DNA from: Mobula birostris
Taxonomy: Eukaryota
Length of the DNA stretch: 64,000 bases
Assembly (NCBI RefSeq): GCF_030028105.1
Contig: NC_092378.1
Location: 16,634,762-16,698,761, forward strand
Reading direction: 5' to 3'
Part shown: positions 1-64,000 of the stretch, piece by piece
Position numbering within the stretch: the first letter of the stretch is position 1
How the letters are laid out: each line of letters begins with the position of its first letter
Position numbers and translations under genes: made by a program
Notes under the pieces: generated by a model
Told to the model about the DNA's origin: nothing
Databases searched by the model: none
Seen by the model: only the letters and a program-made list of their open reading frames with translations

Positions 1-1073
1 TGAAAGAATACAGGGTGAAAGTAGGAAGTTGAGAGGAAAATTAGATCAGCCATGATGAAATAGTGGAGCAGACTCGATGGGCCAAATGGCCTAATTCAGT
101 TCCTATATCTAATGGTCTTATGGTATGGAACACCTAATTTTTTGAAGTATGAAATTTCATTCGATCTGAGTTTATATAGAGTTAAAAACAGCTTAAATAT
201 TACTTACTTACTTACTTGGACCCTTGGTCTCGGCTATCTCTGACCTCCTGTCTCCATCATCCTCTGAGAGGTATGTTTGGAGTTCAGCAATGTTTCTGCA
301 ACCTATTGCATTCTCTGTACAGGGAAGTGGATTATACAGCTTCACCAGAGCCCTGTTGGCTGGCCTTAACCCTTTCCACCTCTCCATGGTGCAGGCATAG
401 GGTTGGACTTTGAGAAGTGAATAAATATTAAAAATTGCTTTTATTTTTACATTTTTAAATCCTTTTTTCTTTGTACTGTGAGTCAATGATATTTTTCGTT
501 ATTTTACATGGTTTAAGTGATGATACTTCAATCTGGTTGAACAGTCACAGGGTTGCTTGCTTTTCTTAAATACTCCCCTGGTAGTTTGTGTCACACTGGA
601 TCATCTTCTTGAGCATTCTTGAATTGTAGGATTAGTTGCTTCTACTCCAATGGAGGGCAGGAAGTATTTGATGGAGTGGGAAGTTTAGCAAAGTGGTGTG
701 CTCTTTCTGCCACTTCTCTCTGAATTCAAACTGCTTCCCAAAAGATTCAAGGTGTTATCCTGAATGTCCCTACTCCATTTTGGGCAATAATGAGCCTGGA
801 ATTCCATAAGTCATTGAAGGTACAACATTTTTTTAACAGAAGCTGCTCTAACTCTGCAACTCTACAACTCGTTCCCAGTACTATTTTTCTGCTGCTTTAT
901 TATTTGCATTAAATTTTCTTCTTTTGTGCATTTGTTGTACGCCAGTATTTGTTATTTATAGCTTTTCATGAATGCTATTTTATTCCTTTATGTTCCTGTA
1001 AATGCCTGCAAGAAAATGAATCTCAAGGTAGTATATGGAGACAGGTATATACTTTGATATTAAATTTACTTTG

Positions 1074-1490
1074 TGTAGGAGCCATGCATCTGGTATTTAT
1101 CTGCATCGTATTCTGTGTGCAGTGTTTATTATGGTAGCTACCCATGTGGGTGAGAGCATGGTAAAAGCAAAGAGAATAAGTTGCCTATTCATGCTTTATT
1201 CTGGTTAGTTTTAGAGCTGGGGACCACCAGGTGTGATATATTTTATTGACCGCTTAATTACATTTGAAATAGTTTAACTCTACTTAACTTTGCTTAAGTC
1301 CACTTAAGTACATTGCATTTCGTTGATTTGAGTTTCATAAGTTTCTACACTTCAAGATTGTATGTTTTACTAGTTACTAATAAAGGATCAAATACATTTC
1401 TTTGACTTTTTGAACATTGGTATTGGATTGGATCATGGAGTTTGTCATACAGAATAAATCACCTTATTTCATCTCTAACAGTGGCGCTGA
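1074..1490 (+). mobile_element. LTR (TG...CA) followed by a PBS-like TGGCGC; degenerate LTR retrotransposon 5' end
   Basis: Starts TGTAGGAGCC, has internal AATAAA, ends ...CTAACA at 1480 followed by GTGGCGCTG; homologous to 44574-44884. Confidence 0.6.
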
Positions 1491-2489
1491 TTTGTTTGGG
1501 TAGTCGCCACACTTGGACTTTGGCCATTTGAACTTCCTGATATTTTCTTTCTGTTATGGACTTTGGAATAGATTACCTGTTTCAAGATTTTAAAATTGGG
1601 CATACCAATAGCTAGAAATCCTCTGATGCATTAGTGATGATCTTGCTGAAAACCATTAAATGTGACAGATTTTGGAATCTGTCTAAGGGAAAAGTAGATA
1701 GATATTTATTTTTGCATGAATTACTGAATCATAGAAAATTAAAACACAGAAAGAACCATTTTGCCTGCTGTATCTGTGCCAGCTAAGTAACAGATGTCAG
1801 CCTTATCCTAACTTCCAGCATTAGGTTTGTACCCCTGCAGGTCAAAACTCTTCAGGCACACTTCCAGGTGCTCCTTAAGTGTGATGAGAGCTTCTGCCTC
1901 CACCACCTTTTCAGACACTGATTTCCAAACCACCAACAGCTTACTTCTTTTGTCAATCAGTTTAAGGATGTCATCTGACCTTCACTCCTCAGTTAGAGGT
2001 AACAGGTCCTTCCAATTTTCTGTGATCTTATAAGGAGACCTGGATATCTTGATTAAATCTCCACTTAGCATCTTCTTTTCAAAATGAAACAATACCTACC
2101 TGTCCAATCTCTCAATTCGTAAACATGTCTGATCTTGCTATCATCCTAATAAATCTGTAGTCTGGCAACCAGAACTGTATGCAGTACTAAGGCTGCAGTT
2201 CAGCTGGTGGTGAGGGTAACTTGCATTTCATATTGGTTTACAATATTATTAAATTAGCCCTTTTAACTCGTTTAATGATTCAGTTGGCCATTCTCTTACC
2301 AGTTAGTTATATCAGATGACATTGAATTTCTTTTTATCTCTGGGCTTAACATGTTTGTGCACAATTGAAACGTAGACCTATTGATCTTATATTCCCAAAG
2401 AAAAAAAAATTCTCTGTGTCTTTGAAATAAGCCTGTCCAAAGGACACAAAACAAAATCCGTCCGTTCACCCTCTAACTTGACTGGAGTC

Positions 2490-2780
2490 AGCTGATTAGG
2501 TCACCTTAGCTTTTGACAATAAATGTTCGAGCATTTTTTTGGGGTGAGGTTGGAGGAAGTTGGTCACGGTGAGGTGTCTAATTAGGAAACCTACCATTAA
2601 TGGTCATAAAATAGTTTTTTTTTAGCTCGAAATGCTGATCTTACTAGAACGTTTGAATTTGCACAATCGGCAGATCCGAATTACCTGCTAGAAAGCGGAA
2701 ATTTATCGAATAAACTCCACACGTCATCAGATCATTGAGGGAAATTTCAGTACTACCTTTGATAGATATATAAACATTGC
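2490..2780 (+). promoter_or_regulatory. IL22 proximal promoter
   Basis: TATATAAA 2767-2774; kB-like GGGAAATTTC 2739-2748; CRE/ATF half-site ACGTCA 2721-2726; AT-rich-preceded GGTCA (RORE-like) at 2493-2503, 2557-2566 and 2598-2606. Confidence 0.7.
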
Positions 2781-2940
2781 ACACAGGCAGTCTGTTCAGA
2801 AAAGCAGATAGCGGGCTAGCTCAACACATCTTTTTCACGTGTGGTTATCAGCCTTATCTCAATCTTGATTAAGGTGCAGCGAAGTTAAGATAGTTTTGAC
2901 TTGCAAGTGAGCTAGATCTGTCTGATAGCTTGTTTTCAGA

Positions 2941-3102
2941 ATGTATTCCCTCGCGTCTGTAGCTGTGTTGGTACTTGGTTGCTTTGCAGTCCTGGGGAGC
3001 AGTGCCCCGAGTCTGAAATCCAGGAGATCGAGTGCGGTTTGTCACGTAGAAGAACATTTACTACGACAAATGAGACATAAGTTTCATGTCCTGTCTAAAG
3101 AT
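2941..3102 (+). CDS. IL22: IL22 coding exon 1 (signal peptide + helix A)
   Basis: ATG at 2941, hydrophobic N-terminus, donor GAT|GTAAGT at 3103. Confidence 0.92.
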
Positions 3103-4232
3103 GTAAGTAAAGGAATTTGCCTTTCATTCTGCATACAAATTAATGTTGTTTCAAGCTTTTTAACAACATCTCTAATCCATATCCATCATTTCACAGGCTC
3201 AAAAGCACGACGAGGATACGGAGACGAGACTAGTGGGAAAGGATCTATTTCGAGGACTGGAGGTATGACACTGTATTGGTGCGATGCTCTTTAATCTCAC
3301 CGAACGCACGTGATCAATTCACAGTATCGTTTCTTTTTGGAGAATACCTGTAAGATCTATGGTTTGCTTTGCAGAAATCTGGTAGTTGCTACGTTCTCAA
3401 AGAGGTGATTGACTTCTATCTTGGAACCGTTCTCCAGTCTGACCATTTGCACGCCAAATATTTGCATCTAAGCGACGTTAAAGAGTTTCTCGCCGTTCTC
3501 ATGAAACGGCACATGTCTGACTGCGTAAGTGTTTCCAGTTCTGATTGAACCAATTCGAGATAACATAGACTTGATACCGCTTGCATTTCAAACGAGTAAT
3601 TAAGTACGCAGTGTTATGACTCTGCTGGTGGGCAGACAGCTCAAATTCGGGCTCAGTAGTAGAAGGGAGAGGAACTATACGAAAGTACTGCTGACTGGAA
3701 CAGGCGCTGAAACGAGTTCTTGTGATTGAATTGGTTGTGTTCTTTTCAGGATACTGAAGATAAAACGAAAGCCAACAAAAACATCGAACGACTGAAACAG
3801 AAAGTGGAGAAGGTAATTTACTAAGAATTCATGCACATTGTGCAGATCAGATTCAAGACATAAAACTGTTGTGCTCCTAGTGAGGTACTCGGGAATCATC
3901 TGTACAAATTCGATTATGTTTCAACAATGTGACACAATCAAGAGTGAGAAAAAGAATTGATCTCAGTAGAGTTCAGCATTCGGTATTCATGTGACTTTCT
4001 GTAACCATCTTTTCGGCGCTATGTTTCGTGTAGAAGATTTCCTAGTTTTCCTGCACTGAAATAATTCAACTGATGTTAATTTGTTACTCTGGTTCGTTTA
4101 CTCCAGCTCGGCGAAGCGAGTGAGGCCAAGGTTGTCGGGGAGCTGTTCATCCTCCTGCAGGAGATAACGAGCCGCTGTTCAACACCAGGATGGAAACCCG
4201 GACACCAGGGGAAATCACCGATTGATAACTGA
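2941..4232 (+). CDS. IL22: Interleukin-22 (IL-10 family cytokine), 5 coding exons, 188 aa
   Basis: Manual splice: 2941-3102, 3197-3262, 3375-3524, 3750-3812, 4107-4232. All introns are GT-AG and phase 0, as in the IL-10 family. Protein: MYSLASVAVLVLGCFAVLGSSAPSLKSRRSSAVCHVEEHLLRQMRHKFHVLSKD/AQKHDEDTETRLVGKDLFRGLE/KSGSCYVLKEVIDFYLGTVLQSDHLHAKYLHLSDVKEFLAVLMKRHMSDC/DTEDKTKANKNIERLKQKVEK/LGEASEAKVVGELFILLQEITSRCSTPGWKPGHQGKSPIDN*. It has a signal peptide. Exon 2 resembles human IL-22 DNNTDVRLIGEKLFHGV, and exon 5 resembles LGESGEIKAIGELDLL..RNAC. Four mature-chain Cys (34, 81, 126, 171) match the positions of the IL-22 disulfides. Confidence 0.93.
3197..3262 (+). CDS. IL22: IL22 coding exon 2 (66 nt)
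   Basis: Acceptor tttcacag|, donor GAG|GTATGA; encodes AQKHDEDTETRLVGKDLFRGLE. Confidence 0.92.
3375..3524 (+). CDS. IL22: IL22 coding exon 3 (150 nt)
   Basis: Acceptor tttgcag|, donor TGC|GTAAGT; contains the CYVLKEVIDFYL motif and ends in Cys. Confidence 0.92.
3750..3812 (+). CDS. IL22: IL22 coding exon 4 (63 nt)
   Basis: Acceptor ttcttttcag|, donor AAG|GTAATT; NIERLKQKVEK resembles human NVQKLKDTVKK. Confidence 0.9.
4107..4232 (+). CDS. IL22: IL22 coding exon 5 (helix F, IL-10 family signature, stop)
   Basis: Acceptor ttactccag|; encodes LGEASEAKVVGELFILL; TGA at 4230-4232. Confidence 0.92.
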   Translation, partial: LGEASEAKVVGELFILLQEITSRCSTPGWKPGHQGKSPIDN

Positions 4233-4495
4233 GGAAAGCAAACCAAGACGCAAGGAAACAGTACTAGTTTCCCCAAAAAATATGTTTTATTAACTTAACA
4301 AGGAAGTATTTATTTCTGATGTATTTATTGTGTATAATGTTATACACATCATTGTAATTACTTACAGTAATTTTTGTGTAGCAATCAGCATTGCCTTGCT
4401 AATGGTCACTTGTAATGCATTTTTATTCATGTATGGCAGAAAGTCGAAGATAGTGGCTTTATAAAACTGAATAAACCTTTGAAATCATTTTCATG
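4233..4495 (+). promoter_or_regulatory. IL22 3'UTR with AU-rich elements and polyA signal
   Basis: TATTTAT at 4307-4313 and 4322-4328; AATAAA at 4470-4475 (alternative AATAAATAAA at ~4790). Confidence 0.7.
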
Positions 4496-6583
4496 TGATG
4501 ATATTTATGTTACACGTGAAGGAACTGTTTTATGCAGAAATTGTTACCTTAATAGCAAAATATCTTGAAATGTTCTACATTTCGTTGCAAGGGCAGCATC
4601 TAGTTTCTTCCGGAAACAAATAACCATTACAAACAAGTCTATGCCGGGTTGTCATTGGAAAACACAAATGCAATGCGCAACTTTATCAGTTAAACGTTGA
4701 AGACAAGTTGAAGAAAGGTTCGAAGAAAGGTTCTTTGAATTTCATAGGCCTTGTAATAGCAAAAATTCCACCAAAACACCAAGCTCGCTAATAAATAAAC
4801 AATTGAAATGCTTTCCTGTTAAACCGACCCGATCTAAAATCTGGTATAAAGAATTATCACTTGAAAGAAGGTAGTGTTAAAAGAATCTGCAGGGATTTCT
4901 CCACAAGGAAATAATTTGTAAATATTGCGTATTCTGATAGACCAATTAACCATGTACTGTAATAAGTGTTGGCTGTTGCTGTTATAGTTTATCATGAAAA
5001 CTTGACGTCTGTCACACAACGATTATTATAGTTGTCGAATGAGTGTTCGTTTAGATTTAGGACGCCTAGTTTCAGTTTTTACAGAAGCGCCTATCGCCGT
5101 TCAATTTGGCGTGAGTAAATGAAGAGTTCTTATCTCCCAGCACATAAACAACAGAAGCACAATCTGACGCGACGTCATAGACTCCCAAAGAATTAAATTG
5201 GGTCTCTCTTGGGATTACATAAGGAAGAAATCATCAGAAATGATGTTACGTTGTAATAATATTATGGATTGCATCTTAAAGACGTCATCCTCATTGCGAA
5301 ATACGGGACAAACTTTTTCTTCGTTTTAGTGGAAGAAACGGATCGTTCAAAACTAACGCGCAATATCAACATGCCCATGAATGTATTAATATTTCTGGCT
5401 ATTCACACCTGAGCAAATATGTTTGATACTTCTTCAAGAATAACAGTGATATAATTTCAAGGTCCCTTTGTCGCCGTTCGGAGGAGAGTTCTGGGATTAG
5501 GACCCAGTAGTGATAAAGGAGGTAACATCTCACCAAGTGGAGAATTTTCAGCTTTGCGTTCCCTGAACTTGTTGCCAATATCCTTCCACGTAGGTTTTAG
5601 GGTAATATGGAAGAGGTATCATGAGTTACTAGGCTGATCAGGAAGATCACAGCACTGACTCATGTATTGTAGACACCTGAGTCAGTAGATGAGCTACCTG
5701 CCTCGGAATGGCCAGGAAATGACCTGTATATGCACACCATTCAGTGAATATCGTACATGACCACTTTTGATGTTATAATGAAGGTAAGGTTATAAATATG
5801 CAACTGAATCATGTCAGATATGAGAAGTACATTAATTTATCATTTTATCTTAATCATCCTTCAACGCAGGGAGATTTTCCCTTGATTTCTAATGACTTAC
5901 TTTTATAGAGCTCCTTCCAGACACTGTCAAATAATACTTTAATGTCAACTGAAAAGCAAGAAAAAGAAATAACTGTAGATGGTGATAAGCTGACAAATAA
6001 TCAGAAAATGGTGGGAACACTCAGCAGATCCGCAGCAAGCATGGAGAGACAAAGGGAGTTATCGTGAAATCAATGCTCTAACATCATTGCACTGTCATAT
6101 TCAGCATGTCCGTTTCCTGACCTTATTTTTGTAACTGCTTGAAACAGGAGAGTGGTTTCCTGGATTACTTTAAGTGGTCTAGATGACAACAGGAAAAGCA
6201 CAGGAGAGCTGCTTCCATAACGATCATCAGTTATTTCTAATAAATTATTTTTATTATTCCAGATTCATTTTAATTAACTGTGTTCAAGTGCCTCAGCTCA
6301 TGCTACACATCCAATATCTATATTACATTCCATTGCACTACATCGTACTTTCCATTTGAATATCTGTATGACATTCTATCACACTGTATTAAAAAAAAAT
6401 CTCCCTTTGTGAAGATAACCCTTGATCTTAGGTTTCCCCCATTAGTTATGCCATTTTTTCATTTATCTTTGATTTCCCACATACAATCATACAAATCAAG
6501 TGCGGAAGTGTACCTACCCCACTACTTAATAAGATTATGGCTGGGTGTAATCTCAAGTCTGCATTCTTTTTCACCCATGATTA

Positions 6584-7744
6584 CATTGGATGACAAAGAT
6601 TTTGTTTCCAGAATACTTTTGGGTGTCTCTTATGGATTTTGGGCTGCTGATCATGAAAATCACTATGAAATTTCCCTATCATGCACCATTTTTTAAAATC
6701 ACCCATACACGTTATTTCAGTTCATAATTCAAGTCAATTCAAATGCTTCCCACAAGGTAAGCTGAAGAGATTTCTATCTTGTCCCGGCATGTTTGGGCAT
6801 ACTTAGGCAGGGCAGATTCTGAATGGCAGAACAGGTTTTAGAAAGCTATAAATTTTCATGAAGGTTTTTGATATTTGAGACAGATGTTTCCCAGGATAAC
6901 TGATGTCAGGATTAAGGAAGGCATTTTTGTTGGGTCGCAAATCAAGCAGGTCATCAGTGACAAGCCACTCAAAAAAATTCTAGTGGGACCAGAGAAAATC
7001 ACATGGAAGGGATTCTAGAATGTTATTGAAAATTTTCTTGGCAACTACAGAGCACCAAAGTGCGTGCTGCTAACATGTACAAGTCAGCAACCGGACATTC
7101 TGAGGCAAGTAGATCATCTAATGACTCCTCAGTTATCTGCAAAGCATGGGTCAGTAGGGTTATCTTCCTGATCAGCCAAGTAACTCATGATGGCTTCTTC
7201 CATATCACGGCTAAACCCTATGTGGAATGACATTGGCAGCAGGTACAGCTGATCTACCTGTACATGCAGCTGGTAGACATCATGCTTCAAGAGCATACAA
7301 AACCACAAAATGCAACATGCCACTAAAGGTTCATTTTCTGCATTCCCATCTACACTTCTTCCCTGCAAATCCTGGCACTGTCAGTGATGAGTATGGTGAA
7401 AGTTTTCACCAGGACATTACGGTCATGGAGAAACAGTATCAGGGCAACTGGAATCCATCAATGCTGCCGGATTATTGATGGACACTTAAGTAAGAATACT
7501 CAGACACTGAGTACAAACAAACCCATCAACAAAACATTTTAACTGAGTTGATTGATCGCAAAGCATCAGCACTATTATGCAATTAAATGCATTATATTCA
7601 ATAAAAGTTAATTTCTTGTTTCTCCAAATTTGTACGTGATATAGGCTGTCTGAAATTATATTTGTGTTCAACTTCAGGGGGTCTATCATAAACAAACAAA
7701 ATTGCTGAGGAAGCAACACATTCGAAAAAGTTTGCTGTCCCATG
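6584..7744 (+). mobile_element. Internally deleted Chapaev3-type DNA transposon
   Basis: Degenerate TIRs CATTGGATGACAAA...TTTGCTGTCCCATG, TTA on both flanks; transposase C-terminal remnant MPLKVHFLHSHLHFFPANPGTVSDEYGESFHQDITVMEKQYQGNWNPSMLPDY. Confidence 0.75.
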
Positions 7745-10305
7745 TTATTTTTCACCCCATTATTTATCAAGTATTCATCATCACTGATTTAAAAATATTT
7801 AAAGATTTAATGCCACTGTTCTTTGACAAAGAGCATTCCAAAATTTTTTTACACATTGAGAGAAAGAATATGATCTTCATCTGCCTTTAAAGGGTGACTG
7901 CTTCTAGATTTACCCTTGAGACAAAACGTCCTCTCTTCATCTACTCTGTTAAAACCTCTCAGGATCTCAGAAGTTTCTATCAGATCACCAAGCTAAGCCT
8001 GTCCATTATTTCTCTGGAGATAATCTAACCGTTCCAGGTACTAGTTTAGTTAAACCTTCACTGAACAACTTTTTGATATTTTTTCTGTCAACTTGGATTA
8101 CTTCATATTTTCCCCATTAACCTCATTTCCAAATCTTTGCCCACTCACTTAACCCATCTACGTCACTTTGGCTTCTTCAAAACTTACGCTCTTACCTATC
8201 TGTGTCTCATCAGCAATTTCATATTTTTTCGAGTACCAATATGAATTTATATTACTTACGGCATTCATAAAGTAAAGCATTCCAAAGGTATTATCAATTG
8301 AAATTTGACATCAACTCATATAATTCGGTGATGGATCTAAAATTCATGATTAGGTGGGTTTTGATACATGTTGCATTGGAAGGAGTAAAGATAGAAAGGC
8401 AAGCATGTTTAAGGAAACAACATGTTAAGGAGTTTAGTACCTTGGCATTTTAATGATGGAGAAATTTAAAAATCCATAGTTATGAGGTCAGTATTTCCAG
8501 AGTGCAGATGTTTAAGGGTTGGATTACACATGGATAAGAGCTGAAGCCATGTAGGGATTTGAAACTACAATGTGAATTTTAAATAAAAACATTGTTTCAT
8601 CCTTCAAATTAATGTGTTAATTAATTTGTAAACTGTAAGTTAACCCACCTACAATTCACAAACTGCTTATACTGACAAATTTAAAGCAGATGCGCTCACT
8701 TATTGAACTAATAGCTGATTTGAATAGAGCAAGTCATAAAGCAACTTGCTTAGTAATATCAGGAGTAGACTGGGGAACAAATCATGTCCAACTTAAAATA
8801 ATTTGCAGTGTTAGAACACTGCTTCTTGTAAAATTCAAAATTTGTTTTCTGCTATTAAGAAAACTGTTTGAATAGGTTGCTCAATTGACAATCAAGCCTT
8901 GCAAACTGTCAGCACATGTGGTTGATAGCACGTGGGAGAAACAGTCAGCTACAAGACTTTGCCTCACAGCAATGAAAGATACTGATCATTAACATTTTAA
9001 AGTGGTTTTCCACTGAATTCAGGTAAATTACTTTTATCTATTGGTATAATAATAAAAATGAATTCATATCACAAACCAAATGTAAAGGAGGTGGTTAAGG
9101 CAGGCACATTAATAGTATTTACATGGACAGAAAGGTTTATAGAGATATGGGCTAAATCTGGGTAAATGAGTAATGTAGATAGACATTTTGGTTGGCATGA
9201 GTGAGTTGGGCTGAAGGACATGTTTCCTGTACTCTATGATTCTATGAAAAAGCAGATTTCTGAGGAATAAAGACTTTTGGAGGTTGAGATTATGTATTAT
9301 TTGATGCATTATTAAAGAGTTTTAATATATTGAATGAAAAAGTGCTTTGCAGAAGCTGGCCATTTTTTGCAGATTTATGAAACAGATATATAGAAAATGA
9401 TCCCTTATATGAGGAGTCTATAGCTTACAGCAAACTTAAAAAGACAAAACATATTTTAGGAGCCCATTGAAATAATCATATGCTTCAATTTAATAAGTAG
9501 GCTTATATTTTCCATAACTAGTCTATACTTGCAAGGACCTGCTTGTTTTGAAAGTAAAACCAATGCATCAGTTTCTATAAAGGGTTACCATTCTAGAAGG
9601 CTGTGCATTAAAAGCTCAGATTGTAAATTTTCATCAGCTATACAGCCACAGCTTTAGATTTAATACATGCATGATAATACATTGGATAGGAGCAGACCAC
9701 CACAATTCTCATTCAGTTCCTTTGGTTATTTATTGCTAAGTAAAGGAGAGCTTTATCTCTCAAATTATTTGTTCCATAACAGCATTTTAATATCAATATG
9801 AAATACTATTATTTGTGTTCCTAAACCCCTAGAAATTTTATTTCATTTAGTTCATCTTTTGCAATCAAAAACCCAATGGTAAAATATAATGACAATTGTG
9901 TTGTAATCAGATTAGTTCTGGTGACAGAAAGCAGAGAGTTGCAGAATGAAGTGACTTCAATGTGTTTTTTTTAAAGAAAGCCATATCCTGGTTTTTTTTT
10001 GAAAATATGGAAGTATTGACAAACACAGTTTCCTGACACCCGACTTTGACTATGTCTTGGTTTACAACTGGTGAATGTATCAGAAACTTCTGCTATGTGA
10101 TTTCCAGAGTGATAATGGGAGATTTTTTAAGGAAGTAAATAATGCAGTACTGTGGATCCTGGTTAATTGGGACACATCAGAACCGGAAAATATCTGTACA
10201 TCAGGTGAAAATTTACAAAATACTATATCATGTTTCTGATTGTGTATAAAATAGCACACTCTCCACTATCAGGGAAAGAGCATAAACCTATCACAGTGCA
10301 AGTGT

Positions 10306-12598
10306 CATCAACCGTCTCGACTTCACCGCACCTTGTCCCCATTCCAACCTCACTCCTTCGGAACGCTCTGCTCTCCACTCCCTCCGCACTAATCCTAACC
10401 TTATTATTAAACCCGCCGATAACGGGGGTGCTGTTGTAGTCTGGCGTACTGACCTCTACCTTGCCGAGGCACAGCGACAACTCGCGGATACCTCCTCTTA
10501 TTTACCCCTCGATCGTGACCTCACTAAGGAGCACCAGGCCATTGTCTCCCACACCATCACCGACTTTATCCGCTCAGGGGATCGCCCATCCACTGCTACC
10601 AACCTTATAGTTCCCACACCTCGCACTTCCCGTTTCTACCTCCTACCCAAGATCCACAAACCTGCCTGTCTTGGCAGACCTATCGTCTCAGCTTGCTCCT
10701 GTCCCACCGAACTCATTTCTGCATACCTCGACACGGTTTTATCCCCCCTTGTTCAATCCCTTCCGACCTATGTTCGTGACACTTCTCATGCTCTGAAACT
10801 TTTCGATGATTTTAAGTTCCCTGGCCCCCACCGCTTTATTTTCACCATGGATGTCCAGTCCCTATATACTTCCATCCCCCATCAGGAAGGTCTCAAAGCT
10901 CTACGCTTCTTTTTGGATTCCAGACCTAATCAGTTCCCCTCTACCACCACTCTGCTCCGTCTAGCGGAATTAGTCCTTACTCTTAATAATTTTTCCTTTG
11001 GCTCCTCCCACTTCCTCCAAATTAAAGGTGTTGCTATGGGCACCCGTATGGGTCCTAGCTATGCCTGCCTTTTTGTTGGCTTTGTGGAACAATCTATGTT
11101 CCGCGCCTATTCTGGTATCTGTCCCCCACTTTTCCTTCGCTGCATCGACGACAGCATTGGCGCTGCTTCCTGCACGCATACAGAGCTCATTGACTTTATT
11201 AACTTTGCCTCCAACTTTCACCCTGCCCTCAAGTTTACCTGGTCCATTTCCGACACCTCTCTCCCCTTTCTAGATCTTTCTGTCTCTGTCTCTGGAGACC
11301 GCTTATCCACTGATGTCTACTATAAGCCTACTGACTCTCACAGCTATCTGGACTATTCCTCTTCTCACCCTGTCTCTTGCAAAAACGCCATCCCCTTCTC
11401 GCAATTCCTCCGTCTCCACCGCATCTGCTCTCAGGATGAAGCTTTTTCATTCTAGGACGAGGGAGATGTCTGCCTTTTTTAAAGAAAGGGGCTTCCCTTC
11501 CTCCACTATCAACTCTGCTCTTAAACGCATCTCCCCCATTTCACGTACATCTGCTCTCACTCCATCCTCCCGCCACCCCACTAGGAATAGGGTTCCCCTG
11601 GCCCTCACCTACCACCCCACCAGCCTCCGGGTCCAACATATTATTCTCCGTAACTTCCGCCACCTCCAACGGGATTCCACCACTAAGCACATCTTTCCCT
11701 CCCCACCTCTCTCTGCATTCCGCAGGGATCGCTCCCTACGCAACTCCCTTGTCCATTCGTCCCCCCATCCCTCCCCACTGATCTCCCTCCTGGCACTTAT
11801 CCGTGTAAGCGGAACAAGTGCTACACATGCCCTTACACTTCCTCCCTTACCACCATTCAGGGCCCCAAACAGTCCTTCCAGGTGAGGCAACACTTCACCT
11901 GTGAGTCGGCTGGGGTGATATACTGCGTCCGGTGCTCCCGATGTGGCCTTTTATATATTGGTGAGACCTGACGCAGACTGGGAGACCGCTTTGCTGAACA
12001 TCTACGCTCTGTCCGCCAGAGAAAGCAGGATCTCCCAGTGGCCACACATTTTAATTCCACATCCCATTCCCATTCTGACATGTCTATCCACGGCCTCCTC
12101 TACTGTAAAGATGAAGCCACACTCAGGTTGGAGGAACAACATCTTATATTCCGTCTGGGTAGCCTCCAACCTGATGACATGAACATCGACTTCTCTAACT
12201 TCCGCTAATGCCCCACCTCTCCCTCGTACCCCATCTGTTACTTATTTTTATACACACATTCTTTCTCTCACTCTCCTTTTTCTCCCTCTGTCCCTCTGAA
12301 TATACCCCTTGCCCATCCTCTGGGTCTCCCCCCCTTTGTCTTTCTTCCCAGACCTCCTGTCCCATGATCCTCTTGTATCCCTTTTGCCAATCACCTGTCC
12401 AGCTCTTGGCTCCGTCCCTCCCACTCCTGTCTTCTCCTATCATTTTGGATCTCCCCCCCCCCCCCCAACTTTCAAATCCCTTACTCACTCTTCCTTCAGT
12501 TAGTCCTGACGAAAGGTCTCGGCCTGAAACGTCGACTGCACCTCTTCCTAGAGATGCTGCCTGGCCTGCTGTGTTCACCAGCAACTTTTATGTGTGTT
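10306..12598 (+). mobile_element. Penelope-like retroelement, 5'-truncated (RT + GIY-YIG endonuclease), frameshifted
   Basis: RT motifs MDVQSLYTSIPH, GVAMGTRMGPSYA, LRCIDD (YIDD mutated), LPFLDL; Cys/His linker; GVIYCVRCSRCGLLYIGET; pLTR-type 3' end. Confidence 0.92.
12501..12538 (+). ncRNA. Minimal type I hammerhead ribozyme motif in the Penelope pLTR
   Basis: UAGUC-CUGACGA-A-AGG(UCUCGG)CCU-GAAA-C-GUC^-GACUG: intact catalytic core, helix I UAGUC/GACUG, helix II AGG/CCU, palindromic ACGU in place of helix III. Confidence 0.75.
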
Positions 12599-12802
12599 AC
12601 AGTGCAAGTGATTTTTTTTTCACATCTGCATTTTACGTAGAAAATTTGAAAAACTTAATTTGTTGATACAGCTTCTGAATCCATTCAAAATGATTGAAAT
12701 AGCTTATTAACCTTTCAAATGTTTTTTCATGCCATATGGATACTGTGTAAAAATTTCTTTAATTTGCACCAAATAATGAACCTGTAGGTATTAACATATA
12801 TA

Positions 12803-13098
12803 AGCATCTGTTAGTATTGTGAGACCATGGATTTGCGCCTTGGAAGTTTTCCAGGGCGCAGGCCTGGGCAAGGTTGTATGGAAGACCGGCAGTTGCCCAT
12901 GCTGCAAGTCTCCCCTCTCCACACCATCGATGTTGTCCAAGGGAAGGGCACTAGGGCCGATACAGCTTGGCGCCAGTATCGCCACAGAGCATTGTGTGGT
13001 TAAATGCCTTGCTCAAGGACACAACACGCTGCCTCAGCTGAGGCTCGAACTAGCGACCTTCAGACCACTAGACTAACGCCTTAACCACTTGGCCACGC
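12803..13098 (-). mobile_element. tRNA-derived SINE
   Basis: The minus strand begins GCGTGGCCAAGTGGTTAAGGCG (A box) ... AGTTCGAGCC (B box), then GTGTCCTTGAGCAAGGCATTTAACC. Confidence 0.75.
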
Positions 13099-14029
13099 AT
13101 TAACATATACATATATTCTTATAGTGAAGAAACATTTCTGATCTATAGATACTGCAAATGAAAATGTGTTGTGTTATTTGACATTCCTGTACTGCAAGAC
13201 TCAAATATTTATCAACACGTACATTACTTTGAGATCTTATGGTTCTTCTGCAGCCCCACCAGGGCCTTGGATATCCTCCACCCACTCCAGTTCTGTGGCC
13301 AAATGAGGCCTGTGTAGGATCCACATATTTGATCACAGGTGAAGCTTGTCAAGCAGGCTGGTAGGTTGGTTGAGAGATGGTGTGTTCTTTCTGCCATTTT
13401 TTGGTGACCCCACCCCTCACATGCTCTCAATAAAATGACTCCGGTATCTCAGTAAATTCCCAATGCTCTTTCTCCATTTTGATAAATCACCAGCCAAAGA
13501 CTCCCAGGGGTCAGTGAAGCCACTGAGTTTTTTGCAAGAAAGCATTGAGAATATTCTTGAATCATCTGCCTTTATCTCCCTGCAAATGTTTTGGCCATAT
13601 TAATCTCAAAACATAGTGCCTGGTTCTGAAGTGCAGATAAGGTGACCTAATGGAGCTATCTGCATCTAATTTATATGTCAATGCTTAGGGAACTTGGCAG
13701 GGAGTGGATGCTGAAATCTGTTCACCTCTGATCATAGAGGAGTTTGAAGATACTCTCTGGTGCTTGAGATACCTGCTGTATTTATGAAAATTGTATGAAG
13801 GTGGGGATCACTTATAGATACTCATGTCAAGTTTCAGGTCGTGATCTGAAAGTACTTTAGATTTCCAGATGTGCAGAAGGTGTTTTGGAATATATTTTGG
13901 CATTGTTCTCTGGATTTGCTGAGGTGGCTACGGAGATATGGAAAATAACCTATGTCTTCCAAGGTTCTGGCATTCTACTACTTTGATTGGTTAGGATTTG
14001 TGAGAAAGTTGGTCAAGGGCTTTTCTTTT

Positions 14030-14500
14030 ACAGATGCTTAATGTAAGTCTTATCATATGAGGAGCGTTTGATGGCTCTGAGCCTCTGCTCACTGGAATTC
14101 GGAAGAAACAGGATTGACTTCATTGAAACCAATTGAATGTTGAAAGGCCTTCATAGAGTTGATTTGGACAGGATAGTTACTATGTTGGGGAAGTCTAAGA
14201 CCAGAGGACACAGCCTCAGAATAGAGGGATGTCCTTTTAGAACAGAGATTTCTAAACAGGAATTTCCTTAGCCAGAGAGTGGTGAATCTGTGGAATTTGT
14301 CGACACAGGTGGCTGTGGAAGCCAAGTCATTGGGTATATTTCGGGGAGAGGTTGATAGATTCTTGACTAGTCAGGGCATGAAGGGATACGGGAGGTCAGG
14401 AGATTGGAGTTGAGAGGGGAAATGGATCAGCCATGATGAAATGGCAGTGCAGACTCGATGGGCCAAATGGCCTAATTGTACTCCTGTATCTTATGGTCTT
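14030..14500 (+). mobile_element. CR1-type LINE 3' fragment
   Basis: RT C-terminal remnant (TRGHSL...RNFxSQRVVNLWN) and the typical 3' UTR also seen at 1-125, 31520-31720 and 48830-49150. Confidence 0.8.
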
Positions 14501-15599
14501 AAGGTAAGGCCATTCTCTCATCCATTCTGGTGAATGTTAACAATGACTTAGACATTGGCCTCTGAGCTACATATACACAATTATAGTGCAGTTTGAAGTT
14601 TGAAGCTTGAAGCTGGAGTAACTTCAGTTATGGAGTGGAGAGAGCATTGAAAAGAGTGTTGGACTAATGCTAAAGACTTCCTTGACCTATGTCTGCCCTA
14701 TATATTGAATAGAATCAGAGCATATTTATCTTGATTTCAGATGTGTCACGTGTGCCCATCATTCTTTCAATAAGGAACTGACTTTAACCTCATGAAACTT
14801 GCAACAGACTAAATAAAAAGCTACAAATCCGAGTTGCAGAATGAAAATTACTTTCTCACACAGAACACTCTGTGTCCATGAAGGATAATCCCTGTGATTT
14901 CTGTATGTTAGATTACTAGTCCAGTCATATATTATTGTTGGGGGTTATGATATGAGATTTTATGATATGAGCACCAGATTATGAAATGGAATGGGATGGG
15001 CCTAAGATTTCAGTTTTGGTATTAATTCACTGACATTGTCCCCATTATTGACATCAGTTACTGGCATTTGCTCTGTAGCTTTACCACAGATAACAACATT
15101 TTGCATTTGCCTCTCATGCAGACAAATTATCTGTGCCAACCTCGCTGTGACTTAAACAAGGAGCCTATTGAACCAAATTCGATATTCGAGTAGTCGATCT
15201 CTATATTTTTGATGTACAGTTCAGAAAGTTGCAAATATATAAGAACAGCCACAACCTTGTTTGTTCACCTCTCGTTACAAAATATTTCACTCCCTTAGTG
15301 GGTATTGCATGGATAAAGTTCACAATTATAGGGCATGAGTCCAAAATGAATAGCACTCTCCAATTCCTTTTAGCTACTCTAGGACCAATCTAAATGGTAT
15401 TGATAAAGAGATGCCAAAATCTACCCAGTTCAATCCTAATAACATGGTCTCATTTGGAACTTAGCTGGGGTGTTCTAAAAAGGATTTAGAGAAAGCATAA
15501 ATCATAACCTGTACAAAAGGTCTATCTCTGAGAGAATAAGCAGGTTGGAAATGTACTTGCTTTGCTTAGTTTTGTTTTTTTCTTATTTCTCCCTTCTGC

Positions 15600-16980
15600 T
15601 GAAAGCACTGAGTTATGTTGATCCATTGTTTCTTTCTGCTCCTGCCCAACTGACTTGTGTCCGTAACTCAACTCCATTTTGTCCTCCTTGGTTCATTCCC
15701 TTTCCATCTACATTTGTGATACTTCACTCTCAATCTCTTCAATTACTTTAATTTCCCTGGCCCTAATCGCCTCATTTTCACTGGATTTCCAGTCCCTGTA
15801 CACTTCTATCCCTCATCAGGAAAGCTTTAAAACTCTGCATTTTTTTCTAGACAACAGATCTAACTAGTTGCCCTCCACCACCATCCTCCTCTGTTTGGTG
15901 GAACTGGTCCTTAACTACAAAAACGAAAACAAGAGAAAATATGCAGATGCTGGAAATCCAAGCAACACACACAAAATGTTGGAGGAACTCAGTAGGCCAG
16001 GCAGCATCTATAGAATGGGATGAAGGTTCCCAGCCCGAAACGTTAACTGTATTCTTTTCCATTGATACTGCCTGGCCTGCTGAGTTCCTCGAGCATTTTG
16101 TGTGTGTTGCTTATCCACAAAAAATTCTCTTTCTGCTCTGCCACTTTCTCCAAACCTAAGGTGTAGCCCTGGACACCGAAATGGTCCCCAGTTATGCCTG
16201 CATTTTCAGAAACAGTCCACGTTCCAGGCTTACACTGGTAACGCTGTCACAACCATGAATTTGGCAACGCAGCAGATACAGCAATTGCGCTCGTGAATAT
16301 ACACGTGTCAGCTAATTATTATTTCATTGTGTTAGCATTTAACTCCATTCATTCCGTTGTAGCATTTGTTGAGACTTGGCCACAGCACAGCAACGCTTCG
16401 CTGCCTGTTTGCATTCAGCCTTGCAGTAGAAATTGAACAGTCGAATCAACCGACTCTGAAGACTAGCGGTATTCATTTTATTCTTAGTTGTTCTTTTCAG
16501 CCGCAGTGTAGGCTTCATTTCTCATTTTGAGAGTTTTAGTTAATGGCCCTGTTTGGCCTAGCATTAATTGTTTTCTTTTCCCTTCAACACTGTCTGCATT
16601 AAAGTCTGTGAACTATCGACCCACTTCAGTGTCTCTCACTCCACACTTGGGCCATATCCAAACCCAGTGACAAATGCTCCCCAGCTCTTTCTACAGTACA
16701 TTGATGCTCACTGAGCTCATCAACTTCATCAACTTTGCCTCCAACGTCCACCCTGCCCTCAAATTTACTTGGTCCTTCTCTGGTGGCTTTCACCCCTTTC
16801 TCAATCTCTGTTTCCATCTCCGGGGGCAGACGATATACTGAATCTCACAACTATCTTGACTGTACCTCTTTCCCCCTGTCGCTTGTAAAAATGCCATTCC
16901 CTTTTCTCAGCTCCTCCATTTCTGCCACATCTGTTCTCAGGATGAGGCTTTCCATTCCAGAACATCTGAGATGTTAATGA
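15600..16980 (+). mobile_element. Degenerate Penelope fragments with nested insertions
   Basis: LDFQSLYTSIPHQE and NFASN remnants, interrupted by a foldback element (15930-16112) and a solo LTR. Confidence 0.7.
16245..16672 (+). mobile_element. Solo LTR
   Basis: TGTCAC...GTGACA termini, 5-bp TSD AACGC/AATGC (one transition), ATTAAA near the 3' end. Confidence 0.8.
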
Positions 16981-18769
16981 TCCTTCCATGGTTTCAACTT
17001 TGAACCAATTAATGGATTTTCAAACTTGTTCTCTAAAAGAGACCTACAAAATACATTTCAAAATACCGAATATCTTAATAGAAAATTAGCGGGGTTAACT
17101 TTATGTACATGGATTAAGCTCCATTGGAGAACAAGGGATCTAGTCTTTTGATATTTGTATCCATACATTCAGCACATAATGGTTCTAATATAATTCTGCA
17201 AGAGGAGTTATGGAAATGTTTCTTTTGAATTGGGCTGAAAGACATTTTCTGCATTTTTACTGATGTAGCACCTCAACTCAAAATATCAATTAACCCTTTG
17301 CTTCAACAGATGCTGCCTAACCTGCTGAGTTTATCCAGTAGTTTGTTTTTTGCTCCAGATCCCAGTATCTGCAGTCTCCCTTGACTCCATGTTTCTGTTT
17401 CTGTTATATCATTACTAATTCCTGACCCATCTCAGCACTTCAGACCTACATACTTCTAAAAAGTATCATACGTAAGCATTTCTAACTGTAGTGAAATGAA
17501 AGTGCGAATGTAATGTGCCAACGTTTGATGTTTTGCCCACTAAAATCTAACCAGAAAGCTTCAGTTCTAGGAAAGTGTTAACTGCACTGTGAGTAATCTT
17601 TAATTGCTAATCACATATCACCACATTTCCAATCCTATGGAATGCATATCTCTCTCTAAAATTCGTTGTTAAAATGTACCTTTGCCCTAAATATGTAAGC
17701 AACTTATGCCATTGCAGTATGTGGTTGACTGGTGGAAAACAGGGCAAACTGAGTTTGTAGCAGTAAATGTCACTTACAATGAAAATCACAGGAGCATACA
17801 AAGTGCATGTCTACGTGCATCTTCTTTTGTCTGGCTTAGATATTTGCTGTAGCCACATGGTTTGTGTGAAAAATTGTTTATTTCAATAACATTACCCTTA
17901 CTAGTTTAGCATTTTTGTTTATACTTTGAAGAGGAATTTAAATAGAGTAAAACTAAAGGGCCATCCACCTTATCTATGACTCTCATAACTTTAAACATTT
18001 CTGTACAGTCACCCTTCATTCTCATATATTGCAAGGAATAAGGTCCTAGCTCGGCCAAACTCTCACTTTAACCCTGAGTCACTTATCCTGGCAGCCCTAT
18101 CAGAACATTCTGTTCCAAGAAGATCACTTCTCATTTTCCCAAAGTTCAATGAACATAAGCATGGTCTACTTAACTTCTTCACATGGGACAAACTAGGAAT
18201 TAATACGGTGATCCTTCATTGCACTCCTTGTATTTCCTGCTATGGGCAGGAAGGCTGGATCTTTACACAATATTCCGGAGCCCTGTATAAGAAAGGCCAT
18301 CAGGTTGTCTTTCTTTCTTGACGAACCTGCATGTTATCTTTCAGTGATTTGTGAACAAGGGCACACAGGTCTTTCTGAACACCAGCACTGCAACCCTTCA
18401 TCATTTAAATGTACACAAAATGCCGGAGGAACTTGGCAGGTCAGGCAGCATTCATGGAAAGGAATAAAGAATCATCATTTCAAGGCCAGGACCCTTCTCA
18501 GCACGAAATGTTGACTTTTTATTCCTTTTCCTAGGTACTGCCTAACCTGCTGAGTTTCTTCAGCATTTTGTGGCTGTTATTCTGGATTTACAGCATCTGC
18601 AGAGTCTCTTGTATTATCATTTAAACGTACTCCACTTTTCTATTTTTTGCACCAAAATGGATGACCTCACATTTTTCTACAATAAATTCCATGAGGCCAT
18701 GTTCCCACCCATTCACTCAGCCTGTATTTTTATATATGAATAAAAATATCGATCAAATGCTTTGAGAGG

Positions 18770-19860
18770 TTGGTCATGGATAGAAACAACTCCTGTCTGT
18801 TGTTTCTGGACCTGGACCTTCAGCAATTTGCCTATCACCACAATAGGTCTATGGCAGTCACGATTCCAATGGCTCTCCACGCGGCCTTGGATCACCTGAT
18901 AATACAAATACCTATGTCAGGATGCTGTTTACTGACTATAACTCAGCGTTCAACACCATCATTCCTATAGCCCTGATTGAAAAGCTGCAGAACCTGGGCC
19001 TCTGTAGCTCCCTCTGCAACTTAATCCTCAACTTCCTAACCGGAAGACTACAATCTGTGCAGATTGGAATTAATATCTCCGCCTCGCTGACAATCAACAC
19101 TGGTGCACCACAGGGCTGTGTGCTTAGCCCACTGTTCTACTCCCTCTACACCCATGTCTGCGAGACTCGGCATAACTCAAATGCCATCTATAAAAACTTG
19201 CTGATGATACAACTATTGTTGGCAGAATCTCGGGTCGAGATGTACCAGCCAGTTGAGTGGTGTTGTAGCAACAATCTTGCGCTCAGCATTAGTAAGACCA
19301 AAGAGCTGATTGTGGACTTCAGTAAGAGTAGAACAAGGGAACACAAACCAATCCTCATAGAGGGATCAAAAGTGAAAGTTTCAAGTTCCTGGGTGTCAGT
19401 ATCACCGAGGATCTAATGATCACAACATATTGATGCAACTATAAAGAAGGCAAGACAGTGGCTATATTTCATTAGGAGCTTGAAGAGATTTGGTTTGTCA
19501 CCTAAAACACCCGAAACCTCCTATGGATATACCATAGAGAGCATTCTGACTGGCTGCATCAGAGTCAGGTATGGATAGGGCGGGGTTACCGCACCGGATT
19601 GAGGTAAATTGCGGAAAGTTGTAAACTCAGGAAGGCAGCATCCATCATTAAGGACCATCACCGTGCTGTCTTCTCATTGTTACCATGAGAAAGGACGTAC
19701 AGAAGCTTGAAGGCTCACACTCAGTGATTCAGGAACAGCTTCTTCCCCCCTGCCATCCGATTCCTAAATAGACATTGAACCCCATGAACACCACCTCACT
19801 ACTTTTTTAAAATTTATTTTTGTTTTTGTATTACTTATTCAACAACTACTTAATCTATAT
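18770..19860 (+). mobile_element. Rex/Babar-type LINE RT and 3' end, degenerate
   Basis: [15 protein letters not shown]...[27 protein letters not shown]. Confidence 0.85.
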
Positions 19861-19869
19861 TATGGATGT

Positions 19870-20240
19870 AGAGGATGCGGAGGATGAGCGGTGACCTGAT
19901 AGAGGTGTATAAGATGATGAGAGGCATTGATCATGTGGATAGTCAGAGGCTTTTTTCCAGGGCTGAAATGGTTAGCATGAGAAGGCACAGTTTTAAGGTG
20001 CTTGGAAGTAGGTACAGAGGAGATGTCAGGGGTAAGTTTTTTTACACAGAGAGTGGTGAGTGCATGGAATGGGCTGCCAGCAACGGTGGTGGAGGCGGAT
20101 ACGATAGGGTCTTTTAAGAGACATGGAGCTTAGAAAAATAGAGGGCTATGGGTAACCCTAATTTCTCAAATAAGTACATGTTCGGCACAGCTTTGTGGGC
20201 CGAATGCTCCATATTGTGCTGTATGTTTTCTATGTTTCTT
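19870..20240 (+). mobile_element. CR1-type LINE 3' end inserted in the Rex/Babar 3' UTR
   Basis: RRMSGDLIEVYKMMRGID motif; the same 3' UTR occurs at 33060-33310 (-) and 40912-41085 (+). Confidence 0.8.
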
Positions 20241-20842
20241 ACATATGTATGTACTTAATGTATCTGTTTTTTCCTATATTTATCATATTTATCATTGTAC
20301 TGCTGCCACAAAGTTAACAAATTTCATGACATATGCAAGTGATATTAAACTTGATTCTGATTCTTCTATTGTATCCTTGAAGCCTCTCCATTTCCTTCTC
20401 ACAAGCTCAGTATGACACAGCCTACTACCAGAAACAAACTTGCATATATTGTACGTGGATCCCCATCTGGTTGATAAACATAAATAGTATTGGAGGTACT
20501 GCAACAACTGTTTATCAGATTGATTTCCATGAAATGAGATTAAGCACACAGGAGCAATACATGTTTAATTTTAGAAGAATATAACATGATCTCATTGAAG
20601 AATAAAATATTCTTGGAGGGATTAATAAACGAGATGCTGGGATGAAGTTGCTCCTAACTTAGATATCTAGAATGAGGGTTCACTCCACAGGTCATATTTA
20701 CCCATGGAGTTTGTGTTAATTTGCCTTCAGATTTTAGAACTGGCTTATTTATACTGTTTTATTGAAAAAATTATTCAGTGCGTACATGTTGGCAGCACTG
20801 GCAAAAAATTGCACAGCACAAGATTTTTGTGCACACTGGTCA

Positions 20843-22900
20843 TTACAAATTAAAGGGAACATTGTTGGTCGGTACCCCGTCTGGGCTGGATGCTTTCTGT
20901 GGGTTCACCCTCCTAAAGGATGCTCTCATGTCAGCCTCAGATACTGAAATCACAGGATCTTTGGGGGCTATGGGAGTTTGATGGTCAAAGTGAGCATAAA
21001 AGGCATTGAGCTCATCTGGAAGCATCTTGTTATCATCTATGTCATTTGGTTTCACTTTGTTAGAGTTGGTAGCATTCAAGCCCTGCCACAACTGTTCCTT
21101 CAGGTCCTGAATTGCCACTTTGCATGTGAGATGGCTTTTCAGAGATTGTACCTGGAGGTCTTTTATTTTACTTAGTCACCATTCCTGAACACCATTGATC
21201 TGGCCCTCAGCAGATTGCGGATTTCTTGGTTCATCCAGGTCTTCTGGTTAGGAAAAACTCTGAATGATTTTGTGGGTGCAGTCTTTATAAAGTTTGTAAC
21301 AACCGTGATGTTTACATTCGCATCTCTGATGAGTCCTTGAAAATGGCCCAGTCCGCCATCTCGAAGCAATCCCCTAGCCGGTCCTCTGCATCCCATGACC
21401 ACCTCTTTGTTGTCCTTATCTCTATAGTCTTGCACTTTAGCCTCTGCCTGTATGCAGGTAGAAGGAGGGCAGCCAAATGGTCAGATTTCCTGAAATGCGG
21501 TCTAGGGATGGAACAGTACACCAGGTGCAGCCTCACCAGTGCCCTGTATAGTTGCAGCATAACCTCCCTGCTCTTAAATTCAATCCCTCTAGCAATGAAG
21601 GCCAACATTCTTTTTGCCTTCTTGATAGCCTGCTGCACCCGCAAACCAACCTTTAGTGATTCATGCACAAGCACTCCCAAGTCCCTCTGCACCGCAGCAT
21701 GCTGCAATTTTTACCATTTAAATAATAACCTGCTCTTACATTTTTCATTTCTAAGTGGATGACCTTGCCATTTGCCAACATTGTACTCCACGTGCCAGAC
21801 CCTTGCCCACTCACTTAAGCTATCTATATTGCTCTGCAGACCCTCCATATCTTCTGCACAATTTGCTTTTCCATTCAATTTAGTATCATCAGCAAATTTA
21901 GATACACTACACTCGGTCCCTCTTCCAGATCGTTAATATATATCGCGAACAATTGCAGGTCCTGCACCGACCCCTGCAGCACACTGCTTACCACTGTTTG
22001 CCAACCAGAGTAACACCCATGTATCCCAACTCTCTGTGTTCTATTAGTTAACCAATCCTCAATCCATGCTAATAGTCATAGTCATACTTTATTGATCCCA
22101 GGGAAAATTGGTTTTCATTACAGTTGCACCATAAATAATTAAATAGTAATAAAACCATAAATAGTTAAATAGTAATATGTAAATTATGCCAGGAAATATG
22201 TCCAGGACCAGCCTATTGGCTCAGGGTGTCTGACCCTCCAAGGGAGGAGTTGTAAAGTTTGATGGCCACAGGCAGGAATGACTTCCTATGATGCTCTGTG
22301 TTGCATCTCGGTGGAATGAGTCTCTGGCTGAATGTACTCCTGTACCCACCCAGTACATTATGTAGTGGATGGGAGACATTGTCCAAGATGGCATGCAACT
22401 TGGACAGCATCCTCTTTTCAGACACCACCGTCAGAGAGTCCAGTTCCATCCCCACAACATCACTGGCCTTACGAATGAGTTTGTTGATTCTGTTGGTGTC
22501 TGCTACCCTCAGCCTGCTGCCCCAGCACACAACAGCAAACATGATCGCACTGGCCACCACAGACTCGTAGAACATCCTCAGCATCGTCCGACAGATGTTA
22601 AAGGACCTCAGTCTCCTCAGGAAATAGAGACGGCTCTGACCCTTCTTGTAGACAGCCTCAGTGTTCTTTGACCAGTCCAGTTTATTGTCAATTCGTATCC
22701 CCAGGCATTTGCAATCCTCCACCATGTCCACACTGACCTCCTGGATGGAAACAGGGGTCGCCGGGGTAATACAGGAGTAATACATCACCCCGAACTCTGT
22801 GAATCCTTATCTTATGGATAAATTTTTTATGCGTCACTTTATTGAACGCCTTCTGGAGATCCAAGTAAATAACATCCATCTGTTCCGCTCTATCCACTGT
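20843..22900 (-). mobile_element. Nested LINE fragments: Rex/Babar (20843-21495), CR1 (21500-22070 and 22770-22900), and a younger Rex/Babar 3' end (22075-22770)
   Basis: LPDELNAFYAHF; QRDLGVLVHESLK...YRALVR; KKGQSRLYFLRRLRSFNICRTMLRMFYESVVAS. Confidence 0.8.
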
Positions 22901-23519
22901 GCTTGTCAAACGGGACCTGCCTTTGTTGAATCCATGCTGTGTCTGCCTGATGGATCCATTTCCTTCCAGAATACAACCTGAGATTAATTTTCTTGTGGGC
23001 ATACTTAATAAGTCCATAATAGAATCAATGAAAGACTGCTCCAAGTTTGGTGTTCAACCAGTGTGCCAAAACAACAAACTATGGAAATACAAAAAGAAAG
23101 AAAGAAAGAAGCAATAAGTGTCATGACAATTAGTTGAAGAGTCTTTGAAAGTAAATCCATCAGCTGTGGGAACATTTCAATCATGTGGCAAGTGAAGTTA
23201 TCCCCACTGGTTCAAGAGGCTGATGGCCGAGGGGTAGTAATTGTTCCTAAACTGGTGGTGTGAGTTCTAATAAGGATAAGCACAACAGTTAACAAATTTC
23301 ATGACAGATGCTGTTGATATTAAATCTGATTCTGAGAATGCAAATCAAAAAACTCCTACTCAAGCTATATAACATGTAGATCAAGTTCTAGCTTCAACAT
23401 AATATCTTCTTGCTTCAACAAGATCTAAACTCCCAAAATAGTTTAGACTGAATTATATCCTAAATGATGTATGAAGAAACCCCAATCTTAATTGATTGGG
23501 TAAATCTTAAAGACTCTTC

Positions 23520-24740
23520 ACACAGCCTTAAATCACCTGGACAATACAAACACCTATGTCGAGATGCTGTTCATTGACTATAGCTCAGCGTTTAACACCA
23601 TCGTTCCTACAACCTTGATCGATAAGCTATGGAACCTGGGTCTCTGTACCTCCCTTGCAACTAGACACTTGACTTCCTAACTGGAAGACCACAAACTATG
23701 GGGATTGGTATTAATAACTCCTCCTCGCTGACAATGAACACCTCAGGGATGTGCGCTTAGCCCATTGCTTTACTCTTCCTATACCCATGACAATGGCTAG
23801 GTATAGCTCAAATGCCATCTAAAACTTTGCTGATGATACAACCACGATTGGCAGAATCTCAGATGGAGATGAGAGTGAGTACAGGAGTGAGATCCACCAG
23901 CTAGTTGAGTGGTGTCCCAGCAACAACCTTGCAGTCAATGTCAGCAAGAGCAAAGAGCTGATTGTTCTCTTCAGAAAGGGTAAGACGAGGGAATACAAAC
24001 CAACCCTCATAGAGGGATCAGAAGCAGAGAGAGTGAGCAATTTCAAGTTCTTGGGTGTCAAGATCTCTGAGAATCTAACCTGGTCCCAACATAACGATGT
24101 AGCTATAAAGATGGAAAGACAGTGGCTCTATTCCATTAGGAGTTTGAGCAGATTTGATTTGTCACCCAAGACACCCTAAGACTTCTACAGATGTACTGTG
24201 GAGAGCATTCTGACAGGTTGCATCACTGTCTGGTAAGCGGGGCAGGGGGTGGGGGGTGCTGGGCTATTGCACAGGATCCGAAAGAAGATACAGAAATTTG
24301 TAAAATTAGGCGGCCCCAGCATGGGTAGTAGCCTCCATAGTATCCAAGATATTTTCAAGGAGCAATGTCTCAGAAAGGAAGCATCCTTTATTAAGGACCC
24401 CCACCACCCAGGACATGCTCTCTTCTCATTGTTATCATCAGGAAGGAGGTACAGAAGTCTGAAAGCACACACTCAGCAATTCAGTAACAGCTTCTTCCCC
24501 TCTGCAATCAGATTCCTAAATGGGCATTGAACCCATGAACACTACCTCACTTTTATTATTTTTGTTTTTGCACTATTTTTAATGTAACTATTTAATACAC
24601 ATATATGTATATATACCTACTGTAATTGATTTACTTATTTATTTTTTTCTCCTATATTATCATGTATTACATTTTATTGCAGCTGCTAAGTTAACACATT
24701 TCACAACACATGCTGGTGATATTAAACCTGATTCTGAACT
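23520..24740 (+). mobile_element. Rex/Babar-type LINE 3' half, degenerate
   Basis: [17 protein letters not shown], FADDTT and IKDPHHPGHALFSLLSSGRRYRS remnants. Confidence 0.85.
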
Positions 24741-24900
24741 AGGTGTTGATTCTAAATGCCAATTTCTGTATTTAAAGATCCAATTTGTAAAGAGATAATT
24801 TCTTTTTGTAAATCTGGAACATTAAATCATGCCTCAACTGTGAAATCCACAGGTGTTACACAAGAGATGTATTGTCCTGGGTGCCTACATCTATTCTTCA

Positions 24901-25802
24901 GGCTACGTCCACACTAGACCAGATAAATCCATAACCGAAGCTTTTTCTCTTCATTTTGACCCTCCGTCCACACTGAAACAGCGTTTTCCTCCCCCGAAAA
25001 CGGAAATGTTCTAAAACGCCCTCCAGAGTGTGTAAATTTCAAACCGCCAATTCTGCAGAGCAGTGTGGATGGGGTAAACGGATATTTTTTAAAACGCTGT
25101 CATGACGTCCCGGAACAGATGGTGGCAGCACGGCATTTCATTGTTTTCTTGAATGCAACCCCCCACACAACCTAACAATTTCAGAACAGACAGCAACAAG
25201 ACTGAAGCCAGAAGAGTTAGAAATGTACTCACCAGATACTTTGACCCATAGCTTACTGAATAAATAAGTATACTCACTTTGCCCTGTTTTCTGTCCTTGC
25301 TTGTATGAAGGTGGTTTGCCTTTTAATGCAAGTATTTCTCTGACAATAGATGAGTAACAGCCTAATGTAACATTGTATGGAAATACAAGATAACACTGAT
25401 GCAGACGTGTTTTATACATTTAACAAGGTGCTTTATTAATGCAACAGAGTTAGTCAGTTTTTCAATGTTCGTCATCAGCCTGGACATACTATCCGTGAAC
25501 TCCCCATAGGTTGCCTCCATACGCTCCAGTATTTTTTTTAGTTTTAAGTCCTCCTGCGCGAGAGCCAACAGCAATTCCTTTCAAGTTTTTCTAGTCTATA
25601 ACTGGACAAACGTGCACCACGTATACCGTTTCCTCTTTGCTTGTTTTCTGTGTGTCCTGTGCATGCCTAGTAGGAGGAGATTCGCCCAAATATCTGTTCT
25701 AATGTGGACGGAGATATTTTAAAAAACGCCTGGTGTGGATGCCTATCGTTTTTACGTGAAACCGGCATTTTCAAAATTATCCAGTCTAGTGTGGACGTAG
25801 CC
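24901..25802. mobile_element. Non-autonomous PIF/Harbinger DNA transposon
   Basis: TIR GGCTACGTCCACACTAGAC (19/19 match, extends imperfectly), 3-bp TSD TCA/TCA; minus-strand coiled-coil ORF remnant LLALAQEDLKLKKILERMEATYGEFTDSMSRLMTNIEKLTNSV. Confidence 0.85.
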
Positions 25803-25982
25803 TCAGACAGCACCATCAGTTCCTTTCCCAGCAGCACCTGAAGTGTGATCAGCAACAAAACGCGACAAATTCAGTGCCATTTGGAAAGATATCCATTGCA
25901 ACCTCCCGAACAGATTTGGTTTTAATTGAGGACAAGCTCTTATCTAACACAGGAAGTGAGATCTATCATGATTTCCAATGTA

Positions 25983-26469
25983 CAAGGGGTGGTTGATAAG
26001 TTCGTGGCCTAAGGTAGAAGGAGTCAATTTAAGAAAACCTAGTACATTTATTTTTCCTACATTTACACACTTAGTCCAGCGGTCATGGAGCATACGGATC
26101 CCTTCTTTGTAGAAGTTGGCATCTTGGACCTCCAGAGAGTGGTCCTCAGCAGGGGTGATTTATAAGTTTGTGGTCTAAGGTAGAAGGAGATGAGTTATGA
26201 ACTTCAAACTTTCTGCATTTTCACTCAAAGAGTTGAACTGCACGTGCATGCAACGAGAGCTATATAACTCATCTCCTTCTACCTCAGGCCACGAACTTAT
26301 CAATCACCCCTGCTGTGGACCACTTCTACAAAGAAGGGATCTGTATGCTCCACGACTGCTGGACTAACTGTGTACATGTAGGAGGGGACTATGTTGAAAA
26401 ATAAATGTGCTAGGTTTTCTAAAATTGACTCCTTCTACCTTAGGCCACGAACTTATCAATCATCCTTCA
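25983..26469. mobile_element. Mariner-type palindromic MITE, copy 1
   Basis: TA TSD, long TIRs C(A/G)AGGGGTG(G/A)TTGATAAGTTCGTGGCCTAAGGTAGAAGGAG, internal TIR copies. Confidence 0.85.
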
Positions 26470-26780
26470 TAGCAGCACTGTTGGAAGAACTCAGTAGGTC
26501 AGGCAGCAACTACGGAAACGGTCCAGGCTGAGATCCTTCATCAGAACTGTGAAGGGTCTCAGTCCTGAAGAAGGGTCTCGGCCAGAAACGTTGACTGTTT
26601 ATTCATTTCCATAAATGCTGCCTAACTTGCTGCATTCTTCCAGCATTTTCTATGTGTTGCTCTGGATTTCCAGCATCTGCAGAATCTCTTGTGCCTCTGT
26701 GTAGCAGGTCTGCGTAGCATCGACACTTTCATGAGTGTTGGTAAATTAAATCCTCCTAATTTTTTTTTTAGATTTTTTTA

Positions 26781-27402
26781 GATTATGAAGACGCATAGTC
26801 CCCTTTTATTGTCATTTAGTAATGCATGCATTAAGAAATGATACAATATTTCCTCCGGTGTGATATCACAAAACACAGGACAGACCAAGACTGAAAAAAC
26901 TGACAAAACTACATAATTATAACATATAGTTACAACAGTGCAACAATACCATAACTTGATGAAGAAGTCCATGAGCACAGTAAAAAGTTCAAAGTCTCTC
27001 AAATGTCCCACATCTCATGCCGACGGGAGAAGGAAGAAAATCTCTCCCTGCCATGCCCGACCACAGTCCGTCTCTGAGTCATCCGAAAACTTCGAACCTC
27101 CGAATCAGCTCTCCAACACCGAGTACTGAACGCCATCTCCGTCCGAACGATTCGACCTCAATCTCGGTCACCAACAGCGGGCAAAGCCGGGGATTTTGAG
27201 GCCTTCCCTCCGGAAGATTCTCGACCACGCAGTAACGACAGCAGCGAACGAGCGTTTCAGAAATTTCCCCGGATGTTCCTCTGTGCTTTCACGTCCGTCT
27301 CCATTAAATCAGAATTGTCCACGGCCCCTATTTAGCGGATACGATATCATTTTTTACCGGAGGACTGCACACGCGCAGTGCGCTGCTCTCTCTCCTCCTG
27401 CC
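26781..27402 (-). mobile_element. Short non-autonomous retroelement; second copy at 46097-46721
   Basis: Shares the 3' end AATAAAAGGGGACT...CATAATC and a GC-rich 5' end with the 46.1-46.7 kb copy. Confidence 0.65.
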
Positions 27403-27674
27403 TTAGAAAGTATCAAGAAATTTGTGAAAGCATGAAGAAATCAGGAATAGCAGTTAAGAGCTGTGCAAACCTATTACAGTACGAAGGATGTGGTGACAGG
27501 ACAAGTTGAAAAATAATAATAGAAATAGGAAAGGTCAGCACTGACAATATAAAAAGGAACAAATGTTTAATAAATGAGTTGGAGTTTTTCGTGAGGTTGC
27601 AAAGAGCAAAATAGTTAAGATCAATCTAGTTGCAGAGGCGTATTCAATAATATTCCAGGCATGAGATTCATAAC

Positions 27675-28575
27675 ACAAACAAGAGAAAATCTGCAGATGT
27701 TGGAAATCTGAGCAACACACACAAATTGCTGGAGGAACTCATCAGGCTGGGCAGCATCTATGGAAAAAAGTACCGTCGACGTTTCGGGTCAAAACCTTTT
27801 GGAAGGACTGGATAGAGTGCTCGGTATTGGGATGCTATGATGGCTTAGTTAATGGATAGAAACCAGGAACCAGAAGTAAAGCAACATACACCAAATGCTG
27901 GAGGAACTCAGCAGGTCAGGCAGCATCTATGGAAATTAATAAACAGTTTATATTTTGGGCTGAGACCCTTCTTCAGGACTGGAAAGGAAAGGTGAAAACA
28001 TCAGAATAAAAAGATGAAGTGGGAGGGGGAATGAGACCCCCTCTGGAAGATGATAGGTGAAGCCAGGTAGGTGGGAAAGGTAGCGGGCTGGAAGGAATCT
28101 GGGAGGAGAGGAGAGTGGATTATAGGAAAAAGATAAGGAATTTGAGACCCAGGGGGATGTGATAAGCAGGTGAGAAGAGATAGAAGGCCAGAGTGGGGAA
28201 TAGAGGAAGGGGGAGATTTTTTTACTGGAAGGAGAAATCGATATTCATGCCATCAGGTTGGAGGCTACCCAGATAGAATATAAGGTCTTGTTCTCCACCC
28301 TGAGGGGTGCTTAATCTTGGCACAGGAGGAGGCCATGGGCTGACATGTTGGAACAGGAATAGAAATCGGAATTAAAATATTTGGCCACCAGGAAGTTCCA
28401 CTTTTGGTGGATGGAGCAGAGGTGCTTGGCAAAGCAGTTCCCCAATTTACAACAGGTCCAACCAATATCGAGGAGCACTGGGCACAATAGACAACCTCAG
28501 CAGATTCTCAGTTGAAGTGTTGCCTCACCTGGATGAACTGTTTGGGAGCTGAAAGGAGGTGAGGGAGGAGATATG
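27675..28575 (-). mobile_element. Penelope 3' fragment with tandem pLTR-like ends
   Basis: GIY-YIG-region remnant homologous to 11880-12210; two degenerate hammerhead-bearing ends. Confidence 0.75.
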
Positions 28576-30091
28576 GACAAACGTATACAATTATCAATTG
28601 TATGTTTTTTGTCTGTACCAAGGTTTATTTTGTACCACATGTCAAATAAAATAGGAATCCAAAATCAGAAGAGTAAATGTTCAGAATAACTAAAGTTCTT
28701 ACAGTTACTATTATAGAAAGACAAAGTGAGTGCCGGAAATAAAATTAACATGATCGGTACTTGATGGCCAGCATGGGCAAGATGGATCAAAGGGCCTCTA
28801 TCTGGGCTCTATGATTTTATGACACTAAGATACATCACAAAATTTCCTGAAACTTAAACTTGTCATAAAATTTAGAATGAGATCATCAGTAGTACTCAAG
28901 CTAAGCTGATTGTTATTTAACTATATACATATATACTGGTAAATGAGACTACATTTCTCCGGACCTGTCTGTTCTTGGCTTTATGCATCGGAGTCCCCTG
29001 CCTGATGGTAGAATGTCAACTAGGATGCTGGATGGATGGGTGGGATAATGCTAAGGGTCCCGGATATGCAGCGCTCCCGATAAATGTCCCCGATAGACGG
29101 TAGGGAGATCCCTGTGATCTTCTCGAACGTTCGCACAGACCTTTGTAGGGACTTCTTGCCTGATGTTCTGCTGCTGTTTCCACACCAGATGGAGGCGCAG
29201 CTTGTCGGGATGCTCTCAATGGTGCTTCTGTAAAATTCAGTTAAGGTGGGGATGTGGCGGGGGGGGGGAGCCTCGCTTGCTTTGGAGCACAGAGACATAG
29301 GAGACTGTAGGCCACCTCATGCTCAAGTGCTGTGGCATCACAAATATTAATTCCAATAAAATGTTAGGCCATGAACAAGTTGTCATGGAAGCAATGAGCT
29401 TAAACAGAAAATGAAACTGTTATTTAGTTGTTTTGATGCATAACCCATAATCTAAATAACATACTAAATTACTAGCCTGCAGGCACATAATTTTAAAGTA
29501 GGACAACCCCAGCGGCACATCAATTGCACTTTGGAGTTACAGATATTAAAAACACTGCAAATCTAACAGAGATAAATGAGTCAGATGGCAAATAGCTCCA
29601 AAAATATGAATAAACAGTTGAAGTAACTAAGCACAGAAAGCAAACTTTCTTGCATCCAATGAGTCTCCATAAGGTTATTCTGGATTCTTAAAGAAAATCA
29701 TATTGAATTATTCCACCAAGATCTCATGACTATAAGAGCAACTATCACAACATCAATAACTACTCAGGGAGTCATAGAGCTATACGGCATTAAGCAGCTC
29801 TTTTGGCCCAACTCATCCATGCTAACCAAGATGCTTATCCAAGCTAGTCCCATTTGACTGTGTTTGGTTCAAATCTCTCTAAATATTTTCTATCCATTTA
29901 CCTGTTGAAATGCCTTTCAAACATTTGTAATTGTCCCTAATCTTCAAGCTTCTTCTAGCAGCACATTGCATGCACCTCCGTGTGAAAAAAAGTATCCTTT
30001 TCTGTCCTTTCAAATCTTTCCATTCATATTAAATCTATGGCCTCTAGCTTTAGTCTCCCCTATCTTAGGGTGGGATGACAGGGTGGATATA

Positions 30092-30710
30092 CGAGAGGTG
30101 ATTGATAAGTTCGTGACCTAAGGCAGGAGTCAATTTTAGAAAACCTAGCACATTTATTTTTCCTACATGTACACACTTAGTCCAGCGGTCGTGGAGCATA
30201 CGGATCCCTTCTTTGTAGAAGTCGGCATCTTGGACCTCCAGAAGTTGTCCACAGCATGGGTGATTGATAAGTTTGTGGCCTAAGGTAGAAGGAGATGAGT
30301 TATTAACTTCAAACTTTCTGCATTTCCACTCAAAGAGTTGAACTGCATGTGCATATAATGAGAGCGGTATAACTCATCTCCTTCTACCTTAGGCCACAAA
30401 ATTATCAATCGCCCCTGCTATGGACCACCTGGAGGTCCAAGACGCTCTCGTTACATGCATGTGCAGTTCAGCTTTGAGTGATAATGCAGAAAGTTTGAAG
30501 TTAATAACTCATCTCCTTCTACTTTAGGCCACAAACTTATCAATCACCCCTGCTGTGGACGACTTCTACAAAGAAGAGATCCATATGCTCCACGACTGCT
30601 GGACTAAGTGTGTACATGTAGGAGGGGACTATGTTGAAAACTAAATGTGCTAAGGTTTTCTAAAATTAACTCCTTCTACCTTAGGCCACAAACTTATCAA
30701 TCACCCCTCG
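30092..30710. mobile_element. Mariner-type palindromic MITE, copy 2
   Basis: TA-CGAGAGGTGATTGATAAG...CTTATCAATCACCCCTCG-TA; same family as 25983-26469, with one extra internal module. Confidence 0.85.
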
Positions 30711-32299
30711 TACATCTCTACCAAAGGAGACGAAAGACGCTCCTTCGCTCCATTAGCCTGCAGGTCACTCTTGGACAAGTTGCAGCACCTGCTTTACCCC
30801 CTTAGTCAGGGTCACATGAAGCCATAGGAGCAGGTGGTGGATGGTTGTATGAGCAGCTGGTGCGTATCACAAGTCCTGGTTATGTGACCACTGACGCCAG
30901 GCAGACAATCTCTGCAGAGTTTTGGTTATGTCTGGAGTCACCTATCTTGTAAAGATATTGCCAATAAGAAAGCAATGGCAAATGACTTCTGTAGAAAAAT
31001 TTGCCAAGAACAATCATGGTCCAAGACTATGGTCACCCATGTTATATGACATGACTCATAATGATATGATATCCTAGGATAAAGACAGTGGCCATCCACC
31101 TTATCGATGCCCCTAATTAGTTTATATATGTGTCACCTCTCAGCTTCCTATGCTCCAGGGAAAAGACTCTCAACCTGTCCAGCCTCTCTTTATAACCCAT
31201 GCCTTCTACTTTCACTGACATCCTTGTGAATCCTTTTTGCACTCTTCCCAGTTTAATGGCATCCTTCCTATAGATAGGTGATCAGAACAACACACAATAC
31301 CCACTGTACTTTCGCAACGTAATGTCCCGATTCCTACATTCATTGCCCTAAATGGTGAAGACAAGCATGTGAGGTCCCTTCTTTGCTACACTGTCTATCT
31401 TTCTTCAAACTTCCAGGAGACTATGCGCCTGAACCCCACGGAGAACACTCCTAAACTAGAGACACCTGGATCACTCACCAGGGCCCTACAATTTACAGTA
31501 GCCCTATAGCCAGAAAGAGGTGAAGGCACATGTGGAGGCCAAGTCTTTATGTATATCTAAGGCAGAGGTTGATAGTTTCCTGATTGGTCAGGGCATGAAG
31601 GGATACGGGGAGAAGGCAGGAGATCAGGACTGAGAGGGAAATTCGATCAGCTATGGTGAAATGGCAGAGCAGACTTGACGGGCCAAATGGCCTACTTCTG
31701 CTCCTGTATCTTACAGTCTTAAAACACTGACTCAGTTTCTCTCACCAGTGATGCTGCTTGTTTCATTAGATTATTCGTGTTTTCTCAGAGATAATAGGCA
31801 CAGCCTACTCAATATTTACTTGCAAGGCAACTCTTCATCTCAATAAGCAGTCCAGTAATACTTTTCACTGCTTCCAAGACAAGTATACCCTTCAAATGAG
31901 ACATTTTTCAATATAACTTCAATTTTAGCTTCAGGAAAATCACCCGCTTCATAATACTGACAAAGGAAAATGTTTACGCAAAATAATCTGCAGATGCTGG
32001 GGTCAAAGCAATACTCACAACACGCTGGAGGAACTCAGCAGGTCGGGCAGCATCCGTGGAAACGATGAGTCGATGTTTCGGGCCGGAGCCCTTCGTCAGG
32101 ACACAAGGAAAATGTTTCTTTTGTACACGTTAGCAAAAATACTGACGGAACCTAACCAGATGCACTGTATATTCAGCAGACAGAAAATCCTTGTGAAGAA
32201 GGCTACCTCGTATATCTTGGCCTGGCACTATGTGGAGAGCAACAACAGTAACTATATGTATCTACAAGAAAAAAATATCAACTTTGTTTCTTCACTTTG

Positions 32300-32910
32300 G
32301 CTGAAAGTGGCTGGCAAATGGATGAAATTACAAAGAAAGCACAACAGTGGCTGTATTTCGTTGGAAGTTTGAGGAAAATTGGTATGTCACCAAAGACACT
32401 TGCAAATATCTACAGGTGTACTATGGAGCACGTTCTAACTGGTTACATCATCATCTGGTATGGTGGGGGCACAGCACAGGATCAGAAAAAGCTGCAGAAA
32501 GTTGTAAACTCAGCCAGCAGCACCTTGGGCACTTGCCTCCCCAACATCCGGGACACGTTCAAAAGGCAATGCCTCAGGAGGGCGGCAACCATCATTAAGG
32601 ACCCCCATCACCCTGGCCATAACCTCTTCTCATTGCTACCATCAAGGAGGAGGTACAGGAGTCTGAAGATACACACTCAACAATTCAGGAACAGCTTCTT
32701 CCCCTGCATCATCAGATTTCTGAATGGACATTGACCCCATGATCACTTCCTCAATATTTTCCGCTCTTTTTGCACTACTTATATAATTTATTATATATAT
32801 ATGTCTTATTGTAATTTATAGATTTTATTCATGTGCATTGCAATGTACTGCTGCTGCTAAACAATAGATTTCTTGACAAAATCCAGTGATATTAAATCTG
32901 ACTCCGTTTC
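32300..32910 (+). mobile_element. Rex/Babar-type LINE 3' end
   Basis: KKAQQWLYFVGSLRKIGMSPKTL...IIKDPHHPGHNLFSLLPSRRRYRS. Confidence 0.85.
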
Positions 32911-34599
32911 TGACATCTTGATTACTACCCTTCAGGTTCAGATTTACAGCATCTGTTTTTTATTTCCAAACTCCATTTATTTACAACATTTTATCTGCAG
33001 GGGTCCTGAAAGCACCTGACAGGAATTATATCAAGGGTCAAGTCTGTGTAGCAAGAAGATAGGAACATAGAAAACCTACAGCACAATACAGGCCCTTTGG
33101 CCCACAAAGCTGTGCCAAACATGTCCTTACCTTAGAAATTACCTAGGGTTACCCATAGCCCTCTATTTTTCTGAGCTCCATGTACCTGTTCAGGAATCTC
33201 TTAAAAGACCCTATCGTATCCGCCTCCACCACTGTCGCCAGCAGCCCATTCCACGCACTCACCACTCTCTGTGTAAAAAAACTTACCCCGACATCTCTCC
33301 TGTACCTAGGATGCTAGGGTAGATCAGCTAGAGGTGACCTTTAAGAAGCATTTTGAAAAAAGGAAAATAGGCAGAGAAACAGTAAAGTTTAGAATAGGTA
33401 TTCTGGAGTTTAGGGGATTGGTATGTGTAGGCATGATACGAACAAGTATATTGACATGTGAGAGAGGGCAGATGGACTCATTTACAAGCTGACTGCCATG
33501 CTTGCCCTGAAATCTTTACTGACAGAATGGAACCCTACACCAGCTGTACCTCACTGAGTGAGAGTCAGAAGTTGAGTAACCCACAATACAACATGGACCA
33601 TGCTGGCTGCACTATGCAACTTGCAGTTGCCATTCTCAGAAATTAGTACAATATAACCACATCCTAAAGATCACTTGGTATGTTGAACCTCATTAAATTC
33701 TTTGAAGCATTGATTGAAAACAAGTGGAAAAGAATGTGGTTAGTTTTCTTCTCCATTGACCATTGAGCGCCTGAATTAGTTTATAGAATTTATGTCATAC
33801 ACATAGTCAAGTATATACAACTTACGGTTTTCCCTTCCATGACAGCAAGGAGTGATGATGCTTTTCGGGGCATTTCTTGCATCACTGATTTGCTGTTTGC
33901 CAGTTGCTACTTATTACTGTCTCTGTCATGGCTGTGTTTGCAGACACATGCATTCAGGAAGTATGAAGAAAATGAATCAACCTCAGAGGATGAAACTTGG
34001 GTTCCACCTAATCTGTTTGTTAAGATATCACATAATGACAATGAGGGAAATAGTTCCAAAAATCAGTATGGCTAAAAACAGACATTTTTCAAGAAAACTT
34101 ACTGGAAGAGAATGGACGTCTAATAATATCTGCTTTAGCACTTGGCTCTCAAATTCGCACATGGGATGAATGTTATGTGATATAGTCACATTTATTCCAT
34201 GAAAATAGCATTGATAATGGGAATAAATGAAAGTCTCTCCTTACTGCTACGGTAGAGGTAATAATCTAGAACCAGGAACTTAGAACATACAATAATACAG
34301 CACAGGAACAGGCCCATCAGCCCATAATGTTGTGCCAAACTAATTAAATTAATACTTAAACATCTAACTAAACTAATTCCTTCTGCCTTCACAATATCCA
34401 TATCCTTTCATTTTCTGTACATCCATGTGTCACTCTAAGAGCACTTTAACACCTCAATCATACCAGCCCAATACGGGCCCTTCAGTACATGATGTTTTGT
34501 CAGCCTTTTACCCTACTCCAAGATAAATCTTACCCTTCCCTCCCACACAACGCTCCATTTTTCGTTCACCCATATGCCTATGTAAGAGTCTCTTAGAAG

Positions 34600-35870
34600 T
34601 CCCTAATGTATCTGCCTCTACCACCACCCTTGACAGTGAAACTCAAGCATCCCATCACTCCCTGTGTAAAAACAACCATCACCCTCATACTTCCCTTCAA
34701 TCATCTTAAAATTATGCCCTCTTGTACTAGTCGTTGCCACCCTGGGAAATAGTTGCTGACTGCACACTTTATCAATCTTATACATCTCAATCAAGTATTT
34801 CTTACCCTCCTTTACTCCAAAAAAAGCCCTCGCTTGCTCAAACTTTCCTGATAAGACATGCTTTCTAATCCAGACAACATCCTGATAAATCTCATCTGCA
34901 CCCTCTCTAAAGCTTCCCACATCCTTTCTATTATGAGATGATCTTATCAGAACACAATACTCCAGGTATGGTTTAACCAGAGAGTAATAAAGCTCACAGC
35001 CCTTGAACTCAACCTCCTGCCAACACACTATACGCCTTCTTAACCACCTTATCAATTTGGGTGACAACTTCGAGGAATTGATGGATGTGGACCTCAAGAT
35101 CCCTCTGTTGCTCCCCATTGCTAAGAATCTGTCATTAACCTGTACTCTACCTGCAAGTTCAACCTTTTAAAGTGCATCACTTCACACTTCTCAGGATTAA
35201 ACTCTGCCACTTCTCAGCCCAGCTCTGCATTCTATCACTGTCCTGTTCTAACCTACCGTATGACAATCTATCCACAAAACCACCAACTTTCATGACACCT
35301 GCAAACTTACTAACCCACCCTTCCACTTCCTCATCTAAGTCATTTATGAAAATCACAAAGATCAGGGGTCCCAGAACAGATCCCTGCAGAACATAACAGT
35401 CACAAGCCTCCAGGCAGAAAATGCTCCACCTCCTACTACTACTCACTGCCTTCTGTGGGCAAGCCAATTCAGAATCCATGCAACCAAGTTTCTCTCTGAA
35501 GTCTATGCCTCCAGATTTTTAGAAAGAGCCAACCATGGAAACATTATCGAATGCCTTATTTTATAAACTGCAACATTACTTTCTGAGCCTTGAACTTAAT
35601 GCTTTAACTAATGAAGACAATTTTGGTATATACCATTTTTATCATCTTATCAACCTGTGTAGCCATTTTCAGTGAGCTATGAACTTTGACCCAAGACCCC
35701 TCTATACATCAATTAACAGTCTCTTTACATTTGATCTCCCAAAGTGCAACACCTCATATTTTGCCGGATGTAAATTCCATTGACATTTCTCCTTCCATAT
35801 CTGCAACTGGTCTATACCCACTGTATCCTTTGTCAATCTTCTATGCTATCCTTAAGAACACTAATCTTTG
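34600..35870 (-). mobile_element. CR1-type LINE fragments
   Basis: QGSVLGPLIFVIFINDLDEEVEGWVSKFA; YYSLVKPYLEYCV. Confidence 0.8.
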
Positions 35871-35889
35871 TATCATATTGTGATCGTTG

Positions 35890-36440
35890 TCAATATTGTA
35901 GTCTAATGAGAATCCTGCTAAGCCTGAAGAAAACAGTTCAACAAAACATTGATGGAATTAATGGATTTTGTGAAGAATCACTTTAACTAAAGCCATGCAA
36001 GATAATGCAGTGGTGTAAGTTTGATTCACAGCCAGGAAATCTAATGGAACAGTGGTTGAGATATGCAGCCAAATTGGGGAAATTATCACAAGACAGTGAT
36101 TACAGCACCATTCTGTCATAGGCAGGTTAGAGTGCACAATTGATGATGAGTGGATGCAAAAGATAGCTATCAGAGGTGAATCTGACCTTTGAGAATGCGT
36201 TGAAAATTGCCAAAGTAGTAAAGTCAGCAATTGATAATGTGCAGGACTTGCAAATTCCATCTAACAGTGAGCATGGTGGACAAGCGATAAAACACACCGG
36301 TCTGAAGCAAAGTGGGATGCTTTAAGAAGGTAAATAAATGGCTGTTAACACTCCGGTAGGAAGCACACTTTCTCAGTGCAGATACAAGCAAGGAAAATGT
36401 CAGCGAGGTGCTTTAAAAAGCCACATTGCCAGATCTTAAT
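35890..36440 (+). mobile_element. Degenerate Ty3/Gypsy gag remnant
   Basis: Frameshifted pieces read KTLMELMDFVKNHF...LSEVNLTFENALKIAKVV, typical of Gypsy gag. Confidence 0.55.
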
Positions 36441-36876
36441 ATAATCCATTTAAAGTTGAGTAAACAAAATGGAAGTGAGAATTTAAATGAATTTCCAAAA
36501 TTTCTTCTATCTTCAGCACAATCAAGTGAAGGCTGTAATACTGAGGTGAGTATTCACCTTTAGCACAAAGTTCCCACTAATTTGTAATGACCAGTGTGTG
36601 CAAAACTCTTGAGCTGTGCAATTATTGACAACAACATGTGTGCACTGAATAATTTCTTCTATATTAAAAAAAAGTATAAATAAGCCAGTTCTAAACTCTG
36701 CAGATAAATCATCGCAGACTCCATGTTGTCAACACTGTCTGCATCAGAAACCAGAAAAGGAAGTGTGATTGTGTACGATTGTGGAATACGCTTAACATGA
36801 TATGAGGTGGAGGATGACAACCTTTTGTGTGGAGTTTAAATTCCTTTGTGCACTTAGTAAATGATGTGTATGTGCG

Positions 36877-36881
<5 letters not shown>

Positions 36882-36909
<28 letters not shown>
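36882..36909. repeat. (CA)n microsatellite
   Basis: Direct reading; similar (TG)n tracts at ~41121-41141 and ~57374-57397. Confidence 0.9.
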
Positions 36910-39769
36910 CCAACCCTTAAAGGGAACATTGATTGTAGGATACTTTCTGTGATGCATCAATAAAAGTTTGTGAGGGTCAAATTTCTTTGGTATCCTGAGG
37001 AGTAGTGGCGCTGGTGAGCTTTCTTGGCGGTGATGTCAACATGATTGCACCAGGACAGACTATTATTGCTGATATTCGCTCCTAGGAACTTGAAGATCTT
37101 AGTCCTTTTGACTTCAGCACTGTTGATGTAAATAGAAAAGTGTGCACTGCTCCCCTTCCTGAAGTCAACGACCAGCTCTTTTGTTTTGCTAATATATAGG
37201 TAAGGTTGTTGTCAAGACACCATGTCATTATGCTCTCTATCTACTCCCTGTAGACCACCTCATTTTTATTTGTAATATGGCCCATTGTGGTGGTATCATC
37301 TGTAAAAGTGTACATAACACGATGCAGCCAAACAAGTTATCAATCACAGAAACCAAAGTTGGAGTAATGGATTCCAGTCCACCCTGTTTTTCTTCTATGT
37401 TTCTTCTTGATATTCCTTACCCCATTCCTGATAAGCCAGAACCGCTCTCTACATTTATACCCTTTTCTCCAACTTGGATAACTTCACATGCATATGATAT
37501 TTCTTCAGATATCCTTTTAACACAAATGGTCTAAAAGTGTTTTGGAGACATGAACCTCAGCTAAGGCCTGTAAATGTTGTGTTTTTAACTTCAAGCTGAT
37601 TACTGTTTTCCATTTACATTTTAGGAACTGAAGACTGACTCCCATTTATGATCAGAAAGTACACAATACATATAATTGGAAGTTTATTTACATCTGTGTT
37701 TGATCCTATAAGTGGCAGATGCTATGTTTAGAAAGCGGACATTAGCAAACATAAGCCAGGAAGCGAATATCTATCACCACTCCCTGCCCACTCCCCGCGA
37801 AGAGAAGATTTCTAACCCAACTTCTTCTTTCCGATATCAACTTTGAGGTCAAGGCTCCTGCCAAGACTCCTTCTAGGAAAACACTATCACTCCACCATCA
37901 ATTCTAGTAGGTTACCAGAGCTAGAAAGAGCTCCCTTCACTCTGAAGCTCAAATATCTCAATGTAAGAGTTCCTGTGTGATTTTGTCTTTAGAGTATCCA
38001 CTTCTTCAATCTCATCTGCACACACCTCTCAAACCTTAAAGGAATATCACCATTATAATTTTCTATAAACACGCAACAACCACACATCGATGTCCATGTT
38101 ATAAATCCATATTAGTCCGTCTTTAAAATCATCTTCCCCGCAAACATTTCTTGCCATTTCCCCAAGCAAATTTGAATCACTGTCTCTGTCGCCATAGTTC
38201 ATCAGGTGAGCTGGCTCTCAATAAGCTGAAGGTAGTTCATCTCTTTCACAGGGCTGTTCGTGTTGCTTTCGATGCGATGCACAACTTTACTCAGTTTTCC
38301 TGAAAATGAGTTGAAGCATCAACTGTTCGTTCTTTTCCATGGATGCTGCCTGGCCTGTGGACTTCCTCTATCATTTTGTGTGTGCAGCTTTGGATTTCCA
38401 GCATCTGCAGAATTTTTCATGTTCCGTACAGTATATAACTGTTCAGGTCTTTATGCTTTACTTTAGAGAGTTGTAAAGCACTACAGCACAGAAAAAGGCC
38501 CTTTAGCCCATCCAGTATCATTTGTTGTTTTTATTATTTGCACGACTTGTCCTCTTTTGCACATTTGGTGTTTGCGAATCTTTGTTGCATGTGGTTTTTC
38601 AGGGATTCTATTGTATTTCTTTATGTTCCTGTGAATGCCTGCAAGAAACAATCTCAACGTCGTATATGGTATACCTACATTGATAATAAACTTATTTTGA
38701 ACTTTAACAGAGAACTCTTCACACATACCTCAGGTCAAAATAGTACATGAAGCACAGATGAAGTCCCTGAAGCCCAGTGTCGAAGTTGGTGCAGATGGTA
38801 TCTGTGATTAGAAAATTAAGTTGGACAGACATGGACTGAAGAGGAGTAAGGCCACTTACTCCTTTCCTTGATAAATTAAAATTGATAAATGCAGTTTTCC
38901 CCTTTTGCTTTCTTGACTGCAAGGCAACATAGCTCAGTTCTGATCATTTACACCTTTCCACATCCAGAATTCGCTAATGAGAGCATTTAACATGTGGGAA
39001 TGTAAATGCGAGGTGAGAGTAAAGTACATTATGTTCGCAGTAGTCCTGAAAAGGAAAAGGTGATATGAGAGTTGTAAAAACCTACAAATCTCTCGATTGA
39101 ACACAGGCAGCAGAGTAGCATTTCACTCTGCTGTCAGACATATGATTCACTGTCAATCTGCCCACAAGTTTCAAGAAAGTGCTTCAGTTGTACCATTGAA
39201 ATGAGGTAAACACCACAAGGATGAGACCTAGAATTTAAGATGTACAGAACCTCTTAATTGCCAAATTCCGTTCTGGTAGATTAAAATAAATCTCCAGGAT
39301 TGAAAGGGAAAAATATTCAAGACACATTTACACATTCATCAGTTTGTAGGGTAGTGAAGAAACATAGTGAAGAAGGTACTCGACTGGCAGTTTTAGCTCT
39401 AGACCACTGATCCAGAGACACAAATTCAATTTCTACCAAGGAAGCTGGTAGTTTAAATATAGAATTTAAAAGGTTAACCACTGCAGCAGCAGCCTTGAAA
39501 ATACTGTAATGTCATTAAAACACAACTGGTTTTCCAATGTACTTCAGGAAACAAAATCTAATACCCTACATAGTGATTATAGAGTAGAGTTGAGGTGATA
39601 CTGAATGGAGACCTTTAACACACCTTGTCAATGCTGACCACTGGGTACCTAATTACATTAATCCAATTTCCCAGCACTTAGTCCTTGGCCTACTTATCCT
39701 GCAGTGTTTCATTAGATCATCTAAATACTTAAACACTGTGAAAGTACTTGTCTTTACCATTCCCTAATT

Positions 39770-40910
39770 TCAAAGTTCAATGTAGATTTATTAGAGCACA
39801 CAGCACATATATGTCACCATATACAACCCTGAAATTCGTTTTCTTTTGGACAATCAGAGTAAGGAGCACAATAAAATACAAGAATCAATGAAAGACCACA
39901 CCAATAGGATGGACGACAACCAATTTGCAAAAAAAAACCATAAACTGTTCAAATACATAAAGAAAGAGAAAAAAGAAATAATAATAAAAAATAAACAATA
40001 CATATCGAGAACAAGAGATGAAGAGTCCCTGAAAGCAAGTCCATAGTTTGTGGGAACAGTTCAGTGATGGAGCAAGTGAAGAGGAGTGAAGTTATCCCCT
40101 CTGGTTCAGGAGCCTGATGGTTGAGGGGTAATAACTGTTCCTGGTGGTGCAGGTCCTGAGAATCCTGTATTTTCTTCCTAATGGCAACAGCAAGAAGAGA
40201 GTATGGCTTGGATGGTCCTTGTTGATGGACGCTGCTTTCCTGTGATCCACTCCATGTAGATATGTTCAATGGGTGGAGGACTTTACCCACGATGAACTGG
40301 TTTGCATCCAATACTTTTTGTAGGCTTTTCTGCACAAAGACATTGGTGTTTCCATGCCAGGCAACCAACCAATTAATATACTCTCCACCACACATCTATA
40401 GAAGTTTGTCAAAGTTTTAGATGGCAGGCCAAATCTTCCCAAACATCTAAGAAATAGAGGTGCTGCCTGCTTTCTTCGTAATGGCACCTATGTGCTGGAT
40501 CCAGGACAGATCCTCTGAAATTATAATACAAAGGAATTTAAAGTTGCTGACCCTTCCCACTTCCAATAACCTGATGAGGACTGGCTCAGCAACCTCCGGT
40601 TTCCTCTTCCTGAAGTCAATAAGCATCTCCTTGGTCTTGTTGACCTTGAGTGAGGTGTTGGTATTGTGGCACCACTCAGCCTGATTTCCAGTCTCCCTCT
40701 GATATGCTGATTCGTCTCCACCTTTGATTCGGACAACGGCAGTGATGTTGTCAGCAAGCTTCAATATGGAATTGGGGCTGTGCTTAGCCACGCAGACATA
40801 AGTGTAAAGTGAGTAGAGCAGGGGGCTAAGCACACAGCCTTGTGGTTCACCTGTACAGATGGAGATTGTGGAGGAGATGGTGTTGTAATCAAAACTGACT
40901 GGGATCTGCA
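39770..40910 (-). mobile_element. Rex/Babar-type LINE 3' half
   Basis: [32 protein letters not shown]. Confidence 0.85.
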
Positions 40911-41819
40911 AGTGGTGGCGAAGGCAGAAGCAACAGGGTCTTTTAAGAGACTCCAGGATAGGTACATGGAGCTTAGAAAAATAGAGGGCTATTGTTAACC
41001 CTAGGTAATTTCTAAGGTAAGGACATGTTCGGTACAGATTTGTGGGCCGAAGGGCCTGTATTGTGCTGTAGGTTTTCTATGTTTCTAGATACTTCCTGAC
41101 CTGCTGTGTTCCTCTGGCACTGTGTGTGTGTGTGTGTGTGTAGGTGCGTGGCTGCAGATTTCCAGCTTCTGCAGAATCTCATTTGTCTACCACGTCTCCC
41201 CTATTGTACCAACTAATCAATAGCTTTACTTAGCCCAAGACTATCTTCCTGGTTGTCAGCAACATCAACAACCTTTATGCTATTTGGTCTAGTTCAAGCC
41301 ACAGTGTTACTCCTGTACTTGTCTCTTCAGTTCAGAGGCAATTATGACAGGACACGAATGATGACAAGGCCATTAATAGCCAAATCCCATCAGGAAACAC
41401 GTGGTACAAACATTTCAGAAGTAAAATAAATGGTGTTTGCCGCAAAAATAGCAAACTCTAAGCACTGAGTTAGACATGAGATGTAGTTCATTTCAACAGT
41501 GCTCATATTTATTTGGCTATGTCCTCGAAATCTCCCGATAAACATCTTCTACTTTCCATTTTTTATACCTCAACAATTAGCTCCGCATCTCACTCCCAAT
41601 CTTTACTCACGGAGGAAATAGTGAACAATGTGGTAGAGTCAAAACACAAACACGGGGAAATCTGCAGATGCTGGAAATTCAATAAGGAGGTAAAAGCGCT
41701 CTAATCTGTATTCGCCCACGGAGGCACATGTATTTTCTTGATACTTAGGTGTTTTATTCGATGCTGAAACACATGATTGTGTCCATTCGCACCGTTGTGA
41801 AACGTTTCCAGTATTCTGG

Positions 41820-42035
41820 TTGGATGGAAGCCCAGCCACACGCACGGAGTTTCCCGGTGTCCCCCGTGAACGCAGCGAGTCCACGTACTGCGGCGGAAAA
41901 TCCCTGAAACCAAAGCTGATGGAGGAAACGTCGGAGGACTTCCGCTACTTTCTTGGAAAGCTCTGTAGCTATGCAAATTTCCTTGGTTACGTGCATCGAA
42001 AAAAACACTTTGTTTTTTATATGCAAATTATATAG
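41820..42035. promoter_or_regulatory. Candidate immune enhancer or promoter (CpG-rich TF-site cluster)
   Basis: Perfect kB sites GGGAAACTCC (41846-41855, -) and GGGATTTTCC (41895-41904, -), GAS TTCTTGGAA (41950-41958), octamers ATGCAAAT (41971-41978 and 42021-42028), ETS CGGAAGT (~41938-41944, -), XRE core TGCGTG (41839-41844, -). Confidence 0.6.
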
Positions 42036-43301
42036 GTAAGCATCAGTTCTCGGCATTATAGGATGCACGTGCACAGAAATCTGCAAATATGCACTTTAAA
42101 CACCCCCCCCCATGATGCATTGTCTTATTTTTTTTAATCAGAGTGGCTTCAATTAGTCCTGCAATAAAATGTCAAATTCTGTTTCAGATCTCGATATGAA
42201 ACACAGGAGATTCCCGATTTCCCGATATAAAACACGAGATTCTCTTCACAATAGAGACAAGATATCCGGAGTAACATACACTCACAACGCTGGAGGAACT
42301 CAGCAGGCAGCATCTACGGGCGGGGGTCGATCGAGACTCGTTATAAAGGAGGGAGATTATCTATGCTGCATTAACTGCTGATCAGCAAGGAAATCAGGGA
42401 AGCTAGATCTCCACATCAGTTCTGTCCACCATTCCTCGGCTGCTTTGGAGGGAGTTATTGAAAAAAGATTTTAATAGCTCCTGTCAAGTGTAAATGGCAG
42501 CAAAACAACCATCTGTGGAGCTCTTTGCAGCTGATGGATGTTATTAGTGCACGGGACTCGGTAGCCTTCTTAACTGCTAATGCATTTTTTGGGTGCAATC
42601 CACATTTTGCTTTAAGAATTAAATCCATGTCGAAAAGAAAGTTCAATCCGAAAGTGGTAACATCAAGCTGACGTTAACGGTTAGCTCTTATACGTATAGA
42701 TGACAAAGTTACTGTTTTTATAAGTTACACTACTCTGTTAACTTCTCAGACAGCAAATATTCTCACTATATTGTATGTAAAGTTAAAGTTAGATTACACT
42801 TTTTATAGCAATAATTTTACTGTAAGGTTTTAGCAACTAGCTAACAATTTCAGTTCGCAAAATGAACAGACACAGAACAAAGAATGTAATTAAGGATTAA
42901 GAAAAACGGAGAATTTTTTTTAATGATGTGAGCCTGCATGGTGTTAGTGATCAGACGTGAATCACTGAATGTTAACATGCAGAAACAGTGAGCAATTAGG
43001 TTGATGTGTCGAAAGCTAGAGGGCACTGGTTTACAGAAGAGCTGTAACAAGGATTGAGTGATTTTTTTTCATACAAAGATGATGGCTGCAGGAAAAGTAG
43101 CAACATTTAAGAGAGATCTTGACAGATATTTGAATGAGCATGGCATAGATGGATATGGAATAAATGTAGCCATGGTGGATTAGTATAGGCGGTTGGCATA
43201 GTCACAATGAAATAATAGGCCTCCTTCTACACTGTCCAACTCTAAGAGTCCATTATAAATTGTATATTTGGATGTATTGTAAGAGGATTTAATTGTAAGA
43301 G

Positions 43302-44481
43302 TGTCAGAGCACTGGAGCAGGGATCCAATCGCAGACCCAGTACTATGACACAGCGATATTAATTGAGTAACAAATCTAGAGGTGCAAACAAAGTTGGCGT
43401 CAAAGTTCAGGCAGCGATCAAAACATCCAGAGAAATCCAAAGACCAGAATCGAGAAACAGGCAGAGTCAATATTCAGATGGACAGAGTACAGATACCAAT
43501 GCTGGAAAGGCTCAGGAAAATTCACAGGCACAATCTGGCAACAAACAGTTGAAAACACAGGACTAAAATACACTGAGCGATAAACAGAGAGGCAGGTGAT
43601 AGGTGGAGCATGATAGATAGATAGATATACTTTATTGATCCCGAGGGAAATTGGGTTTCGTTACAGCTGCACCAACCAAGAACAGAGAATAAATATAGCA
43701 ATACAAAAACCACAATCAAACAACAATATGCAAACTATGCCAGAACCAGCCTATTGGCTCAGGGTGTCTGACCCTCCACGGGAGGAGCTGCAAAGTTCGA
43801 TGGCCACAGGCAGGAACAACCTCCCATGACGCCCAGTGTTGTATCTCGGTGGAATATGGCCGGAGTCCAACAGCAAAAAGTTCAATATCTGGTCTAGAAA
43901 CACGTTCCTTGATCGTAATATGACCAAGATTGCACCATCCATTGTTAACCAGAACAGTAAGCCCCCAACTCCTTTACGCTTACCGCTCTCAGTGCACTTC
44001 CAGTCAGCCCGAACGGTCTGGAAGCCCTCCATGGAAAAGTTTTGGTCGGGTATGTCCTCGTGCAGCCCCATTTCAGTAAAACACGTAACACTGCGCTCCC
44101 GAAACGTTCTCTGACGCCTGGCTAGCGCCGTCAACTCGTCCATTTTATTACCCACAGAACTCCTCTTCTCCAGAAGTCTCTGTTGTCTCGACCCGGTCCT
44201 CTTTCCTCGCCATTGTGATCCCCCTCTGCATCCTCTGTGAGTTTTCCTCCGGATTTCAGCAGAGGTGTCCGCCGCTCTGCTCGCTAAACCAGCCAGCAAT
44301 GAGACAGAAATGGTAGCTAAACAGGTAATAATGTGAAACAGGTGAGAGGTGGAGTACTCAGTAATACAGGGGCCGGAGTAGAGCAGGAGCGGGGACAGGA
44401 GCGCATGGCAATACAAAACCACAGACTGACGGCTAGGGGGAAAACACACAAAAAGACAAAGTTCAACTGGAGGTACTAACA
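43302..44481 (-). mobile_element. Solo LTR interrupted by a LINE-derived insertion
   Basis: TGTCAG...CTAACA termini with a perfect 5-bp TSD AAGAG (43297-43301 / 44482-44486). Confidence 0.75.
43612..44300 (-). mobile_element. Internally deleted (bipartite) Rex/Babar-type LINE
   Basis: The APE-endonuclease N-terminus (NKMDELTAL...CFTE...EGFQTVRADW) is joined directly to the 3' end (FLPVAIELCSSSRGGSDTLSQ*), which is shared with 22075-22320; (TATC)n tail. Confidence 0.75.
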
Positions 44482-44573
44482 AAGAGTCAGAATGTCTTGC
44501 TCCAATTATATAGGAAACTGGCATGCCTCATCTGGAAAATTGTTTATAGACTTGATCTTCCTGCATAAGAAAG

Positions 44574-44884
44574 TGTAGGAGCCATGTATCTGTTCTCTAT
44601 CTGCATTGTATTCTGTGTTGTGCATTTATTATGTTTATTATGGTAACTAATCACATGAGTGGGGGTGTGGTAAAAACTAAGGGAATAAGTTACGCCTTCA
44701 TGCTTTGTACTAGGCGGTTTGTAGCTTGGGACCAGCGATGTCGTATCTTTCGCTGACTGCTCAATGTCACTCAATAACATTCAATTATGCTGTGCTTACA
44801 CTTGGACTTGCTTAAGTTTCATTGCTTCAAGATTGTATGTTTGCTAATTGTTAATAAAAGGTTGAATAAAGGATCCAACATTTG
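44574..44884 (+). mobile_element. LTR fragment, same family as 1074-1480
   Basis: TGTAGGAGCCATG(C/T)ATCTG...CTTCAAGATTGTATGTTT...AATAAAGGATC shared with the 1.1-1.4 kb copy. Confidence 0.65.
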
Positions 44885-45849
44885 CAGCAATCTTTGCAGC
44901 TGCGGGTGCGTCATGCAAGTATAACAACTCTGTAGGTTTGCAGGCAGTGGCAAATGTTTTGCCACTACAAACAATATGATGAAGAGTTTGCAATAAAAAT
45001 TCATTTGGTTGATTCTTGGAATTGGACAGTTAGTTGTATGAGAAGGTTAAACAGACTGTGTGAGGAGATCAGTGTTTCAGGAACAGCTTCTTCTCCTCCG
45101 CCGTCAGATTTCTGAATGGATAATGAACACTTACTTACTTTTTTCTCCCTCTCTCTTTGTGCTACTTAATTAATTTATTTTCACATATATGCTTATTTTA
45201 ATTTATAGTTCATTATAATTATGTAATGCAACATACTGCTGCTGCAAAACAACAAATTTCTCGACATATGCCAGTGATATTAAACCTGATTCTGAAAGAA
45301 ACTTTGAAATTCTTGTATTTCAGAGTGAGAGTTGATGTCATTGAGACATAAGATTTTTTATGGGATTTGAGGGGAGAGATGCAGAATTCACGTTTTTCCT
45401 GGTTGGGTGTCTTAAGACAAAAGGTCACATTCTCAGGGCAGAGATCCAGGCTTCAGGGCAGAGATGAGAAGAAATCTCTTCACACACAAAACAATTCCCA
45501 ACCAAGAAGGTCGGTAGAGTCAGTTAGCCAGCATGTTCAGGATAGAAATAGATTTTTTTGGAATTTATTAAGAAAATCAAAGGGTGGGGAAAATTTAAGA
45601 GAGTGGCAGTGAAGTAAGGGATCAGTCATAATTTTTTGAATGGGAGAACAGGTAAAGGAGGCTGACTAGCCAATTGCTATTTCTAGTTCTTAAGTTCCTT
45701 CATCTTTATAAGCTTGCACAATTTATACAATTAATAGCTAAAGAAGGAAAAAGCTTTACTCTAGTATTAGCTGTATTTAATGTTGGAATAGCTGAAATAC
45801 TGTATGACAACTTTGTATTTTGAAATCTTCAGTCAAAGTCTGACATATA

Positions 45850-46995
45850 CACTTGGTGTATTAGATGCTCCTTTACACCTGCTCATTAACACGAATATCT
45901 AATCAGCAAATCATGTGGCGGCAACTCAATGCATAAAAGCATGCAGACATGGTCATGAGGTTCAGTTGTTCAGATCAAACATCAGAATGGGGAGGAAATG
46001 TGATCTAAGTGACAGTGGAATGATTTCTTGGTGTTAGACAGGGTGGTTGGAGTACCTCAGAAACTGCTGAAATCCTGGGATTTTCATGCACAATATGATT
46101 ATGAGGACGCACAGTCCCCTTTTATTGTCATTTAGTAATGCATGCATTAAGAAATGATAAAATGTTTTTCCAGAATGATATCACGAAAACACACGACAAA
46201 CCGACTTAAAAGCTAACAAAAACCACATAATTATAACATATAATTACAACAGTGCAAAGCAATACCGTAATTTGATAAGAACAGACCATGGCACAGTAAA
46301 AGTCTCTCGAAAGTCCCATCATCTCACGCAGACGGTAAACATCCAGCGCTGCCAACTTGCTGGTGCAGCATCCTGGAAGCATCCAACCACAGTCCGACTC
46401 CGAGTCCATCCAAAATACTCCGAGCCTCCGACCACCTCCTGACACTGCGCACCATCTCTGCCGAGCGTTTCAACCCCGGCCCCAGCAACAGGTGATACAC
46501 AAAGCTGAGGATTTGGGGCCTTCGTCTCCAGAGATTCTCGATCGCACAGTAGCAACGGCAGCAAAGCAGGCATTTCAGAAGTTACTCCAGATGTTCCTCT
46601 GTGCTTCTCACAGCTGTCTCCATCAAATCCGGATTGTGCACGGCACCCCTAGTTACACATATCGATATCATTCAGAACGGCTGCGCGCGCTGCATCGCAC
46701 CACCATCTTCTCCTCCCTCCCTACTATAGTCCTAGAGGTTATAGAGAATGGTGGAGAAAACAAAAGACATTCAAGTGAGTGGCAGTTGTATGAACGAAAA
46801 AGCCTTGTTAATGAGAGAGGTCAGAGGAGAATGGCCAGAGTGTTCAACCTGACAAGAAGGCAACAGTAACGAAAAATAACACAAAACACATCAAACCTTG
46901 AAGCATATGGACTACAGCAGTAGAAGAGCACAAGCATTTACTCATTGGCCACTTTATTAGGTATGGGAGGTACCTAATTAAATGGCCACTGAGAG
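45850..46995 (+). mobile_element. Non-autonomous Tc1-like transposon, interrupted by a retroelement at 46097-46721
   Basis: TA flanks, 3' TIR ...AATGGCCACTGAGAG, transposase N-terminal remnant (G-x-S-x-SETAEILGFS...RVYREW; LVNERGQRRMAR). Confidence 0.75.
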
Positions 46996-47814
46996 TATCT
47001 TTGCATCTGGTTAAATAGGTTAATTATATGGAGCTATAAACTAAGATCCCCTGCATTAATGTTGAATGACTATATTTGTATTTAAAAGTATTCTAAATTT
47101 TGACCATGTAAAAAGGTGAAGCTTTATCCAAATTTATTGCAAAATTGAGACACACCCACATCAATCTGATACCAATTTCAATAAATTAACTAGCAATTAC
47201 CTTTTAACACTGCACACACTTCTGAATTTCCTGAAAGCATGTCCTTTGGCTTCACAATTCTAAAAGATCCAATTCATGTCCTTCTTCATCATCTCACACC
47301 AATTTCATGCTGACTGAAAAGGTAGCAACATTTATGATACCATCTTCTATTGTATCATTGCATTTTAGTGTGGCTTTTGGTGATGAGATAGATCTTTCTG
47401 TTGTGCATTGGCAATATTCTCATCCTGAATCTAGGAATAGACATTTCATTGCCACAGAATATTCTCTACACATGACCTATTTGTTTGGTCATAGCAATAA
47501 TTCCGTTGACCATATATATAACAACTACATTTAACATTGAGATGTTTCAGACTTCATTAAATTTTATTGGATTTTTTTAGTGATGCCGACAAAAACAATG
47601 CTCTTTGAAATACATGTCATGATAGATGACGATTAATCTGTTTGATGTTAGCAAAATAAAACTCATTTGATATAAATAAAAGCTTGGCTCTTTCCCATCA
47701 AAAGCACAAAAACTAAAAAAAAGTTCTTATTTTATTGATGTAAACACCGATATTATTTTGAATGACCTTGTCCTGGTTAATTGGTCTCTTTAATCTATAC
47801 CTTGTAAAGCCCAG

Positions 47815-49150
47815 AGCTTTTGTGCAGGGGATATGAAGAGTCTGCAGAGGGATATAGATAGGCTAAGTGAGTGGGCAAGGGTCTGGCAGATGGAGTACAA
47901 TGTTGGTAAATGTGAGGTCATCCACTTTGGAAGGGAAAATGGAAGATTAGATTACTATCTAAATGGTAAATGATTGCAGCACGCTGCTGTGCAGAAGGAC
48001 TAGGGCGTGCTTGTGCATGAATCACAAACGGTTGGTTTGCAGGTGCAGCAGGCTATCAAAAATGAAATGGAATGTTGGCCTTCATTGCTAGAGGGATTGA
48101 ATTTAAGAGCAGGGAGGTTATGCTGCAACTGTATAGGGTACTGGTGAGGCTGCAACTGGAGTACTGTGTGCAGTTCCGGTCTCCTTACTTGGGGAAGGAT
48201 ATACTGGCTTTGGAGGTGGTGCAGAGGAGGTTCACCAGGTTGATTCCAGAAATGAGGGGGTTAGAAAATGAGGAGAGATGGAGTCGCCTAGGACTGTACT
48301 CGCTGAAATTTAGAAGGATGAGAGGAGATCTTATAGAAACATATAAAATTATGGAAGGGCTAGATAAGATAGAGGCAGGAAAGTTGTTTCCACTCACAAC
48401 ACGCTGGAGGAACTCAGCAGGTCGGGCAGCATCCGTGAAAACGATCAGTCAACGTTTTGGGCCGGAACCCTTCATCAGGACTGAAGACGGAAGGGGCAGA
48501 GGCCCTATAAAGAAGGTGGGGAGAGGGTGGGAAGGAGAAGGCTGGTAAGTTCCAGGTGAAGAACCAGTAAGGGGAAAGATAAAGGGGTGGGGGAAGGGGA
48601 AGCAGGGAGGGGATAGGCAGGAAAGGTGAAGAAGGAATAGGGGAAAGCACAATGGGTAGTGGAAGGAGGTGGAACCATGAGGGAAGTAGTAGGCAGCTGG
48701 GGGAGGGGGCAGAGAGAAACTGGGATAGGGGAAAGGAGGGGGAGGGAAATTACCAGAAGTTGGAGAATTCAATGTTCATACCAAGGAGCTGGAGACTACC
48801 TAGACGGTATATGAGGTGTTGCTCCTCTAGTAGGTGAGACTAGAACTAGGGGACATAGACTCAAGATTCGGGTGTGTAAATTTAGGACAGAGGTGAAGAG
48901 GAATAGCTTTTCCCAAAGAGTGGTGAATCTGTGGAATTCTCTGTCCAATGAAGCAGTGGAGGCTACCTCAGTTAGTATATTTAAGACAAGGCAGGATAGA
49001 TTTGTGCACAGTAAGGGAATTAAGGTTATGGGGAAAAGGCAGGAAGGTGGGGATGAATCCACGACAAATCAGCCATAATATTATTGAATGGCGGAGCAGG
49101 CTCGACGGGCCAGATGGTCTACTCCTGCTCCTATTTCTTATGTTCCTATG
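47815..49150 (+). mobile_element. CR1-type LINE 3' part, interrupted by a Penelope fragment (48395-48828, -)
   Basis: MLAFIARGIEFKSREVMLQLYRVLVRLQLEYCVQF...RRMRGDLIETYKIM; CR1 sequence resumes after the insert. Confidence 0.85.
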
Positions 49151-49704
49151 TTTTGATACAATCACTGAGTAATCTTCAATATTAAATCTGCAATCCTCAG
49201 CTCTCAAAGTTCCTTCACTTTTGACATAAAGGAAAAGCATTAGTTTTCATCACTTTTCTTCTTATCACAAGCTTTGATTGTACTGTAGGGTTACTTAGTG
49301 AAATCAATACCTTAAAAACATAATTACTTGCTTTAAAATTCAATGGACAATACAGATTGAAAATGGAAAGTAATGAAGCAACAGGAATTAATTGATTGAA
49401 GATCTGTACTACAGCTCAATAGCTCCCTCAAAAAGGCATTTTTGAAACTACATCAAGATGAATTCAAAACGGCAAAATACTGTATATATTAATAGGAGAT
49501 AAAATTACTATTTTTAGTGAGGTATTTAACTCTGAAGATTAAAGTAGCTACAAATGTAATCACACTCACTTATTTACAATTTTGCATTAATCACTGTGCA
49601 GCAATTTACCAATGTTACCCGAGCATTCACTTACTCATCTGGACCGGTACAGTACAACCCAGGTTTAACCCAGGTGTCAGAGGACCACTTTAACCCACAT
49701 TAAG

Positions 49705-50280
49705 TAGAGTTCAGAGTAAATCTATTATCAAAGTACACACTGTATATGCCACCATATACAACCCTGAGATTCGTTTTCTTGTGGGCATACTCAGAAAATC
49801 CAAGAAACGTGACGGAGTCAATGAAAGACCGTACCCAACTGGATGGACAAATAACCAATGTGCAAAGGACAGCAAACAGTGTGAATACTGAAGAGAAAAA
49901 GAAATAATTAATATTAAATAAATAAGCAATAAATATTGAGAACATGTGATGAAGAGTCCTTGAAAGGGTGTCCAAGGGTTGTGGGAACAATTCAGTGATG
50001 AGGCAAAGTTCTGGTAATAGGACCCTGCTGGTTATGGGGTAATTGCTATTCCTGAACCTGGTGGCGCGAGTCCTGAGGCTTCTGTACTTTCTTCCTGACG
50101 GCAGCAGCAAGAAGGGAATATGGCCAGGGCGACGGGGGTCCTTGATGGCGGATGCTGCTTTCCTGCGACAGTGCTCTGAGTAGATGTGCTCAATAGTGTG
50201 GAGGGCTTTTTCCATGATGGGCTAAAACATATCCATCACTTTTTGTAGGATTCTTAGTTCAAGGGCTCTGGTGTTCCCCT
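49705..50280 (-). mobile_element. Rex/Babar-type LINE 3' end
   Basis: CRRKAASAIKDPRRPGHIPFLLLPSGRKYRSLRTR. Confidence 0.8.
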
Positions 50281-51689
50281 AATAAGTTACCTGCATTATG
50301 TGTAGCTAGCACTCACCTAATTTCATCTTGGAAGACATAGTAAAATTAGGGTATTTCTAGAGTCACAATCTAATGAGGTTGTATTACATTGAGAATGCAT
50401 TGAATTTTGTTTCTTCATATTCATATAGGCAAGACAGCAAAAGTATTCAGATTTAATGAGACTGGAAAATAAATCCAAAAGGTATTAATTCTGAAATAAA
50501 ATTTATTATTTATATAAATGTTGCTGGTGAACGCAGCAGGCCAGGCAGCATCTCTAGGACGAGGTGCAGTCGACGTTTCAGGCCGAGACCCTTCGTCAAA
50601 ACTAACTGAAGGAAGAGTGTTGCTTGAATTTCCAGCATCTGCAGAATTCCTGTTGTTTTTATTATTTATATTGTGCTTTTATATTGTAGTATTACGTAAG
50701 ACTTTTGTTTAAGATGCTTTTGAATTTTGTGGATTCGTACATTTAGAAGCAATTTCCCGATTCCTGTTTCTGATCTTTCCAAGTTGACTCATTGGTTTAA
50801 CAAGACTGTAATCATTATTATTATTTAATAATTATTATTTTGAACAAATGAAAATAAGAAGTCGATTGTCATTTTCCACAACTACGTTCCTTTAATTATG
50901 ATGGCGAATTTCACAATCATAAAGAAAGTATTTTTTGAAGGAAAATTGTAGGAGACACTGCTGAAAAGACACTGCTGGAGGAGATGGATGGGTTTTAAGG
51001 ATAAATGTAAAAAATATTAGACTGTAGTTCACAGGTAATGGATATACAGTAGTGTATTCTATATATAAACTGATTCAAAATGCACATAAAATCTTACACT
51101 AACTCTGTCAACACCAATATTAATATATTCTATGAGGTTAGCTTCTACTAACTAAGACAAAGTTGTATTAAGGTGAAACAGAAGATTTTCCAATAATGGA
51201 AAACAAAACAGCACAGAGAAAGCAGGTTTCTTTACTGACCACCCAAGCTTTCGCCTAAAATATTTTCAGTCCAGTCCTCTCTGAACTGGCTGCCTCCATA
51301 TCCCTAATGATTTAAACCTTTTCAATTGAGTTTGCTTACCCCTCTTTGATTTCCCCGGCCTAGCTTTTTAAATTTTAACTTTACTGTGCAAATACCCCAA
51401 TCAGGACCAAGGGGGCCGATACAAATGTGAGCATTCCTAGAGAGAAACACCAACAAGTGCACACTGAGGACGTGACCTTGATCGGCAATGAAACGTCTGC
51501 AAGCTAATCGCTAAGCTCTGTGAACACTGTAACATCAAGCCCCTCAACCTCAGCTACCAATATTCACCACCATCCAAAACCCCAATTTATTTTCAATCAA
51601 TTCCTCGACCATACTGAGCCGTCATTTATCTCTTCCTTATATTCTTCATCAGTCTGCCTTTCCCCTCCTTGCAACACCACATTTATGCA

Positions 51690-52770
51690 TGTCTACACAC
51701 CGTCCGACCTCACCCGGAGAAGAGGGATGTATATGTTAGAATGCTATTCCTGGACTACAGTTCGGCATTCAACAGCGTAATTCCCCCAATCTTCACCGGA
51801 AGCTCAGAGACCTTGGCCTGCAACCCACCTTGTGCAGCTTGATCCCAGATTTCCTATTGGATCGCTGACAGATGGTAAGGATCGGCTCCCTCACTTCTGA
51901 CCCTCAACACAGGTGTCCCTCGAGGGTTGTGTCCTGAGTCCCCTCCTCTACTTCCTTTACACCCACGACTGTACTGCCACACACACCTCCAACCTGATCA
52001 AATCCGCAGATGACACAACTTTGATCAGCCTTATTTCTAGCGCTGACGAGACAGCCTACAGAGGAGAGGTTGACACCCTGACACAGTGGTGCCAGGATAA
52101 CAACCTCCCTCTCAATGTCCAAGAATTATAAGAGCTGATTGTGGATTATTGGAGGAATGGAGACAGGCTCTGCAGTTGAGAGGGTGAGTAGATACAAGTT
52201 CCTCGGTATACACATCACAAATGATCTCACCTGAACTGTACACCAGCTGTGTGGCAAAAATGATCTCACCTGGACTTTACACCGACTGTGTGGCAAAAAA
52301 AAATCGCAACAGCGTCTCTTCCAACTCAGGCAACTGAAGAAGTTCAGCATGAGCCCCCAAATCCTCAAGACCTTCTACAGGAGCACCATTGAGAACATAC
52401 TGACTGACTGTATCTCTGCCTGATATGGGAACTGCACCAACCCTGATTGCTGGGCACTTCAGAGAGTGGTATGGACAGCCCAGCACATCTGTGAATGTGA
52501 ACTTCCCTCCATTGAGGACATTTATAACAGCAGGTGCAGAAAGAAGGCCTGGAAGATCACCAGTCACTCAAACCATGAACTGCTCTAGCTGCTTCCGTTT
52601 GGAAAACAGTACCACAGCATTAAAGCCAGGACCAACAGGCTATGGGACAGATTCTGTCTACAAGCCATTAGACTTTTAAGTTCACATGTCTGTACAATGC
52701 AGCAGAGTCATAACGCAAGGATTTTTACTCCCTCACATTGTGGGATGGATGTAAGATTTAAATAAATTCC
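51690..52770 (+). mobile_element. Rex/Babar-type LINE RT and 3' end
   Basis: GCVLSPLLYFLYTHDC, KSADDTT; includes a ~39-bp internal tandem duplication at 52220-52300. Confidence 0.8.
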
Positions 52771-53809
52771 AAACTCTAACAGCCTATCTCCAACTCTGTC
52801 CCTGCCAACATTTTCATGTATTTTATTTTAATCGCTCATCTGGACAATTATCTTATAGACATGTTGCCTTTTCCAATGCACAAGAAACTTCAGACATCCC
52901 TGAATATAAGACTTGCACCTCCAGAATTCACTTACTTAATGTCACCAAAGTGTAGTGCCTCCTGCTCCAAATTTAAAGCAGGTCCCTCCATTACCTCAGT
53001 TCTACTCACTCCATACCCCACAACCCATCTGCATGATACATTCCACTTATAAAATTCCAAAATTCCAATCCATTGATTTGATCCACATTTTGGAAGTGAT
53101 GAACTAACTCTGGTCTCTTATCCCTTGTCCCTTCTGCCCTATTTGCAAAAGTTTTGGTGACTATGCCTTCAGTTATTTAAGATATTACATTGAATTAAAT
53201 GTGATGCCTCATTCTCTCCAGGACTCACCATAAAATGTAACTCTTGAGCCTATCTATTGCTGTCCTTCGTAATACTGAGTGAATTTTTTGTCTAATTATA
53301 CCTTTGTATGGTACCTGTGGATGTATTCCTGTTAAATATGCTACATAAATCCAAGCTCAGTTTAATTCTGTACAAATATTGCAGTTGTATCAAATATCTG
53401 GTTTATAATGCATGAAACAGGAATAATCAGACATCTCCACCTAACTCGAGCTGGCAGATTTCCCAAAATGCATTTTGTACATTTAGACAGAAACACATCG
53501 TGAACAGCAATTGTTCTAGCTGACCTAATTTCACGGACAGCTCAACTGAGGGACTAATTCTGTTTTTATTATAAAGGGTGGTGTAAAATGAATCTGAATA
53601 ATTTAATGTATCTGAAAATTACAAAATATACACTTTGTCTTTGAATTAGTACAATTGGTCAAATGATCATTATACCAGATTAAAGAGGTATTTTTGGATT
53701 TTCTTGTAATGGACTCTGGTCATTAATTGAATGAAATTATTGCTACTTTAGGTGTGCATGTACTGAGTAGATTACACTATGAAATACAAAGCAAGGTCAA
53801 AAATACCTG

Positions 53810-56130
53810 CAACACACACAAAATGCTGAAGGAACTCAGCAGGCCAGGCAGCACCTGTGGAAAAAAGTACAGTCGACATTTCAGGCTGAAACCCTTCGGC
53901 AGGACTGGAGAAAAAATGCCGAGGAGAAGATTTGAAAGGTGGGGGTGGGAGGGGAGAGAGAAACGCCTGGCGTTAGGTGAAACCTGAAGGGGGACGGATG
54001 AAGCAAAGAGCTAGGAAGTTGATTGGTGAAAGAGACAGAAGGCCATGGAAGAAAGAAGACAGGGTGGGGGGGGGGTGGAGGAGCAGCAGAGGGAGACGAT
54101 AAGCAGGCAAGGAGCTAACATGAGAGAGGGACAAAGGGGATGGGAGTGGGTGTAGACATTACTGGAAGTTTGAGAAATCGATCTTCATGCCATTAGGTTG
54201 GAGGCTACCCAAATAAAATATAAGGTGTTGTTCCTCCAATCTAAGTGTGGCCTTATCCCGACAGTGGAGGAGGCCATGGATGGACCTATTGGAATGGGAA
54301 GGGGAAGTGGAATTAAAATAGGCGGCCACTGGGAGATCCCGCTTGTTCTGGTGGACAGAGCGTAGATGCTCGGTGAAGCGGTCCCCCAATCTACGTCAGG
54401 TCTCACCAATATACGAGAGGCCACACTGGGAGCACCGAACAGAATATATGACCCCAACAGACTCACAGGTGAAGTGTCGCCTCACCTGGAAGGACTGGTT
54501 AGGACCCTGATAGGTAGTGAGCGAGGAGGTGTAGGGGCAGGTAAGGCACTTGTTTCGCTTGCAAGGATAAGTGCCAGGAGGGTGTTCATTGGGGAGGGAC
54601 GAATGGACAAGGGAATCATGTGGGAATGATCCCTGCTGAAAGCAGAAAGTGGTGGGGGGAGGGAAAGATGTTTGGTGGTGGGATCCAGTTGGAGGTAGCA
54701 GTGGTTTCGGAGAATTATGTGCTGGATGCGGAGGCTGGTGGGGCGGTAGGTGAGGATAAGAGGAACCCTATCCCTGGTGGTATGATGGGAGGATGGGGTG
54801 AGAACAGACTGTGTGAAGTGGAAAAGATGTGGTTGAGGGCAGTGTTGATGGTGGAGGAAGGGAAGCCCCTTTCTTTGAAAAAGGAGGACATCTCCTTCGT
54901 TCTAGAATGAAGAGCCTCATCCTGAGAGCAGATGCAGTGTTGATGCAGGAATTGAGGGAAGGGGATGGCATTTTTACAAGTAGCAAGGTGGGACGAGGTG
55001 TCGTCCAGGTATCTGTGAGAATCCATTGGTTTGTAATAGACATCGGTGGATAAGCTGTCTCTGGAGATAGAGACAGTGAGATCGAGAAAGTGAAGGAAAG
55101 TGTTGGAAATGGACCAGGTGAATTTGAGGGCGGGGTGGAAGTTGGAGGCACAGTGGATGAAATCGACAAGTTCAGCACAGGTGCAGGAAGCAGCACTGAT
55201 GCAGTCATCAATGTTGCACAGGAAAAGTGCGGGACAGTCAGCAGTGTAGGCTTGCAACGTAGATTGTTCCACCTAGCCGACAAACAGGCAGGCATAGCTG
55301 CGACCCATGCGAGTGCCCACGGCTACGCCTTTTGTTTGAAGGAAGTGGGAAGGCCCAAAAGAGAAATTATTTAGAGTGAGAACGTTCCACTAAGCGGAGG
55401 AGAGTGGTGGTGGAGGGGAACTGGTTGGGTCTGGTGTCCAGAAAGAAACGGAGAGCTTTAAGGCCTTCCTGGTGGGGAGTGGAGGTGTACAGGGACTAGA
55501 CATCTATAGTAAAAATAAGATGATAGGGGCCAGGAAACCTGAAATCCTTGAGAAGATCGAGAGTGCGCTTTATGTTTTGCCAGTGGGGGGAGGGGGGATT
55601 GTTGCTCACTGCCGCTTACGCGCGGGAGGGCGGAGCTGGGGGGGACTTTGGGGTTTTCACGTTTAATTGTCGTTCATTGTTTGGGGCACTTCTCTGTTTT
55701 CATGGATGGTTGCGAAGAAAAAGCATTTCAGGGTGTATATTGTATACATTTCTCTGACGTTAAATTGAACCTTTGAACCTTTGAGTGTGTTAGGTTTCAT
55801 GGATATAGGTGGGAAGGTAAACCAGGGGGGATAAAACCCAGTCGAGGTATACAGATATGAGTTCAGAGGGGCAGGAACAAACTGAAAAAATGGGTCTACC
55901 TGGACAAGCAGGTTTGTGGATTTTGGGTAGGAGGTAGAAATGGGAGGTGCGGGGTGTGGGAACTATGAGGTCGGTGGCAGTGGATGGGAGATCCCCAGAG
56001 TCAGTGAGGTTGGTGATGGTGTGGGAGACAATGGCCTGGTGTTTCTTAGTGGGGTCCTGTTCGAGGTGTAAGTAAGAGGAGGTGGCTGAGAGCCTCGCAA
56101 GGTAGAGGTCAGTTCACCAGACTACTACAG
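53810..56130 (-). mobile_element. Penelope-like retroelement, older copy, with an insertion at ~55549-55784
   Basis: Homologous to 10306-12598 (FLCNIDDCI, NFHPALKFTWSIS, YYKPMDSH, LGDRFTEHLRSV). Confidence 0.9.
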
Positions 56131-57361
56131 ATACATACCTGTAATACCTGTTCAATAGCCGGTCAAATTACCCATTTGACTTTTACAAACAAATGGCTGC
56201 TAATACAGCTCCCTTACCTCTTCCACCATGCAGTCTTCAACTCTGCATTTTTCTGGTGTATTTAACTAACCCATCAATTACAAAAAAAGATCACCTTTAA
56301 TATTGACAGTGCACCCCCACCTTCCCATCTTGAAGAATCTATTAGAGACTCGGTAGGTGGAATACTGAATCGCTACAGAAAATGTAGAGGCAAAATCAGA
56401 GCTTTTTCCCAAACTTGTGTTCTCATTTCTATACATTGACATTAACATTGCCTTTCAACTATTGACGAAAAATTCAGGTAACTTCTATCTTGAATTTAAC
56501 AAATATTAATACCAATCCTGCTGTGATGAAAAGGCAGGAAAAATAGAGGACTTGCCACCAATAGTTGGCAATAATTTCCCTTCTCCCAGAGACGGAAAAC
56601 GTTACCCCGACCAGGAGCTGCTGCAACAGAAGGAAGACATTGAATTAGGAGATCCCTTTTTAACACCTGAATACAAAGCATTCCTATGGTTAGTGAATCT
56701 TAGCAACAAACTAAAATTATGTCTTGATGACTGTCGTACTCAATAGATTTGATGAACCATGAATTGTCTGTTGAAACTTTTCAGGATCAGTGTAGATCTA
56801 ACAACAGTCAAGAAGTTGACACTATCCAAGACAAAGCAGTCCATTTGATTGGTACTTTGTGAACCACCCTAATATATATTTTATATGTGATTATACGGGC
56901 AGTGGGAAAAGTGTTTGTAGATCTCGTACTGGAGATGCAGTATCACTTCACCATGCCACTTTGTCTTTATCAGCCAGGTACCCCACTTGCGTTCATTAGG
57001 ATCTTCCTCCTTGTTAAGTCCGTTTTAAAGTTTAAGGTTACCAGTATGATAAGGTGGTGGGGTTATTACTCAAGCTTAATGTTGGAGGGGTTTGAGTACA
57101 GTATAGGAAATGGGTGCTGTGATTTGAGGAGTTATGCACCAACTTTTTTAGGTGTGGAGGGAAGGCCAGGAATGGGGGTAGGACTGGACAATGGAGGTGG
57201 AGGCTACACGGCAAAGGTGGGGGGGGGGGTACTGGCATTGCGGGGGAGGGCTGGGGAGGAACCTGACGGTGTGGGGGTGGGGGGGGGGGTTGAGGGAAAA
57301 GGAAAAGAACTGATGGTGCTGTGGGCTGAACCAGGCCCCTAGTTGGGAGAAAGCTTGGGTT

Positions 57362-57397
<36 letters not shown>

Positions 57398-59199
57398 GAT
57401 ACACATATATAAAAGGTATATATGTTTTATCAGTACTGCAGTAAATGTTATGTTTACCATCTACAAAGTCACTGCAGTTACTTGCTATTTCTTCAATAAC
57501 ATCTATAACGGCAAACTCTATCACCAAGAACAATAGCAGGGAAATAGGAACTCTGCAAATTGTACATCACCCAGACTTGAAACTTATATTGTAGCTCCTT
57601 CAGCATCATTGGATCTAAATCCTCAATTTTCCTCTTTGGTGGTATTGTAAGTGTACCATCACCGAATCATTCCTGTGGTTCAGGAAAGCATCTCATGAAG
57701 GAATTTCGCAAACTTCTACAGATGTGCTATGGAAAGCAATGTGGCAGGTTGCATTTCAGCCTGGTGATGCAGCTCTGCTCTGGACCGTCATAACCTGCAG
57801 AGAGTGGTAAACACTGCCAGGTCCATCACAGACTCAAAACATCCTTCCATCCAGTCCATCTTCGCAATATCTTGCATCGTGGAGGCTAACTGTAACATAG
57901 AGGATGCCTTCTGCCTTCCAGGACAAGAGACGCTTGAAAGCCTGTATATGAGAATAAAACAGTCTGAATGTGAGCATTCTAAATGGCAATTAGGAATGCA
58001 TAATATAAGCTGGCCTTGCCAACTATACACTCCTCTGAGAAACAAATAAATGAACAAACAAACATTCAATTAATAAGAAATAAATAAAATTGATTGTAAT
58101 GTAAAATATTGCAAGCCTGTTTCACTGGTAACATAGAATACTGCAATCCCAGTTCCTGGTTCATTGGATAGACCGATGGCAGGGAAGCTGCATTGCCTTG
58201 GTTGTTGCGCGGAAAAGGCCCACGTGCCTTGGACTCGCCTGTTCCAGTCATCAGCGAAGGAGACTGCGGAACTGGCCATGTGCTGGTGGATTTTGTACTG
58301 GGCTGGGGACTGACTCCTGTCCAGTTGGTGTTACCCTCAAGTGTTCGCTCAATGGAAGGACAAGCTGGACCAGGACAACTCAGGGACTTGGGCTATATAT
58401 TATTTTCCTCTTTGCAACTGTTCTTTGAAATCATAACCATATGTGTTATGTGCAATGTGCTGTGAGCTGTGGGTAATGTGCTCTGCAACTTGGCTCAAGA
58501 CGAACACTGTTTCATTTGGCTATATTAATGTACAGCTGAATGATTGTTAACCTTGAAGCTTGGAACTTGAACTTGATTAATAAATAACAAAAGGGTATTT
58601 GGCAGAAAACATTATCAGCACATAAGCGAGTAATGCTGAGGGAAGTCCTTTCCTATAATCATCAGGATAAGAAACAACGAGCACCAGAGGAAGTCGCATC
58701 AGCTCTATCATGCACCCAGCTGGATGTAGGAAATGAGATGAGAGAGAAAATGAGAACTTGTAAAGGAGTCAATTGAAGATTATCAGAGAGCAAATGAGAG
58801 GGAATCTGTGGGGGGAGGGAAAGCCAAAGAACTATGAAAGGGTATAATAACTGAAAGGGTTAGAATAAACCCCACTTGCACGCCAACAGCTCACAATGAA
58901 GTTCAGGCATTTCCCCAGCACTTACGATGGGGAATCTGCCCAGATTCGGAAGCCCGAACATTACAGTAACAGCAAATTCATTCACTTCAACAGACGGGGT
59001 GAAATATTGGTCAGGTAACTTTTTAAATTAATTTTAATATTTTAATTGTTGCTAAAATAATTTAATTAAAATCATTTAATTGTATGATTAATTTAATAGC
59101 TCGTAAAATCAGTAACTAAAACCTTGGGTTTTCATTTTTTCCACAGTTATTATCATTTGTAACCCTTTTCAAAATAGATGGGCTTTTATTTTCCCTAGA

Positions 59200-59710
59200 A
59201 CTTAAGTCAAGTCACTTTTATTGTCACTTCAACTATAACTGCTGGTACAGTACACAGTAAAAACGAAACAATGATCCTCCAGGACCATGGTGCTACCTGA
59301 AACAACACAAAACTACACTAGCCTAGACTCTGGGTGTTAAGGAGTCTGATGGCTTGGGGGAAGAAACTGTTACACAGGCTGGTCATGAGAGCCTGAATGC
59401 TTCAGTACCTTTTGCCAGATGGCAGGAGGAAGACGAGTTTGTGTGAGGGGTGTGTGGGGTCCTTCATAATGCTGTTTGCTTTGCAGACGCAGCGTGTGGT
59501 GTAAATGTCTGTAGTGGCAGGAAGAGAGACCCCGATGATCTTCTCAGCTGAGCTCACTATCCGCTGCAGGGTCCTGCGATCTGAGGTGGTGCAATTTCCG
59601 AACCAGGCAGTAATGCAGCTGCTCAGGATACTCTCGATACATCCTCTGTAGAATGTGGTGAGGATGGGGTGTGGAAGATGGACTTTTTTCAGCCTTCACA
59701 GAAAGTAGAA
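59200..59710 (-). mobile_element. Rex/Babar-type LINE 3' end
   Basis: Minus strand shows [16 protein letters not shown] and SFFPQAIRLL remnants. Confidence 0.7.
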
Positions 59711-60589
59711 TCATGTGGATTAGATGTGCAAGCCTCTGGCAGAATTGTACACATTACCTCACAGAAGCACCATAAATCAGTCATACATTTTGCCTGATCA
59801 TCTTCAAAATTTCTAGGTGTTCTGCTATAACGAAATTCTAATATTTTCCCCTTAACAGTCATTAAGCTATCTGGTCTGTAACTCCTTGCTTTCTGTCGTC
59901 CAACAGTTTTTGAAAATTTTGAGCTCCATTAGCAGTTTTCTAATCTGAAGGAAGCTTCGCCTAATTTAGTGAAGTCAGAAAATTAAAGCCAATGCTACCT
60001 CAATGATTGCTTTTTTAAAACCCTAGGATGAAGTCCGTCAAGATCTGGAGACTTTTGACTTCTTGCACTTCCAAACTTTTCTCTTTGTGATATTCCTGTG
60101 ACTGGAATTTTCCTGAATTCCTTCCTCCCTTCCAATTCTCATTAAGTATTTCTGGTATATTACTTGTGACCTCTAGAGTGAAGAATATGCTAAATATTTG
60201 TTTGATTAATTTGCTATAATTCTTATTTTCTTCGTGTCCAAGACTCACTTTCTATGGGATCAACACTCACTATTTGTTTTAAAAATAGCTGTAGAAATTC
60301 ATCAAGCAACACATACAAAATGCTAAGACCCATCATCAGGATTGAAAGGAAGGAGGAAGGGGTAAGAAGTCAGCTGAAGGTTCTTGGCCTGAAATATTTA
60401 TTCATGCCAGAATCTTTCCTGTAATACCCTGGGCTGGTAGCTTGTTAAGCAGCATCACATGTGGCACCTTGTCAAAGTCCTTCTGAAAATCCAAGTACAC
60501 AACATCAAGCAATTCTCCTTTATCTAACTTGCTTGTTATTTTATTAACTTCCTACATTTTGGCACTGATGAACAATATCTGTTGTATTA

Positions 60590-61310
60590 AATCTGAGGTT
60601 GAAAACTTGGCTGAGTGGTGTAATAACAACAGCCTCTCACTCAATGTCAATAAGACCAAAGGACTGCTTGTAGACTTCAGGAGAGGGAAACCAGATGCCC
60701 ATGAGCCAGTAATCATCAAAGGATCAGAGATGGAGAGTATCAGTAACTTTAAATTCCTGGGTGTCACTATGTCAGTTGATCTGCACTGGACCCATCATAT
60801 AAATATTATTGTGAAGAAAGCACGGCACCAACTCTACTTCCTCAGGAGTCTACAGAGGTTCGCCATGTCATTGAAAACCTTGGCAAACTTCTTTAGATGT
60901 GTGGTGGAAAGCGTGCTGACTGGCTGCATTGCGGCCTGGTATGGGAACACCAATATCTCTGAGCAGAAAATCCTACAAAAGGCAGCGGATTTGGCCTAAT
61001 ACATCACAGGTAAAACCCTCCCAACCATTGAGCACATCTACAGGAAACATTGCCGTAGAAAAGTAGCATGAATCATCAGAGATCCTCACCACCCAGGCCA
61101 TGCTCTTTCCTCGCTGCTGCCATCAGGTAGAAAGTACACAAGCCTCAGGACTCCCACCACCAGGTTCAAGAACGGTTACTACCCCTCAACTATCAGGCTC
61201 TCGAACAAAAGGGGATAATTACATTCAGTTAAGGACTTCGTTATTTCATTCTCGTTATTTATTGCTATTTATTTATATCTGCACTTGCACAGTTGGCTTT
61301 GTTGTTGTCT
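60590..61310 (+). mobile_element. Rex/Babar-type LINE 3' end
   Basis: WCNNNSLSLNVNKTKGLLVDFRR...KKARHQLYFLRSLQRF. Confidence 0.85.
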
Positions 61311-62929
61311 TGATACTTTAAACAGTTTTGTGCTTAGAACGCTTTACAGCATCAACAAAGATTCATTCAAAGAATATTTAGACCTCAAAATTAGATCACA
61401 CTGAACTCAGTCATTAAGGTGTAAAAGAAGTGCTCAGCGCCTTACCTTCATTCACCCAGCATGTTAACAATGTCCATTCTCTGTTAATGCAGAACGCCAG
61501 AGGGGAAAAAAATCTATGATCTCAGATTCTGTGAATAAGAAAATTTACATTTAAGTATATGTTTGCTTCTTCTCCTCAATTAGCTGCTTAAATGAGCTTA
61601 ATGTTTTTGCTGTTGGCTATAAATGGCCACAAACAATTTACCACATATGGTAAAGAAAAAGAACTCTTAATATACTTACTATTATTTTCCAGAAATGTAT
61701 CTTATCAGTATTTTCATTTAAAAAAACACAATATGGATCTTCTCAGTTTCAGATATTTTCATATAGAAATAAATTTACTAGTGAACTAATTAAATCACCA
61801 CAGGAAAAAAGGGGTCAGGGTGAAGCTGAACATGAGATTGCAGATGTGCTATTCTCATTAAAGAATCCTGGAGGAGTGTCAAAAGAGCATATTATTATTT
61901 ATTTTTAAATCATTTACATTTTAAAAAATAAATATGCTCCAAGATGGAATTGGCATATTATCCCCAGCATTGCAACTGGTTGTTTTAAAAATTCGACAAA
62001 TAGAAGCATAAACATCAAAACCTGAGGAGATTTGATGATATTACTACAGGACGAGGTTCAGCTAAGTTGAAATGTAATTAGAGGAGTGGAGGAGTATTAA
62101 TATTGAATGCCCTTCTGTTCTAATGCAGTTTCTTTTTAAATCATGGCTTCCCCACAGCAATTAGAATTACAAATGCATTAATATTTAGTGCACTTCTGAT
62201 AAAGAGCATCTAACTGCATTATTTACAACTTCCTGAATAAACATGCCATTCGGATTAAAGATCTTAAGGTTCCTACTTTGAATTAATTTTAAAAACATTA
62301 TATTTTGTAAATTCTCACGAACAAAAGAATAACCATTAAGTCCAACCACCCTAACACTTTCTTGGCAGCTTTAGATGAAGGTTACCATAGAAACAATATT
62401 AAGGTGCAGACAAAACCAGGTACCGTTCCAGAAACTAGTGACTAGTGGAGTGCCGCAGGGATCCGATGTTGTTCGGCATCTATATCAACAGTCTGGATAA
62501 TAATGTGGTTAACTAGGTCAGCAAATTTGCGATTGACACCCAGACTGGGGGTGTAGTGAACAGCAAGGAAGACTATCAAGGCTAGGCAGTTGAAATAGTT
62601 TGTCACAGTCTGGATGGGCTGAAGGGCTTGTTTCTGTGCAGTAGTTTTCTCTGACTCTAAACTGGATTCTAAGAAATTATGTATTGGAAGCTCCTTTTAA
62701 AAATGTTCAGTAGTCTGGCCTGTACGTGAATTCTGACCCACACATGTGCTGTCTCTTTAATGCTCCCTTAAATAGCTCCTGTTTGCACTTAGTTGTCTGA
62801 TAACTGCTACACTGAAAGAATAAAAATGGACATACCAATTACATTGACTGAGGCACCAAATTTAGGCAGAGGAAAGTCACTCCCAGTTTCAAAGTCTGTT
62901 ATATAAACAAATAGCGACTGATGATTAAA

Positions 62930-63200
62930 TTGTCCCAGAAAGCTGGTTAAGCAACAGGCTGACATTGTTATTCTCACTGACACATAACATACCAAACTGC
63001 TCCATCATAATCCCTATGCATGTCCTGTCCATCTGACAGGACCAACCCATCAGATGGAGGAGCAGAAGTACATAGAGACAAAATGGAGCGATCCTGGAGT
63101 CTAAACATTGACATCGGTCCCTTTGAATTCTCGAGCACCAGACCAGATACGGGCAAGAAAATCTTTTCCTGATTGACCATCGTCTGTGCTCCTCCAGATA
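62930..63200 (+). mobile_element. Ancient CR1/L2 endonuclease remnant
   Basis: KLVKQQADIVILTDT-like reading, followed by stops and frameshifts. Confidence 0.45.
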
Positions 63201-63280
63201 ATGTATTTTTCCTGCTCTGTGTTTGTGGCTTAGTGCCAAGAGCTGAAAATGCAACATATTAGATATTATTTGGTTTCAAA

Positions 63281-63700
63281 TACAGTGGTTCCAGTTAATT
63301 GAGCCATTGGTTAATCATGGCAGCCGCATATTTGGGACAACTCCGAAAGAACAAAAACAAATCGAGAAGATTGCTGGTATTCCCTTTGTTTATTCGGGAC
63401 ACTATGCTGATTGGGACAGGAGACTTGCCAAATAGGTTCAACCTGGCTGCTAGACGCAGTTTTTTAATTAGTGTAGTTGTATGTGTTTGCGTTCAAAGAG
63501 CAGTTACTGTATACTTTTCACCGATAGTTGGCGAGAAATAAGCAGTAAGACAAATCAGGACTGTTTTGCACACTGTCGTTTTAAGCACTGAGGCTTGGAG
63601 GTGCCTGAAATAGCCAGGAATGAAAATGAAACAGTTTCACTATTTTAACAAGTTAGGAACTACGAAGAATTTGAAGGCATCGACAATCATCTTGAATGTT
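63281..63700. mobile_element. Tigger/pogo-like MITE fragment
   Basis: TA-CAGTGGTTCCAGTTAATTG start, similar to TACTGTGGATCCTGGTTAATTGGGAC at ~10148. Confidence 0.45.
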
Positions 63701-64000
63701 TCCTTTGTTCCCCACAGGACACTCAGCTCTCACCTGCGGTACCAAGTACCTGTTTGCATGCGACAGCAGTCACACCCCGGTACACCTCTTCGACAGGTGG
63801 GCTAAACCAGGTGAGAGTAACTGTCAGGTCTCATACCCTGGTGAGGTAGAGACATATCTGTCCTAGCATGCAAAGTCAGCTCTGGCACATCGGACAGATG
63901 AGATCTACAGTGAGATCCGATGGCTTGGAAGGTGGTACTGCAACACTCCGTGGAGACCGAGGAGCATGACAAGGCACCGAAGAGGTCATGGTCATCTCCT

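What the first reader, a model, noticed from the sequence alone, without database searches (positions are those of the whole stretch)
41820..42035. Dense immune enhancer-like module 37 kb downstream of IL22
Seen: about 200 bp of unique, CpG-rich DNA contains two perfect NF-kB 10-mers in the same orientation (GGGAAACTCC, GGGATTTTCC) and a canonical STAT GAS site TTCTTGGAA. It also has two perfect octamers ATGCAAAT 50 bp apart, an ETS CGGAAGT, an AhR XRE core TGCGTG, an RFX-like GTAACCAAGGAAAT, TACGTG and a RUNX-like TGTGGC. I saw no comparable cluster elsewhere in the window. Knowledge: the mammalian IL22-IL26-IFNG interval contains distal conserved enhancers bound by RelA, STATs and Runx, and AhR and STAT3 control IL22. 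Inference: an undescribed locus-control element of the chondrichthyan IL22/IFNG locus, or the promoter of an antisense lncRNA analogous to IFNG-AS1. A donor-like ACG|GTGCGA lies on the minus strand near 41792 and an acceptor-like ctcattttcag| near 38300.
Basis: partly seen in the sequence, partly recalled or inferred. Interest (0 to 1): 0.7.

Follow-up and report, generated by a model that had tools for sequence, protein, structure and literature searches.

The report
Duplicated IL22 enhancer twin in rays
In this ray genome, a 350-base cluster of immune transcription-factor motifs is a duplicate of an element lying upstream of a second, near-identical IL22 gene, and because its core motifs are unchanged in the related species sampled it likely still works as an inflammation-inducible enhancer of the neighbouring IL22 copy.

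Summary
The motifs are real and form the densest such cluster in 464 kb, but the segment is not unique and does not lie between IL22 and IFNG. It (E') has one paralog (E), 80 kb away and 67% identical. Gene order: IFNG(-), IL22B(-), E, MDM1(-), IL22A(+), E', decayed MDM1 copy, RAP1(+). Collinear blocks indicate a tandem duplication of IL22-E-MDM1 followed by inversion of the IL22A block. E' is therefore the twin of an IL22-upstream element, now 38 kb downstream of IL22A. Both copies occur in 4 of 4 other organisms in the final read-laying. For function: 0 of 17 independent substitutions hit the six canonical sites (P=0.012), E's three perfect sites (kB, GAS, octamer) all survive, and 11 of 17 CpGs are kept against 0 of 23 in other duplicated blocks. 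Against: the overall substitution rate equals the flanks, and the mouse twin-E22-2 has no effect on Il22. The AhR, RUNX-like and splice-donor calls are not conserved. Best reading: a likely NF-kB/STAT/Oct enhancer of IL22A (about 0.55), with no activity data. It is a new member of a known kind, set in an apparently unreported, gene-converted ray IL22 duplication.

The parts
41747..42097 (.). E': whole element alignable to paralog E (G000:C11:16596122-16596515, same orientation, 14 kb upstream of IL22B)
   Evidence: 67% of 398 columns; 75.5% ungapped; best 100 columns 86%
41846..41855 (-). NF-kB site 1 GGGAAACTCC; identical in paralog, no change listed in 4 of 4 organisms
41867..41878 (+). 12-bp block identical in E and E', no named motif; 2 changes among orthologs
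41895..41904 (-). NF-kB site 2 GGGATTTTCC; no change listed in 4 of 4 organisms, degenerate in paralog E
41922..41938 (+).
41938..41944 (-). ETS core CGGAAGT; no change listed in 4 of 4 organisms, absent in paralog E
41950..41958 (.). STAT GAS site TTCTTGGAA; identical in paralog, no change listed in orthologs
41971..41978 (+). Octamer 1 ATGCAAAT; identical in paralog, no change listed in the 3 of 4 organisms that cover it
41977..41990 (-). X-box (RFX)-like 14-mer; 12 of 14 identical in paralog; 1 change among orthologs
42021..42028 (+). Octamer 2; no change listed in the 3 of 4 organisms that cover it, 7 of 8 in paralog
42043..42056 (+).
41835..41844 (-). RUNX-like and XRE-core hexamers; NOT conserved (changes at 41838, 41840, 41842)
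2941..4232 (+). IL22A, five coding exons, the likely target; 97-100% identical to inverted IL22B over most of the gene body
8280..23474 (.). Inverted paralogous chain (islands at 8.3, 9.5, 17.4, 20.9, 23.3 kb match -58.6 to -83.9 kb downstream of IL22B): the inverted block
39047..39338 (.). Direct-orientation paralogous island matching -41.7 to -41.1 kb, collinear with E/E'
47151..47826 (-). Decayed MDM1 copy (pseudo-exons with in-frame stops); marks the duplicated unit and serves as neutral yardstick (134 of 191 coding columns, 70%)

Best explanation
The segment is a duplicate of a CpG-rich NF-kB/STAT/octamer motif cluster that lies 14 kb upstream of a second IL22 gene, and it likely still acts as a signal-inducible enhancer of the adjacent copy IL22A. 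Shown: the paralog, the gene order, the decayed MDM1 copy, both copies in other organisms, and the sparing of the motifs. Inferred history: tandem duplication of [3' region-IL22-E-MDM1], then inversion of the IL22A block, which moved E' from upstream to 38 kb downstream of IL22A. Gene conversion likely keeps the two IL22 genes and their proximal promoters near-identical while E and E' diverge. Inferred mechanism: inflammatory signals (TLR, IL-1 or antigen receptor to NF-kB; cytokine receptor to a STAT, STAT3 by analogy with mammals) would load kB1, kB2 and GAS on a site held open by Oct and ETS-family factors, and the element would loop to the IL22A promoter. E' carries a perfect second kB site, an ETS site and a second perfect octamer that E lacks, so the two identical cytokine genes may respond differently.
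For: One paralog only, in a collinear direct chain with the 39-kb island and pseudo-MDM1. Both E and E' are present in 4 of 4 organisms laid. All 3 strict-consensus sites found by scanning E alone (kB, GAS, octamer; 27 of 27 nt) are intact in E'; chance 6.6e-5 at the 70% neutral yardstick, 2.4e-3 at 80%. 0 of 26 variable ortholog positions fall in the six canonical sites (P=0.001); 0 of 17 after removing changes shared by all other organisms (P=0.012); 1 of 17 for all named motifs (P=0.005). CpGs of the paralog kept in the window copy: 11 of 17 in E', against 4 of 35 in the 11 other islands (P=1.5e-4) or 0 of 23 after dropping one island that is a repeat. Mouse Il22 enhancers E22-1 and E22-2 lie about 32 and 17 kb upstream of Il22 (PMC13133264), the position of E; STAT3 and NF-kB are named there as IL-22 inducers. 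IL22A has an open frame and a promoter nearly identical to IL22B.
Against: No chromatin, reporter or expression data. The substitution rate of E' equals its flanks: X10 17/281 vs 71/1294; X11 19/284 vs 93/1174; both P>0.5. Columns shared with E are no less variable than the rest (13/185 vs 4/51, P=0.77). E/E' identity (75.5% ungapped) is only modestly above other duplicated islands (63-74%), and the perfect-run excess is weak (P=0.025 at 70%, 0.076 at 72%, none at 75.5%). With all named motifs and all 26 changes, the circular-shift control gives 17 of 236. Split into shared and E'-only sites, neither half is significant (P=0.12, 0.14). The window species has about 9 own-branch substitutions and lacks two short segments (about 11-13 and 26 bp) that E and some orthologs keep. 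E looks more conserved than E' (3 substitutions and 5 single-base indels in 240 loose-end letters, counted by eye). CpG retention may reflect germline hypomethylation rather than selection. The mouse twin-E22-2 has no effect on Il22. The target is inferred from ancestry and proximity: MDM1 and RAP1 promoters are about 50 and 45 kb away.
Confidence: 0.55

Rival explanations
1. E' is a fading, dispensable twin like mouse twin-E22-2. E does the work, possibly for both IL22 genes (it is about 41 kb from IL22A too), and E' keeps motifs and CpGs through hypomethylation, recent relaxation and luck.
For: Rate equal to flanks; shared columns not better kept; deletions on the window species' branch; E more conserved than E'. 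The neighbouring MDM1 copy decayed. Mouse precedent.
Against: Motif sparing among orthologs, including sites that are perfect only in E' (0 of 17 changes, P=0.012); 27 of 27 nt of E's sites kept, while pseudo-MDM1 coding sequence fell to 70%.
Confidence: 0.22
2. E' is a CpG-rich promoter of a non-coding RNA.
For: High CpG density; octamer 2 is followed by a TATA-like stretch and a donor-like AG|GTAAGC on +.
Against: The minus-strand donor is at chance level (568 equal sites) and its GT is changed in 2 of 4 organisms and in E. The + strand TATA/donor is absent from E. The acceptor near 38300 abuts a local repeat at 38312-38424. No Rfam match near the gathering score (2 hits, E 0.28 and 0.52).
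Confidence: 0.1
3. The element is functional but serves another gene: RAP1B (promoter about 45 kb right) or MDM1, of whose 3' flank it was ancestrally part.
For: Similar distances. E is 12 kb from the MDM1 3' end.
Against: E' was kept although its linked MDM1 copy decayed. kB/GAS/Oct content fits an inducible cytokine better (established knowledge). In mouse, repressing E22-1 or E22-2 left Mdm1 unchanged.
Confidence: 0.09
4. It is a locus-control element for IFNG, like the mammalian IFNG CNS elements.
For: RelA, STAT and ETS-type motifs.
Against: About 175 kb from IFNG, with MDM1 and both IL22 genes between. No T-box consensus in it. In mouse, Il22/Mdm1 and Ifng sit in separate TADs (PMC12511032), and a CTCF-like site lies between IL22B and IFNG here.
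Confidence: 0.04

Closest known systems
Mouse/human Il22 enhancers E22-1 (CNS-32, about -32 kb) and E22-2 (about -17 kb) (PMC13133264)
   Same: Roughly 400-bp cores upstream of Il22 on the Mdm1 side, like E (-14 kb) and the inferred ancestral position of E'. The paper says both carry predicted motifs for nearly all of Stat3, NF-kB, AHR, HIF1a, RORgt and Runx.
   Different: They need Runx plus RORgt (E22-1) or Runx plus Batf/AP-1 (E22-2). E and E' have no RORE or AP-1 consensus and no conserved Runx site; they carry kB, GAS, octamer and an X-box-like site. Sequence homology could not be tested.
Mouse Iltifb inverted Il22 duplicate with twin-E22-2 (PMC13133264 section 7)
   Same: Inverted IL22 duplicate carrying a twin of an upstream enhancer.
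   Different: Iltifb is a strain-limited pseudogene between Il22 and Ifng, and its twin has no effect on Il22. Here both IL22 copies have open frames, flank MDM1, are homogenised, and the twin is old (67%) and shared across species.
Mammalian IFNG distal CNS elements and IFNG-AS1 (recalled; TAD layout from PMC12511032)
   Same: RelA, STAT and ETS-type motif content; same gene cluster.
   Different: E' is outside the IL22-IFNG interval, about 175 kb from IFNG; no T-box site; no supported transcript.
Lymphoid kB + octamer + ETS enhancers such as immunoglobulin enhancers (recalled, not tested)
   Same: Motif grammar.
   Different: No immunoglobulin context seen; adds a GAS site.

Membership tests
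Il22 upstream enhancers E22-1/E22-2 | Lies upstream of IL22 on the MDM1 side | tested here: met
   Met by paralog E. E' lies between the duplicated upstream island and pseudo-MDM1, so it meets this by descent, but it is now downstream of IL22A.
Il22 upstream enhancers E22-1/E22-2 | Required Runx site(s) | tested here: not met
   Only loose RUNX-like hexamers; the named one is changed in 4 of 4 organisms.
Il22 upstream enhancers E22-1/E22-2 | RORgt site (E22-1) or AP-1/Batf site (E22-2) | tested here: not met
   No RORE or AP-1 consensus match in E or E'; simple consensus scan only.
Il22 upstream enhancers E22-1/E22-2 | Sequence homology to the mammalian elements | not testable with these tools
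   No mammalian genome sequence on hand.
Il22 upstream enhancers E22-1/E22-2 | Inducible open chromatin, H3K27ac, reporter and CRISPRi effect on IL22 | not testable with these tools
IFNG distal CNS / locus control region | Within the IL22-IFNG interval or IFNG domain | tested here: not met
   IFNG at about -133 to -135 kb (window-relative), beyond IL22B and MDM1.
IFNG distal CNS / locus control region | T-box (T-bet) site | tested here: not met
   0 of 5 T-box consensus hits in the window fall in 41700-42200.
IFNG-AS1-like lncRNA promoter | Conserved splice donor and exon structure | tested here: not met
   GT changed in 2 of 4 organisms and in E; score at chance level.
IFNG-AS1-like lncRNA promoter | Transcription from the site | not testable with these tools
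   No RNA holder listed.
Multicopy repeat | Many dispersed copies | tested here: not met
   2 matches of 2 candidates genome-wide, against 2170 candidates for a true repeat run the same way. The tool warns that counts are lower bounds.
Constrained non-coding element | Slower than neutral flanks overall | tested here: not met
   6.0% vs 5.5% and 6.7% vs 7.9%.
Constrained non-coding element | Substitutions avoid the binding sites | tested here: met
   0 of 17 in 52 of 236 positions, P=0.012; 1 of 17 in 83 of 236, P=0.005. Few, related species.

The most novel reading that the evidence does not exclude
Rays and skates carry an old IL22 duplication around MDM1 in which gene conversion keeps the two cytokines and their promoters identical while twin enhancers diverge. 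One protein is thus made under two regulatory programmes, run by an NF-kB/STAT/Oct grammar with no RORgt, Runx or AP-1 site, in a lineage where RORC has been reported missing or doubtful.
Probability: 0.25. Interest if true: 0.68.

Novelty: new member of a known kind. Interest (0 to 1): 0.42.

Why it matters
It gives a concrete, testable candidate for an IL22 enhancer in cartilaginous fish. RORC, which binds the mouse E22-1 enhancer, was reported absent in elephant shark (PMC3964593) and was not found by homology search in other sharks, with presence depending on tree rooting (PMC6238376). The pair E/E' with two near-identical IL22 genes is a natural experiment in regulatory divergence after duplication. 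It also points to the ancestral-position copy E as the stronger candidate for a deeply conserved IL22 enhancer. Distal cytokine enhancers as such are well known, so this extends known biology and does not overturn it.

Tried and rejected
(1) Overall paralog identity as proof of constraint: rejected, because pseudo-MDM1 and other islands still align at 63-74%. (2) Island 58.1-58.6 kb as part of the yardstick: dropped after it proved a multicopy repeat. Copy number was checked for 7 of 12 islands; 5 are unchecked. (3) Coding or structured RNA: the 4 ORFs overlapping the element gave no credible Pfam match (one Inp1 hit, E 0.09); Rfam gave 2 chance hits. (4) Expression: no RNA holder listed; used neither for nor against. 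(5) Genome-wide Pfam search for IFNG missed C11; IFNG was found by motif and confirmed only weakly per exon (2 of 3 exons scanned, E 0.0033 and 0.16, below cut-off), plus its four-exon layout and synteny. (6) Distant relatives: a two-block pattern found 0 matches in metagenome contigs; runs X9 and X12 did not cover the core; no shark or chimaera genome was available. (7) Earlier scan notes: 3 look-ups; two empty, one with 3 unrelated notes. (8) Literature: 8 searches listed no paper on a batoid IL22 duplication or a chondrichthyan IL22 enhancer. The library lacks most subscription papers, and I read no supplements (those of PMC3964593 and PMC13133264 may bear on IL22 copy number and motif layout).

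Full report
OBSERVATION. Every motif named is at the stated place. With four strict patterns (kB, GAS, octamer, CGGAAGT) the 216 bp hold 6 hits. The best other cluster in the window plus 40 flanking 10-kb loci (464 kb, 145 hits in all) holds 3, and 0 of 20,000 dinucleotide shuffles reached 4. The patterns were chosen from the finding, so the odds are optimistic. The segment is CpG-rich (o/e 1.07; above the 99th percentile of 4745 non-repeat windows). It is flanked by short repeat fragments at about 41641-41682 and 42278-42319 but is not itself a dispersed repeat. It is not unique: the genome search returns the segment and one paralog at C11:16596155-16596515, 68% identical.

LOCUS. Window-relative coordinates follow. 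The window gene (2941-4232, +) is IL22-like: exon 3 is 100% identical to a protein labelled Mobula birostris interleukin-22-like, and 8 more ray and shark IL22-like proteins follow. Pfam IL22 hits 2 of 5 exons weakly. A second, inverted IL22 (IL22B) lies at -54 to -52.5 kb. MDM1 lies at -26.7 to -9.4 kb on the minus strand. IFNG lies at about -133 to -135 kb on the minus strand (per-exon Pfam scores below cut-off). A RAP1 gene starts coding at +121.6 kb, with a CpG island at +87 kb ('RAP1B' by recalled synteny). The order is IFNG, IL22B, E, MDM1, IL22A, E', pseudo-MDM1, RAP1. Elephant shark IFNG is described next to IL-22 between MDM1 and DYRK2 (PMC5332411, passages), which fits the left half. 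E' is thus about 175 kb from IFNG and outside the IL22-IFNG interval.

HISTORY. A sensitive comparison of repeat-masked sequence gives two chains among the 32 hits printed for this interval; the rest are scattered. An inverted chain links window 2.6-23.5 kb to -52.5 to -83.9 kb. A direct chain links 39.0-39.3 kb, E' and 47.2-47.8 kb to -41.7 kb, E and the 3' part of MDM1. The 47-kb block is a two-copy pseudo-exon region with stops. The simplest reading (inferred) is a tandem duplication of [3' region-IL22-E-MDM1], decay of the right MDM1, and inversion of the IL22A block. E' is then the twin of an IL22-upstream element. IL22A and IL22B are 97-100% identical over most of about 1.7 kb, including introns and proximal promoter, while the other islands are 63-75%; this points to gene conversion. 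Two or more near-identical IL22 proteins are on record for both Mobula species, Hemitrygon, Leucoraja and Rhinoraja; one distinct current sequence each for Pristis, Amblyraja, Hypanus and the sharks (9 clusters only; isoforms not excluded; gene positions in those species not checked). In a tree of 22 of 25 stored proteins (left out: my exon fragment and two older duplicates), within-species copies group in 4 of 5 species at 87-94% bootstrap, none starred; Leucoraja does not. All 4 organisms laid have one contig matching E' and a second with E-specific letters, so the duplication predates their split.

IS E' KEPT BY SELECTION? For: a scan of E alone finds three strict sites (kB, GAS, octamer), and all 27 nt are intact in E', against 70% identity for pseudo-MDM1 coding columns (134 of 191). 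Among orthologs, 26 variable positions were read in 41815-42050 (25, 1; 2 differences of X11 and about 4 of X14 are counted by the tool but not located). None falls in the six canonical sites. Nine are shared by all covering organisms and may bias the test; of the other 17, 0 fall in the six sites (P=0.012) and 1 in all named motifs (P=0.005). CpG retention is 11 of 17 against 0 of 23 (4 of 35 before dropping a repeat island). Against: the overall rate equals the flanks, columns shared with E are not better kept, the run statistic is weak, and the two halves of the site set are not significant alone. E appears better conserved than E' in the 240 loose-end letters compared by eye (overlapping stretches, related species). 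The XRE core and RUNX-like site are changed in 4 of 4 organisms, and the 41882 TACGTG exists only because the window species lacks a short segment. The picture is site-limited constraint, or partial relaxation, and not a strongly conserved block.

MECHANISM (inferred). I commit to a signal-inducible enhancer of IL22A: NF-kB and a STAT binding kB1, kB2 and GAS, with Oct and ETS-family factors, looping 39 kb to the promoter (0.55). Rivals: fading twin (0.22), ncRNA promoter (0.10), other target (0.09), IFNG control (0.04). The lncRNA splice evidence fails: 568 minus-strand sites score as well, and the GT is changed in 2 of 4 organisms and in E.

COMPARISON. The mouse enhancers E22-1 and E22-2 lie about 32 and 17 kb upstream of Il22 and need Runx with RORgt or Batf. 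The inverted pseudogene Iltifb carries a twin-E22-2 whose repression did not change IL-22 (PMC13133264: passages, sections 7 and 12). E occupies the equivalent position, but neither copy has RORE, AP-1 or conserved Runx consensus sites. It may work like an Il22 distal enhancer, but it fails the motif tests for membership, and homology was not testable. Il22/Mdm1 and Ifng lie in separate TADs in mouse (PMC12511032, passages). RORC status in cartilaginous fish comes from PMC3964593 and PMC6238376 (passages). PMC6640115 (passages) added nothing. No supplements were read. Motif names and consensus patterns are recalled, not taken from a database call.

VERDICT. A real, non-random motif cluster. 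A new member of a known kind (candidate distal cytokine enhancer), with a duplication history that I did not find in print in 8 searches. Function is untested. Interest 0.42.

Noticed in passing
window 2690-4400 vs L008 (about -52.6 to -54.4 kb): Two inverted IL22 genes flank MDM1 and are 97-100% identical over most of the gene, including introns and proximal promoter, inside a duplication otherwise 63-75% identical: likely gene conversion, possibly across batoids. Such inverted repeats could also flip the E-MDM1 interval.
   Followed up: partly
G000:C11:16596122-16596515 (L002:1468-1861): Paralog E, 14 kb upstream of IL22B, appears more conserved than E' and is the better candidate for the ancestral IL22 enhancer.
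   Followed up: partly
window 17431-17600 and its twin at about -74 kb: Second two-copy conserved island (best 100 columns 83%) with a GAS site at 17565 (one mismatch in the twin); the twin lies inside the IL22B-IFNG interval.
   Followed up: partly
window 23330-23345: Adjacent GAS and octamer at the edge of another paralogous island; the octamer is not kept in the twin.
   Followed up: no
window 47151-47826: MDM1 pseudo-exons with in-frame stops, cut by an inserted repeat.
   Followed up: yes
L009, window-relative -68.7 kb: CTCF-like consensus match between IL22B and IFNG, about 64 kb upstream of IFNG, recalling the mouse Ifng -70 kb boundary site; 1 of 4 matches in 464 kb.
   Followed up: no
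window 2941-3072: The two database proteins labelled M. birostris (145 aa) start at an internal Met; the window has an open frame from 2941 that adds the signal peptide, so the records are probably truncated annotations.
   Followed up: no
window 3200-5350: The IL22 gene bodies and 3' flanks are themselves CpG-rich (o/e above 1), which may mean a broadly hypomethylated domain.
   Followed up: no
between IL22B and IFNG (-55 to -133 kb): No IL26-like exon was seen with IL22 exon queries or the IL22 profile; not searched with an IL26 query.
   Followed up: no
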